From Ilumatobacteraceae bacterium (GTDB lineage: Bacteria > Actinomycetota > Acidimicrobiia > Acidimicrobiales > Ilumatobacteraceae), in contig CAVQTE010000017.1 in assembly GCA_963716235.1 (NCBI GenBank), positions 26,295-90,294 of the forward strand: a stretch of DNA of 64,000 nucleotides. Direction: 5' to 3'. Of this stretch, positions 1-64,000 are shown one piece after another (positions within the stretch are counted from its first letter, which is position 1; every line of letters starts with the position of its first letter). Under the pieces are notes generated by a model that was not told the DNA's origin, searched no databases, and saw only the letters and a list, made by a program, of their open reading frames with translations. The translations under genes were made by a program, and so were the position numbers.

Positions 1-648
1 CGTTCCCCCGCCCCCACCGACGCCGATGGCGAGCAGCATCGGCGCGAACGCCGCGAAGATCATCCCGAACGAGATCCCGACGAGCGCGAGCAGCGACACG
101 AACACCGCCGGGACCCTGCGAACGGATTCAGCCGCATCGTCCGCTCGACCCACCTCGTCGACGGTCCCCGAGCCGACCCTCGCAGCAACTCGCGCCGCGA
201 GCGCGGTGGTCCAGGTCCAGGCGATGCCGAGCACGATCCCGAGCGCGATCATCCACGGCATCGCGCTGACCAGTACGTCGCGAGCGAGATCGCCGACACG
301 GTCCAGTTCCGCGTCGGTGAGCAACACCGTGTCGCTGGAACGGAACGTCCGGTCGAAGTCCAGCAGCTCGCGAATCTCTCGACCCTGTGCGCTGGTGTAG
401 ACAGCGACAACGAACACTCCGATCAGCGCTGTAGCCGCACTCCACACCAGCGCGATCAACCAGCCGCCACGCCGGGTCACCGCCTTGAACGCAGCGAACG
501 AGTCCTCGAACCAAGCCGAGAACGAATGCGGGTCCCGGTGTGGCGCCCATCCCGTCTGAGGTGCGCGCAGCTCGGTCCATCGGCTGCCGTCCCACCAGCG
601 CCACGTCCACGCCTGCTCAGGGTCGGGGTACCATCCGGGCGGCGGCAT
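1..648 (-). CDS. DUF2510-like membrane protein; C-terminal part runs off the window start
   Basis: My own minus-strand translation; the gene is absent from the ORF track because the frame stays open to position 1. It reads MPPPGWYPDPEQAWTWRWWDGSRWTEL..., which carries the GWYPDP / RWWDG..WT motif, followed by hydrophobic helices. An alternative GTG start lies at 675, 19 nt after the ybeY stop. Confidence 0.55.
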   Translation of the reverse strand, partial: MPPPGWYPDPEQAWTWRWWDGSRWTELRAPQTGWAPHRDPHSFSAWFEDSFAAFKAVTRRGGWLIALVWSAATALIGVFVVAVYTSAQGREIRELLDFDRTFRSSDTVLLTDAELDRVGDLARDVLVSAMPWMIALGIVLGIAWTWTTALAARVAARVGSGTVDEVGRADDAAESVRRVPAVFVSLLALVGISFGMIFAAFAPMLLAIGVGGGGGT

Positions 649-693
649 CAGCGGCGGCGAGGTCGGCGCAGTCACGATGCGACGGTATCCAGC

Positions 694-1200
694 TCAGTCG
701 TGGACCTGACGGAACCCGACCGGCGCAGATCCTCCCCAGCAATGGGCCTCGAGGAGTTCGAGCTCACGGCGGCGCATGACCGCGGCCTCGTCTGCCTCGG
801 CATGGTCGAAGCCGAGCACGTGCAGCACTCCGTGGACGACCAACAGGGCGATCTCGTCGTCGAAGGTGCCGGCGTGCTCGGCGAACTGACCCGCCGCAAC
901 TGCGGGGCTGATCACCACGTCGCCGAGCAGGGTCGGAACCCCCGGTGTCGGATCGTCATCCAACGGGAAGGACAACACATCGGTCGGGCCGACCGTGCCC
1001 ATGTACTCGGCGTTCAACTCAGCGATCTCCGATGCGTCGATGAATGTCAGCGTCAGCTCACCGACTGCCGCCTCTGCCGTCAGAGCGTCCTCGGCGAGTT
1101 GCCGCCATCGGTCGAGATCGATGGGGGCCGTCGGCGGGTCGTCGGCACTGCGTTCGTCGGCGACCACGACCGCAACCCCGCGGTCCGACGAGGCCGTCAC
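694..1200 (-). CDS. ybeY: rRNA maturation endoribonuclease YbeY
   Basis: 168 aa with the zinc motif HGVLHVLGFDH. It overlaps the phoH-like gene by 4 nt, which is the conserved phoH-ybeY arrangement. Confidence 0.9.
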   Translation of the reverse strand: MTASSDRGVAVVVADERSADDPPTAPIDLDRWRQLAEDALTAEAAVGELTLTFIDASEIAELNAEYMGTVGPTDVLSFPLDDDPTPGVPTLLGDVVISPAVAAGQFAEHAGTFDDEIALLVVHGVLHVLGFDHAEADEAAVMRRRELELLEAHCWGGSAPVGFRQVHD

Positions 1201-2171
1201 GACGTGGCTGCCCGCTCGCTCTGCTGTTCGTACGCTGCGACGATGTCGGCGACGATCCTGTGGCGAACCACGTCGGCTCCGGAGAGATGGACGAAGCCCA
1301 GACCATCGATACCGGTGAGCGTCCTCTCGAGGCCGGCCAGGCCGCTCTTACCCGTCGGCACGTCGACCTGGGTCGTGTCGCCGGTGACGACCACGCGTGA
1401 CCCGAAGCCGATACGGGTGAGGAACATCTTCATCTGCTCGGGCGTCGCGTTCTGCGCCTCGTCGAGGATGATGAAGCTGCCGTTCAACGTGCGGCCGCGC
1501 ATGAACGCGAGCGGGGCCACTTCGACGATCTGACGTTCGAGCAGGCGCTGGACGGCATCAGGATCGAGCATGTCGTAGAGGGCGTCGTAGAGCGGCCGCA
1601 GATACGGATCGATCTTGGCCATCAGGTCTCCTGGCAGGAACCCGAGCCGCTCCCCCGCCTCGACGGCGGGACGGGTCAGGATGATGCGCTGTACCTCCTT
1701 GGCCTGCAACGCTCGCACCGCCATGGCGACGGCGAGCCACGACTTGCCGGTGCCCGCGGGACCCAGGCCGAACGTGATGACGTTCTCGGCGATCGCGTCG
1801 ACGTAGCGCTTCTGCCCGGCGGTCTTCGGTTTGACCTGCCGGCCCTTGGCCCCGCGCAGCACCTGGTGCGACAGGATCTCACTCGGTCGCTCGCTCGCCC
1901 GGACCATCGCCACGACCCGATCGAGCGTGATGTCGTCCAGTTGCTGGCCACCCTGGAGCAGCATCGACAGTTCCTCGAACAGGCTGGCCACGCCGGCGAC
2001 GTCGGCTTCGAGATCGCCGCTGATACGCACCTCGTTGCCGCGCACGCTGATCTGCACGGTCGGGAACTGCTGCTCGATGAGACGCAGGTACCGATCCCGC
2101 GGACCGACGAGGGCGGTCATGAGGTGGGTGCCGGGAACGACGACGGTTGTGGTGGAGGTGCTCGTGGCCAT
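1197..2171 (-). CDS. phoH: PhoH-like ATPase
   Basis: 324 aa with Walker [14 protein letters not shown] and a conserved PhoH C-terminal region ([11 protein letters not shown]). Confidence 0.9.
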
Positions 2172-2303
2172 GCGGAACGGTGAAGCGACGCGACACGAAC
2201 ATGCCGGTTGCCGAACCGAGGCTACCTCGTGTGGGGTGTCGGTGTGCGCGGCATCCGGGCTGCCACCACCCCGCCGCCATCGAGCACTACGGTCGGCGGC
2301 GCC

Positions 2304-3632
2304 ATGTTCACCCGGAGGTCGCTGGCGGCCGCACTTCTCGTCATCGCGACGGCAGGCGGCCTGTGTGCAACCACTCCGGTCGCGGTTGCGCAGACCGAGG
2401 GACTGCGCCCGCTGGCAGAGGCGTCAGGGCTGAACTTCGGCACTGCGGTGACCGTCGGCGCCGTCACCACCGAGCCCGACTACCGCGAACTCGTGGTCGC
2501 GAACGTCAACATGGTCTCGACGGTCGACGAAGTGGATTTCGGGATCGTGCAGCCCGAGCCCGGCGTCTTCGACTTCAACCGCGGCGACACCCTCGTCGAG
2601 TTCGCCGAGCAGGAGTCGATGCCCGTTCGCGTTCACGAACTCATCAGCTCCGACGGTCTCCCGGACTGGCTCGTGAACGGGACCTGGACCGCCGAGACCC
2701 TCAGCGCCGTGCTGCGCGATCACATCACGGCCGTCGTGGGTCACTTCGCCGAGGAGTACCCCGGGGTCGTCACACAGTGGGACGTCGTCGACGATGCGTT
2801 CCTCCCCGACGGCACGCTGCGGAACAACATCTGGCACCAGGTGATCGGTGACGACTACATCCGGATCGCGTTCGAGGCGGCTCGCGCTGCCGACCCCGAT
2901 GCCCTGCTGTTCTACGACGACTTCTTCGATGACCTCACCGTCGCCCAGGATGCCGTCGCCAGCGGCGCGGCGATCGCGCCCGGCGCCACGGCGGACCGGT
3001 CGTCGTGTGACGACATCCCCAAGTGCGTGGCCGTGAGAGGGCTGATCTCCGACCTGCTCGAGGCGGGCGTCCCCATCGACGGTGTCGGATTGCAGTCACG
3101 CTTGGCGTCGCCCGAGCCGGCGGATCTCGCCACATTCGCCGGCTGGGTCGAGGGGCTCGGCCTCCAGTGGGCGGTCACCGAGTTCGATGTGCCGCTCCCG
3201 TACACCGAGATCCAGAACCCGGAGTCGCTGGCGTTCCAGGCAGAGGCCTACGCCGACGCACTGGCCGCATGCATCGACGCGGCGTCGTGCGACACGTTCG
3301 TCACCTGGGGCATCACGGACCGTCTGCCACCCGAACCGGACACCACGGGCGGATCGTTCGGCGGAGCACTGTGGTTCGACGTCTTCGACGACCCGAAACC
3401 CGCCTTCGATGCGATGGCAGCAGTCTTCGGGCCGTTGGACCCGGTCACTGCAGCCACCTCCGAGGCAACGACAACGCCCGCCACGACGCCCACGACCACC
3501 GATCCGGGCGGGACTGCCGACCCGGACGACAACGCTCCGATCGCGTTGATGGTCGGGGTCGCCGCACTTGCGCTCGTCGGCGTGGTCGTACTGTTGCTGC
3601 GTCGCCGTGCCGGCGGACGATCACCGAGCTGA
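2304..3632 (+). CDS. GH10 (xylanase-fold) family protein, secreted, with C-terminal membrane anchor
   Basis: Signal peptide MFTRRSLAAALLVIATAGGLCATTPVAVAQ starts at ATG 2304. The GH10-like blocks are FGTAV, WDVVDDAF and VTEFDV. A Thr/Pro-rich linker is followed by a terminal TM helix (IALMVGVAALALVGVVVLLLRRR). The ORF-track start 2208 lies upstream of the signal peptide. Confidence 0.75.
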   Translation: MFTRRSLAAALLVIATAGGLCATTPVAVAQTEGLRPLAEASGLNFGTAVTVGAVTTEPDYRELVVANVNMVSTVDEVDFGIVQPEPGVFDFNRGDTLVEFAEQESMPVRVHELISSDGLPDWLVNGTWTAETLSAVLRDHITAVVGHFAEEYPGVVTQWDVVDDAFLPDGTLRNNIWHQVIGDDYIRIAFEAARAADPDALLFYDDFFDDLTVAQDAVASGAAIAPGATADRSSCDDIPKCVAVRGLISDLLEAGVPIDGVGLQSRLASPEPADLATFAGWVEGLGLQWAVTEFDVPLPYTEIQNPESLAFQAEAYADALAACIDAASCDTFVTWGITDRLPPEPDTTGGSFGGALWFDVFDDPKPAFDAMAAVFGPLDPVTAATSEATTTPATTPTTTDPGGTADPDDNAPIALMVGVAALALVGVVVLLLRRRAGGRSPS

Positions 3633-3859
3633 CATTCGATCAGGCCCGAGCGCTTCATCGGGCACATGGGCATGTTCACACTCGACCACGTGACGGTGCA
3701 CCTGCGATCGAGCCTGCTGCGACAGCGTGCAGGTCTGCGGACCCCGCATTGCGTCGTGAGATCGCCACATGGAGTCACGAGCGCGTGCCCTTTGGCACTA
3801 TGCAGAGGCCGCTCGGCGGTGCATGATGATAGAAGGTGGGGTGAGCGAAGGGAGGAGAG

Positions 3860-5032
3860 ATGCCTGGTGCCCTGCTACCCGATGTGAAGAGGGCCCGCGA
3901 GTCGGTCGTGCTGGTCGGCACGTTTCCACCGACCGAATGCGGTATCGCCACCTACACAGCGAATCTTCGCGACGGTCTGGAGACGTGTGGCCTCGACAGC
4001 AAGGTGCTGCGACTTGTCGATGACACCGAGGTCGGTTCGGACACCGACCACGTGGTGGGTCATTGGGTGCGAGCCCAGCCCGCAGGAGCAGCATCAGCGG
4101 CTGCGCTTGCGTCCCCGTTCGATTCGGTACTCGTACAGCACGAATTCGGTATCTACCCCGGTGTCGACGGCGTCGATGTGGTCGCCTTCGTGGAGATGTG
4201 TCGTCCTGCGGTGTTCACCGTTCTCCACACGGTGCTCGAGGCCCCGACCAGTTCACAGCATCGAATCGTCGATGCCCTGGTGCGGTCGTCGGAACTCGTC
4301 GTTGTCCACACCGCCGTGGCGGCAGAGCGTCTGTTGCGAGTGCAGGACGTCCCACCGCCCAAGGTCGCAGTCGTGCCCCATGGTGCGACCCCGAACCTGT
4401 CCGCACAACGGCCGCGCGGGTCGGTCGAGCCGATCCTGCTCACGTGGGGTCTGCTCGGTCCGGGGAAGGGGATCGAGCGAGGCATCGAGGCCGTCGCGCA
4501 GATGCGTTCGGCAGGCCTCGACGTCCGCTACGTGGTGGCCGGAGAGACACATCCCAACGTCCTGCTCCGGGAAGGAGAGCGATACCGCGAGTCGCTGCAG
4601 GAGCTGGCCCAGAACCGCGACGTCGCCGACCTCGTCGACTTCTCTGCCGGCTACCGGTCTTGGGACTCACTACGGGCCATCATCCGCAGCGCGGACGTCG
4701 TGCTGCTTCCCTACGACACGCGCGACCAGGTCACCTCCGGCGTACTCGTCGAGGCACTCGCCGCGGGGAAACCGGTGGTCGCGACGGCGTTCCCTCATGC
4801 CATCGAGCTCAGCGCGACCGGCGCCGTCATTGTCGTCGACCATGAATCGCCCGACGGGATTGCATCGACGGTGACGGCAATCCTCACCGATCAGTCCCTT
4901 CGAGCGGCGATGCAAGCCGCCGCTCGAGTCGAGAGCGCCGCCTACGACTGGCCCATCGTTGGTGAACGTTTCCATCGTCTGATGACCGGACCGCTGCAGT
5001 GCGCTACGCAGCGTCGCCAGCTCGCCAGCTGA
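3860..5032 (+). CDS. GT4-family glycosyltransferase
   Basis: 390 aa with an N-terminal VVLVGTFPPTECGIATYT and a GT-B C-terminal half (VVLLPY..QVTSGVLVEALAAGKPVV). A strong SD (GGGAGGAGAG) precedes the ATG. Confidence 0.85.
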   Translation: MPGALLPDVKRARESVVLVGTFPPTECGIATYTANLRDGLETCGLDSKVLRLVDDTEVGSDTDHVVGHWVRAQPAGAASAAALASPFDSVLVQHEFGIYPGVDGVDVVAFVEMCRPAVFTVLHTVLEAPTSSQHRIVDALVRSSELVVVHTAVAAERLLRVQDVPPPKVAVVPHGATPNLSAQRPRGSVEPILLTWGLLGPGKGIERGIEAVAQMRSAGLDVRYVVAGETHPNVLLREGERYRESLQELAQNRDVADLVDFSAGYRSWDSLRAIIRSADVVLLPYDTRDQVTSGVLVEALAAGKPVVATAFPHAIELSATGAVIVVDHESPDGIASTVTAILTDQSLRAAMQAAARVESAAYDWPIVGERFHRLMTGPLQCATQRRQLAS

Positions 5033-5059
5033 ACAATGATGGGGCTCCACATCCACCCT

Positions 5060-6109
5060 TCATGCTGCCGAGGTGCTGGCAGCCTCGTCGTCGGCGAGGT
5101 CGACTCGCAGGAGTTCGAGCAGATGACGTATCGACGCCCGGGCCGCCCCGACATGCCGGTCGGCCGCTCCGTAGACGAGCGTGATCGTGTCACCGTCGTC
5201 GGCCACATGCGCTCCCTGGACGAAGATGACGTTGTCGACGTCTCCGAAGATCTCCCACTGGAGTTCAGGCACCATCAGAGCATCGCCATGGACCCCGATG
5301 GGCCGGCCGGAGCTGGAATCCAGGAGCGCGAGGTTCATCGTGTACACGCCGTCAGAGCGTCGCTCGTGGAAGAAGAGCAGCAACCCGTCCTTGCACTGCA
5401 CGGGAGGCGCACCGGCTCCGATACCCAGTGCTCCCGGCGAGCACCGGACGATGGTGTGCTGCTCGAGCGCCGCGAGGTGGGCGTCCCAGTAGTGGGCATC
5501 AGCACTCCACAGGTGATCGAGGTCGTCGAACACCGCAAGCTGCATGTCGGGGTGGATGTGGTGGAGAAGTGCGACCCTGCCGTCCACGAGGTTGAACAGC
5601 ACGGCGTCCTTGTCCTTGACACCCTCGGGGCTCAGCAGTCGACCGCTGGCGGGATCGAGGTGGAATCGTACGCCGTCGTGGGTCAGGAGGTGGGCACCGA
5701 CCCGCCACGGCTCGTCCGGATCGGAGGGCAGGTTGGTGTAGGTCATCACCACGTGCTCGCCGCGCGAATCTCGAATGATCTGCACCCGTGGGTCTTCGAA
5801 GCAGTCGACGCCGTGGTCGCCGGCTCGGGCGAGGATGTAGGCGAATTCGTAGGTCAAACCGTCGTGCGACTTGAAGACGGCGATGTCCGACACGTAGTCC
5901 AGGAATCTCGGCCCCGGACCGTCGTTGAGCCGGTAGGTGTCGCGCACTGCTCTCGCGAACAGATGGAAGTGACCATCGTGATGGAGCAGTCCGGCGTTGA
6001 AGATCGGACCGTACCCGGGCACCGAGCCCGCCGGCACCACCGGCTCGGTCGATGCGCGACGAACCGGCTGGTCACTCATGGTCTGGGAGGTCGCTGGTGT
6101 CGTGATCAT
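5060..6109 (-). CDS. GH130-like (DUF377-type) glycosidase/phosphorylase family protein
   Basis: Beta-propeller GH130-like blocks are present (IFNAGLLHHDGHFHLFARAV, FEDPRVQII, KDAVLFN). The start is placed at the internal ATG 6109, because the longer ORF (to 6355) would overlap the divergent gene at 6179. Confidence 0.7.
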   Translation of the reverse strand: MITTPATSQTMSDQPVRRASTEPVVPAGSVPGYGPIFNAGLLHHDGHFHLFARAVRDTYRLNDGPGPRFLDYVSDIAVFKSHDGLTYEFAYILARAGDHGVDCFEDPRVQIIRDSRGEHVVMTYTNLPSDPDEPWRVGAHLLTHDGVRFHLDPASGRLLSPEGVKDKDAVLFNLVDGRVALLHHIHPDMQLAVFDDLDHLWSADAHYWDAHLAALEQHTIVRCSPGALGIGAGAPPVQCKDGLLLFFHERRSDGVYTMNLALLDSSSGRPIGVHGDALMVPELQWEIFGDVDNVIFVQGAHVADDGDTITLVYGAADRHVGAARASIRHLLELLRVDLADDEAASTSAA

Positions 6110-6178
6110 GGTCCGAGCTGAGGTAGTGATGCTGTCAGTGGGTGCATCGGCACCCGAAGGAAGCCACTGGAGGCAAAC

Positions 6179-7138
6179 ATGACCGACCATGATGTGGATC
6201 CGCGTGAGTTGTTCCGGCGAGACGCGGCCAATCCGATCCTCACCGCGGCGGACTTCCCCCGGATGGTCAACACCGTGTTCAACCCTGCCGCCACGTTGTT
6301 CGAAGGGGAGACGCTGCTCCTCGTCCGAGTCGAGTTCCGCTCCGGCCTGTCGCATTTGGCGGTCGCGACGTCACCGAATGGTCGCAGCGACTGGACGATC
6401 GACCACCACCGGCGGTTCGAACCCCGAATCGACACGTTCGAGGAACAGTGGGGGATCGAGGACCCTCGCATCACCAGGGTCGGTGACGACTACTTGATCG
6501 TGTACACCGGGTACTCGGCAGGCGGGCCGTTGGTGTGTCTCGCGACGACGAAGGATTTCCGCACCTACGAGCGTCACGGAGTGTTGATGTCGCCCGAGGA
6601 CAAGGACGCGGCGCTGTTCCCCGAGCAGTTCGGTGGACGCTGGGCCCTCATCCACAGGCCTGTTCCCCGAGCAGACCTCGGAGCGCACGTGTGGCTGTCG
6701 TGGAGCCCGGATCTCCGACATTGGGGCGATGCGTCGGTCCTCCTCGAGGCGCGTCGAGGAGGGTGGTGGGACGCGAACAAGGTTGGCCTCGGGCCACCAC
6801 CATTGCTCACGTCGGACGGGTGGCTGATCTGCTACCACGGCGTCAAGACCACCGCATCGGGATCGATCTACCGACTCGGTCTTGCCCTCCTCGATCGTGA
6901 CGACCCGACGCAGGTGGTCCAGCGGGGCAACGAATGGGTCTTCGGTCCTCATGCGCCGTACGAGCGTCAGGGCGATGTGCCCGATGTCGTGTTCCCGTGC
7001 GGTTGGATCCTCCGCGACGACGGCGACACGCTCGACCTCTATTACGGTGCCGCCGACTCGGTGATCTGCCTGGCCACGGCGAGCGTGCGTGACCTGCTCG
7101 ATCATGTGCACAGCCATCCCGCACCACCTCGGCGCTGA
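6179..7138 (+). CDS. GH130 family glycosidase/beta-mannoside phosphorylase-like protein
   Basis: 319 aa with blocks ANPILTAADFP, VFNPAATLFEGETLLLVRVE, GIEDPRITRVGDDYLIVYTGYS and KDAALFPE. Confidence 0.85.
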   Translation: MTDHDVDPRELFRRDAANPILTAADFPRMVNTVFNPAATLFEGETLLLVRVEFRSGLSHLAVATSPNGRSDWTIDHHRRFEPRIDTFEEQWGIEDPRITRVGDDYLIVYTGYSAGGPLVCLATTKDFRTYERHGVLMSPEDKDAALFPEQFGGRWALIHRPVPRADLGAHVWLSWSPDLRHWGDASVLLEARRGGWWDANKVGLGPPPLLTSDGWLICYHGVKTTASGSIYRLGLALLDRDDPTQVVQRGNEWVFGPHAPYERQGDVPDVVFPCGWILRDDGDTLDLYYGAADSVICLATASVRDLLDHVHSHPAPPRR

Positions 7139-7187
7139 TCGGCAGTGTCACCGGCCGACAGCGGCAACGCCCGGCAGAAACAAAAGA

Positions 7188-7220
7188 ACCCCTGAGCAGG
7201 AACAATTCCTGCTCAGGGGT
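7188..7220 (-). terminator. Intrinsic terminator after tRNA-Cys
   Basis: Perfect inverted repeat ACCCCTGAGCAGG / CCTGCTCAGGGGT with a 7-nt loop. On the minus strand it is followed by TTCTTTTGTTTCT. Confidence 0.65.
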
Positions 7221-7295
7221 TGGAGGCGACGATGAGAATCGAACTCATGTACACGGCTTTGCAGGCCGTTGCCTAAACCACTCGGCCACGTCGCC
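7221..7295 (-). tRNA. tRNA-Cys (GCA)
   Basis: The reverse complement is GGCGACGTGGCCGAGTGGTTTAGGCAACGGCCTGCAAAGCCGTGTACATGAGTTCGATTCTCATCGTCGCCTCCA. It folds by hand into a cloverleaf with anticodon loop CTGCAAA, a GTTCGATTC T-loop and an encoded CCA. Confidence 0.9.
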
Positions 7296-7342
7296 AGTCA
7301 GGAGCCGAGGATAGCGGCACCGCCCCGATCTCGGGCAGTCGA

Positions 7343-8338
7343 TCACCGAGCCGCGTGCTCGTCGAACCACAGACCGAGGCGCCGCAACCCTTCATCGATC
7401 GACACCGCGGGGCTGTAGCCGAGGTCATCGCGTGCCGGTCGAGCATCGAACCAGTGCGCGGTGCCGAGCTGTTCGGCGAGGAACTGGGTGAGTGGCGGTT
7501 CGTCGCTGCGTCGCAGCATCGGCCACACCCGTTCGACGACCGCCCCGGCTGATCGCCCGACTCGGAGCGACACATCACGGGGGGCGAAGGGCACGCCGGC
7601 GGCCGAGCAGATCCCCTCGACCAGCTCACGAATCATCCGGGGCTCACCATTCGACACGACATACGCCCGACCCGAGCACCCTGCACCCGGTTGCACGGCG
7701 TCGAGCGCGGCGACCAGCGCCGCAACGGCATTGTCGATGTAGGTGGTGTCGACCAACGCACGGCCGCCCCCCACCAGCGCGAGGCGACCCGCACGGGCTC
7801 GCTCGACGATCCGGCCGACGAGTTGGGTGTCGCCGGGGCCCCAGACCAGGTGCGGCCGGACGGCCACCACGCCCACGTCGCCCGACGCGGCATCGAGCGC
7901 GGCGATCTCGGCCATCGCCTTCGACTCGGGATACCACGCGTGCCGACGACCCAGGACCGGCGCTTCGGCAGTTCCTCCGACGATCGGCTCGCCGCCATGC
8001 GCGACCGATGGCGACGACACGTACACCACCCGCGGCACACCTCGACCGAGCGCAGCGGACATGACGTTCGCCGTTCCATCGACGTTGATCGACCGATAGT
8101 CCTCCCATGGCCCGACCACACCGACCTTGGCGGCGACGTGCACGATGGCGTTGCAACCGGTGGCGACCTCCACGACGGCCTCGCGATCGCGGATGTCTCC
8201 GAGATGTTGGGCGACAGTGGCGTCGACGAGCGCCGAGCGATTGCGTTGCAGGCACACGACGTCGTTGCCACGAGCTGCCAACGCATTGGCCACGCCGGCA
8301 CCGATCAGACTGGAGCCCCCGGTGACCAGGACCTTCAT
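7343..8338 (-). CDS. oleD: NAD(P)H-dependent 2-alkyl-3-oxoalkanoate reductase (OleD-like, 3beta-HSD/epimerase family)
   Basis: The start MKVLVTGGSSLIGAG is at ATG 8338, and the upstream part of the 491-aa ORF is Arg/Gly junk. The catalytic motif is YPESK. The gene lies 5 nt downstream of oleBC. Confidence 0.8.
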   Translation of the reverse strand: MKVLVTGGSSLIGAGVANALAARGNDVVCLQRNRSALVDATVAQHLGDIRDREAVVEVATGCNAIVHVAAKVGVVGPWEDYRSINVDGTANVMSAALGRGVPRVVYVSSPSVAHGGEPIVGGTAEAPVLGRRHAWYPESKAMAEIAALDAASGDVGVVAVRPHLVWGPGDTQLVGRIVERARAGRLALVGGGRALVDTTYIDNAVAALVAALDAVQPGAGCSGRAYVVSNGEPRMIRELVEGICSAAGVPFAPRDVSLRVGRSAGAVVERVWPMLRRSDEPPLTQFLAEQLGTAHWFDARPARDDLGYSPAVSIDEGLRRLGLWFDEHAAR

Positions 8339-8343
8339 TGCCG

Positions 8344-10929
8344 TCACGCGAGTCTTCGGACGCGTCGGCCGGCCAACACGTCGCCGGCCCAGATGGCCAC
8401 GGCGGCGCGATCGATCTTCGCGTTGTGGCGGATGTCGACAGGAAGCGACGGCACGGTCAACACGGCGGCGACCGGACGGCCGACAACCGAGCGCACCCCG
8501 GCGGCGACGTCGGCACCCGCAGGGCCACCGGCCACATCCGGCTCCTCGAGCACGACCACGAGCTGTTGGCTTCCGACGGGTCCCACTCCCACGGCAGCAC
8601 AGCGTGGCACCCCGAGTGCTCGTTCCACCGTTCGTTCGACCGGGACCGGCGTGATCGGGCCGTCGACGCCCTGAATCACGTGCACCGCCCGACCCTCGAC
8701 CCACAGTCGACCGTCGGCGTCGACGTGACCGACGTCGCCCGAGCGATGCCACTCCCCCGAGCCCGGCCGGGCCGCGCGCTGCGTGGCCCACAGCCCGAGA
8801 TACCCCTCCGACACCCACGGGGCACGGATCAGGATCTCCCCCATCAGACCGCCGGCGACCGCTTCGGGCAATTCGTCAGGGTCGAAGTCGAGCGGCACGA
8901 TGCGAACCTGTGCGCCCGAAACCGGGTGGCCCACGCACACCCCGCCGTCCGGATCAGCTGCCTCGGCGGCGACGATCTCGCGAAGTTCGACATCGGCGAC
9001 CGGCAACACCTCGGTCATGCCGTACGGCGTGTGCAGCGTGGCATTCGGGGCAAGCCCGGCAACGGCGTGGAGTGTCTCGGACGGGACCGGAGCGCCGGCA
9101 GAGAACACGACGCGCAGTGCCTCGAGGCCCGCCCACGACAACCCATCGGCCGTCGTCACGACGTTGGCGAGCGCCGACGGCGACGCGAATGCCAGCGTCG
9201 CTCCGATCCGAGTGCAGGCCTCGTCGAGCGCCGCAGCCGTCAGTTCAGCAGGCTTCGTGACATCGCAGTTCGGCAGCGCGGTCGGAATGCCGAGCGCCGG
9301 ACCGTAGAGCGCGAACGGAGCGAAGGCCGCCACCAGCCGGTCGCCCGAGGTGATCGAGTACGTCGCAGCCAGTGCGTCACGCTGGGCGACGAGTTGGCGA
9401 TGGAGGTACTGCACGCCCTTGGCCGGGCCGGTTGCCCCCGATGTGAAGAGCACCGCGGCCAGATCATCGCCCGATGGTTGCGGCGGCAGTTCACCCGACG
9501 TCGCTCGGACGAGCTCGGCGACGTCGAGCCGAGTGGCCCGCGGCGCCCAGCGCAGCGCCGTCGACGCGGCCAATGCTCGTTTCGGGCCGATGACCCACGA
9601 CGGGCGAGTCGAGCGGACTGCTCGACCGAGCCCCTTCAGCCCGAGCCCACGATCGGCGATCACCGTCACGCCACCGGCGCGCCACACGCCGTACACCGCA
9701 GCAACGAGATCGACACCGGGCGGCGTGAGCATGGCCACGCGGTCACCGCGCCGCATCCCCCGTCGGACGAGCTCGACGGCGACACCTTCGACCCGCTGCG
9801 CCAATTCGGCGAACGTGATCGAATCGCCTGTAGCGAGATCGACGAACGCCTCGCGCTGATCGTCGCGTCCGGACAGGATCGTCGACCACACCGAATCTTC
9901 AGCCGTCGACTCGTCGTGCGCAGCACCGTGCTCGCCGACCGCGCGAGCCGACGTCAGCCGCCCGTCGAACAGGTCATCGAGCCACGCGTCGACGACGCCT
10001 GCGACATCTTCTTCGGCCATCACGAGGTGGTTCGCCTTCGCAAATCGATGCATCGTGGTGTTCGGGAGTCGCGCGGCCAGGTCGGCGGCGAAGTCGTCGT
10101 TGAACACCGGGTCCTTCGAACCCCAGGCCAACAGCACCGGGGCCCGCACACTCCCGAGCCGCTCGGCCACCTCGGCGATCGCCATCTCGGACGGATGTCC
10201 GGGGCTCAACGGAATGTCGTCGACGAAGTCGGCAATCGCGGCACGCGATGGCGCAGTCGGGTACGGAGCCCTGAACGCTTCGCGATCGACCTTCGAGATC
10301 CTGCCGCGCGACAGCCGCGACGTGCCCTCGACGAAGATCGGCGTGCCCCGACACACGAAGTCGAGAATCGGCGCCCACGCAGCGAGGCGAATGATCGACG
10401 GCGCCTTGCGTCCCTCGGGAACGGCGATGCCCGTGTTGCACAGGATCATGCCTGCGATCTGACGCGGGTCCTGAACGACCCAACCCATGGCGATCGCTCC
10501 ACCCCAGTCGTGGGCCGCGACGACGAGCGGCGCTGACCCCGGGAGCCCGAGCGCGAGGATCACGTCATCGAGATCGCGCACCCGATCGGCGTAGCGGCGT
10601 CGCCCGACGCGTTCGCTGAAGCCCATACCGAGCTGGTCGACGGCGATCACGCGGTAGCGGCCGTGCAAGCGGCGCAGGAACGTCGCCCAGGCGTACCCCC
10701 ACGTCGGATTGCCGTGAACACACAGCACCGTCGGAGTCGACGATGCGTCAGCACCATCGGGAACGCCGGTGTCGAGCACGTGCCAGCGGTGTGTGCCGCC
10801 GGTGTGGCTGACGACGTCGACGAATCTCGACCACTGCGGCTCGAGATCCCAGCGGCGCCAATCACCCTCTGTCGGTGGCTGCGGCAACCAGGAAGGTTCG
10901 GCCCCGGCAGTGTCGAACCCCCGGGTCAC
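8344..10929 (-). CDS. oleBC: OleB-OleC fusion: alpha/beta-hydrolase (beta-lactone decarboxylase) + AMP-dependent beta-lactone synthetase
   Basis: The N-terminal domain is haloalkane-dehalogenase-like (VLCVHGNPTWGYAW, AAHDWGG). The C-terminal domain is an adenylate-forming enzyme (LFTSGATGPAKGV, TEV, GDVG). GTG 10929 overlaps the oleA stop (GTGA). Confidence 0.8.
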   Translation of the reverse strand: MTRGFDTAGAEPSWLPQPPTEGDWRRWDLEPQWSRFVDVVSHTGGTHRWHVLDTGVPDGADASSTPTVLCVHGNPTWGYAWATFLRRLHGRYRVIAVDQLGMGFSERVGRRRYADRVRDLDDVILALGLPGSAPLVVAAHDWGGAIAMGWVVQDPRQIAGMILCNTGIAVPEGRKAPSIIRLAAWAPILDFVCRGTPIFVEGTSRLSRGRISKVDREAFRAPYPTAPSRAAIADFVDDIPLSPGHPSEMAIAEVAERLGSVRAPVLLAWGSKDPVFNDDFAADLAARLPNTTMHRFAKANHLVMAEEDVAGVVDAWLDDLFDGRLTSARAVGEHGAAHDESTAEDSVWSTILSGRDDQREAFVDLATGDSITFAELAQRVEGVAVELVRRGMRRGDRVAMLTPPGVDLVAAVYGVWRAGGVTVIADRGLGLKGLGRAVRSTRPSWVIGPKRALAASTALRWAPRATRLDVAELVRATSGELPPQPSGDDLAAVLFTSGATGPAKGVQYLHRQLVAQRDALAATYSITSGDRLVAAFAPFALYGPALGIPTALPNCDVTKPAELTAAALDEACTRIGATLAFASPSALANVVTTADGLSWAGLEALRVVFSAGAPVPSETLHAVAGLAPNATLHTPYGMTEVLPVADVELREIVAAEAADPDGGVCVGHPVSGAQVRIVPLDFDPDELPEAVAGGLMGEILIRAPWVSEGYLGLWATQRAARPGSGEWHRSGDVGHVDADGRLWVEGRAVHVIQGVDGPITPVPVERTVERALGVPRCAAVGVGPVGSQQLVVVLEEPDVAGGPAGADVAAGVRSVVGRPVAAVLTVPSLPVDIRHNAKIDRAAVAIWAGDVLAGRRVRRLA

Positions 10930-11951
10930 CAGACGATTTCGGTGAAGCTGGTGTTCAGGCCGGAACCGATCCCCATGCAGAGCACGCGGTCGCCGACCTC
11001 GATCCGATCGGCGACGCTCGCGAGCGTGATCGGGATGGCCGCCGGCCCGACGTTGCCGAACTGCGGGAACGTGAGTGGCGCCTTGTCGGGGTCGATGCCC
11101 AGACGTTCGGTCATCAGCCGGGTGTGCACCTGGCTGACCTGGTGAATGATGTACCAGTCCATGCCGACCTCCCAGTCGAAGTGGTGCCCGGAATGCTTCC
11201 AGGCCGCCTCCCCGACATCGAGACCTGCAACCAGCAACCCGTGCGTGTCGGTGGCCATCCGTTCGAGGTCGCCGACGCACAACTCGTGGTGCTGGGTGGC
11301 CGCTCGGGCGACACCGCCGACGAGGCGGTGCGCCTCGGGATGTTCGTCGAGCCGACACAGCACTGCGGCCGCAGCGCCTGATCCGAGTGTGAGCGACGCG
11401 AACTCGGCGAACACGTCAGCAGCCTCGATGTTCGGCTGCTGCAGGCGAGCAATGGTGTTCTGTTGGATGTAGCGGCTGCCTTCGCCGTCGACGATCAGCG
11501 CGTAGTCGATCGCTCCGACATCGATCGCGTTGGCGGCGATCTGCATTCCGTTGATGAACCCGAGGCAGGCGTTGCCGACATCGAAGTTGAGACAACTCGG
11601 AGCGAGCTGGAGCTGGTGATGCACTGAGCATGCGACCGACGGCTCGAGATGGTGCTTGCAGACCGACGTGGAGATGAGCATCCCGACGCGGCTTGGATCG
11701 ATACCTGACGCATCGAGAGCGGCCCGACCCGCCAGCGCAGCCGCCTGGTCGAACGTCACGCCCTCGGGCCACCACCGACGAGCTTCGATGCCTGCGAGTT
11801 CGGTCAGCGTTCCGGCTTTGAGGCCCGTGCGTTCGTAGGTTTCCGCAAGCTGTTCATCGATCCACGCCGACGTGACGATCTCGGGTGCTTCCACTGCTTC
11901 GACCGACAGGACACCGACGTTGCGGTGGGTCATCACGGAGTTCTCGGTCAT
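10926..11951 (-). CDS. oleA: FabH-like thiolase OleA (head-to-head Claisen condensation)
   Basis: The start MTENSVMTHRNVGVLS is at ATG 11951. The protein has the KAS III fold with active-site context DVGNACLGF, and the C-terminal block GIGSGLN. Confidence 0.8.
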   Translation of the reverse strand: MTENSVMTHRNVGVLSVEAVEAPEIVTSAWIDEQLAETYERTGLKAGTLTELAGIEARRWWPEGVTFDQAAALAGRAALDASGIDPSRVGMLISTSVCKHHLEPSVACSVHHQLQLAPSCLNFDVGNACLGFINGMQIAANAIDVGAIDYALIVDGEGSRYIQQNTIARLQQPNIEAADVFAEFASLTLGSGAAAAVLCRLDEHPEAHRLVGGVARAATQHHELCVGDLERMATDTHGLLVAGLDVGEAAWKHSGHHFDWEVGMDWYIIHQVSQVHTRLMTERLGIDPDKAPLTFPQFGNVGPAAIPITLASVADRIEVGDRVLCMGIGSGLNTSFTEIVW

Positions 11952-12077
11952 CAGCGGTCCTTTCCCATGGTCCGGGAAGCCTACGCCATTACCGGTCCCC
12001 GGCTGGGTCGTCACGCAACGGAATCGGTCCAGTAGGTTCGTCGAACTGATCGAATCACGACCAAGGGGGGCAGGGAA

Positions 12078-12977
12078 ATGGAACTCGGACCAGGCAAGGT
12101 GGCCGTCGTCACGGGGGGTGGCAGCGGGATCGGTTTGGCACTCGCCAATGCGCTTGCGGCGGCGGGTTGTTCGGTGGTTCTCGCCGACGTACAGCAGGAC
12201 GCGCTCGCAGCAGCGGCAGCCGAGGTCGGTGCACACGGAGTCGACGTGCTGACGATCGTGACCGATGTCAGCAAGGCTGACCAGGTCGACGCGCTCGCCG
12301 CCGCGACCATGGAGCGGTTCGGTGCGGTTCACGTCGTGTGCAACAACGCGGGGGTCGGCGGCGCCGGCGATCCTTGGCTCGGCCCGATCGAGACCTGGGA
12401 ATGGGTGATGGGCGTCAACTTCTGGGGCGTGGTGCACGGTGTTCGTGCATTTCTGCCCCATCTCGTCATGTCGGGCGGCGGCCACATCGTCAACACTGCG
12501 TCGATCGCCGGGCTCTACCCCGGATTCGCAGCGCCGTACGACGCCAGCAAGCACGCAGTCGTTGCCATCACGGAGGGGCTCTACCACTCGATGCAGGCGG
12601 CCGGGATGCCGATCGGGGTCAGCTGCCTGTGCCCCGGCTGGGTGAAGACCGGCATCATGGAGTCCGAACGGAACTGGCCGAGTGAACTGGGCGATCTCCC
12701 CGAGACCACCCCTGGCGGCGAGATCACCTCGAACTACGTGAAACGGGCGATCGCCGAGGGCATGCAGCCGGGAGCCGTTGCCGACCTCGTCGCCGACGCG
12801 GTCCGGTCCGATCGCTTCTGGGTCTTCCCGCACACCGACTTCCTCGAGATCGCTCTCGAGCGGTTCCACAGCATCGGCGAACAGCTGAACCCGTCACAAC
12901 CGGAAGAGTTCCCCGGCATGCCACCTCGCTCGCAGATGATGAGCGAAGTGATGGCTGCCATGATGCCGCCAACCTGA
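12078..12977 (+). CDS. SDR family oxidoreductase
   Basis: 299 aa with the Rossmann motif VVTGGGSGIG, NNAG and a YDASK catalytic motif. Confidence 0.85.
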   Translation: MELGPGKVAVVTGGGSGIGLALANALAAAGCSVVLADVQQDALAAAAAEVGAHGVDVLTIVTDVSKADQVDALAAATMERFGAVHVVCNNAGVGGAGDPWLGPIETWEWVMGVNFWGVVHGVRAFLPHLVMSGGGHIVNTASIAGLYPGFAAPYDASKHAVVAITEGLYHSMQAAGMPIGVSCLCPGWVKTGIMESERNWPSELGDLPETTPGGEITSNYVKRAIAEGMQPGAVADLVADAVRSDRFWVFPHTDFLEIALERFHSIGEQLNPSQPEEFPGMPPRSQMMSEVMAAMMPPT

Positions 12978-12991
12978 TCCGGTCAACCAGG

Positions 12992-13984
12992 TCAGAGGCG
13001 ATACGTCCGAGCTGCGGTGCCGCGCAACATGGCGTCGCGCTCGTCGGGCGAGAAGTCGGCGATCATCTTCTTGAAGGCGTTCCACAGCACGCGGTACGAC
13101 AGCGAGAACCGGTCGACGGGGAAGTTCGATTCGAACATGCATCGACTCGGTCCGAACTGCTCGATCGTGTGCACGTAGTAACGCCGTTGCGCGGCGACGA
13201 ACTCGTCCGAGGTCGCAGGTCGCTCGGCGGTGTGCCACCCGAACCCGTTGTCGGGCATGGCCAGCCCCCCGATCTTGGCGACCACGTTGTCGCACGCGGC
13301 GATCGCGGCGATGTCGGCAGTCCACTGGCCGAAGATCTGCTCGCGCTGAGATGCGTACGGCCCCACGCCGAGCGGTGTGCCGAAGTGATCGAGCACGATG
13401 GTGGTGCCGGGGACGGCGCGAGCCAGGTCGGCGAAGTCCTGGTTCTGATAGTGGTAGTGCCACGTGTCGTAGGTGAGCCCCCGCTCCCCCAGCCTGGCGA
13501 CACCGGCACGAAACGCTGGGTCGGCGTAGAGCCCCACCGGCGCCCGACCTGGAATCATGAGCACCTCGGGATGCAGCGCGTGAGAACCCGCATGTCGGAT
13601 GCCGCGCAACCGGCCGTGTGCAGCGGTCTCGTGAGCGTCGAGGACAGCATCGAGATGTTCCGCGTCGGTGAGATCGGCGTGGGCGACGATGCCACCCATC
13701 ACCTGGCGCGGTGCCCGCTCCGCCTCGGCGGTGACGAACTCCGTCTCCCCGACCGGCGATGCGCCGTCACCCGAGCCCCGGTCGTACGCGGCGCCACACT
13801 CGACGAAGACCGTGTCGACGACCCGATGCCCGCTCGCGAGGTCGGCGAGCAGGTCGGCGAGTACGTACGGAATCCCCTCGCCCTCGGGCCAGAGGTGGTG
13901 GTGCGGGTCGATGATCGGCGCATCGGGATCGACGACGTCCTCGACGACCGAGTCCAACCATTCCTGACTGCCGGGGGTGCTCAT
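12992..13984 (-). CDS. Amidohydrolase-2 family metal-dependent hydrolase
   Basis: 330 aa with the N-terminal metal motif IIDPHHHLW, plus VLDHFG and a late FESNFPVD block. Confidence 0.85.
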   Translation of the reverse strand: MSTPGSQEWLDSVVEDVVDPDAPIIDPHHHLWPEGEGIPYVLADLLADLASGHRVVDTVFVECGAAYDRGSGDGASPVGETEFVTAEAERAPRQVMGGIVAHADLTDAEHLDAVLDAHETAAHGRLRGIRHAGSHALHPEVLMIPGRAPVGLYADPAFRAGVARLGERGLTYDTWHYHYQNQDFADLARAVPGTTIVLDHFGTPLGVGPYASQREQIFGQWTADIAAIAACDNVVAKIGGLAMPDNGFGWHTAERPATSDEFVAAQRRYYVHTIEQFGPSRCMFESNFPVDRFSLSYRVLWNAFKKMIADFSPDERDAMLRGTAARTYRL

Positions 13985-14044
13985 CGGCTACGAACATAGT
14001 CCCGGTCGACACGTGCGAGTCCTGCCGGGACTACGGTTCGACCG

Positions 14045-14485
14045 GTGGACGCGCCGTTCGACATCGCCTCGCTCGTCGGGCATCGATTCCCGGGTGGAGT
14101 TCGCACCATCGAACACTGGGAGAACTTCCTCCTGACCGATTGCACGGGATGCGACCAGCTCACCGACGACCTCGTCCACCCCATTGCGCTGTTCCACGTA
14201 CCGCTCCAGGGATCGGGGACCTCCATCGCCGAACTGTTCGAGCTCGGACGCGCCGCGGGCGCCGGGTCGGTTGGGCTCGAGGGATACGACTGGCAGTACT
14301 TCCGTCCGCTCCGCGAGGGCGTGCCCTACGACACGCAGGGAGGCATCGTGTCGGCCGAGTCGCGAACGACACAAGCCGGGCGCCGCTACGACCGTGTGGC
14401 CTTCAGCATCGAACTCACCGAGCCTGATGGCGAACTCGCTGCGCGGGTGACCAACACGTGGCGGTTCTACAGGGCGGACACATGA
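14045..14485 (+). CDS. Hotdog-fold (MaoC/FAS1 dehydratase N-terminal-like) protein
   Basis: 146 aa with a GTG start. Its stop overlaps the start of the next hotdog gene (ATGA at 14482-14485), a layout seen in heterodimeric enoyl-CoA hydratases such as ChsH1/ChsH2 or HadAB. Confidence 0.65.
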   Translation: MDAPFDIASLVGHRFPGGVRTIEHWENFLLTDCTGCDQLTDDLVHPIALFHVPLQGSGTSIAELFELGRAAGAGSVGLEGYDWQYFRPLREGVPYDTQGGIVSAESRTTQAGRRYDRVAFSIELTEPDGELAARVTNTWRFYRADT

Positions 14486-14892
14486 CTGCCGTCGGTGACT
14501 CGATTCCGCCCTGGACCATGGCGGTGGTCGATCCGCAACGGATGAAGACGATGGCCGCCATCCTGCGCGATCCCTATCCGGTCCACTGGGATCGCGACGC
14601 GACCACGGCCATGGGCCTCGATGGCAAGGTCATCAACCAGGGCCCGCTCAATCTGTCCTACATCGCCAACATGTTGATGGCGTGGCAGGGAGAGCAGAGC
14701 ATTCGCCGTCTCAGCGTCGGCTTCGGCAGTCCCGTCCTCGACGGCGATCACGTCACTGCCCATGGAACCGTGACGTCGATCGACGTCGTCGGAGACGAAC
14801 AGCACGCCACATGCGCCGTCTGGCTCGAACGTGACGGTGAACAGGTCGTCACCGGTACGGCAGTGGTCGCGCTCAGCGGACCCGTCGGCTAG
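14482..14892 (+). CDS. MaoC-like dehydratase (hotdog fold)
   Basis: Starts MTAVGDSIPPW. Contains a YPVHWD-type MaoC motif (DPYPVHWDRD) and GPLNLSYI. Confidence 0.75.
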   Translation: MTAVGDSIPPWTMAVVDPQRMKTMAAILRDPYPVHWDRDATTAMGLDGKVINQGPLNLSYIANMLMAWQGEQSIRRLSVGFGSPVLDGDHVTAHGTVTSIDVVGDEQHATCAVWLERDGEQVVTGTAVVALSGPVG

Positions 14893-14896
14893 CGCC

Positions 14897-15667
14897 ATGG
14901 GATACCTGGCAGGACGTGTTGTCATCGTCACCGGGGCAGCGCGTGGTCTCGGCCGCGCCTTCGCGGAACGGCTCGTCGCCGAGGGTTGCCCTGTCGTCGT
15001 CACCGATCGCGACGATTCGATCTTCGAGACGGCCGCTGCGATCGGCGCAACGGGGCATCTCGGCGATGTCGCGGATGCTGCGCACGTGCGCTGCGTCGTC
15101 GACGCCACGGTCGCCGAGCATGGAACGATCGACGTCCTCATCAGCAATGCGGGCGAGGTCATGGCGTCCGGACCTCGCGACGACTGGGATGCTGCAGCGC
15201 GCGACTTCGACCGCTTGTTCGGCTCCAACACGAAGGGCGCGTTCCTCTTCGGACGAGCGGTCGCGCCGATCATGATCGCGAACGGCGGTGGGAACATCGT
15301 CAACATCTCGACCGACCACGTCAAGCCGTGCCCCGACTGCCATCCCCACCACGGCCACGGCTCGATGGACCTCTACAACGCGTCGAAGTGGGCGCTCAAC
15401 GGTCTCACCTTCGACTGGGCGAAGTCACTCGCCCGCCACCACGTCCGCGTGAACAACATCTGCATGGGCGCCACCGACACTGCGATGCTTCGCGGCTGGC
15501 TCGGATCCGAACCCGACCCCGACTTCCTGGCCACGTGGATGCAACCGGCGCAGGTGGCGCAGGTCCTCGTCGACCTGCTCGAGGAGGGACCCGAGGGCCG
15601 CACCGGCAACAACGTCGGCCTGTACGCCGGCCACGACTGCGTGCTCCCACCCCCCGACACCCTGTAA
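14897..15667 (+). CDS. SDR family oxidoreductase with Cys/His-rich insertion
   Basis: The start MGYLAGRVVIVTGAARGLG is at ATG 14897. The catalytic motif is YNASK, with a CPDCHPHHGH insertion just upstream of it. Confidence 0.85.
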   Translation: MGYLAGRVVIVTGAARGLGRAFAERLVAEGCPVVVTDRDDSIFETAAAIGATGHLGDVADAAHVRCVVDATVAEHGTIDVLISNAGEVMASGPRDDWDAAARDFDRLFGSNTKGAFLFGRAVAPIMIANGGGNIVNISTDHVKPCPDCHPHHGHGSMDLYNASKWALNGLTFDWAKSLARHHVRVNNICMGATDTAMLRGWLGSEPDPDFLATWMQPAQVAQVLVDLLEEGPEGRTGNNVGLYAGHDCVLPPPDTL

Positions 15668-15677
15668 CCCCGACCGG

Positions 15678-16970
15678 TCAGAACTCGACGGGGAGGCGCC
15701 AGCAGGTGAACATCTCGCCGAGTCGGAGTGAACGCATCACCGGTTCGGCTCCCGACCTCAGCCGGATGTCGGGGCGGGCATCGAGCAGCATCCGCGACGC
15801 GTGCACCGCCACATCGCGGACGAGCGCATAGTTCGAGCGAGGGCGGTCCTTCGGCATGGCCGGATGCACCGACGGCCGGCCGAGGCCGAAGGCGATGCCG
15901 GACGCGAGGCCATCGGCCCGGTACTGGCCGCGCGGCTCGCGTTGACACAGGTCGCTGCGCTCGACGACGAACGCCTCCGGATCGTGGAACACGCGGGGAT
16001 CGCGGTTCGCGGCCGCTGCGGAGCACGTGAGGAGGGCTCCGTCGGGAAGCAGGCGGCCGAATCGCTCGACTTCGTGGCGAGCGAAGCGCGACGCACTGTG
16101 TACCGGCGGGCTGTGCCGCAGGGTTTCGAGCCATGCGAACTTGACGAGGCGTCGATCGTGTCGGACGGTCTCGAGTTGCTCCGGGTTGGTCAACAGCTGG
16201 AACCACATGTTGGCGAGGCCACCGTGCAGCGTCTCGTGATCGGCCTCCCAGATGGTCGCGACGATGTCGGCGGCACTGATCGATCCACCGTCGACCTCGA
16301 TGTCGGCCGCCGCACTGATGAGATCGTCGCCGGGGTCGGCGCGCCGCTCGGCGAGCAGCGGCTCGATGTACCGGGAGAGTTCGATCGCCGCCGTGTACCC
16401 GTCTCGCTGCGCACGTGGATCCCAGCCAGCGCCGCGCTGCATCCGCCAGTAACGCGCCGCGAACTCCGGCAGGTCGCCATCGGGCAGATCGAGCACGGCA
16501 CCCCACAACTCGAGTGGCAGCCGCGCTGCGAACGCAGTCGCGAGATCGGGGTCCTCGCCGAGGTCGGCGAGGACCCGTTCGACAATCTGCTCGACGTGCG
16601 CGTCGATGCGATTCGCCCGGGCCCACAGGACCGGGAGTTCGGCACCCAGATCCCGGCCGAATCCCTCCGTCCCCGCGAACCAGCGCTTCGATCGCGTCTC
16701 GTAGTTGGCGTCGTCGGCGAAGACCGATGTGACGTCGTCGTACCGGGTGATCCAGAACCGGTTGCCGACCCAGTCGCGATAGCAGGGATGGTGCTCCCGC
16801 AGAATGGTCAGGAGCCGGTACGGCGAGGTCAGCATCTCGTCGCCGATCAGCTCCCGGGGCGCGAGCAGGTTGGCGGACTCCGCCACCCGTTCGCGTTGGT
16901 ACACCTCGTAGGTACGGTATCCAGCGGTTGGCGCCGGCTCGTCGTCGTGTTCCGCGTACCCGCTCATCAC
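15678..16970 (-). CDS. Cytochrome P450-family protein lacking the heme-ligand cysteine
   Basis: 430 aa with the ExxR motif (ETLRHSPP), an I-helix-like ADHETL and ANRDPRVF. The FxxGxxxCxG loop is replaced by FGLGRPSVHPAMPKDRPRSNYA, which contains no Cys. Confidence 0.8.
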   Translation of the reverse strand: MMSGYAEHDDEPAPTAGYRTYEVYQRERVAESANLLAPRELIGDEMLTSPYRLLTILREHHPCYRDWVGNRFWITRYDDVTSVFADDANYETRSKRWFAGTEGFGRDLGAELPVLWARANRIDAHVEQIVERVLADLGEDPDLATAFAARLPLELWGAVLDLPDGDLPEFAARYWRMQRGAGWDPRAQRDGYTAAIELSRYIEPLLAERRADPGDDLISAAADIEVDGGSISAADIVATIWEADHETLHGGLANMWFQLLTNPEQLETVRHDRRLVKFAWLETLRHSPPVHSASRFARHEVERFGRLLPDGALLTCSAAAANRDPRVFHDPEAFVVERSDLCQREPRGQYRADGLASGIAFGLGRPSVHPAMPKDRPRSNYALVRDVAVHASRMLLDARPDIRLRSGAEPVMRSLRLGEMFTCWRLPVEF

Positions 16971-18397
16971 TCGGTGAGGTCGAATCGCAGCCAGAGCTGA
17001 CGGATCGAACCGAGTCCGATCGGGGCGAGCGCCTCACCGTCGAGATCCTTCGGCATCCGATCCATGTCGATCCGGACGTTGCGGAACACCTCGCTGAGCA
17101 CCTGCGCACCGATGACGGTCTCCTGTTCGGAGATCCACGCGCCGGGGCACAGGTGTGGCCCGACGCCGAATGCCATGTGGCTGCTGCGCCCCTCCTTGTC
17201 GTGGCCCGACCGCAGGATCTTGTCGCTGTAGAGGTCGGCTCGGTTGATGTCGAACCGCTCGGGCTCGCTGAAGATGCTGTCGTCGTGGTTCGCCGACACA
17301 TCGACCATGTGGACGAGCGAGCCGGCCGGGATCACGACGCCGTGCATCTCGACGTCGAACGTGTTGTGTCGTGGCTGGCCGCCGATGGAGGTGGAGTGTC
17401 GGAGCATCTCGTGGAAGGCGGCGTTCCAGAGGTCGGGGTCCTCGATGACCGCGGCGTATTGCTCTGGATGCTGCAGGAGGAGGTACCAGAGGTTCATGAT
17501 CGCGCCGCGGGTCGTCTCTCCACCGCCGCCGACGACGAGGGCCACGAACGACGTGATCTCCTCGGTCGACATGACGTCGCCGTCGATCTCGGCGTGGCAG
17601 AGTTCGGAGACGATGTCCATGCAGATCTGCTGACCGGCCTCGTCGTAGAGGTACGTCGGAGCGGTCCGCCGTTGTTCGACCAGCGATCCCACGTAGTGCT
17701 CGAGGTCCTCACGGGCGACGAGACCGTCGTGGTGGGTGTCGCTACCCCCGAGCCCTGACATCATCGCGTCGTACCACCAGGTGAACTGCTGACGGGCGTC
17801 CTGGGGGATGCCGAGCACCTGGGCGACCACGCTGATCGGGAACTCATTGGCGAAACACCGGCCGAGCTCGATGACCACGGTGCCGTCGTCGAACTCGACG
17901 CCCTTCGGGTTGCCGGGCAGCCACCACTGCTCGATCAGCTCCTGGGCGAGTTGGCGAAGTGCCGGTAGTCGCTTGGTCAGCGCGGCACCCACGAGGTGGC
18001 GGCCGTAGATGTTGCGGCGGCGGCGGTGTTCGATGCCGCTGAGCTCGAGCTGGGTGTTGCCGAGCACCCCCGAGGACGACCCCTTGGGAATCGTGTTGAA
18101 CCCGACCTCGTCGAAGTAGCAGGCCGCGATGTCGCGGTAGCGGGTCACGTAGTAGCAGTTGTGCAGGCGATCGTGGAAGACCGGATAGTGATCACGCAGG
18201 ATCCGGTAGTACGGATACGGGTTGCGGCGGAACTCGCTGCTGTCGAAGATCCGCGGGTCGAACAGCGGGGTGCCGTCGTCGGCGTGTCCCATGTCGACGG
18301 CCTGACCGATCGGCATGTGGTCGAACTTCGCGCGGGCGCCGTCGGTCGCGTCGAGATCGATCGTCGCCGTGCGGGCAGCATCGAACGGGTTGGTCAC
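16967..18397 (-). CDS. Cytochrome P450
   Basis: The heme loop FGVGPHLCPG is present. GTG 18397 overlaps the upstream P450 stop (GTGA). The rest of the 757-aa ORF upstream is non-coding-looking. Confidence 0.85.
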   Translation of the reverse strand: MTNPFDAARTATIDLDATDGARAKFDHMPIGQAVDMGHADDGTPLFDPRIFDSSEFRRNPYPYYRILRDHYPVFHDRLHNCYYVTRYRDIAACYFDEVGFNTIPKGSSSGVLGNTQLELSGIEHRRRRNIYGRHLVGAALTKRLPALRQLAQELIEQWWLPGNPKGVEFDDGTVVIELGRCFANEFPISVVAQVLGIPQDARQQFTWWYDAMMSGLGGSDTHHDGLVAREDLEHYVGSLVEQRRTAPTYLYDEAGQQICMDIVSELCHAEIDGDVMSTEEITSFVALVVGGGGETTRGAIMNLWYLLLQHPEQYAAVIEDPDLWNAAFHEMLRHSTSIGGQPRHNTFDVEMHGVVIPAGSLVHMVDVSANHDDSIFSEPERFDINRADLYSDKILRSGHDKEGRSSHMAFGVGPHLCPGAWISEQETVIGAQVLSEVFRNVRIDMDRMPKDLDGEALAPIGLGSIRQLWLRFDLTE

Positions 18398-19683
18398 GTC
18401 GTTGCCTCGTCTTCGGGACGGAACCCGATCCTGAGTTCCTTCAGCGCCCGTAGGAAGTAGTTCGGGGCGATCGTCAGGTCGGTGTCGGGGAGGAACCACA
18501 TCTCGTCGATGCGCCGGGCCAACGCCTCGAAACCGAAGAACAGCTCCCGGCGCGCGAGTGGCGCCCCCATGCAGAAATGGGTGCCGAACCCGAAGGTGAC
18601 GTGCTTCTTGGCGTCGGCACGATCGAGGTCGAACCGGGCTGGCTGTTCGAAGACACGCTCGTCGCGGTTGGCGGCCGCATAACCGATCAGCACGCTCGAG
18701 CCGGCCGGGATCGTCACGCCGTGCAGTTCGACGTCGACGGCAGCAGTCCGAGTGAGACGCTGGACCGGTGATTCCAGCCGCAGCACTTCTTCGACCAGCG
18801 CCGGCAGGTACGTGTCGGGATCGCTCTTCAGCCGATCCCACTGATCGGGGTGTTCGATGAGCAGCCGAACGCCGCCCGACAGCGCGTTCGTGGTGGTCTC
18901 CGAACCGCCGACGAACGTATCGGCCATCATCTCGGCGTGCAGCTCCTCGTCGGTGAGGCAGCGCCCCCACTCCGGGATCGGGGTATTGACGAGGTCGGAG
19001 AGCAACGTGTCGTCGGGCTCGACGCGGAGCCGCTCGAAGATCGGTTGGAAGTAGTGCTGGGCCTCGATCTCCATCTCCGTCGACCAGACGACCTCCTCCG
19101 GCGTCTGCATCAGGCCGAGCCGTTGCACCCAGGCGTCGGTCCATGCCTTGATCCGCCAGATGTCGTCGGGGTTGGCGCCCATCTGAACGCCGATGATGAC
19201 CAGCGGCAGCGGCACGGCGAACTGGCTCACCCAGTCGCACATACCGTCCTCGATGAACGCGTCGATGAGCTCGTCGGCGAGTGTGCTGATCTTCGGTTCG
19301 AGCTCCGCAATGCGCTTCGGGCGGAACGCGTGGTTGAACAGGTTGCGCATCTCACGGTGATTGGGGTCGTCGCGCCCTGCGAGTGTCGGCGCCGGCACCC
19401 ACCCCTTCTCCTCGTAGAGCGCGAGGATCTTGGGCGAGATGGTACGAGCGCGCTTGTTGGCCGAACGCGAGTTGACGAAACGCTCGGCGTCCATGAGCAC
19501 CGCGCGGACGTCGTCGTAGCGGGTGACGACATAGGCCTGCAGGCGCTCGTCGAACCAGACCGGTGCCTCGTCGCGCATCGTGCGGTAGGCGCCGTACGGG
19601 CAGTCGTTGATCTGCGGGTCGAAGAAGTTCACGTCGGCGAGCGCGATCGGTTCGTCGATTGCCAGCTCGTCTGCCTCCGACAT
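18394..19683 (-). CDS. Cytochrome P450
   Basis: The start MSEADELAIDEP is at ATG 19683, preceded by the SD GAGGGGG. The heme loop is FGFGTHFCMGAPLAR and the ExxR motif is EEVLRLESP. Confidence 0.9.
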   Translation of the reverse strand: MSEADELAIDEPIALADVNFFDPQINDCPYGAYRTMRDEAPVWFDERLQAYVVTRYDDVRAVLMDAERFVNSRSANKRARTISPKILALYEEKGWVPAPTLAGRDDPNHREMRNLFNHAFRPKRIAELEPKISTLADELIDAFIEDGMCDWVSQFAVPLPLVIIGVQMGANPDDIWRIKAWTDAWVQRLGLMQTPEEVVWSTEMEIEAQHYFQPIFERLRVEPDDTLLSDLVNTPIPEWGRCLTDEELHAEMMADTFVGGSETTTNALSGGVRLLIEHPDQWDRLKSDPDTYLPALVEEVLRLESPVQRLTRTAAVDVELHGVTIPAGSSVLIGYAAANRDERVFEQPARFDLDRADAKKHVTFGFGTHFCMGAPLARRELFFGFEALARRIDEMWFLPDTDLTIAPNYFLRALKELRIGFRPEDEATT

Positions 19684-19696
19684 CGTGCCCCCTCGT

Positions 19697-19729
19697 GTAA
19701 CACCTGGTGTCAGACACCAGTAGTAACAC
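19697..19729. promoter_or_regulatory. Candidate operator upstream of the P450 operon
   Basis: GTAACAC-CTGGTGTC-A-GACACCAG-TA-GTAACAC: a perfect 8+1+8 palindrome flanked by a direct GTAACAC repeat. It lies 14-46 nt upstream of the first P450 start codon. Confidence 0.3.
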
Positions 19730-19757
19730 GGAGGCGATCTGATCTCGGCGTCGGACG

Positions 19758-20810
19758 TCAGCGACGCCAGGCGCTCCCGCGGCCGGCAATCAGCGGCAGG
19801 TCGAGGAACGTCTTCACACCCGGGCCTGCAGCCACCACGTACGGGATGGCATTGATCGCGTGTGCTGCAGTCGACCCGAGGACGTCGCGATTCCACGAGT
19901 GCGGGAGCGTCAGCTGCATCTCGGGCTCGCCGGTGATCCGGATCGACCAGTCACCCTGCGGCCAGTCGGGTGCTGCGTGACGATGCATTCGCCACACGGT
20001 CTCCTGATGGACCAGGGCGCGCCCACCCGCCAGTGCTCGCCATTGCCAACGCTGCCCGGCGACCGTCCCCGCGTCGACGGTGCCGGCCGCGGTGTCGAGC
20101 TCGGCGGTGGCGACCCACGTCTCCATCTCCGAGGACACCTCGTCGATCTCGGCATCGATCCCGTCGGCCACCATCTGGACGGCCTCGGTGAAGAGCCCGT
20201 CGAGCCAGGTGCGATGGCGCTCCGATCGCAACGTGAACTCCTCGGGCGTGCGGCCGAAGTTCATCATCTCGAACATGATCTCGGGCGATGGGTAGTACTG
20301 GAAGTTGCTGATCTCCTGCACGGCGATCTGATCGATGCGCAGCGAGAGACCCGACATGAGCAGTGGGAGGAGATCGCCGAACCATCCCGGGTTGGCGCCC
20401 GTTCCATGGAACGCGACCCCACCCGCGCCGCAGGCGCTCGACAGTCGGTGCATGACGTCGTCGCCGTAGACCTTCGGGTACATGTAGCCGACGGTCGTGA
20501 TGACGTGCTTGCGACTGGCGAGCAGTCGGCAGAAGTCGTCGAGGTCGGCCCCCGGGTCATCGCCGTACACGAGCGACGGCAGCGGCATGTGGAGCACCAC
20601 ATCGGCCTCGAGCGCCAGAATCTCCTCGACGTCATCGGTGGCCGTCACGCCCAGATCGGCGATACCGGCAAGCTGCCCGATGTCGCGCCCGACCTTGTCC
20701 GGGTTGTTGACGAGCAATCCGACGATCTCCATGTCGGGGCGTCCGGCGACGGCCGCGATCGACGCGCGCCCGACGTTCCCGCTCCCCCATTGCACGACCC
20801 TGATCGTCAT
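19758..20810 (-). CDS. DapB-N-like NAD(P)-binding oxidoreductase (dihydrodipicolinate reductase-like family)
   Basis: 350 aa with the N-terminal motif IRVVQWGSGNVGR and a later block HGTGANPGWF. Confidence 0.75.
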   Translation of the reverse strand: MTIRVVQWGSGNVGRASIAAVAGRPDMEIVGLLVNNPDKVGRDIGQLAGIADLGVTATDDVEEILALEADVVLHMPLPSLVYGDDPGADLDDFCRLLASRKHVITTVGYMYPKVYGDDVMHRLSSACGAGGVAFHGTGANPGWFGDLLPLLMSGLSLRIDQIAVQEISNFQYYPSPEIMFEMMNFGRTPEEFTLRSERHRTWLDGLFTEAVQMVADGIDAEIDEVSSEMETWVATAELDTAAGTVDAGTVAGQRWQWRALAGGRALVHQETVWRMHRHAAPDWPQGDWSIRITGEPEMQLTLPHSWNRDVLGSTAAHAINAIPYVVAAGPGVKTFLDLPLIAGRGSAWRR

Positions 20811-20932
20811 ACGGACACCGTAGGCGACCGACGTATCGGCTCGAACCAGCCGACCTCGACGACTCCTGCACGATCAGTGCGCGATCCGTGCCGGTTTGCG
20901 GGACCCTGGACGCACTGATCCTGCATAACGCA

Positions 20933-20958
20933 AGAAACCCCTGCACTGCAGGGGTTTC
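20933..20958 (-). terminator. Intrinsic terminator after tRNA-Gly
   Basis: AGAAACCCCTGCA-C-TGCAGGGGTTTCT inverted repeat. On the minus strand it is followed by TTTCTTG. Confidence 0.6.
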
Positions 20959-21034
20959 TGGAGCGGACGACCGGGATCGAACCGGCGACCTCAACCTTGG
21001 CAAGGTTGCGCTCTACCAACTGAGCCACGTCCGC
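20959..21034 (-). tRNA. tRNA-Gly (GCC)
   Basis: The reverse complement is GCGGACGTGGCTCAGTTGGTAGAGCGCAACCTTGCCAAGGTTGAGGTCGCCGGTTCGATCCCGGTCGTCCGCTCCA. The anticodon loop is CTTGCCAAG, with a canonical D loop and T loop. Confidence 0.9.
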
Positions 21035-21097
21035 GAGGAACGCACAATGTAGCAGTCGTGACCCCGGATCGGACAACGAGATCCATGGCAGATCTGA

Positions 21098-21322
21098 TCA
21101 GCGCTGTTCGGGCGGTCGCAGATCGATCCGTAGCGTCAGCACGCCGTCGTCGAGGCTGACCTCGGCATCGCCGAGCATCGCGAAATCCTGGAAGTCGAGC
21201 TTCGACTGTTCGATGAAGTGGCGCCGCCCCTCCCCCTCGACGGGCGGCATCGGACGCTTCTTCACCGCTGCCGCGCGCTCTTTGAACCGTTGGACCATCT
21301 CGTCGGGATCGAAGGTTGCCAC
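21098..21322 (-). CDS. Small hypothetical protein
   Basis: GTG 21322 lies 11 nt after the upstream TAA. No recognisable motif. The longer ORF-track version (to 21409) would overlap the upstream gene. Confidence 0.35.
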   Translation of the reverse strand: MATFDPDEMVQRFKERAAAVKKRPMPPVEGEGRRHFIEQSKLDFQDFAMLGDAEVSLDDGVLTLRIDLRPPEQR

Positions 21323-21332
21323 GTCGACGACC

Positions 21333-21917
21333 TTAGGCGACGCCGTCCGGCGAACCCTCGACAACTTCTGGCGAACCCTCGACGACGATTGACGACCCCT
21401 CGGCTTCATCTGGCGAACCCTCGATCATGTCGAGCAGATCCGGGCGATCGATCCCCTTCGGTGTCGGTGTCCTCGACTCCGGTGTCGGGGGAGCGAGATC
21501 GCTCATCGAGGGTCCGACGGACTGCGTCGAGGGTTCGAGATCGCTCATCGAGGCGACGGGGCGCTCGGCCAACTCGAACTCGGCATCGAGGTTCGGCGGT
21601 GACGGCTCGTGGCGCAGCGGCTCGGCACCCGCGGGACGTACCTCATCGAGCACACGGCGCTGCGTCGCAGGGTCACGCTGACGGCGCCACTCCTTGTCGC
21701 CCATGCGCTCGAGCGGCGCGAGGACGGGCGGGTCGTACCTCGTCTGACGAAACAGCCAGATTCCCAACAGGACGAAGAGGACACCGATCGCAACGAGGCC
21801 GGCCACCATCGCGTAGACCAGCCGCGTCGAACCTGGGTCACCCGCACCCAGCAACAACGGTGCTGCGATCACCGAACCGCGCACGGCGTTCGACAACGGA
21901 GTGGTGAGTTCTCGCAC
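21333..21917 (-). CDS. Membrane protein with repeat-rich acidic C-terminus
   Basis: TM helix LVYAMVAGLVAIGVLFVLLGIWLF. The tail carries duplicated SMSDL(E/A)P and EGSP(D/E) units. The start is uncertain (GTG 21917 chosen; the ORF extends to 21992 and would overlap nei). Confidence 0.5.
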   Translation of the reverse strand: MRELTTPLSNAVRGSVIAAPLLLGAGDPGSTRLVYAMVAGLVAIGVLFVLLGIWLFRQTRYDPPVLAPLERMGDKEWRRQRDPATQRRVLDEVRPAGAEPLRHEPSPPNLDAEFELAERPVASMSDLEPSTQSVGPSMSDLAPPTPESRTPTPKGIDRPDLLDMIEGSPDEAEGSSIVVEGSPEVVEGSPDGVA

Positions 21918-21967
21918 GGAACCGAGATTGTGCCAGTTTCGAACACGGTTGTGTCGGATCACGTACG

Positions 21968-22735
21968 TCACCTCTGGTGCATCGGGCACCACACGGCAGT
22001 ACGACCACCGATGGTGTCTCGCCGCAACGGGCCGCCGTCGCGGTCACATGGCGGACATTGGGCGCGCACCGCCGGCGACAGGGTGCCACGGTGACTTCCG
22101 CCTCGCCGCAGCATGATCGGCAGGCGGCGACGAATCGCGTGTGCCAATCGGTCGATCTCGCCATCGTCGAGACCGTCCGCCGGGCGCCGTGGGTCGATCC
22201 CCGCCCACCAGAGCACCTCGTCGGCGCACAGGTTCCCGAGCCCGGCGATGGCAGTCTGGTCGAGGAGCACTGTCTTGATCGCCGGTCTGCGCCCGGCAAG
22301 TGCCTGGCGCAGTCGCGCAGCAGTGACCGACGTGAAGTCGACACCGAGTGCCGAGACGTCGGGATCGAGACTGAGACGGCCGAGCCGGCGCGGGTCGTTG
22401 AATCTGATCGCCGGAACGTCGCCGCCGGTGGACACCCGCAGCCGATCCCAATCGGGGTCGTCGCGATCCGAGGCGTACTGCAGTCGGGCGATCGGAGCGA
22501 CACCGTCGATGACCACCCGGCCGGTCATCCCGAAGTGCAGGCCGATCGTCGGGCCATCGGTGTCGACCAGCACGATCTTGCCGGCACGCCTGACCCCGGC
22601 GATCGTGGCGCCGATGACCACGTCGGCGAACCCAGGCACGGCGACACGCTCGTCGACCCACGCCTGCTCGATGGTTCGACCGACGGTGACCTCGATCGCC
22701 GATCGCCAGATCTCCGCTTCGAGCCCCTCCGGCAC
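21968..22735 (-). CDS. nei: Fpg/Nei family DNA glycosylase
   Basis: N-terminal MPEGLEAE (catalytic Pro2/Glu3), an H2TH region and a C-terminal zinc finger CPPCDRDGG...CPMHQ. Confidence 0.85.
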   Translation of the reverse strand: MPEGLEAEIWRSAIEVTVGRTIEQAWVDERVAVPGFADVVIGATIAGVRRAGKIVLVDTDGPTIGLHFGMTGRVVIDGVAPIARLQYASDRDDPDWDRLRVSTGGDVPAIRFNDPRRLGRLSLDPDVSALGVDFTSVTAARLRQALAGRRPAIKTVLLDQTAIAGLGNLCADEVLWWAGIDPRRPADGLDDGEIDRLAHAIRRRLPIMLRRGGSHRGTLSPAVRAQCPPCDRDGGPLRRDTIGGRTAVWCPMHQR

Positions 22736-22756
22736 CGCTGCGACTCCTGGTGTCTC

Positions 22757-23941
22757 TCAGCTGTCGGACTTGGCGACGGAGGCGATGAACCGTTCGATCG
22801 GCTCATCGAGCTGATCGCTGTTGATCAGGAACGCGTCGTGGCCGTGCGGCGAGTCGATCTCGACGTACTCGCTCGGCACACCGTTGGCGAGCAAAGTGTG
22901 ATGAATCTGTTGCTGCTGATACGCCGGATAGAGCATGTCGCTCCAGATCCCGACCGCCATGGTCGGCGCCGTCACCCGCAGCATCGCCCGATCCAGCGAT
23001 CCGCGCCCGCGAGCCACATCGTGGAGGTCCATGGCCTTGCCGATGGCCAGATAGCTGTTCGTGTCGAACCGGCGCGCCAGTTTCTGGCCGTGGTACTCGA
23101 GATAGCGCTCGACCTCGAACCGCTGCCACATCCCGAGCGTGTCGCCGACGGCGGCCTTGTCGGCGAGTTCGCGACCGAACCGGTCGGTGAAGACGTTGTC
23201 GCTGCGGAATGTCACCTGCGCAACCATGCGCGCGATCTCGAGTCCCTCGGCCGGGCCGTCGCCGGGTTCGGCGTCGTAGTAGTCACCGCTGCGCCACTTG
23301 GGGTCGAGGCGGATCGCCCGTCGACCGATGGCACCCCACGCGATCTGCTGAGCGGTTGCTTGCATGCAGGTGGCGATCGCCACGAGCGACCTGACCCGAC
23401 GGGGATACATCACGGCCCATTCGAGCGCCTGCATGCCGCCCATGGAGCCGCCGACCACCGCCAGCCAGCGTGGCACACCCAAGTGCTCCATGAGCCGGGC
23501 CTGTGAGCGGACCATGTCGCGGATGGTGACGACCGGGAACCTCGATCCGTACGGGCGTCCGTCGATGGGGTGAGGCGATGCCGGGCCGGTCGAGCCCTGG
23601 CATCCACCCAACACGTTGGCGCACACGACGAAGTACCGGTCGGTGTCGATCGGCTTGCCCGGCCCGACCGTCTCGTCCCACCATCCAGCCGTGGGGTGAC
23701 CTCGACCGGCGGGACCGGCGGCATGGCTGTCGCCCGTCCAGGCGTGACACAGCAAGATCGCATTGGCACCATCGGCGTCGAGTTGACCCCACGTCTCGTA
23801 GGCAACGGTCACGTCCGACAGTGCAACACCGCAGTCGAGCGCAAACCGGCGGTCGGTCGCGAAGGTGAAGAACCGGCGATGCCCTGGCTCGTCGCCGGGC
23901 CTCCAGGCGCCGGTCACGGGAAGAGGGCGGGCGGTACTCAC
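22757..23941 (-). CDS. metX: Homoserine O-acetyltransferase
   Basis: 394 aa with blocks LLCHAWTGDSHAAG and VVGGSMGGMQALEW, on an alpha/beta-hydrolase fold. Confidence 0.9.
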   Translation of the reverse strand: MSTARPLPVTGAWRPGDEPGHRRFFTFATDRRFALDCGVALSDVTVAYETWGQLDADGANAILLCHAWTGDSHAAGPAGRGHPTAGWWDETVGPGKPIDTDRYFVVCANVLGGCQGSTGPASPHPIDGRPYGSRFPVVTIRDMVRSQARLMEHLGVPRWLAVVGGSMGGMQALEWAVMYPRRVRSLVAIATCMQATAQQIAWGAIGRRAIRLDPKWRSGDYYDAEPGDGPAEGLEIARMVAQVTFRSDNVFTDRFGRELADKAAVGDTLGMWQRFEVERYLEYHGQKLARRFDTNSYLAIGKAMDLHDVARGRGSLDRAMLRVTAPTMAVGIWSDMLYPAYQQQQIHHTLLANGVPSEYVEIDSPHGHDAFLINSDQLDEPIERFIASVAKSDS

Positions 23942-24426
23942 GGAAATGACACGGTACCGATGACCGGCTGGGCGAAGGTCATGCGTTGTTCGAATCCGGC
24001 TTCGTACGGCATGAACCCGTTGCGGTCAGGATAGAGCAGCTGCACGATCTCGAACGGAGCGCCTCGGTACCAGGCCGCTGCGGTCGAGAACCACGGCCCC
24101 CACCGGACCAGGTCGATGGGCGCGAACATGCAGCGCAGATCGTTGTCGAGCAACCCAACGAGTTCGACACCGAGCGGAATCTCGGTGCCGCCACGACACG
24201 CATCGGCGACGAGCGTGACGAGACCGTTGGCAGCAACCGGAGTCAGCCCGAACACGGCGACGTCGGGAAAGCCGACCGCTGCGGGCATCCCGATCGAATA
24301 GGCGTAGCCGGGTGTGGGTGGTTCGGCCTCGACGTCGGCGGCGATCGGCTCCAGCGCCCATCCGGTCGTTGCGATCATCCATTCGATCTTCTCGGCGTGC
24401 GGGATGTGAAAGTCCGGCAACTCCAT
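23938..24426 (-). CDS. DUF4262-like protein
   Basis: 162 aa. Its stop overlaps the metX GTG (GTGA). The family assignment comes from my recollection of the sequence pattern only. Confidence 0.6.
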   Translation of the reverse strand: MELPDFHIPHAEKIEWMIATTGWALEPIAADVEAEPPTPGYAYSIGMPAAVGFPDVAVFGLTPVAANGLVTLVADACRGGTEIPLGVELVGLLDNDLRCMFAPIDLVRWGPWFSTAAAWYRGAPFEIVQLLYPDRNGFMPYEAGFEQRMTFAQPVIGTVSFP

Positions 24427-24444
24427 TGCACCAGTCTTGCATCT

Positions 24445-24483
24445 GGGGTCAGACCCCTGTTGCAGGACCCCGAACGTACGGGG
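24445..24483 (-). terminator. Two adjacent hairpins after the cNMP-binding gene
   Basis: CCCCG-aacgta-CGGGG lies immediately after the stop at 24486, followed by GGGGTC-a-GACCCC. There is no clear U-tract. Confidence 0.35.
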
Positions 24484-24485
24484 AA

Positions 24486-24782
24486 TCAGCTTCCGACGCT
24501 GAGCCGGCGGATCAGGTGCGACATCGAGCGCATCACGTCGAGCGCGAACGTCGGTGTCTCGTGGACGAGGTACAGGAAGTCACGTTGGTCGATGACCGCG
24601 ATCTCCGACGCTTCGATCGCCACCGCAGTGAGTGTGCGGGGTTCGGCGTCGATGATGGCGAGCTCACCGAACGTTCCGTCGGGTCCGATCCGTTGGAGTG
24701 GCTGGTCGCCGCGACGCAACTCGACCAGTCCGGAGATCACACCGAACATCTCGTTACCCTCGTCGCCGGCTCTGAAGAGCAC
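24486..24782 (-). CDS. Stand-alone cyclic-nucleotide-binding domain protein
   Basis: cNMP-binding beta-barrel blocks (FRAGDEGNEMFGVISG, FGELAII, RTLTAVA). No effector or HTH domain. The start is uncertain: GTG 24782, 24869 or 24962. The longer options overlap the upstream kinase-like gene in another frame and read as Arg/Pro junk. Confidence 0.55.
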   Translation of the reverse strand: MLFRAGDEGNEMFGVISGLVELRRGDQPLQRIGPDGTFGELAIIDAEPRTLTAVAIEASEIAVIDQRDFLYLVHETPTFALDVMRSMSHLIRRLSVGS

Positions 24783-24802
24783 GTCGCCGGCGGCCAGCGC
24801 GG

Positions 24803-25837
24803 TCAGATGAGCGCCAGGGAGTCGAGGTCGATGGCGTGCTGGAGATGCCGGGAGGCCATCGCACCGAACATGTCGAGGCTGCGGGCGTTCATGGTCACCA
24901 TCTGCGAGGTCATTGCCGTGATGAACACGCCGTGGAAGGCCTCGCGCCGGTACTGCTGCCACAGCCAGTCCCGGTCGACGTCGACGTCGTACTCGCCGAG
25001 CGCCTCGGCATAGGTGGCGACGAGATCGCGCTCGTGGGTACGGCGGTCTTCGATGAGCATCCCGGCCCCGATGAAGTACGACAGATCGGTGATCGGCATG
25101 CCATGAGCAGGCGAACCCCAGTCGACCACCGTGATCGGCGGACCGCCGGCGTCGGTACCGAACAGCATGTTGTCGAGGCGATAGTCCGTGTGGACCAGCG
25201 AGAACGGGCGGGTCCGTCCGCCGATGAACGCACCGATGTGCTCACCGAACCGTTCGGCGAGGTCGAGCATGTCGGCGGTGAGATACCGCTCGTAGGTCGC
25301 GGCGAAGCCGGGGAACACCAGTGCCCACATCATCGCGTAGCCGTCACCATTCGATGCCGGTTCGTTGCCCGACAGCCAGTCGATGTCGGAAAGTGTGGGG
25401 TCATTCCACCGAGGACCGTGCAGCCGGGCCAGCTCGCGGACGGCCAGGTCGGCTCGATCGATCGAGCAACCGGCGAGTTGGTCGCCCTGTTCGGCCGGCG
25501 ACATGTCCTCGAGCAGCACGACGTAGTCGTTGGTGGCGGGGTCCCAGTCGGCATGATGACAGCGCGGCATCCGGATGTCGACCGTGGGGGCCAGTTCGCG
25601 GAAGAACTTCACCTCCCGCTCGTAGCTGCGCACCGACGCCGCCAACACTCGACTCCGCTCGTCCTCGGCAGGCACCTTGGCGATGATCGACGACGGGATC
25701 GAGGGGTCGTCGGTGACGAGCGACAGTCGAATGGTCGTGCTGACGTGCCCGTCGCCGACTGGGCGCGCCTCCACTGAATCGACCTTGCCACCGAGGACGG
25801 AGGACAACCATGCTGCAGTGATGTCGTCAGGGCTCAT
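24803..25837 (-). CDS. Phosphotransferase (APH/choline-kinase-like) family protein
   Basis: The start MSPDDITAAWL is at ATG 25837. The Brenner-type catalytic block is LVHTDYRLDNMLF. Confidence 0.8.
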   Translation of the reverse strand: MSPDDITAAWLSSVLGGKVDSVEARPVGDGHVSTTIRLSLVTDDPSIPSSIIAKVPAEDERSRVLAASVRSYEREVKFFRELAPTVDIRMPRCHHADWDPATNDYVVLLEDMSPAEQGDQLAGCSIDRADLAVRELARLHGPRWNDPTLSDIDWLSGNEPASNGDGYAMMWALVFPGFAATYERYLTADMLDLAERFGEHIGAFIGGRTRPFSLVHTDYRLDNMLFGTDAGGPPITVVDWGSPAHGMPITDLSYFIGAGMLIEDRRTHERDLVATYAEALGEYDVDVDRDWLWQQYRREAFHGVFITAMTSQMVTMNARSLDMFGAMASRHLQHAIDLDSLALI

Positions 25838-25882
25838 CGTGACGCACGGTAGTGCTGGGCGGCCGCTACCGTCGGGCCCGAG

Positions 25883-26707
25883 ATGTCCGGGTCGAGCCGT
25901 ACTTTCCTGTTGAGTCCGAAATGGATCGCCTTCCACCTCCTGGTGTTCGGCTCGATCGCCCTGATGATCTGGCTCGCCCTGTGGCAGCTCCGCCGCCTCG
26001 ATGAACGACAGGCGTTCAACGCCACCGTGACGGAGCGGATCGACGAGCCGCCGGTCCCGTTCGACGAGCTCCTTCCTCTGACACGCACGGATCCCGCTGC
26101 CGTCGAATGGCGACAGGTCACCGTGACCGGCGAATACCTGACAGATCAGATCACGTGGTTCAACCGATCACAGGATGGATTGGCCGGCGACAACGTCCTC
26201 ACTGCATTGATCGACGGCGACACCACCATCCTGGTCAACCGCGGGTTCATCCTGCTCGCCGACGACGTTCGCCCACCGCCGGCAGGCGAGATCGAGTTGC
26301 TCGGTCGGATCCGGGTACCTCCGGGCCGCCAACTCGGAGAATTGACCGACGCTTCGGACGGGCCGCTGAGTGAGGTCCGACGGATCGATCTCGAACGCCT
26401 CGACGAGCAGCTTCCCGGCGAATTGGCCCCGGTGTATCTCGACCTGATCGGCAGCATTCCGAACATCGCCGCCGGCGATCCGGTACCCGTCCCACCGCCG
26501 ACGTCGAGCGACGGCCCCCATCTGTCCTACGCCGTCCAGTGGTTCATCTTCGCCGCCGCCGTGCTGCTCGGATGGGCGCTGGCGGTCCGCCGCTCGACTG
26601 TCGCACGTCGCCGTCGGGATCTCGACCTCACGGACGGAGAAGTCGTGCGAACGTCGTCGGGTTCCCCGCCATCAATCGACGCCGCATCGACCACGACGAC
26701 GCCCTGA
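25883..26707 (+). CDS. SURF1 family (cytochrome oxidase assembly) protein
   Basis: N-terminal and C-terminal TM helices, plus blocks LALWQLRRL and GPHLSYAVQWF. Confidence 0.8.
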   Translation: MSGSSRTFLLSPKWIAFHLLVFGSIALMIWLALWQLRRLDERQAFNATVTERIDEPPVPFDELLPLTRTDPAAVEWRQVTVTGEYLTDQITWFNRSQDGLAGDNVLTALIDGDTTILVNRGFILLADDVRPPPAGEIELLGRIRVPPGRQLGELTDASDGPLSEVRRIDLERLDEQLPGELAPVYLDLIGSIPNIAAGDPVPVPPPTSSDGPHLSYAVQWFIFAAAVLLGWALAVRRSTVARRRRDLDLTDGEVVRTSSGSPPSIDAASTTTTP

Positions 26708-27869
26708 ACAGCTTCGTCATCACGGCGGCCACCTCCGACGGTGGCGTGTCGATGCGCATATAGCCGCGCCACTGCTCGATCGGCAGCGCGAAGAAGGCGC
26801 CGAAGAAGGCCCGAACCTCCTCGTCGTCGAGTCGCAGCAGCAGCTCGAGCCCGTAGTCGTGCAGCACTCGGCTGCGGCGGAACTCCGCGGGCCAGACGGC
26901 CTCGGCGACGACCGATGAATCGGCGACGGCCGAAGTCGACTGTAATGCTGCAACGACCGCCGACGCGACGCGTGGCGCGGCCCGCAGCGACGACGCCACG
27001 CTGAAACCGGTCGCCGCGTGGACGTAACCCGCTGCGGCACCGAAGGCGACGACGGGCTCGTCGATGCCCGGTCGACTCCCACCGAGCGGAATGCGCACGT
27101 ACTCCGTTCGCACCGAGTCGGCCAACACGTCGTCGGGATGCCGCCCGAGCCGAGCGGCCAACCGTGCGAGCAGCGCTATCGGCTCGACCGCGGGCCGTGC
27201 CGCGAGCACGGTTTCCTCGACCAACCATCCGTCGCGAACGGGCAGCGTGTAACAGAACGTCGTCACGCCTCTCGGACCGATCGATGACGGGCGGCCGTCA
27301 CCCGCTGTCCCCCTGACGGCGCGAAAGTCCATCAACGTGGGCCGTCCGAGGTCACCGGTCGGTGGTTCCGCCAACACCACGCCGATGGCGGTCTGCCATG
27401 CCGGCGGCGTTGTTCCAGCGAGTCGGGCGAACGACGAGGGCCAGCCGCTCGTGTCGACGACGAGTCGCGCCCGCAGTTCGGATCCGTCGGCCGACACCAC
27501 ACGGTGACGGTCGCCGTGGGGCGAGCGAACGTCGACCACTGTGCCCGAGAGGTGCTCGACACCGTCACGGAGGCGGGCTCGCAGCATCCCGTTGTCGAAG
27601 ACGCCGTAGGGACGGGCGATCTCCGCCGGTTGCGCGGTGTACACGGCCATGGTCTCGAGCCGTTGTCCGAGCACACCGTCGACGTCGTCGCCGATGGCCT
27701 CGACACCCTGAACGTCGTCGATCCACGTGCTGTACGTTGCATTCCACTCGTCGTCGGGGCCGACGAGCACGACCTCGACGTCACGCGCCCGACAGGCGCA
27801 CGCCAGTGCGCTGCCGGCCGGGCCGTCGCCGATCACCACGACATCGACGTCGCGCGGGGAGCTCGTCAT
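26628..27869 (-). CDS. Lycopene cyclase family FAD-dependent protein
   Basis: The start MTSSPRDVDVVVIGDGPAGSALA is at ATG 27869 (dinucleotide-binding motif). The sequence has a CrtY/CrtL-like pattern. Confidence 0.7.
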   Translation of the reverse strand: MTSSPRDVDVVVIGDGPAGSALACACRARDVEVVLVGPDDEWNATYSTWIDDVQGVEAIGDDVDGVLGQRLETMAVYTAQPAEIARPYGVFDNGMLRARLRDGVEHLSGTVVDVRSPHGDRHRVVSADGSELRARLVVDTSGWPSSFARLAGTTPPAWQTAIGVVLAEPPTGDLGRPTLMDFRAVRGTAGDGRPSSIGPRGVTTFCYTLPVRDGWLVEETVLAARPAVEPIALLARLAARLGRHPDDVLADSVRTEYVRIPLGGSRPGIDEPVVAFGAAAGYVHAATGFSVASSLRAAPRVASAVVAALQSTSAVADSSVVAEAVWPAEFRRSRVLHDYGLELLLRLDDEEVRAFFGAFFALPIEQWRGYMRIDTPPSEVAAVMTKLFRASSWSMRRRLMAGNPTTFARLLRP

Positions 27870-27873
27870 GAAA

Positions 27874-28836
27874 TCAGCCGCGTTCGAGTTCCGCCATGCG
27901 GCGGAACTGCTCGACGACGTCCGGGGTCGAATGCGCTGGGTCGAGCGTGCGGTAGACCGTCTCCACGTTGACCGCGATCCGGCCGAACTCGCCCCACTCG
28001 CGGAACCGTTCGTCGACACCGAGGAGCCGACCGATGTCGCGTGCGGCATCGAACGCATCGATGCCCGCCGCCTGGCGTTCGGTTGCCTCGGCATCGACGA
28101 AGCGGAGGTAGTCACGCACCGCCACGATCCCTGCGGTGTCGGTGAGCGGCCCGTGGCCCGGCACGACGGTCTCGACGTCGAGATCCAGCATGAGATCGCA
28201 TGCGGCCACCCAATTCGACAACGGACCCGCCCACACGATCGGCGTCCCGCCGATGAACAAGATGTCGCCCGTGTAGATCGTGCGCGCGTCGGGTACGTGA
28301 ACGATCGTGTCACCCGAGGTGTGAGCAGGACCGACCTCGATCAGTTCGACGAGGCGACCACCGACCTCGACGTCGAGTCGGCGATCGAACGTCGTCGTCG
28401 GGGTCACGAGCTCGATGCCATCGAAGTGGAACGCTCCGAAGAACGAGCGGAAGAGGTCACCGACATCGCCGGGCGCCTGGTTCAGTGCCGCCATCATGGC
28501 CGGCGGGACATCGGCCATCTCATGGGCGGTCGCCGTTGATGTCACGATCTCGACGTCGGGCCGGCGACGCACGATTTCGCCGTTGCCGTAGCAGTGGTCG
28601 CCGTTGGCGTGGGTGTTCACCACCGTGTCGATCGGCGCGCTGTGCATCACCGGAGTCATCGCGTCGAGCATCGCCGCAGTGAGGTCGAGGTCGAAAAGGG
28701 TGTCGACGAGCAGCGATTCTCCCTCGCCGACGATCAGACCGGCGTTGCTCCAGCCCCAACCGCCGTCGGGTTGGAGATACGCGAAACAGCCATTGCCCAG
28801 ATCGTGCAGGCCCAGGGTGTAGTCGGTCGCTGCCAT
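27874..28836 (-). CDS. MBL-fold metallo-hydrolase
   Basis: 320 aa with the metal motif VNTHANGDHCYGN, then PGHGP. Confidence 0.85.
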   Translation of the reverse strand: MAATDYTLGLHDLGNGCFAYLQPDGGWGWSNAGLIVGEGESLLVDTLFDLDLTAAMLDAMTPVMHSAPIDTVVNTHANGDHCYGNGEIVRRRPDVEIVTSTATAHEMADVPPAMMAALNQAPGDVGDLFRSFFGAFHFDGIELVTPTTTFDRRLDVEVGGRLVELIEVGPAHTSGDTIVHVPDARTIYTGDILFIGGTPIVWAGPLSNWVAACDLMLDLDVETVVPGHGPLTDTAGIVAVRDYLRFVDAEATERQAAGIDAFDAARDIGRLLGVDERFREWGEFGRIAVNVETVYRTLDPAHSTPDVVEQFRRMAELERG

Positions 28837-28848
28837 CGCATCATCTTG

Positions 28849-30166
28849 TCATGGGTGGCCCCGTCGCCAACGGGCAGTCAGCCGCTCAGCGAGCATCGTC
28901 GTGGGGAGGTGCGTATTCGCGTCAGGGATCGTGGGGAACACCGACGCGTCGCAGACGTACACCGACTCGTAGCCGAACACGGCACCGTCGACGTCGACGA
29001 CGGAGCCCATCGCGCAGCTGCCCGATGCATGCACGCAGTCGCCGAGCGACGCCGGCAGCCACCGCTCGATCGACGCGACGTCGCCGAGCGCGTCGATGGT
29101 GGTGCCCGAATCATCCACATACACCTGGTCGACGACCTCCGCGAACGGCGCCGTTCCGAGCATCCGCACCGCATCGAGTACTCCTCTGCCGAGTGCACCG
29201 AGGTCACGTGGATCATCGAGCAGCGCGAAGTCGACGAGTGGTTCCCCGAGCGGATCGAGGCGGACCGTCCCTGAACGGCTGCTCGGGGTCATCAACGTCA
29301 CCAGCAGCATTCCGAGATGCGGGGCATCTGGGCCCAGGTGGTTCATCGGGAGGAATTGAACGCCATTGCGTTGGCGGAAGGTACCGATGACCAGCCCCGC
29401 CGGATCGACGGGGACGCCGTTGCGCAACGCCAGCGTCAGCGGTGCCGACGGGTGGTCCTGGAGACGGAGGCCGATCCCTGGCGTGTCGAACCCCGAACGC
29501 AACAACAGCGCCGGCGTCCGGATGGCACCGGCCGCGAGGATGACGCGATCGCCCGGGATCTCCTCGCCCGTCGACAGCACGACGCCGACTGCGCGGCGAC
29601 CGTCCAGCACCACACGTTCAACGGTGGTATCGGCTCGAACCGTCAGATTCGGACAGCGCCCGTGCGGGCCAGAGGTACGCCTCGGCCGAGGTGACCCTGC
29701 GACCGTCACGCCGAGTGAGCGGCACACGTCGTGCGTCGCTGTCGGCGCCGACGAGCGCCCGATCGATCGGACCGAGTTCACTCTCGAGCGGCTGCTCCTC
29801 CGGGAGCGCCATCGCCGACCAGGCTGCGTCGGCATCGTCCCATCCCCACGATCGATAGAGGTTCGCATCGCCACGCAAGGCAACCATGGCGTTCACCACC
29901 GACGAACCTCCGAGACCCCGGCCTCGGCGATACGGGCGCGCCGTGCCTCCGGCGGTTCGTGTGGCCAGCACGTCACCGTCGTTGCGCTCCACCAGATGGG
30001 CCGCGCCGAAGAAGTTGTCGGCGTCGATCTCCGGGGGCACGGCCCCCGCCACCAGATCGGGGCCCGACTCGACCAGCACGACGTGACGGTCGGGATCCTC
30101 CGAAAGGCGGGCGGCGACCACGCATCCCGCAGTTCCGGCACCCACCACGATCCACGCGCCAGCCAC
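28849..30166 (-). pseudogene. GMC family oxidoreductase split by a frameshift
   Basis: The N-terminal FAD domain (GTG 30166; VVGAGTAGCVVAARLSEDP...GGSSVVNAM...SAEAYLWPAR) is in one frame. The remainder (CPNLTVRADTTVERV ... DASVFPTIPDANTHLPTTMLAE) is in another. The frames switch near 29655-29670. Confidence 0.75.
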
Positions 30167-30228
30167 CCCAGGAGACTACGAGAGACCTGACGTCGGAATT
30201 CAAGACTGCGACCGTGCCGACCGATGAC

Positions 30229-31344
30229 ATGGTCATCATGCAGGAAACCACGGAACTCCAGGCGCCATCAGCCGGAATCCCCGGGGTCAACGGCTATCCG
30301 CCACCGCCACCGGTACCTCCACCATCTCTGCGACCGCCGAATCTGATCAATCAGAGCGCCCCGCTCCTCCCGCACGTGGCCCCGGTCGCACCACGACCGC
30401 CGACGGCTCCCGCCGCGAACCCGTTTGCCACGTCGATGAACACGCCGTCGCCGACGACGAAGCCGGCCGGCGTCAAGAAGCGCAGTTCCGCGCGACGGAT
30501 GTTCAGTTGGTGGGTCGTGCTCGCAGCGATCGGTGGCATCGCCTACGCCGGCTTCACCTACGGATCCGATCTCATGGAACTGGCCAGTGGCGAGGAGTCC
30601 ATTGCCGAACCGGCTGTTGCGCTCGAGTTCCCGACGCCGGCCGAGCCAGTCGACCCCATCAGGACCGCGACCTTCCTGGTCGAACGCCCGGACGCGCTGA
30701 AGGGACCGCAGACGTTCGAAGTGACAACGGACTTCGAGACCGGCGTCTCACGGGTGCTCATCCAGCGCACCGAAGCCCCGAACCTCGAGATCCTGACACT
30801 CTGGGACACGGCCTTCATCCGTCGCGTCGACGAGACGACCTGGTATCGGCTCGACCGCGGGCAGTTCCCGGTCGACTCGGAGTTCGGTATCACTCGCTGG
30901 ATCCGTTCCCTCGACCAGATCCTTCCGCCGCCTCTCAGAGAGTCGGCTGTCATCGATCGGGCGACCGAGTCAACCGTCGGCACCGAAGCCACCACGCGAC
31001 TGCTCGTGTCGATCGACCCTGCCGCATTCAACCTGCCCACCGCGGTGCCGACGACTGCCCCGCCGCCGGCAGACGGGACCGTTGCGCCGGCACCTCCCGA
31101 GCCCGTTGTCGCTCTGTCTCCTGGCGTCATCCTGCAACCGGGTTCCGACACGGTCGAGACGCTCAGCATCGAACTCTGGATCGACGATGCAGGCATCGTT
31201 CGCAAGTCGATCATGCCCGCCGAACTGGGCGCCGAGACGATCACGATCACATCGCTTTCGCCCGATTCGTGGCAGCCGGTCTTTCCCACCGACGACATGG
31301 TGCAATCGCTGACCGCCTCGTCGATGTTCAGGCTCGGGATCTGA
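30229..31344 (+). CDS. Proline-rich single-pass membrane protein, hypothetical
   Basis: Starts MVIMQETTEL, then a Pro-rich segment, then TM helix WWVVLAAIGGIAYAGF, then a ~270-aa extracytoplasmic domain. Alternative starts are at 30214 and 30238. Confidence 0.55.
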   Translation: MVIMQETTELQAPSAGIPGVNGYPPPPPVPPPSLRPPNLINQSAPLLPHVAPVAPRPPTAPAANPFATSMNTPSPTTKPAGVKKRSSARRMFSWWVVLAAIGGIAYAGFTYGSDLMELASGEESIAEPAVALEFPTPAEPVDPIRTATFLVERPDALKGPQTFEVTTDFETGVSRVLIQRTEAPNLEILTLWDTAFIRRVDETTWYRLDRGQFPVDSEFGITRWIRSLDQILPPPLRESAVIDRATESTVGTEATTRLLVSIDPAAFNLPTAVPTTAPPPADGTVAPAPPEPVVALSPGVILQPGSDTVETLSIELWIDDAGIVRKSIMPAELGAETITITSLSPDSWQPVFPTDDMVQSLTASSMFRLGI

Positions 31345-31380
31345 TCTGCCCTGCTCAGGGGTAGCGACGTAGACATTTCG

Positions 31381-31386
31381 TACAAT
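31381..31386 (+). promoter_or_regulatory. Possible -10 hexamer for the pur operon
   Basis: TACAAT lies 38 nt upstream of the purL ATG. No convincing -35 element. Confidence 0.25.
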
Positions 31387-31423
31387 CAGCCCGGGCCTCG
31401 GCGGCGCGATCCGTAGGGTCGCA

Positions 31424-34231
31424 ATGGTGTCCACCCGGCATCGACTGACCATTCGCACACTCGACCGGGACCCCCGAGCCGTGGCGCTCAGCGCAGCTGC
31501 CCACGCTGTCGGCATTCGGGCGCCGGAGCCGATCGAGGTCGCCGACATCGTCTTCATCGACGGGGAACTCGACCCCACCGACCTCGACCGATTGCACGGC
31601 GTGCTCGTCGACCCGCTACTGCAACGTGGCAGCTGGGACCTCCCCACCGGCCACGGCGTCGAGATCACCTTCCTGCCCGGCGTGACCGACACCGCGGCCG
31701 ACGCGCTCAGGCACGCTGCCGGCCAGCTCGGCGTCGACGCCGATGCCACTGCCACCGGTCGGAGGGTGGAGTTCGGCGATGCCATCGAGCCCGACAACGC
31801 CGACGAACTGGTCCGCCGGTTGGTGGCCAACCCCGTGATCGAACGGTGGTGCCAGGGCACGATCGAGCCACCGCACGTCGAGGTCACGCCATCGAGCGCG
31901 GCTGGCGAGATCATCGTGATTCGCGGTCTCGACGACGACGGGCTCCGCAGCATCGATGACGCCCGTTCGCTGTACCTCGACATCGAGGAGCTACGCGCGA
32001 TCCGCGATGAATACGAACGTCTCGGCCGCGACATCACCGACGTCGAGATCGAAGTGCTGGCGCAGACCTGGAGCGAACACTGCGCCCACAAGACGTTCCG
32101 GGCGATCATCGACGTCACCGACGGCAACGGCGGCGATCGCACGATCGATCCGCTGCTCGTTCAACTGCGCCACTGCACCGACTCCATCGATGCCGGGTTC
32201 GTGCGGTCCGCCTTCGTCGGCAACGCAGGGGTGATCGAGTTCACCGAGGGCACCACGATTGCGCTCAAGGCCGAGACGCACAACCATCCGTCCGCGGTCG
32301 AACCCTTCGGCGGCGCCAACACGGGCGTCGGCGGCGTGATCCGCGATGTGCTGGGCATCGCCCACCGACCCATCGCCGTGACCGACATCTTGTGCTTCGG
32401 TCCCGCCGATCTCCCGATGGACGATCTCCCTGACGGAGCGCTCCACCCGCGTCGTATCAGAGACGGCGTCATCGACGGTGTCGCCGACTACGGCAACAAG
32501 ATCGGATTGCCGACGGTTGCCGGCGCGATCCTCTACGACCCGGCGTACACCACGAACCCCCTCGTCTTCGCCGGGTGTATCGGCACCGCTACGTCGCGCC
32601 CACTGCACACCGGACCGTTTCCCGGCGACCGTGTCGTCGTGCTGGGGGGCGCCACCGGACGCGACGGCATCCGCGGGGCAACGTTCTCGTCGGCAACGAT
32701 GGACGCCACCACCGGCGAGGTCGCCGGTGCGAGTGTCCAGATCGGTGATCCGATCGTCGAGAAACTCCTGATCGATGCACTCATCGGCGCCGAGGATCTC
32801 TACTCGGCGATCACCGACTGTGGTGCCGGCGGCCTCTCCTCGGCGATCGGCGAAATGGCCGAGGGTGTCGGCGCCGAGGTCGAACTCGACCTCGTTCCGC
32901 GCAAGTACGCCGGGCTCGACCCCTGGGAGGTCTGGCTCTCCGAGGCCCAGGAGCGCATGGTGGTGGCAGTACCGCCCCAGCACCTCGATGCACTCACACA
33001 GCGGTGCGAACGGGTGGGCGTCGACGTCGCCGACATCGGGTCGTTCACGGGTGACGGCCAACTCGTCGTACGCAACGGCGGCGACACGGTCGTCGACATC
33101 GACACCGCCTTTCTCCACGATGGCCGCCCGCAACGGCGCATGAAGGCAGAGTTGCCGACACCGAACCGCACCGACCGCACCACCCGCACCGTCACCGATC
33201 CCGCCGCCACCCTGCTCGAGTTGCTGGCTCATCCGAACATCGCCTCGAAGGCCGGCACGATCCACCGGTACGACCACGAGATCCTCGGATCCACGGTCGT
33301 CCGACCGCTGGTCGGAGCGGCCGGCGACGGTCCCGCCGATGGGGTGGTCCTCGCCGCGCCAACCGCGACCGAGGGCATCGCGATCGGCATCGGCGTCAAT
33401 CCGTGGTACGGCCTGCACGATCCCGAAGCCATGGCCTACGCCGTGGTCGACGAAGCCATGCGCAACGTGGTCGCCGTCGGCGCCGACCCGGATCGGGTGG
33501 CGCTGCTCGACAACTTCTCCTGGGGCGACCCCCGGCGTCCGTCGACGCTCGGTGAACTGGTGATGGCCGTCGACGGGTGCTGCGGCGCTGCTCGCTTGTA
33601 CAACGCCCCGTTCGTGTCGGGAAAGGACTCACTCAACAACGAGTACGTGGGTTCCGACGGGCAACGACATGCAGTGCCGCCCACGCTCGTGATCACTGCG
33701 GTTGCCCACGTGCCCGACGCCGACCACTGCATCACGCCCGACCTGGCCGAGCCCGGCAACGTCCTGCTCCTCATCGGCGAGACCGGCACCGAGTTCGCCG
33801 GTTCGCATCTCGACATGGTGTGCGGCGCTCCGAGCCGTCCTGGCCTGGCGCCTTCACCGGTGCCTGACGCTCCGGCCGACTATCGCCATCTGCACGCGGC
33901 CATGCGAGCTGGCCTGATCGAGTCGTGCCACGACGTCGCCGAGGGCGGCCTCGCTGTGACGCTCGCCGAGATGTGCATCGCCGGCCGACTCGGCGCCACC
34001 ATCGACCGCCTGCCCCACGACGACCTCGCCACTGCGCTGTTCGCAGAGTCGTGCGGTCGACTCGTCGTCGAGGTCCAGCCGCCACGCGTGGCGGCGTTCC
34101 TGAAGGTGATGGAGAACCGGGCCATGCGCATCGGAACCGTGAACGACGAGTCGGCGCTCCGGATCACCGGGGTGGAATCCCTGCCGCTCGACGCGCTCGT
34201 CCGGGCGTTCCAGGGCGAGGTCGACGCATGA
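31424..34231 (+). CDS. purL: FGAM synthase subunit PurL with N-terminal PurS-like extension
   Basis: 935 aa. The PurL core starts near residue 170 (WSEHCAHKTF, ETHNHPSAVEPFGGA). The N-terminal ~165 aa contains two PurS-like units (for example VEITFLPGVTDTAADALRHAAGQLG). Confidence 0.9.
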   Translation: MVSTRHRLTIRTLDRDPRAVALSAAAHAVGIRAPEPIEVADIVFIDGELDPTDLDRLHGVLVDPLLQRGSWDLPTGHGVEITFLPGVTDTAADALRHAAGQLGVDADATATGRRVEFGDAIEPDNADELVRRLVANPVIERWCQGTIEPPHVEVTPSSAAGEIIVIRGLDDDGLRSIDDARSLYLDIEELRAIRDEYERLGRDITDVEIEVLAQTWSEHCAHKTFRAIIDVTDGNGGDRTIDPLLVQLRHCTDSIDAGFVRSAFVGNAGVIEFTEGTTIALKAETHNHPSAVEPFGGANTGVGGVIRDVLGIAHRPIAVTDILCFGPADLPMDDLPDGALHPRRIRDGVIDGVADYGNKIGLPTVAGAILYDPAYTTNPLVFAGCIGTATSRPLHTGPFPGDRVVVLGGATGRDGIRGATFSSATMDATTGEVAGASVQIGDPIVEKLLIDALIGAEDLYSAITDCGAGGLSSAIGEMAEGVGAEVELDLVPRKYAGLDPWEVWLSEAQERMVVAVPPQHLDALTQRCERVGVDVADIGSFTGDGQLVVRNGGDTVVDIDTAFLHDGRPQRRMKAELPTPNRTDRTTRTVTDPAATLLELLAHPNIASKAGTIHRYDHEILGSTVVRPLVGAAGDGPADGVVLAAPTATEGIAIGIGVNPWYGLHDPEAMAYAVVDEAMRNVVAVGADPDRVALLDNFSWGDPRRPSTLGELVMAVDGCCGAARLYNAPFVSGKDSLNNEYVGSDGQRHAVPPTLVITAVAHVPDADHCITPDLAEPGNVLLLIGETGTEFAGSHLDMVCGAPSRPGLAPSPVPDAPADYRHLHAAMRAGLIESCHDVAEGGLAVTLAEMCIAGRLGATIDRLPHDDLATALFAESCGRLVVEVQPPRVAAFLKVMENRAMRIGTVNDESALRITGVESLPLDALVRAFQGEVDA

Positions 34232-34950
34232 GCAGAGTTCCAGCACTCGTCATCGCCGGACCTGGAACCAACCGTGACCACGACGCGAAACTCGCCCTCG
34301 AACTGGCGGGAGCCTCGGTGCAGATCGTGCTGGCCGATGAACTGATCCGTCGACCCCACCTCCTCGACGAGGCCCGACTCGCCGTCGTCGCCGGCGGCTT
34401 CAGCTACGCCGACTCGCTCGGCGCCGGGCGAATGCTGGCGCTCGACCTGATGGTCGGACTCGGCGATCGGCTCCGAGCATTCGTCGACGCCGGACGGCCG
34501 CTGATCGGCATCTGCAACGGCTTCCAGGTACTCACCCGTACGGGGCTGCTTCCCGGCGCACTCGGCCACAACGCCCAGGGTCGCTTCGACTGTCGGTGGG
34601 TCGTGCTCGACCCACTCCCCACCAGCGTGTCGGTGTGGACGCGCGACATCGACGATGCGATCCACTGCCCGATCGCCCACGGCGAGGGCCGCTACGTCCA
34701 CCCCGATCCCGACGGGCTCGCGGCAGCCGGGCAGGTGGCGTTGCGCTATCGCAGCACGAATCCCAACGGATCGGTGGCCGGCATCGCCGGAGTCAGCGAC
34801 GCCTCCGGCGTGGTGCTCGGGTTGATGCCGCACCCCGAGAATCACATCGTCGCGCGCCAACATCCCCACCACCGACGCGGCGGTGGCGGCGCAGCGCATC
34901 TGGGTCTGCGCCTGTTCGACAACGGCGTCCGCCACGCCAAGGGTCTGTGA
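34228..34950 (+). CDS. purQ: FGAM synthase glutaminase subunit PurQ
   Basis: The start MSRVPALVIAGPGTNRD overlaps the purL stop (ATGA). Blocks GGFSYAD, GICNGFQ and HPE are present. Confidence 0.9.
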   Translation: MSRVPALVIAGPGTNRDHDAKLALELAGASVQIVLADELIRRPHLLDEARLAVVAGGFSYADSLGAGRMLALDLMVGLGDRLRAFVDAGRPLIGICNGFQVLTRTGLLPGALGHNAQGRFDCRWVVLDPLPTSVSVWTRDIDDAIHCPIAHGEGRYVHPDPDGLAAAGQVALRYRSTNPNGSVAGIAGVSDASGVVLGLMPHPENHIVARQHPHHRRGGGGAAHLGLRLFDNGVRHAKGL

Positions 34951-35912
34951 TGGACGACGAACTGTCGGCACTGCCCGAACCATTGGTCGATGTCGACCTC
35001 CCGCTGACCGATCGACGCGACGGCAAGGTGCGAGTCTCGTACGCACTCTCCGACCATCGGAGGCTCTTCGTCACCACCGATCGGCTGTCGGCATTCGACC
35101 GCATCATCGCAGGCGTTGCGTACAAGGGTCAGGTGCTGAACCAGCTCTCGTGGTGGTGGTTCGAGCACTCACGCGACCTCGTCGCCAATCATGCGCTGTC
35201 GACACCGGACCCGAATGTGCTGCTCGCGCGTGAAGCGACCCCGCTCTCCGTCGAAGTGATCGTTCGCGGGTACATCACGGGCGTCACCGACACCGCGCTG
35301 TGGACCCGATACGCAGCGGGCGAACGCCTGATCTACGGGTATGCATTCCCCGACGGGCTGAGGAAGAACACGCCACTTCCCGCGCCGATCATCACCCCGA
35401 CAACCAAGGGAGGAGCCGGGGCCCACGACGAACCGCTGTCGTCGACCGCTGTGGTCGAGCAGGGATTCGTCGACGCAGAGCTGTGGGCCGCCGTCGAGGC
35501 CGCAGCCCTCGCGATGTTCGAACGCGGTGCCCAACGTGGGCTCGAGGCCGGCCTCATCCTCGCCGACACGAAGTTCGAGTTCGGCGTGACAGCCGAGGGT
35601 GAACTGTTGCTGATCGACGAGGTGCTCACACCGGATTCCTCCCGCTGGTGGATCGCCGACACCTACGACGAACGCGTCATGGCAGGCACCGAACCCGAGA
35701 GCCTCGACAAGGAAGTCGTCCGTCGGGCACTGGCCGATGCGGGCTACACCGGCGACGGCCCGATCCCGCAACTGCCTCGCGAGGTGTGGAGCGCCACGTC
35801 GGCGCGCTACATCAACACCTACGAGCGCATCACGGGGACCACGTTCGTCCCGGGCGTCTACCCTGCGGGGCCACGGATCAACGCTGCTGTCGCTCGACTG
35901 GAGATCACCTGA
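34950..35912 (+). CDS. purC: SAICAR synthetase
   Basis: The start MDDELSAL overlaps the purQ stop by 1 nt (TGATG). Blocks DRLSAFD, ILADTKFEFG and DEVLTPDSSR are present. Confidence 0.9.
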   Translation: MDDELSALPEPLVDVDLPLTDRRDGKVRVSYALSDHRRLFVTTDRLSAFDRIIAGVAYKGQVLNQLSWWWFEHSRDLVANHALSTPDPNVLLAREATPLSVEVIVRGYITGVTDTALWTRYAAGERLIYGYAFPDGLRKNTPLPAPIITPTTKGGAGAHDEPLSSTAVVEQGFVDAELWAAVEAAALAMFERGAQRGLEAGLILADTKFEFGVTAEGELLLIDEVLTPDSSRWWIADTYDERVMAGTEPESLDKEVVRRALADAGYTGDGPIPQLPREVWSATSARYINTYERITGTTFVPGVYPAGPRINAAVARLEIT

Positions 35913-35913
35913 C

Positions 35914-37380
35914 ATGACCAAACTTCACCGGCCCATCCCTGTGACAGCAGTGCCGAACGACGACTCCCCCAAGGACGAATGCGGGGTCCTCGGCATCTCG
36001 ACGCCGCACGGCGAAGGTGTGGCACAGCTGGCATTCTTCGGCCTGTTCGCGCTGCAACATCGCGGCCAGGAGGCCGCAGGGATCGCCGTCAGTGACGGCA
36101 AGCGGGCTCGTGTCCACAAAGAGGCGGGTCTCGTTGCGAACGTGTTCACGCCGGAAGCGCTTGCACCCCTCACCGGCTACCACGCCATCGGCCACACCCG
36201 GTACTCGACCACCGGCTCGAATGCGGAGCGCAACATCCAGCCGTTCCTGGTCGAGACGATGCACGGGCCGTTGGCCCTCGCCCACAACGGCAACGTCGTC
36301 AACGCGCCGGCGTTGCGTGACGAGCTGTTGAACCGGGGATTCGGGCTCACTGCAACCAGCGACTCCGAGGTGATGACGCTGATGCTCGCCGCCGCGGGCG
36401 GCCAGACCTGGGAGGAGCGCATCGAGCGCACGCTGCCGGCATGGAAGGGCGCATTCTCGCTCGTGCTGCTGGCGGCCGACCACGTGATCGCCGTGCGTGA
36501 CCCCTGGGGTTTCCGGCCGCTGTCGATCGGCCGCCTCCCCCATGGCGGTCACGCCGTTGCCAGCGAGACCTGCGCCCTGTCGACGCTCGGATGTGTCGAC
36601 ATCGAGGAAGTACAGCCTGGCGAGATGGTGACCCTGATCGGCGCCGAGATGCACCGGTCACAGGTGCTCGCTCCCCAACCACGAGGCGCGCGATGCACGT
36701 TCGAGTTCGTCTACTTCTCGCGCCCCGACTCGGTGTGGGACGGCCGCAACGTCCACCACGTCCGCCAGCGTCTCGGGGTGCAGCTCGCCCAGGAAGCTCC
36801 GGCCGACGCCGACGTGGTGATTCCCGTGCCCGACTCGTCGATCCCGGCCGCGATCGGATTCTCCAACGAGAGCGGCATCCCCTTCAACGACGGACTGATC
36901 AAGAACCGGTACATCGGCCGCACGTTCATCGAGCCCACCCAGGACATCCGTGAGCGTGGCGTCGCCCTCAAGTTCAATGCGCTCAGAGAGAACCTCGAGG
37001 GCAAACGGGTGGTGATGATCGACGACTCGCTCGTGCGCGGCACCACTGCGGGGCCCCTCGTGAAGCTCGTGCGAGACGCGGGAGCGACCGAGGTCCACGT
37101 TCGCATCACGTGTCCGCCGATCACGCACGCGTGTCACTTCGGCGTCGACATGGGCCACGATGGCGACCTCATCGCCGCACGGCTCCGCGTGGACGAGATG
37201 CGTGAGCACATCGGCGCCGACAGCCTGGCGTTCCTGTCGCTCGACGGGATGATGTTGGCGGTGGCCGACACCCCCGCGCACGACGACGACGGCTACTGCA
37301 ATGCCTGTTACACCGGGCGGTATCCGATGAACGTCGGTGATGCGCAGCCCAAGCTCTCGTTCGAAGGCGTGCTCGCCTGA
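35914..37380 (+). CDS. purF: Amidophosphoribosyltransferase
   Basis: DECGVLGI (Ntn Cys), LQHRGQEAAGIA, and the PRPP motif VVMIDDSLVRGTT. Confidence 0.9.
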   Translation: MTKLHRPIPVTAVPNDDSPKDECGVLGISTPHGEGVAQLAFFGLFALQHRGQEAAGIAVSDGKRARVHKEAGLVANVFTPEALAPLTGYHAIGHTRYSTTGSNAERNIQPFLVETMHGPLALAHNGNVVNAPALRDELLNRGFGLTATSDSEVMTLMLAAAGGQTWEERIERTLPAWKGAFSLVLLAADHVIAVRDPWGFRPLSIGRLPHGGHAVASETCALSTLGCVDIEEVQPGEMVTLIGAEMHRSQVLAPQPRGARCTFEFVYFSRPDSVWDGRNVHHVRQRLGVQLAQEAPADADVVIPVPDSSIPAAIGFSNESGIPFNDGLIKNRYIGRTFIEPTQDIRERGVALKFNALRENLEGKRVVMIDDSLVRGTTAGPLVKLVRDAGATEVHVRITCPPITHACHFGVDMGHDGDLIAARLRVDEMREHIGADSLAFLSLDGMMLAVADTPAHDDDGYCNACYTGRYPMNVGDAQPKLSFEGVLA

Positions 37381-39573
37381 TGCGGGTACTGGTCATCGGA
37401 TCGGGTGGCCGCGAGCAAGCGATTGTGTGGGCCTGCCGGCACCACGGCCACGACGTGCGCATCGAGGCAGCCCTCGGTGACGCATCCACCGACGACACCG
37501 ATCTCGTGATCCCCGGCCCCGAAGCGGTGCTCGTCGCCGGTGTCGCCGACGAATGCGCAGCGTCGCGGCATCCCGTGCTTCGGCCCCACCGCCGACGTGG
37601 CCCGACTCGAATCGTCGAAGTCGTTCGCCCGCGAGCTGGCGACGTCACTCGGCATCCCCGGCCCGGCGTTCGGCCGTTTCGACGACGCCGGCGAAGCGAT
37701 CGCCTGGTGGAACCGGCTGGCGCGCCCCATCGTCGTGAAGCTCGACGGCCTCGCCGCGGGCAAGGGTGTCACGGTGCCGTCGACCGATGCGGAGACCGTC
37801 GACGCGATCACGGCGGCGGCCACCGTCGGCCCCTTCGTGCTGGAAGAGCGGCTCCACGGTCCCGAATGCTCGCTGCTCGCGCTCTGCGACGGCTCCCGAG
37901 CCGTGGCACTGCCGATCGCCCAGGACCACAAGCGCATCGGCGAGGGCGACACCGGGGCCAACACGGGTGGCATGGGCGCCTACGCCCCGGCTCCGGTCCC
38001 CTACTCGGCCGATGAACTGCTGGCGACGTTCGTCCAGCCGATCCTCGACCACCTCGCGGCGAACGGAACGCCGTACGTCGGTGTGCTGTTCGCCGGGCTG
38101 ATGCTGACCGCCGACGGTCCACGGCTCATCGAGTACAACGTCCGCTTCGGTGATCCGGAGGCCCAGGCCGTGCTGCCGTTGCTCGAGACCGACCTCGCCG
38201 ATCTGGCCCTGGCGTGCACTCGGGGATCGCTCGACGACATCCCACTCGTCGTGCGCGCGCAGTCGGCGCTCACCGTTGTCGCTGCGGCGCCCGGGTACCC
38301 CGCCGCCCCGGTGACCGGGGCCACCGTCACCGATCACATGCAGAGCGGCGTCATCGGTCCCGACGGCACCACGACCCTGCGGTTCGACGCCGCCGTCGAC
38401 GCCGAGGGTCGGGTTGCCGGTGGTCGGGTGCTGGCGGTCACCGGGATCGGCTTCGATCTCGCCGAAGCCCGTCGCGCCGCGTACGAGCACATGGCGAACA
38501 TCCACTTCGACGGGATGCAGGTGCGACGCGACATCGGCTGGCGCGCGCTCGGCGCGGGCCTCGCGTCGTATGCCGCGGCCGGGGTCGACATCGACGAGGG
38601 CAGTCGCGCCGTTTCCGAGATGAAGGCGGCCGTCGAGGCCACCCATGACAACGGCGTGCTCAAGGGTGTCGGCAGTTTCGGTGGCGTGTTCTCGGCGAAG
38701 GCGATCCTGGAGCTGGACGATCCGGTGCTCGTGGCGTCGACCGACGGCGTGGGAACGAAGGTCGAACTCGCCGCTCGACTCGGCATGGTCCGGGGCGTGG
38801 GGATGGACATCGTCAATCACTGCATCGACGACGTGCTCGTCCAGTCGGCGCGGCCGCTGTTCTTCCTCGACTACATCGCCGCCAGCGTGCTCGACGCCGA
38901 CATGGTCGCCGAGGTCGTGCGCGGGATGGCCGACGCCTGTCGGGCAGCTGGCTGTGCGTTGCTGGGCGGAGAGACCGCTGAGATGCCGGGCGTCTACCAG
39001 CCGGGTGCGTTCGACATCGCGGGCACTCTCGTCGGCGTGGCCGAACGGTCCGAGCTGCTCCCCCGGGCCGACGTCGCGGCCGGTGACGTGCTCATCGGCG
39101 TCACCTCGAGCGGACCCCACACCAACGGCTATTCGCTGCTGCGCAAGATCTTCGACTGGATCCCGATGGACGTCGTCCCCGACGGCTTCGATCGTCCACT
39201 CGGCGAGACGCTGCTGGAGCCGCACCGTTCGTACCTCGACGTATTGCGTCCTGCGCTCGATTCGGGTCACGTGAAGGCCCTCGCCCACATCACCGGTGGG
39301 GGCCTCCCCGAGAACCTCCCGAGGGTGCTGCCCGACGACGTCGACGCCGTGATCGAACTCGGTTCGTGGCCGGTGTCACCGCTGTTCGCGCTCGCACGGG
39401 AGTTGACGCCGCTGATGGAGACCGACGAGCTCTACCGCACACTGAACATGGGCATCGGCATGGTCATCGTGTGCGCCCCCGACGAGGCGGACGCGTTGCG
39501 GGCGACCATCGCCGAGCCCACCTGGATCATCGGCACCCTGCGGCCCGGCTCCGGCACCGTCCACCTCACCTGA
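37380..39573 (+). CDS. purD-purM: PurD-PurM fusion (GAR synthetase + AIR synthetase), frame interrupted by an apparent 1-nt indel near 37563-37567
   Basis: MRVLVIGSGGREQAI...GVADECAA is in the frame of ATG 37380. GIPCFGPTADVARLESSKSF...RRDIGWRAL then continues in the +1 frame (ORF 37540-39573). It runs without a stop into PurM (SYAAAGVDIDEG, DGVGTK, GGETAEMPG). Confidence 0.8.
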
Positions 39574-39725
39574 AACCCGAGAACCCACCCGAACCCCGAA
39601 ACATGCCGCCCTGTGCACGCTCGGCGCGCGAACCGGTGCACATTTCGGCATGGCGGAATGGTGTGCGGATGGATTTTTCGTTCAGCCTCATCGGTGCCGT
39701 GGCTCTCCATCGCTAGGTTCGACAC

Positions 39726-40367
39726 ATGGGAGCCACCGACACCGACCGCCCGACACGGGCCAGGCGACTGGTCGTTCTCGTGTCGGGAAGCGGTTCGAAC
39801 CTCCAGGCCATCATCGATGCCTGCGCCGATGACCGCCTCCCGGCCGAGGTGGTGGCCGTCGTCTCGAACAAGGCCGATGTCTTCGCACTCCAGCGCGCCG
39901 ACGCCGCCGGGGTTCCTGCCGTTCACGTCGGCGTGCACCCCGGCGAGGAACGCGCCGACTACGACGCCCGCCTCGCCGACGTCGTCGCGGGTTTCGACCC
40001 CGACCTGGTCGTGCTCGCGGGATGGATGCGCCTGCTCACGATGAGCTTCCTCGGCTGGTTCCCGAACCGGGTGGTCAACCTCCACCCGGCCCTCCCCGGC
40101 GATCTACCCGGCACCCGCGCCATCGAACGGGCATGGGACGACGCGATCGCCGGCACTCGCACGCAGACCGGCGTGATGGTCCACTTGGTCCCGGACGAAG
40201 GTGTCGACGACGGTCCGGTGCTCGGAACCGCCACGATCGACATCGACACCGCCGCCGGGTTCGACGCATTCGCCGAACTCGTGCACGCCACCGAGCACCG
40301 GCTCCTCGTCGACACGCTCTCCTCGCTCTGTACCGCCACCCCCGACCGCACGGAGGTCTCCGCATGA
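39726..40367 (+). CDS. purN: Phosphoribosylglycinamide formyltransferase
   Basis: Blocks [25 protein letters not shown] and [14 protein letters not shown]. Confidence 0.9.
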
Positions 40368-41887
40368 CCGATCAACGCCGCACCAGCCCGAACGACGACT
40401 TCTTCGACCGGTTCGAGGCCCTGACCTTCAACGACGTCGTCGTGATCCCCGGCTACTCCGAGACACTGCCCGACGAGGTCGACACGTCGGCGACGTTCGC
40501 CGCGGACATCGAGTTGGCCGTTCCCCTCGTGTCCGCCGCGATGGACAAGGTGACCGAGGGCCGGATGGCGGTCGCCATGGCCCGTCACGGGGGCATCGGT
40601 GTGATCCACCGCAACATGTCGATCGTGGACCAGGCGTCGGAGGTCCAGAAGGTGAAGCGTTCGCAGTCGGGCATGATCACCGACCCGGTGACCCTCGCCC
40701 CGACCGCCCTGCTCCACGAGGCGGAGGCCCTGATGCACCGCTTCAAGTTCTCGGGCGTTCCGATCACCGACCCCGACGGGCGACTCGTCGGCATCCTCAC
40801 CAACCGCGACATCCGCTTCTGCGAGGGGTCCGACTTCGAACGACCCGTCACCGACTTCATGACTGCCGACGGTCTCGTGACCGCCGAGGTCGGCACCTCA
40901 CTCGATCAGGCCAAGGCGATCCTGCAGCAGCACCGCATCGAGAAACTTCCCCTCGTCGACGCCAATGGTCACCTCGCCGGTTTGATCACCGTCAAGGACA
41001 TCCAGAAACGACTCGACTTCCCGAACGCCTCCCGTGACGCCCGTGGGAGGCTGCGATGCGCAGCTGCGGTCGGAGTAGGCGCCGATCTGGAGGAGCGTGT
41101 CGAGGCGCTCGTGGCAATGGGTGTCGACGCGGTGTCGATCGACACTGCCCACGGCCATTCGGCGAATGTCGTCAAGGCCATCCAGCGCATCAAGGGGTCG
41201 TGGCCCGATCTGCCGGTGACGGCCGGCAACGTGGTCACCGAGGAAGGCGTCGAAACGCTCGCCGGCGCCGGCGCGGATGGCGTCAAGGTCGGTGTCGGAG
41301 CCGGTTCGATCTGCACAACCCGCGTGGTGTCCGGGGCGGGCATGCCCCAGTTGTCGGCGATCTGGTTCACGTCCCAGCGCGCGCGTCGACTCGGGATTCC
41401 GGTGATCGCGGACGGAGGCATCACCTTCTCCGGCGACATCGTGAAGGCGATCGTCGCCGGTGCGTCCACGGTGATGCTCGGGTCGTTGCTCGCGGGCACC
41501 GAAGAGAGCCCTGGCGAGATGGAGCTGTTCGAGGGACGCCGGTACAAGAGCTACCGCGGCATGGGTTCGATGGGCGCCATGACCGGCGACAGCCAGGACC
41601 GATACGCCACTGGCCAGTCGTCGGGCGGCAAGACCGCCGTCGGCGCCGGGAGCAGCAAGCTCGTACCCGAAGGCATCGAGGGTCGTGTGCCGTATGCCGG
41701 CCCGCTCGGCGACGTCGCCTACCAGCTCGTCGGCGGTCTCCGCTCGGGTATGGGCTACGCCGGCGCCGCCACGCTCGACGCCCTCCGCAGCGCCCGCCTC
41801 ATGCGGGTCACCGCAGCCGGCCGTGAGGAGTCGCACCCCCACGACGTGACCATCACGAAGGAAGCCCCGAACTACCAACGGTCCTGA
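40364..41887 (+). CDS. guaB: IMP dehydrogenase
   Basis: The start MTDQRR overlaps the purN stop (ATGA). A CBS pair is present, with the catalytic loop [11 protein letters not shown] and GGITFSGD. Confidence 0.95.
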
Positions 41888-41936
41888 CGGGCTTCGGTGG
41901 GCCGATTCCCGCGCATTTCGGAAGGTGGAGGGAGGT

Positions 41937-43373
41937 TCAGGCCAGCTTCTCGACGAACGCCTCGAGTTGGCGCAGATTGCGACACTCGTAGACGCCGTCG
42001 GTGTGGGTGCCGTACTCGCCGACGATCGAGTCGCCGGTGTTCCAGTAGCTGCGGGGTTCGGGGTTCAGCCAGTAGACGTGGCGGGCCTTCTGCGCGATTT
42101 CCTTGACCACCCAGGCCTGGCTGGCGTGGTAGTTGTTGCGGGCATCGCCGAGGAGCAGCACCGTCGACTTCGGACCGATGTCCTTGCCGTAACGCTCCCA
42201 GAACACCTCGAAGGCATGGCCGTAGTCCGAGTGGCCGTCGACCCACACGACATCGGCCTCGGTGTTCACCCGGTGGATCGCCTCGGCGATGTCCTCGGTG
42301 GCACGGAAGTAGTCGGTGACCTCGTCGATGCCGTCGATGAAGACGAACGAGCGGACCTTCGAGAACTGGTTCTGGATGGCGTACACGAGCATCAACGTGA
42401 ACCGGGCGAACGCCGCGACCGACCCCGAGATGTCGGCGATCACGACCAGCTCGGGTTTGGCCGGACGCGGGTACTTGAACTTCGGCTCGGCCGGCACGCC
42501 GCCGTAGCTGAGCGAATGCCGCACGGTGTTGCGGAAGTCGAGCGGACCCTTGCGACCGTGGCGGCGCTTGCGGGCCAGACGTGCAGCGAGCTTGCGGGTG
42601 AGCGGGTACAGCGACTTCTTCAGCGCCACCATCTCGTCACGTGACGCATGCATGAACTCGACGTCTTCGGGGAGCGGCTTGCGAAGCGTCTTGGCCATGG
42701 CTTCGGCACCCCGGTCGGCGACCAGGCGGCGACGAATCTCGGCTTCGATCTCGCCCTTGAACTGCTCGATGCGATGCTCGAACTCTTCCTTCTCGAGACG
42801 CTCTTCGAGCGAGGTCAGGTCGCCGTCGGCGTCCTGACGGGCCTGCTCCATCATCTTTTCGAGCATGCCGTCGAGGTCGAGGTTGCGCAGTGTGCGGTAG
42901 AGGTAGTACGTGCCGCCGACGGGTCGCCCGGGCTCCATGCCGGCGAAGCGCTGAACGGATTGCTTGGCCATCGCCCGCATCACACCCTGGTCGCCGTTCA
43001 TCAACGCCGACATGAGCATCTGAGCGATTTCCTCGGGCGTCAGGCTGTCGAGCCCACCGGCGCCGCCGGCACCCTCCTGCTGCTGCTCCTGCAGCTCGCG
43101 CCACAGCTCGTCGATGTCGGTTTCGTCGTCGCCACCCTGGACCAGCTTGTACTCGGGTCCACGAAGGCTGAAGTACACCTCGAACACCGTCTCGAAACTG
43201 CGCCAGTGCGCATGGTTCTTGATCAGCGTGGCTCCGAGCGCGTACTTGAACGCCTCACGATCCTCGATCGGGATGTGCTGTACGGCCTCCATCGCATCGA
43301 GGTTCTCCGTGAGGCTGACAGGCAGCCCTGCGTTGCGGAGTTCGACGACGAAGCCGTTGAGAAGATCGAGCAT
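41937..43373 (-). CDS. VWA domain-containing CoxE-like protein
   Basis: The start MLDLLNGFVVELRNAGLPVS is at ATG 43373. The C-terminal VWA domain has the MIDAS-type VVIADISGS. Confidence 0.85.
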   Translation of the reverse strand: MLDLLNGFVVELRNAGLPVSLTENLDAMEAVQHIPIEDREAFKYALGATLIKNHAHWRSFETVFEVYFSLRGPEYKLVQGGDDETDIDELWRELQEQQQEGAGGAGGLDSLTPEEIAQMLMSALMNGDQGVMRAMAKQSVQRFAGMEPGRPVGGTYYLYRTLRNLDLDGMLEKMMEQARQDADGDLTSLEERLEKEEFEHRIEQFKGEIEAEIRRRLVADRGAEAMAKTLRKPLPEDVEFMHASRDEMVALKKSLYPLTRKLAARLARKRRHGRKGPLDFRNTVRHSLSYGGVPAEPKFKYPRPAKPELVVIADISGSVAAFARFTLMLVYAIQNQFSKVRSFVFIDGIDEVTDYFRATEDIAEAIHRVNTEADVVWVDGHSDYGHAFEVFWERYGKDIGPKSTVLLLGDARNNYHASQAWVVKEIAQKARHVYWLNPEPRSYWNTGDSIVGEYGTHTDGVYECRNLRQLEAFVEKLA

Positions 43374-43407
43374 GGGGTGTGCGCCTACCGTTCGTCGAGC
43401 GCCCGGA

Positions 43408-44316
43408 TCAGCTGCTCTCCACGGAGAGCTCCTTGGCCGCCTTGGCGATGTCGGTCTGGTACTTGAGGAGCACGTGGAGCGTGTCCTTGGCGGTCTGCTC
43501 GTCGATGTTGTCGATGTTGAGCAGCAACAGCGTGCGAGCCCAGTCGAGGGTTTCCGACACGCTCGGCGACTTCTTGAGATCGAGCTGACGGATCGAGCGC
43601 ACGATACGGGCGACCTGATCGGCGAGATGCTCCGAGATGTCGGGCACCTTGGCGAGCACGATCTCCTTCTCGCGTTCGAGCTGCGGGTAGTCGACGTGCA
43701 GGTACAGGCACCGACGCTTGAGGGCCTCGGACAGTTCACGAGTGTTGTTCGACGTGAGGAACACCAGCGGGATCTGCGTGGCCGTGATCGTGCCGAGCTC
43801 GGGGATCGACACCTGGTAGTCGGACAGGATCTCCAACAGCAGCGCCTCGGTCTCGACCTCGACGCGGTCGACCTCGTCGATCAGGAGCACCACAGGATCG
43901 GTGGCCGTGATCGCTTCGAGCAGTGGACGGGTGAGGAGGAACTCGTCGGAGAAGATGTCGTCCTTGATCTCCGTCCAGTCCTCTCCCTGTTCGCCCCGCT
44001 CGGTCTGGATGCGAAGGAGCTGCTTCTTGTAGTTCCACTCGTAGAGGGCTTTGGACTCGTCGAGGCCCTCGTAGCACTGCAGTCGGATGAGCCGGGCGTC
44101 GGTGATCTCGGCGATGGACTTGGCGAGCTGGGTCTTGCCGGTTCCGGCAGGCCCCTCGACGAGAATCGGCTTCTGCAGCCGGTCAGCGAGGTAGGCCACG
44201 CCGGCGATGCCGTCGTCGGCGAGATAGCTCACGTCGCGCAGGGCGTCGCGCACCGACTGCACACTCTCGAAGCGGTGGGTGGTGCTACCGGTTGCCCCGG
44301 CATCCGTCGTGGTCAT
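43408..44316 (-). CDS. MoxR/CoxD-like AAA+ ATPase
   Basis: The start MTTTDAGATG is at ATG 44316. Walker A is GPAGTGKT and Walker B is LLIDEVD. Confidence 0.9.
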   Translation of the reverse strand: MTTTDAGATGSTTHRFESVQSVRDALRDVSYLADDGIAGVAYLADRLQKPILVEGPAGTGKTQLAKSIAEITDARLIRLQCYEGLDESKALYEWNYKKQLLRIQTERGEQGEDWTEIKDDIFSDEFLLTRPLLEAITATDPVVLLIDEVDRVEVETEALLLEILSDYQVSIPELGTITATQIPLVFLTSNNTRELSEALKRRCLYLHVDYPQLEREKEIVLAKVPDISEHLADQVARIVRSIRQLDLKKSPSVSETLDWARTLLLLNIDNIDEQTAKDTLHVLLKYQTDIAKAAKELSVESS

Positions 44317-44360
44317 GGCATCGAACGCTACCCGGCGGCTTGACCCACGGGTCAATTGGG

Positions 44361-45125
44361 ATGCCCTACGCTCGCCGTATGCCTGGGACCTCGTTCGATC
44401 GGGTCGCATCGATCTATGACGCCACACGCGGCGGCGAACGGCGCGGCGACACCTTCGCCGACGCCCTGTCGGCCTGGATCGTCGGCCCGACCGTCGTCGA
44501 GCTCGGGATCGGAACCGGGGTCATCGCCAACGGCCTGCGACGCCATGACATCCATCCGCTCGGATTCGATCTCAGCGATGCGATGCTGCGATCGGCGGTT
44601 GCCCGACTGGGTGACCGCGTCGCCATCGCGGACGTCGATCGGCTCCCGCTCGCCGACGACTGCACCGACACCGCCTACTTCGTCTGGGTGCTGCAGCTGG
44701 TCGACGACCCAATCGCCACGTTGAACGAGGCCGCGCGGATCGTGCGGCCCGGCGGGCGCGTGATCGCGATCCTGTCGAACTCCGAATTCGACCCGGCCGA
44801 CGAGATCGCGACGATCATCGACGGGCTGGCTCCCCTGCGCACCGCGCGCCTCGATAGGAACCGGATCGTCGAGGCGGACGTCGACGGGCTGTCGCTCGCG
44901 CACCAGGGGTACACGCCGTGGGACAGGTTCACGAGCACCGTCGCCGACGAGATCGACCACATCGAGAACCGCGTCTACTCGTCGCTGTTCGACGTCGACG
45001 ACGCCACGTGGGCTCGCGTGGTTGCTCCCGTCCTCGAGCGGCTACGGGCACTTCCCGACCCCGAACGACCACGCGAGCGCCGCAACCGCCACCCCCTCCT
45101 CGTCTGGCAGGTCCGACACCACTAG
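44361..45125 (+). CDS. Class I SAM-dependent methyltransferase
   Basis: Motif I VVELGIGTGV, then a post-II/III block and GGRVIAIL. The start is 44361 or 44379. Confidence 0.75.
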   Translation: MPYARRMPGTSFDRVASIYDATRGGERRGDTFADALSAWIVGPTVVELGIGTGVIANGLRRHDIHPLGFDLSDAMLRSAVARLGDRVAIADVDRLPLADDCTDTAYFVWVLQLVDDPIATLNEAARIVRPGGRVIAILSNSEFDPADEIATIIDGLAPLRTARLDRNRIVEADVDGLSLAHQGYTPWDRFTSTVADEIDHIENRVYSSLFDVDDATWARVVAPVLERLRALPDPERPRERRNRHPLLVWQVRHH

Positions 45126-45136
45126 CGTTCGCTCGA

Positions 45137-46705
45137 ATGAGTGGGCTGCTGCGGAGCAACGTCGTCGTTGCCAGCGGCACCGCGCTGTCGAGGATCACCG
45201 GACTGTTCCGGTTGATCATCCTCGGCTACGTGCTCGGCCAGACAGCCCTCTCCGATGCCTACCTGATCGCCAACGAGACCCCGAACATCGTCTACGAGCT
45301 GCTGCTCGGCGGCCTGCTGTCGGCCACGCTCGTGCCGTTGTTCTCGACCTTCGTCGAGACCGACGACGACGAGGCGACGAACGTGGTGCTCACGGTGTCG
45401 GTGACGCTGATGGCGGCGTTGACCGTCGTCGCCGTGATCGCCGCGCCCCTGATCTTCGGGTTGTACTCGGTCAACGTGGCCGACGGCGTCGACGCCGACC
45501 TCTACCGATCGGTCGGAACCACTCTCGCGCGCATCTTCCTGATCCAGATCCTCTTCTACGGACTCGTCGGCCTCGCCAATGCATTCCTGAACAGCCGCCG
45601 ACGGTTCTTCGCCGCTGCCTGGGCCCCGATCCTGCCGAACATCATCATCATCGCGTTCCTGCTGTCGTTGCCGAATCCGGGCTCGGCCGACTGGCAGCTG
45701 GAAGACGTGCTCTCGGACGACCGTCTCCGTTGGACGCTCGGGCTCGGCGCAACGGTCGGGATCGCCACGATGGCGGCCGTGCTCATCCCGGCGATGTTCG
45801 CCACGGGGTTCAAGTTCCGCCCGAACTTCGACGTCCGTCACCCGGCAGTGCGCAAGCTCCTGTCGCTGTCGTTCTGGACCATCGGATTCGTCGTGGCCAA
45901 CCAGGTGGCCCTCCTCGTGGTCCGCAACCTCGCCGAACCCGGATCGAGCGGTGCGAGCGCCTACATCAACGCATTCACCTTCTTCGTGCTCCCCCATGGC
46001 CTCTTGGCGGTCTCGATCGCCACCACGTTCCAACCAGAGATGTCGCGATCGGTGGCGCGCCGCGACCGAGCGGGCTTCGTCGACCAGGCCTCACTCGGCC
46101 TCCGGATGACCGCTCTGTTCACGATCCCGGCGGGTGTGGGGATCTTCGTACTGCGTCAACCGATCATCGGAGCGCTCCTCCAGCGAGGCGAATTCAGTGC
46201 CGCCGATGCCGACGCCGCCCAACGGGCACTGGCCGGGCTGGCTCTCGGCCTCGGTGCATTCTCCATCTACATGTTCGTGCTCCGCGGTTTCTACGCCCAC
46301 AAGGACACCAAGACACCGTTCAAGATCAACGTCGTCGAGAACCTCATCAACATCGTGCTCGCCTTCGTCCTCGTGGATCGCTACGGCGTGCTCGGACTCG
46401 GGCTGGCGTTTGCGCTGGCGTACCTGATCTCGTCGGTGTGGGCGATGCAGGTCCTGAGCTACAAGGTGCCGGGATTCTCCGTGCGTTCGATCCTTGCCAG
46501 CATCGGTCCGATGCTGCTCGCCGCGCTCCTGATGGCCGAAGCGGTGTGGCTGGTGACCAATCAGGTCGGCGGGAACGCCGGTCTCGATGCGGTCGTTCGG
46601 CTCGGCGTGGGTGCTGTCGTGGGAGTCGGCGTCTACCTCGGCGTGTTGTACGCACTCGGCGCCCCCGAACTCGACGCCGTCCGCCGACGCCTCCACCGGA
46701 CCTGA
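45137..46705 (+). CDS. murJ: Lipid II flippase MurJ
   Basis: The start is MSGLLRSNVVVASGTALSRITG, followed by LSDAYLIANETPNIVYELLLGG. The protein is polytopic. Confidence 0.9.
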   Translation: MSGLLRSNVVVASGTALSRITGLFRLIILGYVLGQTALSDAYLIANETPNIVYELLLGGLLSATLVPLFSTFVETDDDEATNVVLTVSVTLMAALTVVAVIAAPLIFGLYSVNVADGVDADLYRSVGTTLARIFLIQILFYGLVGLANAFLNSRRRFFAAAWAPILPNIIIIAFLLSLPNPGSADWQLEDVLSDDRLRWTLGLGATVGIATMAAVLIPAMFATGFKFRPNFDVRHPAVRKLLSLSFWTIGFVVANQVALLVVRNLAEPGSSGASAYINAFTFFVLPHGLLAVSIATTFQPEMSRSVARRDRAGFVDQASLGLRMTALFTIPAGVGIFVLRQPIIGALLQRGEFSAADADAAQRALAGLALGLGAFSIYMFVLRGFYAHKDTKTPFKINVVENLINIVLAFVLVDRYGVLGLGLAFALAYLISSVWAMQVLSYKVPGFSVRSILASIGPMLLAALLMAEAVWLVTNQVGGNAGLDAVVRLGVGAVVGVGVYLGVLYALGAPELDAVRRRLHRT

Positions 46706-46743
46706 CAAACCACCCCGTCCCAGCCCGTCCCACCCGCTCCCAC

Positions 46744-46799
46744 CCGGTTTGCGTTGCAGTTCCATTGGCCCGCACCAACCGAAGTGCAACGCAAACCGG
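46744..46799. terminator. Long inverted repeat between convergent murJ and proB
   Basis: Perfect 15-bp arms CCGGTTTGCGTTGCA / TGCAACGCAAACCGG separated by 26 nt. No U-tract. Confidence 0.5.
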
Positions 46800-47888
46800 T
46801 CAGGAGGGGAGGACGACGAGATCGTCGCGATGGACCACCTCGTGGTTGACGCCTGCGGGGAGGTCGCCGGTGCGGTGCCCGAGCACGCTGCGCACCACCT
46901 CGGCATCGACGGCGACCAGTCCACGAGCGAATGCCCGGCCCGACGGACCGGCGATGTCGACCGTGTCGCCCTCGGCGAAGTCACCGTCCGCCGCCACGAT
47001 GCCGGCCGGCAGGAGGCTGTTGGGCCGGTCGGTCAGCGCCCGCTCGGCACCCGCATCGACATGGACCGTTCCCATCACCTCGGCGGCGAACGCGATCCAC
47101 AACTTGCGTGCCGACAACGTGCGATCGTGCGCCTCGAACGTGGTGCCGACCAGTTCGGCCGACACCGCCCCGGCAAGCACGTCGGGGCGCGACGCCCGAG
47201 CGATCACGCTGCGCAGGCCCGACCACGACGCCATCCGCGCTGCCGTCAGCTTCGATGCCATGCCGCCACTCCCGCGCCCACTCCCGCCGGCATCGACACT
47301 GACCGCGAGCAGCGCATCGTCCCGCCGAACCAGCGGGATCAGCGTCGCCGATGGATCGCGACGCGGATCGGCGGTGTACACGCCGTCCATGTCCGTGAGC
47401 AGCACGAGCACATCGGCACCGACGCTGTTCGCCACCAGCGCCGCGAGGCGATCGTTGTCGCCATAGCGCAACTCGTCGTTGGCGATCGCGTCGTTCTCGT
47501 TGACCACCGGCACGCAGCCGAGCTCGAGCAACCGTTCGATCGTGCGGCGGGCGTGCAGGTACTGCGTCCGGTCGACGAAGTCGTGCGGGTCGAGGAGCAC
47601 CTGCGCGCCGACCAAGCCGTGGCGAGCGAACTGCTGGTTGTAGGCCTCCACCAGGCGGCTCTGCCCGGCAGCCGAGATCGCCTGGAGCGTCGTCATGTCG
47701 GTCGGTCGGGCCGGCAGGCCGAGCGCCGCGACACCGGCCGCGACGGCCCCCGACGACACCACGATCACCTCATGGCCATCGACGCGCAACCCGGCGACCT
47801 CGTCGGCGAGCTTTGCCATGGCCACGACATCGATCGCTCCCCCAGTGTCGGTGATCGATGCCGTGCCGATCTTCGCGACGACTCTCAT
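46800..47888 (-). CDS. proB: Glutamate 5-kinase
   Basis: MRVVAKIGTASIT, VSSGAV, and a C-terminal PUA-like domain. It sits downstream of obg as in many bacteria. Confidence 0.9.
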   Translation of the reverse strand: MRVVAKIGTASITDTGGAIDVVAMAKLADEVAGLRVDGHEVIVVSSGAVAAGVAALGLPARPTDMTTLQAISAAGQSRLVEAYNQQFARHGLVGAQVLLDPHDFVDRTQYLHARRTIERLLELGCVPVVNENDAIANDELRYGDNDRLAALVANSVGADVLVLLTDMDGVYTADPRRDPSATLIPLVRRDDALLAVSVDAGGSGRGSGGMASKLTAARMASWSGLRSVIARASRPDVLAGAVSAELVGTTFEAHDRTLSARKLWIAFAAEVMGTVHVDAGAERALTDRPNSLLPAGIVAADGDFAEGDTVDIAGPSGRAFARGLVAVDAEVVRSVLGHRTGDLPAGVNHEVVHRDDLVVLPS

Positions 47889-47901
47889 GGAACTCGTGCG
47901 C

Positions 47902-49158
47902 CTACAGGTCCGGCGAATACTCGAAGCTGAACTCGCCGATCCAGATGACGTCGCCCTCGCGCGCTCCCGCCTTGGCGAGCATCTTGGGCACGCCGAGCCG
48001 GTCGAGGCGGTAGTCGATGTACGAGAGCGCCTCGGGAGTCGTCACGTCGTTCAACGCCACGACGCGCTCGACATCGCGGCCGAGCAGACGGAACTCACCG
48101 TCGCCGACTCGTTCGACCGCGGCGCCACTCACCTCGGGACGCAGGACGACCACGCCCTCGGCCCACTGAATCGCCTGACGGATGTCGTGCACCTGCTGAG
48201 CGAGCTGACCCACCACCTCGGAGACACCCTGGCGGGTCACCGACGACATGATCGGGCCATCCCAACCGAGTGCGGCGAGCTCGTCGGGCTGCACGCTGTC
48301 GGCCTTGGTTCCCACGGTGACGCGAGGACGCTCGAGAAGTTCGGGTTGGTATGCGCCGAGCTCGTGCAGAAGGATCCGTTCCTGTTCCTGCGGGCTGACG
48401 CCGTCCATCGAGGCGAGGTCGAGCAGGAGACACAGCACCCTGGCGCGCTCGACGTGGCGAAGGAATTGGTGACCGAGCCCCTTGCCATCGCTGGCGCCCT
48501 CGATGAGGCCAGGGATGTCGGCCACGACGAACTCGGTCTCGTCATCGACACGCACCACACCGAGATTCGGCTCGAGCGTCGTGAACGGATAGTTGGCGAT
48601 CTTCGGTTTGGCAGCCGAGATCACGCTGATGAAGGTCGACTTGCCCGCATTCGGGAACCCGACGAGTGCGACATCGGCCAACAATCTGAGTTCCAGCTTG
48701 AGCCAACGCTCCTCGCCGTGCTCACCCTGTTCGGCGAAGCTCGGCGCGCGCCGTTTGTTGGACAGGAACTTGGCGTTGCCTCGGCCACCTCGACCGCCAG
48801 CGGCCGCAAGCCACCGGTCGCCGTGGTTGACCAGCTCGGCGAGCATGTCGCCGCTGTACATGTCGAACACGACGGTGCCCATCGGCACCGTGATCTCCAT
48901 CGACTCACCGCGCCGACCGTGGAGGTCCTTGCCCTTGCCGTGCACGCCGTCGCCCGCACGCCGGTGCGGGTGGTCGCGGAAGGCCAGCAGCGACGACACG
49001 TTGTGGTCGGCGACGAGCCAGATGTTGCCACCGTTACCACCGTCGCCTCCGTTGGGCCCGCCCATCGACTCGGGTCCTTCCCGACGGAAACTGACGCAGC
49101 CCGCGCCGCCGTCACCTCCACGAACGTTCAGTTGGCACTCGTCGACGAACTGCGACAT
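47902..49158 (-). CDS. obg: GTPase Obg/CgtA
   Basis: The start MSQFVDECQLNVRGGDGGAGCVSFRRE is at ATG 49158. G1 is GFPNAGKST, followed by DIPGLIEGA and a C-terminal Obg_CT-like domain. Confidence 0.95.
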   Translation of the reverse strand: MSQFVDECQLNVRGGDGGAGCVSFRREGPESMGGPNGGDGGNGGNIWLVADHNVSSLLAFRDHPHRRAGDGVHGKGKDLHGRRGESMEITVPMGTVVFDMYSGDMLAELVNHGDRWLAAAGGRGGRGNAKFLSNKRRAPSFAEQGEHGEERWLKLELRLLADVALVGFPNAGKSTFISVISAAKPKIANYPFTTLEPNLGVVRVDDETEFVVADIPGLIEGASDGKGLGHQFLRHVERARVLCLLLDLASMDGVSPQEQERILLHELGAYQPELLERPRVTVGTKADSVQPDELAALGWDGPIMSSVTRQGVSEVVGQLAQQVHDIRQAIQWAEGVVVLRPEVSGAAVERVGDGEFRLLGRDVERVVALNDVTTPEALSYIDYRLDRLGVPKMLAKAGAREGDVIWIGEFSFEYSPDL

Positions 49159-49185
49159 TCCCGTGAGGCTAACGCCGTCAGTCGG

Positions 49186-50400
49186 ATGGCATCTCGTATC
49201 GTTTCGGCAATGACCGGCCTTCCGTTCCCCGACTCGGCTGCCGATCGCGCCGATCGGTGGGCGGCCACGATGACCGGCCACGGCGCCGACGACATCGTCG
49301 TTGCGCACGCGGACTCGACGGCGACGGTCGGTGAGGCAGTCGTGCGCACACGCGAAACCCGCGAGGAGGCCGAGTCGCAACTGCTCGCCACCAACGCAAC
49401 ACGCGCCGCGGGCGCAGGCAATCGTGGCGTCGAGGAATCTCCTGATCCGTATCGCACGTGCTTCGAACGTGACCGTGACCGCATCCTGCACGACTCGTCG
49501 TTCCGACGTCTCGCCGGCAAGACGCAGGTCTTCGTGTTCCCGGACGATCACCAGCGCACCCGCATGACCCATGCGCTCGAAGTGGCCCAGGTCGCCCGTT
49601 CGGTCGGCGATGCGCTCAGCCTGAACGTCCCGCTCATCGAGGCCATGGCCCTCGGCCACGACTGCGGCCATGGGCCCGGCGGCCACGCCAGCGAGGATGC
49701 CCTGTCGCCGTACCTCGACGGCGGGTTCGACCATGCCCCGTGGGGCGCTGACGTCACGTTGCGGCCGCTCAACCTGTGCTCAGAGACGCTCGATGGCATC
49801 CGCAACCACTCGTGGAGCCTGCCCGCACCGCAGACCCCGGAGGGCGAAGTCGTGTCGTGGGCCGACCGGATCGCGTACGTCTGTCACGATTTCGAGGATG
49901 CGGTCGCTGCCGGCATCGTCACCGCCGACATGCTGCCGCCGATCGTCGCCGAGCAGTGCGGACGCGACCGATCTCGTCAGCTCGGCACGTTCGTGCGAGC
50001 GATGGTCGAGACGACGACGGCGACCGGCCGGATCGGGATGTCACCCGGGGTCGCCGACGCCCTCACGGCGTTCCGCCGGTTCAACTACGAACACATCTAC
50101 CTCCGCCCGGCCAGCCAGCAACAGGCGAGCGCCGTCGTCTCACTCCTGCGCGCGCTCGTCGAGCACTACGCCGACCGGCCCCATGCCATCCCCGCCCAGA
50201 CCGTGGCCGCCGCACTGGGTGAGCAGGCGAAGGGGCAGCTCGACGCCGGGAGCACGGAGGCCTTACGGGCGGCGGTCGCCTATGTCGCTGGGATGACCGA
50301 CCGGTTCGCGTGCCAGGAAGGCCTGGCACACCTGTCGTGGGATCCCGCCAAGCTGCCCCAGGGGATCGGCGTCAGTGCGTTCCGAGGTACATGGCCCTGA
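49186..50400 (+). CDS. dgt: dGTPase-like HD-domain triphosphohydrolase
   Basis: FERDRDRILHSSFRRL-type block (FERDRDRILHDSSFRRLAGKTQV), RMTHALEV and LGHDCGHGPGGH. The start is ATG 49186 or 49210. Confidence 0.85.
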   Translation: MASRIVSAMTGLPFPDSAADRADRWAATMTGHGADDIVVAHADSTATVGEAVVRTRETREEAESQLLATNATRAAGAGNRGVEESPDPYRTCFERDRDRILHDSSFRRLAGKTQVFVFPDDHQRTRMTHALEVAQVARSVGDALSLNVPLIEAMALGHDCGHGPGGHASEDALSPYLDGGFDHAPWGADVTLRPLNLCSETLDGIRNHSWSLPAPQTPEGEVVSWADRIAYVCHDFEDAVAAGIVTADMLPPIVAEQCGRDRSRQLGTFVRAMVETTTATGRIGMSPGVADALTAFRRFNYEHIYLRPASQQQASAVVSLLRALVEHYADRPHAIPAQTVAAALGEQAKGQLDAGSTEALRAAVAYVAGMTDRFACQEGLAHLSWDPAKLPQGIGVSAFRGTWP

Positions 50401-50743
50401 TGCCGAGGCCCATGATGAACAGGCTGCCCAGTCCGTACAACAGGTGCACCTTGTCCTTCACGAACGGGCTCCCCCGGTAGCTGTAGAGGATGCCGACGGC
50501 AACGATCGCGCTGAAGCCGTACAGGGCGTGGAACTGGTCGAGTTCGATGTCGTAGCGATTGACCATCAACACCCCGACGATGGCGATTGCGAACACCGAC
50601 AGTTGCGCCACGCCGATCGCCCACCACAGCGGGCGAACCCGAAGTACCGGCACGTACTGAGCGACGAGCGCCCAGATGCCCACGGCAGCATTGGCCGACA
50701 CCAGGAACCAGGCGAGCGCTTCGTGCAGGTCGTTCAGGGTCAA
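50372..50743 (-). CDS. Small four-helix integral membrane protein
   Basis: 123 aa with four hydrophobic segments. There is a convergent 29-nt overlap with the dgt 3' end. Confidence 0.5.
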   Translation of the reverse strand: MTLNDLHEALAWFLVSANAAVGIWALVAQYVPVLRVRPLWWAIGVAQLSVFAIAIVGVLMVNRYDIELDQFHALYGFSAIVAVGILYSYRGSPFVKDKVHLLYGLGSLFIMGLGIRAMYLGTH

Positions 50744-50766
50744 GGGTCTGCGCGATCTCGCTCCGG

Positions 50767-51501
50767 CTAGATGCCGCAGTCGTCGCCGCCGATGATCGCC
50801 GTGACCGTGGCGGCATCGTCGACACCCGTGAGGAACCCCCGCAGACTGTCGTTGACGATGAAGAACGGCGGGGTGAAGTCGTCCTCGGGGAGGATCTGCG
50901 CTGCGGGATACGCCGCCGTGACGTCGACGACACGCGACCCGATCATCACGCCGCGGCTCGTCATCAGTCCGGCGGGAGCCGCCCCGATCTCGGCCTGATC
51001 GCCGTAGGTGTACCCGAAGAAGTGACGACGGCCCTGCACCACGGACGACACATCACCGAACAGCAGTGTCAGGACGCCCCACGACACCCGCCTGAGTTCG
51101 CTGCCCGAGCAGATCCCGATGGTCAACGGATCGACCCAGCCGGTGTCGTTCGTGGGCTCGCCGAGATAGGACCCGAGATAGGCGATCACCCCGTCGGGTT
51201 CAGCTCCGAACCCGGCGGTTCCGATGCCGTCACCGCTGAGCACCAGCGCGAGCACTGCCGGATCGACGACCGTGGTCGAGGGTTGGACGATCGTCGAGGT
51301 GGTGGACGTGGTGGTTGTGGTCGTCGATGTGGTGGTGGTCGTCGATGTCGTCGACGTCGAGGATGGCGGAGTGGTCGTGGGGAGCAGCGTGAACTCGGTC
51401 GTGGTCTCGCTCGCCGACTCGTCGGACCCACCACATGCGGTGGCGAGCAGGCCAACTACCACCAATCCAGCTACCAATCGCCGATTCATGCTCGCCATCA
51501 T
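50767..51501 (-). CDS. Lipoprotein with Ser/Thr-rich linker
   Basis: The start is MMASMNRRLVAGLVVVGLLATAC|GG (lipobox LATAC). A poly-S/T tract is followed by a ~160-aa domain ending in a Cys. Confidence 0.7.
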   Translation of the reverse strand: MMASMNRRLVAGLVVVGLLATACGGSDESASETTTEFTLLPTTTPPSSTSTTSTTTTTSTTTTTTSTTSTIVQPSTTVVDPAVLALVLSGDGIGTAGFGAEPDGVIAYLGSYLGEPTNDTGWVDPLTIGICSGSELRRVSWGVLTLLFGDVSSVVQGRRHFFGYTYGDQAEIGAAPAGLMTSRGVMIGSRVVDVTAAYPAAQILPEDDFTPPFFIVNDSLRGFLTGVDDAATVTAIIGGDDCGI

Positions 51502-51536
51502 GGTCCAGTGTTGCCGACGAGACGGGGATCTCCCGG

Positions 51537-52349
51537 TCAGGTCGGCTCGAAGATCCAGCCTCGCCTGACGGGCGGCCGGGCGTCGTGTTCGATGAACCAC
51601 TCGGTGCCGAACACCATCGCGAACACCTCGTCGGGCATGTCGAAGAAGAACGACGTGTCGGAGATCTGGCTGCGATGGCAGCGAATCCCCGCACGCTTGG
51701 CCGCGAGGTGCTCCGTCACGTCGACGGCCAACGTGAGGTCGGCCTCCAGCATGCCCATCGGGTTGCCGTCGTCGGCAGGACCGTGCGGATCGAAGTCGCC
51801 GTCGGCGCCGTCGGGGGCTTCGACGCCTGCGTCGCGCATCGCCTGGATCATCTGGGCGAAGGCGTCGCGGTTCATGGTCGCCTCGAGCACCCGCACGGAC
51901 GGCACGAGGCGTCCCGCTGCCGACCCGACGCGGTGCACCGCGATGTGGTCGGGATGGCCGTAGTTGCCGTGCCAGTCGTAGATGGTCAGGACCTCGGCGG
52001 ATTCCTCGCGCAGCACTGCTGCCAGTCGCTCGGCGGCCTCGTCGAGGTCGGCACGCAGGAAGCTCGCAGGATCGCCGTTCTGCTCCCATCCGGTCATGCC
52101 CGAATCGGTGTAGCCGAGCCACACGATCCGGGCCACACCGAGCGCTGCAGCCGACGCTTCGGTCTCGACGCGTCGGCGATCGACGAGCGTCTCGCCGGGC
52201 GCGAGGTCGTCGGGCACCTCACCGTGATCGCCGTTCGTTGCCACGACCAGGACCACCCGGTGCCCCTCGGCCGCGGCGCGCGCGATGGTGCCACCGGTGC
52301 TGATGACCTCATCGTCGGGATGGGCGTGGAAGCAGACCAGCGTTGCCAT
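51537..52349 (-). CDS. PIG-L/LmbE family deacetylase (MshB/Mca-like)
   Basis: The start MATLVCFHAHPDDE is at ATG 52349. HPDH lies downstream. Confidence 0.85.
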   Translation of the reverse strand: MATLVCFHAHPDDEVISTGGTIARAAAEGHRVVLVVATNGDHGEVPDDLAPGETLVDRRRVETEASAAALGVARIVWLGYTDSGMTGWEQNGDPASFLRADLDEAAERLAAVLREESAEVLTIYDWHGNYGHPDHIAVHRVGSAAGRLVPSVRVLEATMNRDAFAQMIQAMRDAGVEAPDGADGDFDPHGPADDGNPMGMLEADLTLAVDVTEHLAAKRAGIRCHRSQISDTSFFFDMPDEVFAMVFGTEWFIEHDARPPVRRGWIFEPT

Positions 52350-52351
52350 GC

Positions 52352-53524
52352 TCAGCCGGCCGCCGGCTCGGCCTGTTTCACCGCTCCCGACGATTCCCAC
52401 GACTCGATGACGTCGGCACCGACACCCCACTCGCTGAGCACCTCGCGGGTGTGGGCACCGGCGAACGCAGGTGGCATCGACACCTCCGGCACGGTACGGC
52501 TGAACCGTGGGGCGGGCGCTGGCTGGGTGGTTCCGGCGATGTCGATGAACGTGTTGCGTTCCACGTTGTGCGGATGCCGGGCCGCCTCGCCCATCGTGAG
52601 CACGGGGGCGAAGCACACGTCGGTCGCTTCCATGATCTCGCACCACTCGGCTCGCGACTTCTGGGCGAAGACCTCGGTCAGCCGGGACTTCAACGCCGGC
52701 CACTCGGCCTTGTCCATCTGTCGGGCGAACTGCTCGTCACCCTCGAGACCGGTGAGGCGGAGCAGCTCGGCGTAGAACTGCGGCTCGATCGATCCGAGTG
52801 AGATGTACTCGCCGTCGCTGCAGCGGTACACGTCGTAGAAGTGGGCGCCGGTGTCGAGCAGGTTCGTGCCTCGAGCGTTCTCGTCGTGCATGCCGATCGA
52901 CCGGAATGCCCAGAACATCGACATGAGCACTGCGGCACCGTCGACCATGGCCGTGTCGACCACTTGGCCCTGGCCACTGCGCTGCGCTTCCAGGAGGGCA
53001 CACACCACGCCGTAGGCGAGGAACATGCCGCCGCCGCCGAAGTCGCCGACCATGTTGAGCGGCGGTACCGGCGCCTCGCCGGCACGGCCGAAGTGCGCTA
53101 GGGCGCCGGCGAGCGAGATGTAGTTGATGTCGTGGCCGGCGGCCTGGGCGTACGGGCCCTCCTGCCCCCAGCCGGTCATCCGCCCGAACACGAGCTTCGG
53201 GTTGCGGGCGAGACACTCGTCGGGGCCGACGCCGAGACGTTCCATCACGCCCGGGCGGAACCCTTCGATGAGCGCATCGGCCGACTCGACGAGGCTCAGC
53301 AGCGCCTCCACTCCGTCCGGGTGCTTCAGGTCGATCGCCACGTTGCGGCGGCCGCGCAGCAAGACGTCGTAGTGCGCCCCCTCGGGCAGCGGTCCGCGAA
53401 CCGCACCGGCGCGTTCGACACGAACCACTTCGGCACCCATGTCGGCGAGCAGCATCGCCGCGAACGGCCCCGGGCCGATGCCGGCGATTTCGATGATGCG
53501 GTATCCGGTCAGTGGTCCAGCCAT
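52352..53524 (-). CDS. Family III CoA-transferase / alpha-methylacyl-CoA racemase-like
   Basis: [37 protein letters not shown] and GHDINY. Confidence 0.9.
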
Positions 53525-53528
53525 GTTG

Positions 53529-54437
53529 TCAGCTCCGATTCGTGGATGAGTGGTTGATCATGCTGGCGCGGACGTGGCCGCCGATGGCTTCGGCGAGGAC
53601 GGGCCAGAGGGGTGCCGGGTGGTCATGGCCCATGTCGGCCAACAGCAGATAGCGCGATCCGGGGACGAGTTCGGCGGTGCGTTCGCCGCCTTCCGGGGTG
53701 ATCAGGGTGTCGTCACGGCCGTGGATCACGAGCATGGGAACCTCCAGCGCCGCGAGCCCCGTGCTTCGGTCGCCCGATGCATAGATGGCAGCGAGCTGGC
53801 GGGTGGCCCCTTCGGGATAGAAACAACGGTCGTACTGTGCAGCCGCCAGCTCCAGCAGCCAGTTCGGGTCGAGGTACTTCTTCGACGCCCAGATCCTCGA
53901 GTTCAGCGAGGCAGCGATGTAGTCGTCACGATCGGGCGGAGGCGGCGCGAGCAACGCCTCGCGGGCCTCCGGTGTGGGTCGGCCGACGCGAGGGTCGCCG
54001 GGACTGCTCATCACCGACGTGACGCTCGCGATCCGCCGGGGATGCTCGATCGCCATCGTCTGCACGATCATCCCGCCCATCGAGTTGCCGACGATGTGTG
54101 CCCGATCGATCCCGAGATGGTCGAGTAGTCCGATGCCGTCGGCGGCCATGTCCGACAACGTGTACGGCACCGGCGGGATCGGATCACCCTGCAGTGATGC
54201 CGTCAGGACGGCGCCGGGCGACACGCGCTGGCCGTCGAGCTTGCTCGACAAGCCCACGTCACGGTTGTCGAACTGGATCACGAAGAGGCCTTGAGCGACC
54301 AACTGATCGATGTAGCCCTGCTGCCACGAGATGAGCTGGCTCGTGTATCCGTTGACGACCAGCAGCGGCGGGTCGGCCGGATCACCGGTGGTGACGTACT
54401 CGAGTTCGATCCCCGTCGGGAGTACAGCGCGTGGCAT
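53529..54437 (-). CDS. Alpha/beta hydrolase
   Basis: The start [15 protein letters not shown] is at ATG 54437. The nucleophile elbow is GNSMGG and the late His is in MGHD. Confidence 0.85.
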
Positions 54438-54492
54438 GGGACGAGTGTTGCAGAGTGATTCGGACCGTCGGCAAACGGAGCCACCACGTGGT

Positions 54493-54775
54493 TCAGGCGG
54501 CGCGACTGGTGGGCGGTCCGGTGGTTCGGACGGTGCCTTCGGGGAATCGGATCGTGAACTCCCGATTCGCACCCAGCGTCAACTCCCGACCCGAGTCGTG
54601 GATCTTGTGGTGACGCCGACACAGAGCGGCAGGAGGTTGTCCAGGTCGGTGCGACCGCCGTTCAAGTTGCCGGGTGCATGTAACACGACCCCGTTGCGGA
54701 CGACCACGGTGTGGACGTCGGCGTCACCGGCGAGGTCGGCGAGTCCGGCACAGTTCCGGCTGCACCTCACACCAC
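54493..54775 (-). pseudogene. Remnant of an HNH endonuclease (DUF222/13E12-type C-terminus), frameshifted and 5'-truncated
   Basis: One minus frame reads ...CAGLADLAGDADVHTVV...GGRTDLDNLLPLC. A shift of one nucleotide continues RRHHKIHDSGRELTLGANREFTIRFPEGT...*. This is the GG.TdldNL.lLCrrHH..vH signature. Confidence 0.6.
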
Positions 54776-54787
54776 TACGGTGACGGC

Positions 54788-55816
54788 GTGTCCGAACGAC
54801 CACTCGACCACCGAGTACATGCTCCCGGACGGGTGAACCTCATCGGTGACCACACCGATTACACCGGCGGGCTCGTGTTCCCGATGGCGATCGACCGCGG
54901 GACCACGATCGACTACTCACCCGGCGGCGACCGGATCACGCTGCGCTCCGACGCCCACGAAGGTGACGTCGACGTCATCGTGCCGTTCGCCGGCGACGCG
55001 TCGAGCCTTCATCCTCAGTGGGGCACGTACGTCGCAGCCATGGCCGCCGAGGTCGGCGCGACCACTGGCCTCGTCGGGCAGGTCACGAGCAGCATCCCAG
55101 CAGGTGCCGGGCTCTCGTCGAGCGCTGCGCTCGAGTGCGCCATCGGACTCGCACTCGGGTTCGACGGAACACCCACGGAACTCGCACTCGCCGCCCGACG
55201 CGCCGAGCACGCCGCCACCGGTGTCCCGACGGGCATCATGGACCAGCTCTGCATCGCCACCGCACAGGCGGGGCATGCCACGATGATCGACTGCCACACC
55301 CTGGTCGTGACCCAGGTACCGGTGCCGACCGACATCGACGTGGTCGTCCGTTTCGTCGCCCATCGCACGCTGCTCGGCTCCGCGTACTCCGACCGCGTCG
55401 CCGAATGCGCACGAGCCGAAGGAGTGCTCGGCCCCCTCCGCGTGGCCACCGTCCACGACGTCGCCGAACACGCCGCGGCACTCAGCGACATCCCGATGCG
55501 GCGGGCGCGCCACGTGGTCACCGAGAATCAGCGGGTCCGTGACTTCGCGGCGGCGCTGGAGCGTGGCGACTACGTCGGCGCCGGCACCCTCATGACACAG
55601 AGCCACGAGAGCCTGCGAACCGACTTCGAGACGTCCACGCCGATCATGGACGACGCGGTCGCCCGACTGCTCGAGACACCGGGAGTGTTCGGCGCCCGCA
55701 TGACCGGCGGTGGCTTCGGCGGCTGCGTCGTGGCGATCAGCACGCCCGGATCACTCACCGAGGGCTGGAACGTCGTCGCCTCCGACGGCGCTCGGCACAT
55801 CGAGCACAGCGGTTAG
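54788..55816 (+). CDS. galK: Galactokinase
   Basis: APGRVNLIGDHTDYTGG and the GHMP motif PAGAGLSSSAALE. GTG 54788 is chosen because the upstream part of the ORF is Arg-rich junk that overlaps the HNH remnant. Confidence 0.85.
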   Translation: MSERPLDHRVHAPGRVNLIGDHTDYTGGLVFPMAIDRGTTIDYSPGGDRITLRSDAHEGDVDVIVPFAGDASSLHPQWGTYVAAMAAEVGATTGLVGQVTSSIPAGAGLSSSAALECAIGLALGFDGTPTELALAARRAEHAATGVPTGIMDQLCIATAQAGHATMIDCHTLVVTQVPVPTDIDVVVRFVAHRTLLGSAYSDRVAECARAEGVLGPLRVATVHDVAEHAAALSDIPMRRARHVVTENQRVRDFAAALERGDYVGAGTLMTQSHESLRTDFETSTPIMDDAVARLLETPGVFGARMTGGGFGGCVVAISTPGSLTEGWNVVASDGARHIEHSG

Positions 55817-56491
55817 CCGGCGGATCGCTCGAGGCGTCCGAACTCCCCACCAGAACAGGTCCTTCCCGTCGAGGCGGACGATCCGCGCCCGAGGGAACGC
55901 AACTCGCAGTTCATCGAGGTGCGCTTGGGTGAAGTCGTACGGCTCACTCGGCACCAGGACGAAATCAGGTGAGGCCACCTCGTCGAGTTCCACGACCGGA
56001 TACGTGACATCCGACCCGTCGGTGACCAGATCGACACCCATCCGGCCCAGCACGGAGCCGCCGTAGGTGGCGCCGTTGATCGACATCCAAGGACGCCGCC
56101 AGATCGGGACGAACGCGGTGCGACGGGCACGGACGGGAGCGGCCGACATCGCTCCGTCGAACCAAGGCGGTCGGACGAGATCGAACCGATCACACAGGTC
56201 GTCGACGAGCAACAGTGCGTCGTCGACGCTGCGAACATCACTGACCAAGACCGGCACACCTCGACGCAGCAGTTCGTCGTGGTCCTCGACCCTGTTCTCC
56301 TCACGGTCCAGCATGACGACATCGGGCTGCAGCGCCACGATCGCGTCGATGTCAGGATTCTTCGTGCCACCGACATGGACCAGATCCGGCTGCTCGCAGA
56401 ACTTCGTGCACGCGATGACGTCGGCGCCGAGCGCGAGCAGCGTCTCGGTCGTCGACGGCACGAGGCTCACGAAGCGACTGGGGGCGTTCAC
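55751..56491 (-). CDS. BtuF/periplasmic-binding-protein-fold (helical backbone metal receptor-like) protein without signal peptide
   Basis: RFVSLVPSTTETLLALGA and PDVVML. No signal peptide was seen. There is a convergent 66-nt overlap with the galK 3' end. Confidence 0.65.
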   Translation of the reverse strand: MNAPSRFVSLVPSTTETLLALGADVIACTKFCEQPDLVHVGGTKNPDIDAIVALQPDVVMLDREENRVEDHDELLRRGVPVLVSDVRSVDDALLLVDDLCDRFDLVRPPWFDGAMSAAPVRARRTAFVPIWRRPWMSINGATYGGSVLGRMGVDLVTDGSDVTYPVVELDEVASPDFVLVPSEPYDFTQAHLDELRVAFPRARIVRLDGKDLFWWGVRTPRAIRRLTAVLDVPSAVGGDDVPALGE

Positions 56492-57105
56492 GGGCCGAGC
56501 AGCCGTTGCTTCTGGCGGTCGAACTCATCGGGCGTGAGGCTCCCGCGCATCAGCATCGACTCGAGGCGCTCCAGCTGGTCGGCGACATCGGTCAGCGGTT
56601 CACCGCCACTTCTGCGCTGACGACCGACGTCCATCTCGGCGTGGATGACCCGCTGCACTCGATCGGGCTGGCGGATGTCGGTGAATCGCTGCTGGCCGGA
56701 CTCGCCTCCCGACTCGATGAGCAGGTCGCCCGCTCCGACGATCCGCTCCATGAGACCCTGGTGGAAGTGCACCGTGTTGACCCGGTCGAGCGGGATCTCG
56801 ATGCCCCGCTTCGACACCAGTCCGGACCGGAAGATGATCCGCAGGTTCGTGATCACGAAGTGTGTGGTCAGCCACTTCGAGTACCTGATCACGAGCCAGA
56901 CCGCTGACGCGCCGAGGGCCATCAGCGAGCCCCAGCCGGCGATCGACTGCTGTGTGGTGTCGGCGTCGGTCATCGCCAGCGTCGCCACCGCAGCGCCGAT
57001 CGATGCGACGATGGCGATCGTGGGTGCCGCCAGGAACCACCAGTGCGGGTGCAGGTCGACCGTGACGTTCTCGTGGTCGTTGAGGAGTCGGCGGGGATAG
57101 GGCAT
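56488..57105 (-). CDS. Membrane bPH (YdbS/DUF304-like) protein with C-terminal SHOCT domain
   Basis: Two TM helices, then a PH-like block (ITNLRIIFRSGLVSKRGIEIPLDRV), then LERLESMLMRGSLTPDEFDRQKQRLL (SHOCT). Confidence 0.75.
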   Translation of the reverse strand: MPYPRRLLNDHENVTVDLHPHWWFLAAPTIAIVASIGAAVATLAMTDADTTQQSIAGWGSLMALGASAVWLVIRYSKWLTTHFVITNLRIIFRSGLVSKRGIEIPLDRVNTVHFHQGLMERIVGAGDLLIESGGESGQQRFTDIRQPDRVQRVIHAEMDVGRQRRSGGEPLTDVADQLERLESMLMRGSLTPDEFDRQKQRLLGP

Positions 57106-57112
57106 CGCCGTG

Positions 57113-58453
57113 TCAGTCCGGACGGTTGCCCGACACGGTCATGCGAATACGCAGCGCGTCGATGGCAAACCCGTCCATCCTCAGCACCTCGAACTCGCCG
57201 ATGTCGGTGAGCACTCGGTCGCCCTCCGAGGGAATGTCGTCGAACGCATCGATGACGTATCCGGCCACCGTCTGCCAGTCGCCCTCCGGCAGCTGCACAC
57301 CTGTGAACTCCTCGAAGTGCTCGACCCTGGTCGACCCGCTCATCTGGTAGCTCCCGTCGGGGAGTTGCTCGCACTCACCCAGGCGACGGTCGGACTCGTC
57401 GTCGAAGTCGCCGATCAGCTCCTCGAGAACGTCTTCGAGGGTCACCAGGCCGAGAACGAGGCCATGTTCGTCGATCACCAGTGCGATGTGTTGGCGTTCG
57501 GTCCTCATCTCGAGCAGCAGGTCTTCGAGACCATGGTGCTCGGGAGTGACCATCACGGGGCGAGCCATGCTGCCCGCCTGCGTCGTCGGCCAGATGCCCA
57601 TGTCGAGTCGGATCACGTCCTTCGCGTGGACGAATCCCCGCACGTGGTCGAGATCGCCCTCGTGGATGATCACGCGGGTGCGTCCGGTCCGATGCGCCTC
57701 GGCGGCGACATCGGCCGCAGTCGCCTCCGCGGGAACGGCGACGATGTCACGACGTGGTGTCATTGCATCGGCCGCAGTGAGGCCGGACAACTCGAGCGAG
57801 CGCGCCAGGAGCTGATGCTCGTCGGCCGCAATTCCGCCGCGTCCGGCCGACTCGTCGATCAGCAACAGGAGCTCACTCGGCGAGTGGGCCATCGCTCGTT
57901 CGTCCTGCGGTTCGACACCGACCAGGCGCACCACGACGTTCGCCATCCAATTGAGCAGGCGGATGATCGGTCGAACGACCCGGGCGAACATGCGGAAGGG
58001 TCGCGCCAGGAGAAGTGACGACTTCTCGGGATGGGCGATCGCCCACGACTTCGGTGCCATCTCACCCACCACCATGTGGAGGAAGACGACGATCGACAAT
58101 GCGATGGTGAACGCGATGATGTGGCGAGCCGTATCCGACAGGGTGAACAGCTCGCCGAGTGCGCCCTCGATGATGCGAGCGACAGCAGGTTCGGCAACGG
58201 CACCGAGCCCGAGCGAGCACATCGTGATGCCGAGCTGCGCGCCCGCCAACATCAACGTCAGCTCACGAAGCCCTGCGAGCGCGTGCTTGGCCCGCTTGTC
58301 GCCTTCGACCGCCAGCTGCTCGATGCGCGAGCGACGCGATGCGAGGAGCGCGAACTCGGCGGCGACGAAGAACCCGTTCAGCGCGAGCAGCACGAAGGCG
58401 AGACCGAGACTCGACCAACTGACCTGGATCCCGTCGGACGCGGCGAGCATCAT
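57113..58453 (-). CDS. CNNM/CorC-type hemolysin family protein (DUF21-CBS-CorC_HlyC)
   Basis: The start MMLAASDG overlaps the upstream stop (ATGA). Blocks FFVAAEFALLASRRSRIE, a CBS pair and a C-terminal transporter-associated domain are present. Confidence 0.85.
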   Translation of the reverse strand: MMLAASDGIQVSWSSLGLAFVLLALNGFFVAAEFALLASRRSRIEQLAVEGDKRAKHALAGLRELTLMLAGAQLGITMCSLGLGAVAEPAVARIIEGALGELFTLSDTARHIIAFTIALSIVVFLHMVVGEMAPKSWAIAHPEKSSLLLARPFRMFARVVRPIIRLLNWMANVVVRLVGVEPQDERAMAHSPSELLLLIDESAGRGGIAADEHQLLARSLELSGLTAADAMTPRRDIVAVPAEATAADVAAEAHRTGRTRVIIHEGDLDHVRGFVHAKDVIRLDMGIWPTTQAGSMARPVMVTPEHHGLEDLLLEMRTERQHIALVIDEHGLVLGLVTLEDVLEELIGDFDDESDRRLGECEQLPDGSYQMSGSTRVEHFEEFTGVQLPEGDWQTVAGYVIDAFDDIPSEGDRVLTDIGEFEVLRMDGFAIDALRIRMTVSGNRPD

Positions 58454-59841
58454 CGGTCGCCACGTTCGGCATCGTCGGAGTCCACATCGTCGTCGGTCTC
58501 GGCGATCCGCAACTGCAGACGCTGGATCGCGAATCCGTCGACCTCGAGGACCTCGATCTCGATCCCGTCGACGACGAACGACTCGCCGACCGCCGGGATG
58601 TGCTCGAGGCGGTCGAGGACGAGACCTGCAACGGTGTCGTACTCGCCGTCGGGCAGGTCGAATCCCGTGATCCGCTCGATCTCGTCGGGACGCGAACTCG
58701 CGGCCACCGACCACACGCCGGACTCGATCTCGACGTGCTCACCGCGAGCGCTCGGGTCGTACTCGTCCTCGATGTCGCCGACCAGTTCCTCGACGATGTC
58801 TTCGAGTGTCACCACTCCGGCGGGCCCGCCGTATTCGTCGATGACGACGGCCATCTCGGTGGCGTGCGCACGAAGTTCGGCGAGCACCACGCTCAGTCCG
58901 GCCGCTTCGGGCACGGCCAGGATCTCGCGCACCAGCGACGTCACGGCCGTGGTCTCGTACTCCGTGCGGGGAACGCCGAGGAGGTCCTTCGCGTGGACGA
59001 CGCCGTGGACCCGATCGTCGTCGTCGACCACCGGGAATCGCGAATGCGACGACGACATCAGGTCGCGCAGATCGGCAGCGGTCGCATCGGCGTCGATGGT
59101 GACGACACGGTTCCACGGCACCATCGCGTCGGATGCTTCGAGTTCACCGAAGTCGATGGCCCGCTCGAGCAACTGTGCCTGCAGCAACGTCAAGTGGCCG
59201 CTCTCGGCAGACGAATCGACGATCAGATCGAGTTCCTCGGTCGACACCGCGCCGTGCAGTTCCTCGACCGGCTCGACTCCGACGAGTCGGAGCAGGCGGT
59301 TCGCGGCGCCGTCGAACAGGCGGATCACCGGCCCGGCAACCCGCATGAAGATCCATGTCGATGGAGCCAACGAGCGGGCGACGGGCTCGGGGCGGGCGAT
59401 GGCGAGGTTCTTCGGCGCCAGTTCGCCGAACACCATCTGCGCCATCGTGACGAAGACGAGGGCCAGCACCAGGGCGATCCCGAGCGACGCCGATTCGGGG
59501 ACGCCGGCCGCTTCGAGTACGGGGGCGAAGACCGAAGCGATGGCCGGCTCGGCGATGAAACCGAGGGCCAACGTCGTCACCGTGATGCCGAGTTGCGCTC
59601 CCGACAACATGAAACCGAGTCGCTTGTGGACGTCGATCGCCCGTTTCGAGCGGCGATCACCCTCGCGCGCCTGCTCGACGAACCGACTCCGGCGCGCCGC
59701 CACGAACGCGAACTCCACGGCGACGAAGTAGCCGTTCGCGGCGATCAAGGCGACGACACCGATCAGCCCGAGAGCAGTCAGCACGGCGTCAACTTCGTTT
59801 TCGGTCGGCGGACATGTGTGGCCAGATGTTATCCACACCAC
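58450..59841 (-). CDS. CNNM/CorC-type hemolysin family protein (paralogue)
   Basis: YFVAVEFAFVAARRSRFVE, a CBS pair and a CorC_HlyC domain. The start is uncertain (GTG 59841 or GTG 59784). Confidence 0.8.
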   Translation of the reverse strand: MVWITSGHTCPPTENEVDAVLTALGLIGVVALIAANGYFVAVEFAFVAARRSRFVEQAREGDRRSKRAIDVHKRLGFMLSGAQLGITVTTLALGFIAEPAIASVFAPVLEAAGVPESASLGIALVLALVFVTMAQMVFGELAPKNLAIARPEPVARSLAPSTWIFMRVAGPVIRLFDGAANRLLRLVGVEPVEELHGAVSTEELDLIVDSSAESGHLTLLQAQLLERAIDFGELEASDAMVPWNRVVTIDADATAADLRDLMSSSHSRFPVVDDDDRVHGVVHAKDLLGVPRTEYETTAVTSLVREILAVPEAAGLSVVLAELRAHATEMAVVIDEYGGPAGVVTLEDIVEELVGDIEDEYDPSARGEHVEIESGVWSVAASSRPDEIERITGFDLPDGEYDTVAGLVLDRLEHIPAVGESFVVDGIEIEVLEVDGFAIQRLQLRIAETDDDVDSDDAERGDR

Positions 59842-59876
59842 TCGGCGACCGTGGTGACCCGGCTAGCCTTCCCGCC

Positions 59877-60350
59877 ATGTCAACCTTCCATGAGTTCGAG
59901 ATGACCTCGATCACGGGTGAGCCGGTCTCCTTCGACCAGTTCAGCGGTCAGATCTGTCTGATCGTCAACGTCGCGAGCGCTTGAGGCCTCACGCCTCAGT
60001 ACGCAGGTCTGCGTGCACTTCATGACGACAACGACGACGTGACCGTCCTCGGCTTTCCGTGCAACCAGTTCGCCGGGCAGGAACCGGGATCCGACGCAGA
60101 GATCCTCGAGTTCGCCACCTCGAAGTACGGGGTGACGTTCCCGATGTTCCACAAGATCGAGGTGAACGGCGACGGCGCCGCTCCGCTGTACCAGTGGCTC
60201 AAGGCGGAACAACCCGGCGAGGGCGACAGCACCGACATCACCTGGAACTTCGAGAAGTTCCTGGTCGACAAGGGAGGCAACGTCGTCGCTCGGTTCGGTC
60301 CGACAACCACACCGGAGCAGGTGGCCGAAGCCCTCGACAGCTACCGTTGA
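59877..60350 (+). CDS. Glutathione peroxidase with in-frame TGA (candidate selenocysteine) at the catalytic position
   Basis: My own translation from ATG 59877 reads ...QICLIVNVASA-TGA(59982-59984)-GLTPQYAGL...VLGFPCNQF...WNFEKFLV. The GPx signature is continuous across the TGA. The ORF track has only 60039-60350. Confidence 0.75.
59985..60030 (+). promoter_or_regulatory. Candidate bacterial SECIS element
   Basis: Hairpin GUACGCA-GGUC-UGCGUGC at 59999-60016, 14 nt after the UGA. The apex GCAGGUCUGC resembles the E. coli fdhF SECIS apex. Confidence 0.55.
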
Positions 60351-60375
60351 TCGGGATGATCGGTCGTCGAGCATC

Positions 60376-61527
60376 ATGACGATCGAGTTCACCCACAACG
60401 AACGGCCGACGGTCGGCATCGAGATGGAACTCCACGTGGTCGACCGCGCCACCGGCGACCTCGTCTCGGCCGCCAACGAACTGCTTGCCGAATTGGGGTC
60501 GACCCATCCGGGAGGTGAACACCCGAAGGCCAAGCACGAACTGTTCCAGAGCACGATCGAGATCATCACCGGCGTCTGCGAAACGCCTGCCGACGCCGGT
60601 GACGACCTTCGCACGACCCTCGCCGAGCTTCGTGTCGCCGCCGATCGGCGAGGCCTCGCGCTGATGAGTTCGGGCACCCATCCGTTCGCGCTCGCCCGCG
60701 ATCAGTTGGTGAGCCCCGATCTGCGCTATCACGAACTGATCGAGTCGATGCAGTGGCCCGCTCGTCGGCTCCTGATCTGCGGCTTGCACGTGCATGTCGG
60801 TGTCAGCGATGGCGCTCGTGCGATCGCGATCATCAACGAACTGCGGCGTCACCTGCCGCTGTTCCTGGCGCTGTCGTCGTCGAGCCCATTCTTCGAGGGC
60901 GAAGATTCGGGACTCGCATCGGCACGGTCGAAAGTGTTCGAATCGCTGCCCACCGCCGGGCTCCCGCCACAGCTCGCCGACTGGACCGACTTCGAGGCCT
61001 TCATGTCGACGCTGCTCGACTCGAGGTGCATCAGCTCCATCCGCGAGGTGTGGTGGGACATCCGCCCGCACCCCGACTTCGGCACGGTGGAGTTCCGCAT
61101 GTGTGACGCAACCCCGACCGTGCGCGAGGCTGTGGCGCTCGCCGGACTCGCCCAGACGCTCGTGGCCTGGTGCAATTCCCGCATCGACGACGGCACGCTG
61201 CCCAGTGCGCCGCGCGAGTGGACCGTGCGCGAGAACCGGTGGCTGGCGGCCCGGTTCGGCATCGATGCCGACCTGATCGTCGAGCACCCCGACACCGGGC
61301 ACCCCGATCGGCGATCGGTACGCGACCTTCTGACCGACCTGGTCGACGAACTCGGCCCCACGGCGCAGGGGCTCGGGACGACGGCCCAGCTCGCTGACCT
61401 CCTCACCTTGCTCGACGTCGGCACGAGCGCAACGCTCCAGCGAAAGGTCGTCGAGGCCGGCGGTACGCTCGTCGACGTGGTCCACCTCCTGGTCGACAGC
61501 CTGGCCGCCGACGAACTCCCCTCATGA
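60376..61527 (+). CDS. ybdK: Carboxylate-amine ligase, YbdK/GCS2 family (gamma-glutamyl-cysteine ligase-like)
   Basis: 383 aa with blocks VGIEMELHVVD, LHVHVGV and WWDIRPHPDFGTVEFRMCD. Confidence 0.9.
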   Translation: MTIEFTHNERPTVGIEMELHVVDRATGDLVSAANELLAELGSTHPGGEHPKAKHELFQSTIEIITGVCETPADAGDDLRTTLAELRVAADRRGLALMSSGTHPFALARDQLVSPDLRYHELIESMQWPARRLLICGLHVHVGVSDGARAIAIINELRRHLPLFLALSSSSPFFEGEDSGLASARSKVFESLPTAGLPPQLADWTDFEAFMSTLLDSRCISSIREVWWDIRPHPDFGTVEFRMCDATPTVREAVALAGLAQTLVAWCNSRIDDGTLPSAPREWTVRENRWLAARFGIDADLIVEHPDTGHPDRRSVRDLLTDLVDELGPTAQGLGTTAQLADLLTLLDVGTSATLQRKVVEAGGTLVDVVHLLVDSLAADELPS

Positions 61528-62717
61528 CCACCGTCTCACCCTCACTGGCTGAGTGGCTGAATGAACACGGCGAAGGCCTCATCGCTCTGCGACGCAACCT
61601 CCACGCCCATCCTGAGCTCAGCGGCGCCGAGCACGCGACCACCGAGCTCGTCGAGGAACGACTCCGCCTGGCCGGGCTCGAACCGCGTCGCCTGGCAGTG
61701 GGAACCGGTCTCGTGTGCGATCTCACTCCGACGAACCGCAATGGCGGGTTCGAGCAGCTGCTCGCACTGCGCGCCGACCTCGACGCACTGGCCATGACCG
61801 ACGACAAGGATGTCTCGTACGCCAGCCGACACCCTGGCGTCGCCCACGCCTGCGGGCACGATGTCCACACCACGATCGTGCTGGGCGCGGCGTTGTACTT
61901 CGCCCATCACCGAGACAATCTGCCCGGACCGGTCCGCTTCGTGTTCCAGCCGGCCGAGGAACGGGTACCCGGCGGTGCTCTCGACGTGATCGGCGATGGT
62001 GGACTCGACGGCGTCGGAGCAATCGTCGGTGTGCACTGTGAACCCAAACTCGATGTCGGAACGATCGGCCTCAAGTCGGGCGCGATCTCATCGGCTGCCG
62101 ACATGGCCGTCATCCGGATCGTCGGGCCGGGTGGACACACCGCGCGTCCTGAACTCACCGTCGACCTCGTGTCGCTCGCCGCACAAATCGTGAACGAGCT
62201 TCCAGGACGCGTCGCCGGCCGACTCGACGATCCCACCCAGGTGAAGCTCGTGTTCGGAGCGATCCACGCGGGCGATGCCGCCAACGTCATCCCCACCCAC
62301 TGTGAACTGAAGGCATCGATCCGAACCCCCTCACTCCCGGTCTGGGAGCGCTTACCCGAACTCGTCGAAACCGAAGTCGTGAAGATCGTCGGCGAGTCCG
62401 GTGCTGTCCTCGAGATCGATTACACCCACGGCGTCCCACCGGTCGTCAACGATGCCGACGTCACCGAGACGCTCCTCCGTGCGGCCGTCGACGTGGTGGG
62501 CGCGCATTCGGTCGCCATGGTCGAGCAGAGTTGGGGGGGCGACGACTTCGCGTGGTTCACTCGTGAGGTTCCGGGTACCTATGTCCGCCTTGGCGTGCGC
62601 GACCCGGTCGGTCCCACGCTCGACCTCCACGCCGGCCACTTCGACGTCGACGAACGGTCGATCGCGCTCGGCGTGCGCTTGCTCGTGGGGGCCGTCCACG
62701 AACACTTCCGCACATGA
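61524..62717 (+). CDS. M20 family amidohydrolase (N-acyl-amino-acid/dipeptide hydrolase type)
   Basis: LHAHPELSGAE, ALRADLDALAM and ACGHDVHT. The start overlaps the ybdK stop (ATGA). Confidence 0.9.
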   Translation: MTTVSPSLAEWLNEHGEGLIALRRNLHAHPELSGAEHATTELVEERLRLAGLEPRRLAVGTGLVCDLTPTNRNGGFEQLLALRADLDALAMTDDKDVSYASRHPGVAHACGHDVHTTIVLGAALYFAHHRDNLPGPVRFVFQPAEERVPGGALDVIGDGGLDGVGAIVGVHCEPKLDVGTIGLKSGAISSAADMAVIRIVGPGGHTARPELTVDLVSLAAQIVNELPGRVAGRLDDPTQVKLVFGAIHAGDAANVIPTHCELKASIRTPSLPVWERLPELVETEVVKIVGESGAVLEIDYTHGVPPVVNDADVTETLLRAAVDVVGAHSVAMVEQSWGGDDFAWFTREVPGTYVRLGVRDPVGPTLDLHAGHFDVDERSIALGVRLLVGAVHEHFRT

Positions 62718-63274
62718 ACACCGACACATGGGTGTTCGGTTACGGGTCGCTGGTGTCGCCGACCTCGTTGGCCTCGACCATCGGACGCCAGGTCGCGCCC
62801 GGTGACATCATTGCCGTCCATCTCCACGGGTACGGACGGCGATGGAATTACGGGTCACTGCACCTGCGAGGGGACTGGCGCCACGACGACATCGACGTCC
62901 AGCAGGGTGTGGTCATCTCGCTCGGGCTGGTCCACGCGGAGGGCGAACACTGCAACGGCGTCGCTGTGCGGGTCACCGAGGAGGAGCTCGCCCGACTGGA
63001 TTGGCGCGAACGTGACTACGAGCGAACCGACGTGACGGACCGGATCGAGACCGACCTCGCGGGCCTGCCGATCGTCACCTACGTCCCGCGGCCGAGTGCC
63101 GTCGAGCGATACGAGGCGGCCCGCGACGATCACCGAGCCGCGATCCGACGTTCGTACTGGGATCTCGTCAGTCAGGCGTTCGCCGACCTCGGCGACCACC
63201 ACTCGACGACCTACGCGTCCACCCCCGCCCCGGACGTGCCGGTGCTGGACATGACGTTGTCACTCCTCGGCTGA
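62714..63274 (+). CDS. Gamma-glutamylcyclotransferase (ChaC/GGCT-like)
   Basis: WVFGYGSL N-terminal motif, YGRRWN and LDWRERDYER. The start overlaps the M20 stop (ATGA). Confidence 0.8.
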   Translation: MNTDTWVFGYGSLVSPTSLASTIGRQVAPGDIIAVHLHGYGRRWNYGSLHLRGDWRHDDIDVQQGVVISLGLVHAEGEHCNGVAVRVTEEELARLDWRERDYERTDVTDRIETDLAGLPIVTYVPRPSAVERYEAARDDHRAAIRRSYWDLVSQAFADLGDHHSTTYASTPAPDVPVLDMTLSLLG

Positions 63275-63886
63275 AGGATCGGGTGAAGTATCGGGCGACA
63301 GCTCGTTCAGCTTCACCCACAGCGCGTCGACCTGCTCGATCAACGAGTCACGATCGCCGCCGTTGTCGACCACGTGGGTTGCCGTGGCCAAGCGGTCCTC
63401 GCGGCTGATCTGGCTGTTGATACGGGCTCGGGCGTCGGCTTCGTCCATCCCGCGTTGATCGACGAGACGCTGCACCGCCACATCGACGGGAATGTCGACG
63501 ACGATCGTGGCGACGAGCCCCTTGCGAGGGTTCTCGCCGAGCAGTGGGAAGTCGAGCACCACCACGCGATCAGTGCCACGATGCACGTCGATCTGACGCT
63601 GGATCTCGTCCTGCATCGCCGGGTGGACGATGCCGTTGAGATCCTTCAGCGCCGACTCGTCGTTGAAGACGATCTTGGCCACAGCACCCCGATCGAGCGC
63701 ACCGTCGGCGAGCAGGATGTGATCGCCGAACCGTTCGGCCATCGCGGCAAGGACCGGGCTGCCCGGAGCCTGGAGGTCACGGGCGATCTGATCGGCATCG
63801 ACGATCGCCGCACCGCGTTCGGCGAGCATCGCCGACACCGTCGACTTGCCCGCTCCGATTCCCCCGGTCAAACCGACCAGGATCAC
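63260..63886 (-). CDS. coaE: Dephospho-CoA kinase
   Basis: (V)ILVGLTGGIGAGKST P-loop. The GTG start overlaps the upstream stop (GTGA). Confidence 0.9.
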   Translation of the reverse strand: MILVGLTGGIGAGKSTVSAMLAERGAAIVDADQIARDLQAPGSPVLAAMAERFGDHILLADGALDRGAVAKIVFNDESALKDLNGIVHPAMQDEIQRQIDVHRGTDRVVVLDFPLLGENPRKGLVATIVVDIPVDVAVQRLVDQRGMDEADARARINSQISREDRLATATHVVDNGGDRDSLIEQVDALWVKLNELSPDTSPDPSAEE

Positions 63887-64000
63887 TCGGCGGGCGCTTC
63901 CTCCAGCACGACGTCGTCGACAACGACGTCCTCGACGACGACGTCCTCGACGACGACGATGTCGTCACCCGACTCGTCGGTGACTTCGACGGGCTCGGTG
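63883..64000 (-). CDS. 3' end of an upstream gene with acidic repetitive C-terminus (possibly ribosomal protein S1)
   Basis: The minus-strand reading is ...DDIVVVEDVVVEDVVVDDVVLEEAPAE*. The rpsA-coaE order is common in Actinomycetota, but only 39 codons are visible. Confidence 0.35.
   Translation of the reverse strand, partial: TEPVEVTDESGDDIVVVEDVVVEDVVVDDVVLEEAPAE

Follow-up and report, generated by a model that had tools for sequence, protein, structure and literature searches.

Does the in-frame TGA at the active-site codon of a glutathione peroxidase (GPx) gene from an Ilumatobacteraceae bacterium encode selenocysteine (Sec), or does it break the gene? In the 64-kb stretch of DNA analysed here (the window), a single frame on the plus strand runs from an ATG at 59877 through a TGA at 59982-59984 to a terminator TGA at 60348-60350. 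A sequence-only reading of the window had traced this frame and had pointed out that the ORF track reports only its C-terminal 103 aa (60039-60350). Both points agree with the sequence and with the mechanical ORF list, which at this locus holds only 59814-59984 (56 aa) and the 103-aa piece with its GTG start. Translation of 59877-60350 gives MSTFHEFEMTSITGEPVSFDQFSGQICLIVNVASA, the TGA, then GLTPQYAGLRALH and onwards to a C-terminal DSYR and the terminator. From the sequence comparisons described below, we consider it highly probable that this region is a single gene encoding a 157-residue selenoprotein of the GPx family, with the UGA at 59982-59984 read as Sec.

GPx domain and signature motifs across the TGA

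When Cys was substituted for the internal stop, the 157-aa product matched the Pfam family GSHPx (PF00255) with E = 4.5e-39 and 132.8 bits, compared to a cutoff of 27. The match covers residues 4-109 and positions 1-108 of the 108 profile positions, and it therefore spans the TGA, in line with the earlier claim that conserved GPx sequence continues in one frame on both sides. In a PDB sequence search, solved GPx structures were matched over residues 1-154, the best being yeast Hyr1/Gpx3 (3cmi; E = 4.7e-45), with GPx4 structures at E about 1e-38. Matches of this strength far exceed what chance would give. In 3cmi, the counterpart of the TGA is the Cys of the NVASKCG motif, the peroxidatic residue of yeast Hyr1/Gpx3, so that its assignment to the redox-active residue of the GPx signature holds. 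All three GPx signature motifs, for which the SaGpx preprint quotes the definitions NVA[ST]x[C/U]GxT, FPCNQF and WNFxKF, occur in the window product, here as NVASA-U-GLT, FPCNQF and WNFEKF. The coordinates of the features are compiled in Table 1.

Table 1 Features of the GPx locus and of the genes downstream of it, in window coordinates
Feature	Position	Strand	Basis and remarks
Putative Sec-GPx coding sequence, full length	59877..60350	+	157 codons (Sec = codon 36) plus TGA terminator; Pfam and PDB matches, 25 relatives co-linear from start to stop
Start codon ATG	59877..59879	+	35 codons 5' of the Sec codon; position conserved in most relatives
Predicted UGA selenocysteine codon (residue 36, peroxidatic position)	59982..59984	+	TGA in window and L001-L025; aligns with peroxidatic Cys of Hyr1/Gpx3
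Small variable helix UGAGGC/GCCUCA, including the UGA	59982..59998	+	Predicted in most sequences; not conserved across the clade
18-nt block CAGTACGCAGGTCTGCGT (codons 41-46)	59997..60014	+	Invariance at the nucleotide level
Candidate bacterial SECIS hairpin	59999..60016	+	7-bp stem GUACGCA/UGCGUGC, apical loop GGUC (60006-60009); folding and bSECIS criteria
Internal GTG (Val55)	60039..60041	+	Start used by ORF finders for the 103-aa truncated product
Gln68 codon, catalytic tetrad	60078..60080	+	Gln in all 25 Sec forms and all 52 Cys forms
Ala80 codon	60114..60116	+	Site of Cys in all distant Cys-type GPx examined
Trp123-Asn124 codons, catalytic tetrad (WNFEKF motif)	60243..60248	+	Invariant in all 77 sequences
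GCS2/YbdK-type glutamate-cysteine ligase	60376..61527	+	26 nt after the GPx stop; NCBIfam NF010043, 477 bits, cutoff 409
M20-family amidohydrolase	61524..62717	+	TIGR01891, 289 bits; start overlaps preceding stop by 4 nt
ChaC-like gamma-glutamylcyclotransferase-family gene	62714..63274	+	Pfam ChaC on 93%-identical L001 orthologue; 4-nt overlap with preceding stop

The public annotation of such loci implies a different outcome, namely that translation stops at the UGA and that the 103-aa C-terminal ORF starting at GTG 60039 is a functional protein in its own right. This is exactly the piece that gene callers produce: many of the closest database proteins (73-99% identity) are fragments of 101, 103 or 120 aa, as had been anticipated in the prediction that automated callers would truncate the gene, and the comparison suggests that the window's own 103-aa ORF corresponds to the database entry P0019. 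Against a separate product, the 103-aa piece contains neither the peroxidatic residue nor the first part of the thioredoxin fold, its GTG is an internal Val codon preceded by 35+18 codons that are conserved in frame in all relatives, and the Pfam and PDB alignments are continuous across the TGA. We therefore regard two separate products as extremely improbable compared to one uninterrupted GPx.

The TGA codon and its hairpin among relatives

Relatives were gathered by a scan of one genome per species, in which the nearest GPx relative came from another Ilumatobacteraceae genome (L002, 94% identity) and the others were spread across Acidimicrobiia down to 63%. All 25 Acidimicrobiia relatives fetched (L001-L025; 63-94% identity to the window GPx, frame intact) carry TGA at the codon for residue 36, giving 26/26 together with the window, whereas the peroxidatic codon is TGC or TGT in all 52 non-Acidimicrobiia homologues in which the motif was found (L026-L081), in keeping with the initial statement that this residue is Cys in typical bacterial homologues. 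An alternation of TGA and TGC among orthologues, which had been proposed as a check, was observed as well: TGC is present at the syntenic orthologous loci L086-88 and L090, and the database proteins P0002 and P0011 are TGC forms encoded at syntenic loci (CNNM-CNNM-GPx...CoaE-S1). Two of the TGA carriers are isolates, Salinilacustrithrix flava (L009) and Ilumatobacter nonamiensis YM16-303 (L019), and such cultured strains could allow experimental verification of a prokaryotic Sec-GPx and of its reductant.

The sequence-only reading had offered two explanations, Sec at this codon or a nonsense mutation that hit the catalytic codon very recently, and had favoured a hidden Sec-GPx. A TGC/TGT-to-TGA change, or a base-call error in an ordinary Cys-GPx, would take a single base; moreover, the contig is probably a metagenome assembly, and two relatives show anomalies, a frameshift-like stretch in L015 and a CGA at the Sec codon in L089. 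But 26 independent assemblies, with protein identities down to 63%, share the TGA, and their frame, start codon and catalytic residues are intact. Across 25 sequences, the 32 codons 5' of the TGA contain neither a stop nor an indel, and this region has a pN/pS of 0.58 and a median dN/dS of 0.46. Most relatives share the position of the start ATG (it is a GTG in L010, and the start is apparently one codon later in L019 and L022), and protein similarity stops abruptly 5' of ATG 59877, with in-frame stops shortly upstream in several relatives. Purifying selection thus acts on both sides of the TGA, and relatives that combine the TGA with decaying flanks, the pattern named beforehand as pointing to a pseudogene, were not what we found. 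A dedicated hairpin, described below, is in addition conserved together with the TGA and lost with it. As judged from these alignments, the TGA did not arise by a recent nonsense mutation, and we give a pseudogene or a sequencing error next to no probability. The alternation of TGA and TGC among relatives, the intact flanks and the SECIS-like hairpin favour Sec over a nonsense mutation.

As to the two anomalous relatives, the GPx orthologue at L015:10001-10471 has an out-of-frame stretch of about 40 codons in mid-gene, after which the frame is restored; this has the appearance of two indel errors that offset each other in a long-read MAG, and not of decay. In the metagenomic sequence encoding P0017 (L089:1484-1960), CGA (Arg) replaces the TGA while the SECIS hairpin is kept base-for-base, which reflects either a very recent T-to-C change that would inactivate the enzyme or an error of assembly or consensus.

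Immediately 3' of the predicted Sec codon, the RNA can form the candidate SECIS hairpin 59999-60016. Its loop begins 22 nt after the UGA, leaving a spacing of 21 nt, and the hairpin folded alone has a free energy of -8.5 kcal/mol. The bSECIS model (PMC13188914, Fig. 2A) asks for a loop of 3-9 nt, an upper stem of 4-16 bp, a UGA-to-loop distance of 16-37 nt, G at loop positions 1 and 2 and an MFE <= -7.5 kcal/mol; with 4 nt, 7 bp, 21 nt, GG and -8.5 kcal/mol, the hairpin lies within every one of these bounds. A scan of 59800-60400 against Rfam with E up to 10 yielded no match to a SECIS family; according to a 2026 preprint, Rfam covers bacterial SECIS elements poorly. On the suggested SECIS check, the hairpin fits the bSECIS model at the expected distance from the UGA. 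No other TGA followed by a GGUC-loop hairpin in the search had a coding signature on both sides.

The hairpin is conserved at the nucleotide level. A consensus fold of the 26 sequences (RNAalifold) retains one helix, G59999-C60016. This helix varies in two respects only: one pair is U-G in 14 sequences and U-A in 12, and L016 and L018 have an A-C mismatch; compensatory double changes were not found in the 26 sequences because the hairpin is invariant. The 18-nt block at 59997-60014 is identical in 24 of the 26, synonymous sites included. Essentially every Sec-form sequence uses CAG, TAC, GCA, GGT, CTG and CGT for codons 41-46: in a codon table of 25 sequences (L015 left out), GCA, GGT and CTG are each present in 25/25 and CGT in 23/25, while 3-4 synonyms are in use at other conserved 4- to 6-fold degenerate GPx codons. 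These codons are frozen on A/T-ending forms in a genome whose reference genes have a GC3 of 0.78-0.86.

At the orthologous loci that switched to TGC, the hairpin is lost. In L086 the A-G-L stretch is encoded by GCG GGG CTG, with Gln (CAG) in place of Arg46, and the corresponding stretch of L090 reads GAA GGG TTG GTC; the two fold at only -1.5 and -0.1 kcal/mol, respectively. Residue 46 is Arg in all 25 Sec forms and Glu or Gln in all 52 distant Cys forms. The CGU codon of Arg46 makes up the 3' half of the stem, and Arg at this position appears to be dictated by the RNA. The clade represents a clean natural experiment, with Sec and Cys at the same locus and the SECIS frozen in the presence of Sec and erased in its absence. 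In a neighbour-joining tree computed without bootstrap, P0010-P0012, which are Cys forms without any resolving Cys, are nested within Sec clusters, and a group with Cys at position 77 is sister to one Sec cluster. This topology suggests that Sec and Cys forms have switched repeatedly within the clade.

A second, small helix (59982-59998) would pair the UGA with the Pro40-Gln41 codons. L018 and L024 lack it, its position is shifted in L009, L010 and L025, and the RNAalifold consensus does not include it; because two sequences do without it, it is not essential, but it might modulate the access of release factor 2. Pro40 is encoded in 21 of 23 Sec forms by the rare codon CCU, which pairs with the A of the UGA, and in the TGC orthologues by CCG, which pairs with the C of the TGC, an apparent compensatory change.

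With the E. coli fdhF SECIS (GGUUGCA-GGUC-UGCACC, a sequence that we verified in fdhF of 5419/5426 E. coli genomes), the window hairpin shares the GGUC loop, the same C-G and A-U closing pairs (gCA-GGUC-UGc) and the position in coding sequence 3' of the UGA. It differs in its stem, a perfect 7 bp in the window, while the fdhF stem presumably carries a bulged U. Relative to the U of the UGA, its loop begins at +25 compared to +22 in fdhF, one codon further, and the lower stem is not conserved.

Bacterial Sec-GPx proteins are a recognised, computationally predicted family, described since 2005 from Treponema denticola and five Sargasso Sea sequences, and in a 2026 review the prokaryotic form is entered as 'GPX-like, UxxT, predicted with high confidence'. 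The earlier statement that few bacteria have a Sec-GPx is correct: Peng et al. 2016 (PMC5029168) counted it in 13 organisms of >5200 analysed. The window gene belongs to this known predicted family. It has in common with the UxxT proteins of Treponema denticola (WP_010957027.1) and the Sargasso Sea the PF00255 domain, a peroxidatic Sec and a coding-region SECIS just 3' of the UGA; unlike them, it comes from Acidimicrobiia (Actinomycetota). Beside these proteins, the window clade stands out by clade-wide Sec, an invariant SECIS and several apparent Sec-to-Cys switches. A literature search found no paper that deals specifically with a Sec-GPx clade in Acidimicrobiia.

Decoding of the UGA codon

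Among 32 long coding-like ORFs in the window (GC 67%), the stop codon is TGA in 29, TAG in two and TAA in one, and the GPx gene itself ends in TGA. As TGA terminates 29/32 long ORFs, the genetic code is not reassigned; TGA is an ordinary terminator in this genome, and recoding must therefore depend on the local context. Selenoprotein genes have to be picked out here against a heavy background of TGA terminators: a relaxed scan of the window for TGA-split coding regions returned 20 candidates, with a redox-type context only in GPx, and at stricter thresholds the scan missed GPx itself.

Decoding of the TGA without selenium was also considered, either through read-through by a near-cognate tRNA (Trp or Cys) or through reassignment as in codes 4 and 25. 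Three database entries (P0001, P0014 and P0016) indeed have Trp at the Sec position, and no Sec machinery was seen in the window. The DNA behind P0001 (L084:458-931 and L085:47-520), though, carries the TGA and an intact hairpin; these contigs were evidently called under a code in which TGA is Trp, so that the W is a choice of the gene caller on a real TGA and a second kind of mis-annotation beside truncation. Trp is moreover unable to act as a peroxidatic residue, translation normally ends at TGA in 29 of the 32 ORFs, the GPx gene included, a nucleotide-conserved hairpin of the SelB type would have no role in simple read-through, and Sec machinery has been published for the genus Ilumatobacter. 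We therefore consider a product without selenium very unlikely, compared to Sec insertion. With the gene and dozens of its relatives mis-annotated, the selenoproteome and the peroxide defences of Acidimicrobiia are under-counted.

Neither tRNA-Sec nor selA, selB or selD was detected in the 64 kb of the window or in the 10-kb flanks around the relatives' genes. ARAGORN reported no tRNA-Sec on L001-L025, and tblastn with E. coli SelA, SelB and SelD against the window and all loci returned only generic GTPase matches in non-Acidimicrobiia loci. At the level of the genus, Table S1 of Peng et al. 2016 (PMC5029168) lists Ilumatobacter coccineus and I. nonamiensis YM16-303 as SelD+, SelA+ and SelB+, and its Table S2 counts 15 known selenoproteins in the former and 10 in the latter, whose genome holds the TGA orthologue L019. 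In Actinomarina (Actinomarinales, another order of Acidimicrobiia), selA, selC, selD and a divergent selB are present in 84/84 complete genomes (2026 preprint). The supplements of Secmarker (PMC5330540) do not mention Ilumatobacter.

In the window itself, ARAGORN called a 91-nt 'tRNA-Asp(atc)' at 46525-46615 on the plus strand, whose length was suggestive of a tRNA-Sec. As it lies inside the long coding ORF 44858-46705 and has no support from the Rfam models for tRNA or tRNA-Sec, it is almost certainly a false positive. Just 3' of the stop of the same ORF, a long near-perfect inverted repeat (46718-46816, both strands) scores against several microRNA-precursor models, with 41.7 bits and E = 2.9e-07 for mir-584, which is below the gathering threshold; the repeat probably represents a strong hairpin, either terminator-like or belonging to a repeat element.

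In the mechanism that we propose, the hairpin would recruit SelB together with Sec-tRNA(Sec) once the ribosome has reached the UGA, and the Sec-tRNA(Sec) delivered by SelB would outcompete release factor 2 at 59982-59984. No hairpin of this kind accompanies the second TGA, at 60348, which would lead to termination.

Active site, resolving cysteine and gene neighbourhood

The catalytic tetrad Sec/Cys, Gln, Trp and Asn, as defined in the SaGpx preprint, is complete in the 25 Sec forms and the 52 Cys forms (Sec/Cys36, Q68, W123, N124). Position 80 separates the two groups: it is Cys in 52/52 distant Cys forms and Ala, Val or Ile in 25/25 Sec forms, none of which has a Cys anywhere in positions 70-99. 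The Cys of 'QFCQLNYG' in yeast Gpx3 (3cmi) aligns with position 80 of the window product, and we take it to be the resolving Cys82 of that enzyme. The resolving Cys, which in 2-Cys GPx lies near position 82 in the helix that follows FPCNQF, has been tied to thioredoxin-dependent recycling (PMC8614756; SaGpx preprint), and animal GPx has been proposed to have lost it after the gain of Sec (PMC8614756). By this comparison, the Acidimicrobiia seem to have taken the animal path a second time and independently, with a gain of Sec and a loss of the resolving Cys.

The window product thus resembles two groups of known enzymes in part. With the 2-Cys thioredoxin-dependent GPx (Gpx3/Hyr1 3cmi, SaGpx, poplar GPx5 and most bacterial homologues) it shares the three motifs, the Gln, Trp and Asn residues and a similar length, but its peroxidatic residue would be Sec instead of Cys, and it has Ala80 and no Cys in 70-99. 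Like the animal monomeric GPx4, a GSH-type enzyme regenerated by two equivalents of a small thiol, to which it is close in length and alignment, it has a predicted active-site Sec and no resolving Cys; unlike in GPx4, where the element is in the 3' UTR, its putative SECIS is a hairpin of the bacterial kind within the coding region. The two Sec enzymes also differ in descent, as the origin of the window Sec-GPx is independent of animal GPx4 because its sequence nests among bacterial Cys forms.

During catalysis, the selenol would reduce the hydroperoxide with the aid of Gln68, Trp123 and Asn124. As every Sec form is devoid of the resolving Cys, the resulting selenenic acid would probably be regenerated by an external thiol, and not via an internal disulfide that is passed on to thioredoxin.

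The genes that follow gpx may hint at the nature of this thiol. The order gpx, glutamate-cysteine ligase, M20 amidohydrolase and ChaC-like gene is kept in a subclade of Ilumatobacteraceae (the window, L001-L006 and L015), in which gpx apparently heads an operon at 59877-63274; distant Sec-GPx carriers have other gene neighbourhoods. The L001 orthologue of the ligase has a Pfam GCS2 match, and the ChaC-like gene of the window (62714-63274) has no match in NCBIfam. This gene arrangement suggests that a gamma-glutamyl thiol is the GPx reductant; in the subclade, the thiol may be gamma-glutamylcysteine or glutathione made with the apparently co-transcribed ligase, the reductant being pure inference. 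Actinomycetota are usually described as mycothiol-reliant, and gamma-glutamyl-thiol metabolism is unexpected among them. As a tentative scenario, which we think possible but rather doubtful, GPx in Acidimicrobiia went from Cys to Sec, lost the resolving Cys and exchanged thioredoxin for a gamma-glutamyl thiol, in Ilumatobacteraceae supplied by the co-transcribed glutamate-cysteine ligase. If true, this would amount to a dedicated selenoperoxidase module of the gamma-Glu-Cys/glutathione type in Actinomycetota.

Two further cysteines differ in their distribution. The closest Cys-form relatives (P0002-P0009, P0013, P0015 and P0025, the latter at L090:8001-8474) have their Cys at position 77 (EICEF) and not at 80; Cys77, located one helical turn before position 80, may serve as an alternative resolving cysteine. 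Cys27 (codon 59955-59957), which opens the strand that leads into the active site, occurs in 18/25 Sec forms compared to 2/52 distant Cys forms and, from its position in the strand, is judged to be too far from Sec36 to act as the resolving residue.

Follow-up and report, generated by a model that had tools for sequence, protein, structure and literature searches.

A predicted SECIS hairpin behind the active-site UGA of a glutathione peroxidase gene from Ilumatobacteraceae (Acidimicrobiia)

The DNA analysed here, called the window throughout, is a stretch of 64,000 nucleotides from an Ilumatobacteraceae bacterium, and it carries a glutathione peroxidase (GPx) gene whose reading frame is interrupted by an in-frame TGA (Table 1). 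When Cys was put at the position of this stop, the translated product matched the Pfam family PF00255 (GSHPx) over residues 4-109, a span that includes the TGA, with E = 4.5e-39 and 132.8 bits against a cutoff of 27. The GPx motifs were present, the first, NVAS-x-[C/U]-G-x-T, reading NVASA-U-GLTPQY and being followed by FPCNQF and WNFEKF. The closest solved structure was that of yeast Hyr1/Gpx3 (3cmi, E = 4.7e-45), and the alignment ran from end to end with the TGA at the position of the peroxidatic Cys36. A full-length alignment is thus held in common with the monomeric GPx proteins of the GPX4 type and of the yeast Hyr1/Gpx3 type (PDB 3cmi, 2obi). Yeast Gpx3, however, has a resolving Cys82, whereas the window protein has Ala at position 80, a difference that would make a thioredoxin-coupled 2-Cys mechanism of the yeast Gpx3 type unlikely. 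Public gene callers have split genes of this kind and give C-terminal products of 103 aa and 120 aa (e.g. P0019, P0057 and P0084), and the JGI protein P0001 has W at position 36 but TGA in its DNA.

Table 1. Features of the GPx locus, in window coordinates.
Feature	Position	Strand	Remarks
Possible -10 box TAGCCT	59865..59870	+	7 nt 5' of the ATG
Predicted selenoprotein glutathione peroxidase gene	59878..60350	+	157 codons, single in-frame TGA; own stop is TGA 60348-60350
Putative Sec codon UGA (codon 36, peroxidatic residue)	59982..59984	+	motif NVASA-U-GLT; catalytic Cys/Sec position
Spacer from UGA to hairpin, 14 nt	59985..59998	+	with the UGA can form a small 5' helix UGAGGC/GCCUCA (59982-59998)
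Predicted SECIS hairpin GUACGCA-GGUC-UGCGUGC	59999-60016	+	7 bp, 4-nt loop, -8.5 kcal/mol
SECIS 5' arm GUACGCA	59999..60005	+	third base of Gln41, then Tyr42 and Ala43
Apical tetraloop GGUC, presumed SelB contact	60006..60009	+	Gly44 codon GGU and base 1 of Leu45; same as the fdhF loop
SECIS 3' arm UGCGUGC	60010..60016	+	bases 2-3 of Leu45, Arg46, bases 1-2 of Ala47

A preliminary description of this DNA had drawn attention to a hairpin 14 nt behind the TGA, with a 7-bp stem including one G-U pair and a GGUC loop, and direct reading of the letters bore out all of these points together with the coordinates of the hairpin. The U-G pair is formed by 60000 and 60015, and the loop begins 22 nt after the A of the UGA. 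RNAfold, the check that had been proposed for this structure, returned exactly this hairpin both as the minimum free energy (MFE) structure and as the centroid, the 59-nt context folding at -19.0 kcal/mol. For the 18-mer folded alone (-8.5 kcal/mol) the z-score was -2.83, and 2 of 200 shuffled sequences folded equally well. The TGA itself lies at 59982-59984, one base before the start given in the preliminary description.

The extent to which chance explains such a structure was assessed at several levels. Two copies of the apical 10-mer, GCAGGTCTGC, are present in the window, at 60003-60012 and 3729-3738, where 0.18 would be expected, and at least two copies were found in 1 of 100 shuffles. 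The copy at 3729-3738 had been pointed out before and does exist. It lies in a gap of 227 nt, with a GH10 gene (2208-3632) on one side and a GT1 gene (3860-5032) on the other, and it was rejected as a SECIS and attributed to chance, being intergenic, with a stem of only 4 bp and no coding UGA context. Four hairpins with a stem of at least 7 bp and a G[G/U]NN tetraloop are present in the window; only the one in the GPx gene lies in a long open frame, and the other three were rejected as lying outside ORFs. When 1.3 Mb of sequence was searched for the same apex as a sign of further selenoprotein genes, the 15 non-GPx matches were all out of frame and were discarded. The hairpin was also compared with the generic constraints on bacterial SECIS elements, i.e. 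Zhang and Gladyshev's bSECISearch model in the summary given by PMC13188914, for which we used our own ungapped implementation. These limits allow a loop of 3-9 nt, a stem of 4-16 bp, a distance of 16-37 nt from the UGA and a free energy of -7.5 kcal/mol or lower, with G, usually followed by G or U, at the first two positions of the apical loop (PMC13188914). The GPx hairpin falls within all of them, with a loop of 4 nt that starts with GG, a stem of 7 bp, a spacing of 21 nt and -8.5 kcal/mol. The GG of the loop was invariant in 105 of 105 sequences, although the Gly codon forces GG in any case. However, 158 of the 1,446 UGA triplets in this GC-rich window (11%) also pass the constraints in the ungapped implementation, so that structure alone is weak evidence. 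What sets this hairpin apart from chance is its location behind a catalytic-site UGA, together with the comparative data.

The preliminary description had likened the hairpin to the SECIS of E. coli fdhF and had quoted the sequence of the latter. A 41-nt fdhF query, TGACACGGCCCATCGGTTGCAGGTCTGCACCAATCGGTCGG, agreed with annotated fdhF at an identity of at least 99% in 5,413 E. coli genome records, and the quoted sequence was thus right. The identity of the apical 10-mer with the apex of the fdhF SECIS is real, GCAGGUCUGC being the same in both sequences, and so is the difference in offset, the loop beginning 22 nt after the UGA here and 19 nt in fdhF (spacers of 14 and 11 nt), which is one codon further. 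The fdhF SECIS (Rfam RF01988, SECIS_2), the archetype among bacterial elements of this kind, likewise lies in the coding region directly 3' of a catalytic-site UGA. The two elements have in common the apex GCA-GGUC-UGC, that is, a GGUC tetraloop on an A-U closing pair with two pairs beneath, and in both of them seven nucleotides precede the loop on the 5' side. In contrast, the fdhF minihelix has a bulged U (U17), whereas the GPx stem is continuous over its 7 bp and has no bulge. In E. coli, the bulged U17 and the loop bases G23 and U24 are reported to be determinants for SelB (PMC8659212). The extended lower helix of the fdhF type is absent from the GPx hairpin, and the host gene and the phylum differ as well. 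Compared with the fdhF-type minimal SECIS, the GPx element has the GGUC apex on G-C, C-G and A-U pairs and departs from it in its uninterrupted stem of 7 bp and its 14-nt spacer.

An Rfam scan of window positions 59800-60400 gave no match to any SECIS family at E <= 10, and a scan of the whole window found only two ordinary tRNAs and no SECIS match. When E. coli fdhF was run as a positive control, RF01988 recognised it with 87.1 bits and RF01989 (SECIS_3) with 35.8 bits, which shows that the Rfam SECIS models work but are specific to their families. The lack of a match to RF01988 and RF01989 therefore places the GPx hairpin outside those fdhF-type families. The expectation that SECIS models would score the hairpin was borne out in part, as the element agrees with all of the generic bacterial constraints while RF01988 and RF01989 returned nothing at this threshold. 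The label 'fdhF-like' likewise holds for one part of the element only: the SelB-binding apex is identical, but the element lacks the bulged U, has 3 nt more in its spacer and differs in its lower part. The label should be narrowed to 'same SelB-binding apex', since the resemblance to fdhF is functional and is not evidence of common descent.

Homologues were collected by a scan of one genome per GTDB species, which returned 80 loci. The top 24 all came from Acidimicrobiia, among them Ilumatobacteraceae, Ilumatobacter nonamiensis YM16-303 (locus L018), Salinilacustrithrix flava (L008), Aldehydirespiratoraceae and others. The active-site codon was TGA in 23 of the 23 Acidimicrobiia loci in which the motif was found (63-94% protein identity; in the 24th locus, L017, the motif was not located), whereas all 56 loci from other phyla had TGC or TGT and no hairpin. 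The locus of I. nonamiensis YM16-303 carries the same TGA and the same hairpin as the window. The 23 Acidimicrobiia genes have intact frames of 155-162 codons with one TGA each, and the gene's own stop codon is TGA in 17 of 24 genes, the one in the window included. Since the frames are intact on both sides of the TGA and so many of the genes end in TGA, this triplet is still a stop codon in these organisms. At the position of the hairpin, the 18-nt segment had a mean folding energy of -8.3 kcal/mol in the Sec genes versus -0.7 kcal/mol in 58 Cys genes. Twelve Cys genes that likewise encode the QYAGL peptide do so with different codons and form no such hairpin. Two variants with Cys codons are informative. 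In the TGC variant L204 the AGLR peptide is retained, but its codons have drifted to the common ones, GCC GGG CTG CGC, and the hairpin is lost (-2.5 kcal/mol). The TGT variant L203 is otherwise identical to a Sec sequence and keeps the hairpin intact; it could be explained either by a very recent change from Sec to Cys or as a variant, and it resembles the cases of 'fossil SECIS' described by Zhang et al. 2006 (PMC1794560).

The window protein belongs to the same family as the bacterial Sec-containing GPx-like proteins (PF00255, UxxT; e.g. Treponema denticola Gpx), with which it shares the U-G-x-T motif and the split into Sec and Cys forms. In that family, as among the homologues of the window GPx, Cys forms are far more abundant. 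The bacterial Sec-GPx family has been listed as 'predicted with high confidence' and is known from computational prediction. A literature search found no published description of the Acidimicrobiia Sec-GPx clade, of its SECIS or of its variants.

Codons 41-46 read CAG TAC GCA GGT CTG CGT in all 24 genome sequences with the exception of a single CGC, while the flanking codons vary freely. Thus CAG TAC GCA and GGT were each found in 24 of 24 genomes and CGT in 23 of 24. Synonymous entropy at these codons was 0-0.25 bit; for 36 comparable conserved codons in the rest of the gene it averaged 1.20 bits, and only one of the 36 was as low. The fixed codons are rare in the genome (GCA 10%, GGT 20%, CGT 15%), and the probability of finding them together, given the peptide, is about 9e-5. 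As the genome set was nearly invariant, metagenomes were scanned for covariation with a pattern in which only NVA-xx-TGA-G-x-T-x-Q-Y was fixed and nothing 3' of Tyr42 was specified; 116 of the 120 matches were GPx genes. The AGLR-type matches were combined with the genome sequences into an alignment of 105 unique 48-mers, on which the SECIS helix was 97.4% paired.

Compensatory changes were found at two pairs of the stem. The pair 60002/60013 changed from C-G to U-A in two sequences, in which Tyr TAC became TAT and Arg CGT became His CAT, and the pair 60003/60012 changed from G-C to A-U in two others, with Ala GCA replaced by Thr ACA and Arg CGT by Cys TGT. At a third pair, 60000/60015, U-A and U-G alternate (69 and 36 sequences) according to whether 60015 is A or G (Thr47 or Ala47), and pairing is kept in 105 of 105 sequences. 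None of these three pairs was unpaired in any sequence, and two double-sided pairs were reached in 0 of 500 column shuffles. With no more than 2 + 2 sequences behind them, the compensatory changes may go back to just two evolutionary events, and they are supportive without being overwhelming by themselves. A second type of apex was seen in 15 of the 105 sequences, 14 with GCC GGG UUG and one with ACC GGG UUG, in which the lower six pairs are kept and the loop is opened to CGGGUU. Because the compensations are nonsynonymous, residue 46 appears to be set by base pairing with codons 42-43. This would explain why Arg46 is present only in the Sec forms while the Cys forms have Glu or Gln there. Conservation or compensation of the stem in orthologues that keep the TGA, which had been named in advance as decisive for the hairpin, was thus found in 23 Acidimicrobiia species and about 100 metagenome variants. 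Taken with the loss of folding in the Cys genes, the pattern shows purifying selection at the RNA level that is tied strictly to the presence of the UGA.

The immediate surroundings of the UGA showed biases of their own. In the MFE structure the UGA pairs with CCUCA upstream of the hairpin to form a 5' mini-helix, which was 76% paired across the 105 sequences; an alternative, in which the UGA pairs with CU[U/C]CA just downstream of the hairpin, was 87% paired in the same set. Neither of these lower helices showed convincing covariation among the 105 sequences at columns free of coding constraint. Pro40 is encoded by CCU in 53 of the 87 sequences that have Pro, compared with a usage of 6-9% elsewhere; GCU encodes Ala35 in 41 of 44 cases, and the base directly before the UGA is U in 71 of 111 sequences. 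These preferences suggest that the immediate context of the UGA is also under selection. We consider it a speculative and rather unlikely idea that the UGAGG/CCUCA mini-helix (59982-59998), stacked on the SECIS hairpin, would form together with the U preference an undescribed 'UGA-masking' module that tunes the access of RF2 or the positioning of SelB and so offsets the spacer that is longer by one codon.

Whether the lineage has the machinery for selenocysteine was judged from its relatives. ARAGORN found no tRNA-Sec in the 64-kb window or in the 24 loci, and tblastn with E. coli SelA, SelB and SelD found no selA, selB or selD in the window and about 200 loci. A 'tRNA-Asp(atc)' reported by ARAGORN at 46525-46615 was dismissed as a false positive. 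According to Peng 2016 (PMC5029168, Tables S1-S3), Ilumatobacter coccineus has SelD, SelA and SelB and 15 known selenoproteins, I. nonamiensis YM16-303 has the same three proteins and 10 known selenoproteins, and Sec-GPx occurs in 13 bacteria. In the sister order Actinomarinales, selA, selB, selC and selD were reported in all 84 complete genomes, and there too the Rfam SECIS models fail (2026 preprint). Ilumatobacter is absent from the supplement of a tRNA-Sec survey (PMC5330540). From the relatives and the literature we infer that the source organism is probably competent for Sec incorporation.

Taken together, these data make it very probable that 59999-60016 is the bacterial SECIS of a selenoprotein GPx of Ilumatobacteraceae (Acidimicrobiia, Actinomycetota). 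Binding of SelB and actual incorporation of Sec at the GPx UGA would follow by analogy, and the mechanism outlined here is modelled on the E. coli and Moorella paradigm. The hairpin would form within the coding mRNA, and the SelB of this lineage, loaded with GTP and Sec-tRNA(Sec), would bind through its C-terminal domain to the GGUC loop on the A-U closing pair. With the UGA at 59982-59984 in the ribosomal A site, the base of the hairpin would lie 14 nt downstream, at the mRNA entrance, and the tethered SelB could then deliver Sec-tRNA(Sec) in competition with RF2. Sec would become residue 36, the peroxidatic residue, and the catalytic centre, predicted by homology within the family, would consist of U36 with Q64, W123 and N124. 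As the signal lies inside the reading frame, it would also dictate protein sequence, and Arg46 (CGU) would owe its existence to the need for pairing with ACG in the codons of Tyr42-Ala43.

Several other readings of the same observations were considered. The hairpin might be a conserved mRNA structure with a different role, e.g. in ribosome pausing, mRNA stability or modulation of RF2, with the UGA decoded without SelB and SECIS by a near-cognate Trp or Cys tRNA. That SelB binding is argued by analogy, that the bulged U of fdhF is missing and that no Rfam SECIS family matches would all be compatible with such a role, and further effects of context are indicated by the preference for U ahead of the UGA (71 of 111) and for CCU at Pro40. 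Nevertheless we regard it as improbable, because the structure accompanies only TGA codons, being absent from the 58 Cys homologues, and because it has decayed in the Cys derivative with the same peptide (L204). Moreover, a proven SelB site has the same loop and closing pairs, the spacing fits the SECIS consensus, and the genus has SelA, SelB and SelD and other selenoproteins.

It could also be argued that the stem is merely a by-product of the QYAGLRA peptide and codon usage, and that the TGA arose as a lesion in a pseudogene or through faulty assembly, or separates two ORFs, as the splitting of the gene into 103-aa and 120-aa products by public callers would imply. However, 23 species and over 100 independent metagenome contigs share the TGA and have intact frames on either side of it, the fixed codons are rare ones and Cys genes with the same peptide choose others, and the nonsynonymous changes are compensated at the RNA level. 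Nor would the 103-aa fragment alone give a GPx fold, as the N-terminal part that holds the catalytic residue is missing from it; an origin of this kind is highly improbable. There is next to no likelihood that TGA has been reassigned genome-wide in the lineage, e.g. to Trp or Gly. The W at position 36 of P0001 would speak for such a reassignment, but the DNA of P0001 has TGA there and, read with the bacterial code, does not yield the query, and the GPx gene itself ends with TGA, as do most of the 24 genes compared.

Reading 59999-60016 as the SECIS of a selenoprotein GPx places it within a known mechanism and a known family, in a group already known for the use of selenocysteine, and it is a well-supported but ordinary new example that does not overturn current understanding. 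As the bacterial Sec-GPx family is recognised and Ilumatobacter is a known user of Sec, it will not surprise a specialist. The finding bears mostly on annotation: the public calls for the Acidimicrobiia clade are wrong, being 103-aa or 120-aa fragments or having Trp at the Sec position, and a peroxide-defence selenoenzyme would consequently have gone unrecognised in an abundant group of aquatic and soil actinobacteria. The replacement of Arg46 by His or Cys exactly when the pairing partner changes would be a clean natural case of an RNA signal writing protein sequence. That an element from another phylum has exactly the apex of E. coli fdhF suggests that a code of SelB recognition is widely shared, and since the apex is the same, the GPx element might work directly with E. 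coli SelB. A compact natural SECIS of 18 nt and free of bulges would be a candidate for use in recombinant selenoprotein production.

A minor observation concerns the start of the gene. A TANNNT motif is found 6-8 nt before the start codon in most of 24 species, and the rest have a GGAGA Shine-Dalgarno sequence instead. The position of the possible -10 box in the window suggests that the GPx mRNA may be leaderless.

The codons around the in-frame UGA (59982-59984, codon 36) of the glutathione peroxidase (GPx) gene were found to be biased on the 5' side as well as between the UGA and the SECIS hairpin at 59999-60016. Ala35 (59979-59981) was encoded by GCT in 41 of 44 sequences having Ala at this position, and the base just before the UGA was U in 71 of 111. 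Pro40 (59994-59996) used CCT in 53 of 87 Pro cases, as against a usage of 6-9% elsewhere. From these sequence comparisons, the codon bias at both positions and the preference for U point to selection on the UGA context that reaches beyond the hairpin itself.

A second type of SECIS apex was observed within the same GPx clade, with GCC GGG UUG instead of GCA GGU CUG. Three synonymous changes occurring at once account for the exchange, and the resulting loop, CGGGUU, sits atop an unchanged lower stem. It was present in 14 unique sequences, metagenome loci L094, L130, L138, L141, L147 and L151 among them, and one further sequence also carried a compensated A-U pair. Two Cys variants of the Sec-GPx clade were found. 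One of them (L203, 1001-1453) has TGT at the Sec position and a 'fossil' SECIS that is wholly intact. The other (L204, 1001-1675) has TGC and an unchanged AGLR peptide, the codons of which have drifted to common ones, with loss of the hairpin.

Further TGA-containing GPx genes in the metagenomes, often of low GC, have an LN[AE]L[QLH]-type motif following QY. No conserved hairpin was found 3' of the TGA in the 12 loci listed for this type (L089, L098, L116, L122, L140, L145, L150, L185, L189, L190, L195 and L197), and these genes may be either eukaryotic, with a SECIS in the 3'-UTR, or users of a different bacterial SECIS. Loci L114 and L129, with the sequence QYLQLQAL, carry a local hairpin of another kind, CCUGC-AGUU-GCAGG.

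Two look-alikes in the window were rejected. The second copy of the apical 10-mer GCAGGTCTGC (3729-3738, forward strand), pointed out in the preliminary description, is a chance match whose surroundings allow only 4 bp; its location is intergenic, with a GH10 xylanase-type gene (2208-3632) before it and a GT1 glycosyltransferase gene (3860-5032) after it, the two genes being 227 nt apart. The 91-nt 'tRNA-Asp' (anticodon atc) called by ARAGORN at 46525-46615 on the forward strand does not represent a tRNA-Sec but is a false positive, being located within long ORFs and unconfirmed by the Rfam tRNA model.

Members of the GPx clade are wrongly called in public annotation (for example P0019, P0057, P0084 and P0001). 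Some calls are fragments of 103 or 101 aa starting at an internal GTG or ATG, others are 120-aa fragments starting just 3' of the TGA, and the full-length call (P0001) places Trp at the Sec position. Codon 80 of the window gene (60115-60117) encodes Ala, whereas yeast Gpx3/Hyr1 has its resolving Cys82 at the equivalent position, so that a 2-Cys route of the Gpx3/Hyr1 type is unlikely in this GPx.

Features flanking the GPx gene
Feature	Position	Strand	Remarks
Two tandem CNNM/CorC-type genes	57113-59841	-	CNNM, CBS and CorC_HlyC domains; divergent, upstream of GPx
TANNNT motif TAGCCT	within 59865-59877	+	7 nt 5' of GPx ATG
GCS2-type glutamate-cysteine ligase / carboxylate-amine ligase	60376-61527	+	immediately 3' of GPx
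M20 peptidase	61524-62717	+	second gene 3' of GPx
ChaC-like gamma-glutamylcyclotransferase	62714-63274	+	third gene 3' of GPx

Only 36 nt separate GPx from the divergent CNNM gene, and CNNM/CorC-type genes also neighbor GPx in the Acidimicrobiia loci L001-L005, L014 and L018. In the majority of the 24 species, a TANNNT motif precedes the GPx start codon by 6-8 nt, which suggests a leaderless GPx mRNA in many lineages; six other species among the 24 had a GGAGA Shine-Dalgarno sequence instead. The three downstream genes, which probably share a transcript with Sec-GPx, form a gamma-glutamyl or glutathione-type cluster of an actinobacterial host. In the locus comparison, the order GPx, GCS2-type ligase, M20, ChaC was kept in L001-L005 and L014, and in I. 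nonamiensis (L018) ChaC adjoins GPx directly.

Follow-up and report, generated by a model that had tools for sequence, protein, structure and literature searches.

A predicted selenocysteine peroxidase gene beside a modular GCS2 ligase, M20D amidohydrolase and GGCT-like gene unit in Ilumatobacteraceae

Four co-directional genes at positions 59877-63274 of a stretch of Ilumatobacteraceae DNA (contig CAVQTE010000017.1; the whole 64-kb stretch that was analysed, 64,000 nucleotides, is called the window below) raise the question of whether a peroxidase and three enzymes encoded behind it serve one pathway. A sequence-only reading of the locus had proposed a self-contained gamma-glutamyl-thiol redox operon headed by a putative selenoprotein. 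The genes encode a GPx, a YbdK-type GCS2 ligase, an M20D amidohydrolase and a divergent GGCT/ChaC-like protein, and the locus comprises the following features.

57113..59841, - strand: two CNNM/CorC-type transporter genes in tandem, with CBS domains, pointing away from GPx and belonging to the conserved backbone; the start of the upstream CNNM/CorC ORF at 58714 is probably over-extended
59877..60350, + strand: Sec GPx-family gene, 157 codons, U36; catalytic motif NVASAUGLT, with FPCNQF and WNFEKF
59982..59984, + strand: in-frame TGA (Sec codon) at the peroxidatic position of GPx
59999..60016, + strand: SECIS hairpin (predicted fold), GUACGCA-GGUC-UGCGUGC
60376..61527, + strand: YbdK-type GCS2 carboxylate-amine ligase, 383 aa; GhExE signature present as GIEME, residues 14-18
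61524..62717, + strand: M20D amidohydrolase, 397 aa; HACGHD motif
62714..63274, + strand: divergent GGCT-fold (ChaC/AIG2-like) protein, 186 aa; YGSL, and an invariant Glu in LDWRERDYER
63260..63886, - strand: coaE, for dephospho-CoA kinase; it converges on the ChaC-like gene, and 15 nt are common to the two 3' ends

The GCS2 stop and the M20 start overlap in a 4-nt ATGA (61524-61527), as do the M20 stop and the ChaC-like start (62714-62717). GPx and GCS2 are spaced by 25 nt, and no terminator-like sites were found between the four genes. The GCS2, M20 and ChaC-like genes form a translationally coupled three-gene unit 25 nt behind GPx. The coordinates and overlaps agree with those of the sequence-only reading, and its claim of operon-like coupling is borne out by the ATGA overlaps, the absence of terminators and the short gaps in relatives.

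The GPx gene and its in-frame UGA

The GPx matched Pfam GSHPx (PF00255) with an E value of 4.5e-39 and 132.8 bits (cutoff 27). Its TGA, at codon 36, sits exactly on the catalytic NVASx[U/C]GxT position, and the context of the catalytic tetrad is present (U, the Gln in FPCNQF and the Trp-Asn in WNF), with motifs that are invariant across orthologues. The TGA was retained in 58 of 59 orthologous loci, the remaining one (L053) having TGT (Cys), and in-frame coding persisted past the TGA at 57-94% identity among the orthologues.

A predicted 18-nt hairpin in the gene has a 7-bp stem and a GGUC loop that begins 21 nt past the UGA. The hairpin was nearly invariant at the nucleotide level across 58 loci, and third-position entropy at hairpin codons 41-46 was ~0 in 49 distinct coding sequences, indicating that the constraint reaches synonymous sites. 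Bacterial SECIS elements are marked by a stem-loop soon after the UGA, a G/U in a small apical loop and conservation beyond coding, and all three were found here. The functional SECIS of E. coli fdhF is a 17-nt element, GGTTGCAGGTCTGCACC (PMC3834832). The Ilumatobacteraceae hairpin shares with it, without a mismatch, the 10-nt core GCAGGTCTGC, in which a GCA/UGC stem is capped by a GGUC apical loop, whereas the lower stem differs and a bulged U is not obvious; the SECIS role is a predicted one. By our numbering of fdhF, the distance from UGA to loop is greater here by one codon.

These results strongly support the view that GPx is a true selenoprotein gene, as had been suspected, whose UGA36 would be recoded via the fdhF-like SECIS hairpin. 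A nonsense mutation, pseudogene or sequencing error would agree with the lack of a SECIS match in the Rfam search and of tRNA-Sec, selA, selB, selC and selD within the 64-kb window, but Rfam is without good bacterial SECIS models, and conservation of the TGA in independent genomes with intact downstream coding, together with the strong nucleotide-level constraint on the hairpin, effectively refutes this explanation and leaves it next to no probability. Reports of Sec machinery exist for the sister order Actinomarinales. UxxT GPx-like proteins are a recognised bacterial selenoprotein family (PMC1088965; PMC13188914). With these proteins, as described from the Sargasso Sea selenoproteome (Zhang et al. 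2005) and in a 2026 review (PMC13188914), the present GPx shares PF00255, the peroxidatic U (here in UGLT) and a SECIS stem-loop that follows the UGA directly and has a G in its apical loop; it differs in that the Ilumatobacteraceae (Acidimicrobiia) gene is family-wide, syntenic and without a resolving Cys. In the literature, we found no report of a family-wide syntenic Sec-GPx in Ilumatobacteraceae (Acidimicrobiia).

Judged from yeast Gpx3, the resolving-Cys block lies ~44-48 residues after the peroxidatic residue. In this block, a resolving Cys was absent from all Sec-form GPxs, which have Ala or Val at position 80, and the single Cys-form orthologue has gained Cys77. The Sec-GPx does not carry the resolving Cys that marks the thioredoxin-dependent 2-Cys GPx subclass. 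The reductant of mammalian Sec-GPxs is a small thiol. Lacking a resolving Cys, the present Sec-GPx may likewise use a small-thiol reductant, and the absence fits reduction by a low-molecular-weight thiol. This feature favours the sequence-only reading, though it had gone unmentioned there.

The ligase, the amidohydrolase and the GGCT-fold protein

The ligase matched Pfam GCS2 with an E value of 3.4e-64, NCBIfam NF010043 at 477 bits (cutoff 409), TIGR02050 at 310 bits (cutoff 176) and E. coli YbdK (PDB 1R8G) with an E value of 1.5e-51 over residues 5-370. Full-length homology to YbdK, scores above the cutoffs of the NCBIfam YbdK-family models and the GhExE signature described for carboxylate-amine ligases (PMC2588565) identify it, at the level of sequence, as a YbdK-type GCS2 carboxylate-amine ligase. 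This part of the earlier assignment stood; the extension to EgtA or another proven gamma-Glu-Cys ligase did not. With EgtA and other proven glutamate-cysteine ligases, the protein has the Pfam superfamily in common but falls far below their family cutoffs: TIGR03444 (EgtA) gave only 19.6 bits against 370.8, TIGR02048 (cyanobacterial GshA) 58.5 against 249 and TIGR01436 (plant glutamate-cysteine ligase) 14.7 against 463. No equivalog model of the EgtA or GshA types, the mark of a physiological glutamate-cysteine ligase, was matched. YbdK itself is reportedly only a weak gamma-Glu-Cys ligase in vitro, and to our knowledge its gene in E. coli has no M20 or GGCT gene linked to it. Mycothiol-producing actinobacteria commonly carry YbdK-type GCS2 genes, and the presence of one here is therefore not in itself unusual.

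The third protein matched Peptidase_M20 and M20_dimer, TIGR01891 at 289 bits (cutoff 154) and B. subtilis YxeP (1YSJ) with an E value of 2e-57, and none of the specific equivalog models was passed (CpsA, 264 against 500; DoeB2, 213 against 550). TIGR01891, the dimerisation domain and HACGHD are shared with M20D amidohydrolases (B. subtilis YxeP, Arabidopsis ILL2 and the S. aureus HmrA type). The domain matches confirm the M20 amidohydrolase that had been recognised and place it, by homology, in subfamily D.

The fourth protein, with the motif WVFGYGSLV at residues 6-14, matched Pfam ChaC at 31.6 bits (cutoff 21), the match being confined to positions 2-115 of the 176 in the model (its N-terminal two thirds). 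It matched Pfam GGACT at 25.1 bits (cutoff 22.8) and none of the NCBIfam models. A PDB profile search gave an E value of 5e-5 for an AIG2-like protein and merely 0.7 for ChaC2. With the AlphaFold model (pLDDT 84.6), Foldseek returned a probability of 1.0 to ChaC2, GGCT, AIG2-like and YkqA structures (ChaC2 6KY1, E value 1e-7, TM 0.57; GGCT, TM 0.55), and G9-Y10-G11-S12-L13 and E99 were invariant among 29 ChaC-like sequences. The protein has the fold, YGSL and catalytic-type Glu of the GGCT-fold superfamily, in common with the ChaC/GGCT/GGACT/AIG2-like cyclotransferases (6KY1, 2RBH, 2JQV), whereas it is 11-20% identical to the top PDB matches and has a conserved C-terminal helical extension and a CoaE linkage or fusion. 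The matches and the predicted structure point to a divergent GGCT-fold protein rather than a clear ChaC: the VFGYGSL motif was as claimed, but the partial Pfam match and the lack of an NCBIfam match make a ChaC identity less clear.

The cluster is modular among Ilumatobacteraceae

The locus was compared in 80 Ilumatobacteraceae species-level genomes, with the ChaC-like gene as the anchor of every locus, and the GCS2-M20 counts cover solely loci that carry this gene. All four genes were colinear in 42 of the 80 genomes (ChaC-like identity 54-97%), with gaps of -1 to ~100 nt in most of these. The survey of relatives for which the sequence-only reading had called thus found its four-gene order, and this recurrence exceeds chance arrangement. 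The synteny was restricted to a single family, and descent, not function, could account for part of it. The GCS2-M20-ChaC-like trio was present in 45/80 loci and the M20-ChaC pair in ~51/80 (a hand tally that includes split or contig-truncated M20 matches in L066, L017 and L052). In ~50 genomes, M20 and the ChaC-like gene either overlap or are no more than ~40 nt apart, and the pair persists without GCS2 and GPx in the D2 clade. The coupled GCS2-M20-ChaC-like unit is ancestral to a large Ilumatobacteraceae clade.

The genes lie on the same strand, with short or overlapping junctions and an order kept in divergent genomes, yet they form a modular cluster: the conserved backbone, rpsA-coaE-[ChaC-like]-[GPx]-CNNM-CNNM-uvrB, includes GPx and the ChaC-like gene, and GCS2-M20 is an accessory pair repeatedly lost together. 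The backbone occurs without GCS2-M20. By arrangement counts and an NJ tree, the pair was lost jointly about six times with GPx and the ChaC-like gene remaining, and decayed M20 and GCS2 remnants were seen in two loci (L041, L054). At least 25 genomes have the ChaC-like gene without GCS2-M20, and GPx with its TGA and SECIS was kept in at least 18 genomes whose locus has no GCS2-M20 (types B and C). GCS2-M20-ChaC without GPx was found in three loci (L037, L038 and L045). The most constant neighbour of the ChaC-like gene is coaE, which directly adjoins it in 63/80 loci; CoaE-ChaC-like fusions occur on several contigs in some lineages. From clade to clade of the NJ tree, the ChaC-like gene changes its orientation. 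Throughout one clade the order is coaE→ChaC-like, in which the ChaC-like gene would share a transcript with coaE or is fused to it, and GPx is either on the opposite strand or missing.

Possible functions and related systems

Our preferred reading, held tentatively and at a little short of an even chance, is that the Sec-GPx lies beside a modular ligase/amidohydrolase/cyclotransferase unit that turns over a gamma-glutamyl-type compound. The trio would act on a small gamma-glutamyl (or similar carboxyl-amide) compound: the GCS2 ligase would make the amide with ATP, the GGCT-like enzyme would cyclise the glutamyl part to 5-oxoproline and so free the amine, and the M20D enzyme would hydrolyse an N-acyl or peptidyl bond of the precursor or product. 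Such turnover would amount to a salvage or homeostasis loop that resembles the gamma-glutamyl cycle, perhaps for gamma-Glu-Cys, and that is expressed together with the peroxidase. The Sec-GPx would act independently of this module, and the cyclotransferase-like protein may have a further coaE-linked role, independent of GCS2-M20. One operon that makes and degrades one compound would be a futile cycle unless regulated. Because the ChaC-like gene so often occurs without GCS2-M20, its substrate cannot be the ligase product alone, unless there is another ligase elsewhere in the genome.

It is unlikely, though worth serious weight, that the genes share no pathway and are neighbours by descent, with GPx independent, the ChaC-like protein working or being regulated with CoaE and GCS2-M20 an unrelated pair that happened to insert between them. 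The backbone without GCS2-M20, the paired losses, the adjacency and fusion of coaE and the flips in orientation would all be expected from such a history. The tight M20/ChaC-like junction in ~50 genomes, even in the D2 clade, and the ATGA coupling of all three genes in the window would not, and, on gamma-glutamyl amides, the reactions of a ligase and a cyclotransferase complement each other.

The self-contained redox module, in which gamma-Glu-Cys (or a close thiol) made by GCS2 would be the dedicated reductant of the Sec-GPx and the M20 and ChaC-like proteins would recycle or degrade it, appears quite improbable. The close colinearity in 42/80 genomes agrees with it, as do the absence of a resolving Cys from every Sec form and the gain of Cys77 in the Cys form of GPx, which fit small-thiol reduction, and a GCS2 family that includes weak or real gamma-Glu-Cys ligases; but the loci with Sec-GPx and no GCS2-M20, those with the trio and no GPx, and the low EgtA and cyanobacterial GshA scores argue against it. 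So does the mycothiol context: Acidimicrobiia carry an annotated mycothiol S-conjugate amidase (PMC5962788), and the PIG-L gene suspected of being MshB/Mca-like is real (51537-52703, - strand), with MshB and Mca as its best NCBIfam matches, both below cutoff. Coupling and synteny thus survive from the original proposal, whereas evolution as one unit is contradicted by the GCS2-M20 losses, the GPx-less loci and the coaE-ChaC clade. Synthesis, use and breakdown of a thiol by these genes had also been claimed, and the thiol substrate was not supported; neither gshB nor 5-oxoprolinase, which would accompany a complete gamma-glutamyl/glutathione system, was among the Pfam-scanned genes of the window. 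We consider very unlikely a selenium-dependent peroxide defence in which a gamma-glutamyl thiol, the product of a co-transcribed YbdK-type ligase, would recycle the Sec-GPx that has no resolving Cys, with the M20D and GGCT-like enzymes trimming or recycling this thiol. As a second reading, the GGCT-like protein may be a functional partner of dephospho-CoA kinase, because of the CoaE fusion and near-universal adjacency.

The firm result is a predicted selenocysteine peroxidase that is family-wide among the Ilumatobacteraceae, actinobacteria abundant in soil and water; it extends very recent evidence of selenocysteine use by Acidimicrobiia. Since its SECIS is almost the E. coli consensus, E. coli could probably produce the Sec-GPx as a selenoprotein. 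A softer outcome is a natural experiment, in which close relatives have or lack GCS2-M20 and the cyclotransferase-like gene is flipped or coaE-fused; it could help to identify the long-elusive physiological substrate of YbdK-type ligases, as well as the reductant of a bacterial Sec-GPx without a resolving Cys. If the Sec-GPx were indeed thiol-recycled in this way, the locus would provide the first physiological role for YbdK/GCS2 ligases and a non-mycothiol redox buffer inside Actinomycetota, and if the CoaE partnership were true, gamma-glutamyl/5-oxoproline chemistry would be tied to CoA, itself a thiol.

The preferred reading, turnover of a gamma-glutamyl-type compound by the trio, resembles the gamma-glutamyl cycle and the yeast glutathione degradation route of ChaC (GCG1) and Dug1 (M20A) in its combination of gamma-glutamyl ligase, cyclotransferase and M20 metallopeptidase. 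The cluster differs from the cycle in having no glutathione synthetase, gamma-glutamyl transpeptidase or 5-oxoprolinase, and from the yeast route in that its M20 enzyme belongs to subfamily D. A related carboxylate-amine ligase family adjoins Aig2-type gamma-glutamyl cyclotransferases and is predicted to take part in glutathione-like peptide synthesis (PMC2588565). Although the ligase of those Firmicutes neighbourhoods forms a separate, newly defined family that is not YbdK-type, and M20 and GPx are not reported there (Iyer, Burroughs & Aravind 2008, PMC2588565), they have in common with the present cluster the pairing of a member of the ligase superfamily with a GGCT-fold protein.

Gene layout and enzyme families of the locus

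The four genes were located on the forward strand between two divergent transporter genes and a convergent coaE gene, as listed below.

57113-59841, minus strand, two CNNM/CorC-type transporter genes, upstream of GPx and divergent
59877-60350, plus strand, GPx-family CDS, interrupted by TGA at 59982-59984
60376-61527, plus strand, GCS2 ligase gene, starting after a 25-nt gap from GPx
61524-62717, plus strand, M20 amidohydrolase gene, ATGA overlap with GCS2
62714-63274, plus strand, ChaC-like gene of 186 codons, ATGA overlap with M20
63260-63886, minus strand, coaE, downstream and convergent, 3′ end overlapping that of the ChaC-like gene by 15 nt

The ATGA overlaps that had been read from the sequence at the GCS2/M20 and M20/ChaC-like junctions were both present. 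No terminator-like sites were found between the four genes, and the base composition was uniform over the cluster region. A promoter scan of 59500-64000 returned no match. The divergent gap between CNNM1 and GPx is only 35 nt, suggesting that the cluster may use leaderless or internal promoters. Elsewhere in the window, a purine-biosynthesis gene cluster at 31373-41887 (Pfam: FGAM synthase, SAICAR synthetase, amidophosphoribosyltransferase, a GARS+AIRS fusion, and IMP dehydrogenase) formed an ordinary housekeeping context.

The first protein, of ~17 kDa, matched Pfam GSHPx (4.5e-39), and the ligase matched Pfam GCS2 (3.4e-64). The ligase scored above the cutoffs of the YbdK-type NCBIfam models (NF010043, 477 bits, cutoff 409; TIGR02050, 310 bits, cutoff 176) and far under cutoff on the EgtA, cyanobacterial GshA, and plant GCL models. 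In a PDB sequence search, its only solved relatives were E. coli YbdK and the Salmonella orthologue. The GhExE signature, which is part of the Mg/ATP site (PMC2588565), was present in the ligase as GIEME. The M20 protein belonged to subfamily D (TIGR01891), with YxeP as the nearest structure (2e-57), and passed none of the specific NCBIfam equivalog models.

The product of the last gene was weakly ChaC-like (Pfam ChaC, 31.6 bits, with a match spanning two thirds of the model; Pfam GGACT, 25 bits) and had no match among the NCBIfam models. A PDB search with the single sequence yielded nothing meaningful; relatives emerged only with a profile and a structure model. The AlphaFold model from 29 homologues (pLDDT 84.6) resembled ChaC2, GGCT, AIG2-like proteins, and YkqA about equally (TM ~0.55, identity 11-20%), and the YGSL motif and the Glu of LDWRERDYER were invariant in the alignment of these homologues. 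Because of the weak family scores, the roughly equal fold matches, and the invariant YGSL and Glu, the protein was filed as a putative divergent GGCT-fold enzyme rather than a confirmed glutathione-specific ChaC. A GGCT-like domain of the same family was also found at the C terminus of many proteins of ~460-510 aa (P0149, P0153, P0160, P0276 = MEM7338752.1, P0139, and P0269), which carry an N-terminal two-transmembrane segment and a ~200-aa domain without a Pfam match; among such fusion proteins, one had two GGCT-like domains and one had a TIR domain.

Selenocysteine codon, predicted SECIS, and possible type of reductant of GPx

The TGA occupied the peroxidatic position of the motif NVASx[U/C]GxT, giving UxxT, and GPx orthologues with 57-94% identity continued across the in-frame stop. 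The codon was TGA in 58 of the 59 GPx loci and TGT in one (L053). Downstream of the TGA, CAGTACGCAGGTCTGCG was essentially invariant across loci, and the stretch 59999-60016 was predicted to fold into a 7-bp stem with a GGUC loop. The rare substitutions in this hairpin preserved pairing (U·G to U-A, G-C to G·U), the sole exception being one mismatch in locus L041. Across 49 distinct full-length CDS, the third-position entropy was ~0 at codons 41-46, which include four-fold degenerate Ala, Gly, Leu, and Arg codons, whereas comparable codons elsewhere had 1-2 bits, indicating that codons 41-46 are under RNA-level constraint. The 10-nt core of the hairpin, GCAGGTCTGC, is the core of the functional 17-nt E. 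coli SECIS ggttgcaggtctgcacc (PMC3834832). The 57-nt stretch had a fold z-score of only -1.7, and the case for a SECIS therefore rests on conservation and not on energy. A lower hairpin pairing the UGA itself in the minimum-energy fold (59982-59998) was rejected, as it was not conserved and the Thr and Pro third positions varied freely; the upper hairpin only was taken as the predicted SECIS.

Among bacterial selenoproteins, GPx-like proteins with a UxxT motif form a recognised family (PMC1088965; PMC13188914). In Actinomarinales, which is also an order of Acidimicrobiia, selenocysteine machinery was recently reported to be universal. Neither sel genes nor a tRNA-Sec were found within the 64-kb window. 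Searched against Rfam in gathering and E-value modes, neither the window nor 59800-60400 matched a SECIS or tRNA-Sec model. Since Rfam covers bacterial SECIS elements poorly, as has been remarked in the literature, this null result carries no information. Two further candidates were discarded. A 91-nt ARAGORN "tRNA-Asp(atc)" at 46525-46615, considered as a mis-called tRNA-Sec, lay inside the MurJ CDS without an Rfam tRNA match and was a false positive. A second exact copy of GCAGGTCTGC at 3729-3738, considered as the mark of a hidden selenoprotein, was intergenic, lacked an ORF or an in-frame TGA at a suitable position, and is probably due to chance. Directly downstream of murJ, a near-perfect long inverted repeat at 46744-46799 (CCGGTTTGCGTTGCA...TGCAACGCAAACCGG), which had only spurious miRNA matches in Rfam, may be a bidirectional terminator.

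The recurrent TGA, the frozen hairpin, and the E. coli SECIS core bore out the earlier selenoprotein call, and the Sec-GPx is well supported by these sequence features as a member of a known selenoprotein family. No report of it was found for this lineage, in which it would be newly recognised.

The Sec forms had no cysteine in the resolving-Cys block of 2-Cys GPx, and position 80 was Ala or Val, which argues that the Sec-GPx probably does not follow the usual intramolecular route to thioredoxin and leaves room for a small-thiol reductant. In L053, which holds the lone Cys-form orthologue (GPx at ~7499-7969), the SECIS sequence was lost and Cys77 was gained near the canonical resolving-Cys block, suggesting that the Sec-to-Cys change went with a switch of mechanism.

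Conservation of the cluster and its link to coaE

Synteny was surveyed in 80 loci from species-representative genomes, all anchored on the ChaC-like gene and nearly all from Ilumatobacteraceae or Ilumatobacter, so that the counts hold for ChaC-like-bearing loci. The order GPx-GCS2-M20-ChaC of the window was found in 42 of the 80 loci, with gaps of typically 7-60 nt for GPx-GCS2, -1 to ~100 nt for GCS2-M20, and -1 to ~40 nt for M20-ChaC. In 8 loci, GPx was directly followed by the ChaC-like gene without GCS2-M20; Ilumatobacter nonamiensis YM16-303 shows this arrangement, with TGA in its GPx gene. Ten loci carried coaE and then the ChaC-like gene on one strand with GPx on the other, and ~9 had coaE and then the ChaC-like gene without GPx. 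GPx was also missing from three loci with GCS2-M20-ChaC and four with M20-ChaC only. Decayed fragments between GPx and the ChaC-like gene in two of the 8 GPx-ChaC loci, L041 (7633-7956) and L054 (7081-7773), with 37% identity to M20 and 31% to GCS2, are remnants of the lost GCS2-M20 pair. As a separate observation, most four-gene loci with a ~1.75 kb gap between CNNM1 and GPx carried an inserted MFS transporter gene there, encoding in L002 (3417-5105) a protein of 563 aa that ends in a cyclic-nucleotide-binding domain; this gene was absent from the window.

A quick neighbour-joining tree of the ChaC-like proteins (midpoint-rooted, no support values) placed all loci with coaE followed by the ChaC-like gene in one clade and all GCS2/M20-containing loci in the other. 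The GPx-ChaC-only loci were single leaves scattered among four-gene loci, which implies that GCS2 and M20 were lost jointly ~6 times independently, and the M20-ChaC-only loci formed one clade that lost GCS2. Being gained and lost together, GCS2 and M20 probably work together. The tightest physical pair was M20 and the ChaC-like gene. Both GPx and the ChaC-like gene persisted without GCS2-M20, and the ChaC-like gene was otherwise tied to coaE.

In 63 of the 80 loci, coaE lay directly next to the ChaC-like gene, less than 300 nt away. Among 1.8 billion representative proteins searched, there was a 398-aa CoaE-ChaC-like fusion (P0126), whose 90% cluster comprised five full-length members from several metagenome contigs (also P0271-P0274). 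The fusion gene (L081, 8001-9197, CoaE::GGCT/ChaC-like) lay in the order polA...rpsA-[coaE::ChaC-like]-Sec-GPx (opposite strand, TGA)-CNNM-CNNM-uvrB, which places the cluster in the conserved actinobacterial rpsA-coaE-uvrB neighbourhood. The adjacency and fusion to coaE account for the JGI label "dephospho-CoA kinase" of many ChaC-like family proteins.

In GPx-less loci, a GNAT acetyltransferase of ~355-380 aa was encoded divergently upstream of the (GCS2-)M20-ChaC-like genes.

L037, 2451-3515, divergent GNAT gene, tandem
L045, 3767-4831, divergent GNAT gene, tandem
L047, 5680-6741, divergent GNAT gene, tandem
L060, 5556-6692, divergent GNAT gene, single-stretch match only

The tandem GNAT was considered as MshD and rejected, as no mycothiol-synthase match was found in NCBIfam. 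An acetyltransferase adjoining an M20D deacylase recalls the YxeL/YxeP pair of B. subtilis.

Functional reading of the cluster

According to the sequence-only reading, a putative selenoprotein would head a self-contained redox operon for a gamma-glutamyl thiol. The four genes, their ATGA coupling, and the Sec-GPx stood, but the self-contained operon was weakened: the cluster was modular in evolution, the ligase was YbdK-type and neither EgtA nor GshA, and no gshB or 5-oxoprolinase was found nearby among the genes of the window. Signs of mycothiol metabolism in Acidimicrobiia (PMC5962788) and, below cutoff, in a gene of the window also speak against it.

51537-52703, minus strand, PIG-L family deacetylase (best NCBIfam: MshB, 144 bits, cutoff 224; Mca, 115 bits, cutoff 277)

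This gene belongs to a different transcription unit, at a distance of 7 kb from the cluster, and its predicted product is of mycothiol type, though below the equivalog thresholds.

We prefer a two-part reading, in which a genuine Sec-GPx is accompanied by an accessory, putatively co-transcribed ligase/amidohydrolase/cyclotransferase module. Judged from family properties only, this module would turn over a gamma-glutamyl-type amide. Neither a GCS2+M20(D)+GGCT operon nor a CoaE-GGCT fusion was found described in the literature searched. As a natural experiment, the cluster could help to show what YbdK-type ligases do and what reduces a bacterial Sec-GPx. In Firmicutes, genes for Aig2-type cyclotransferases occur in pairs with those of a related family of ligases (PMC2588565), a precedent for the accessory module.
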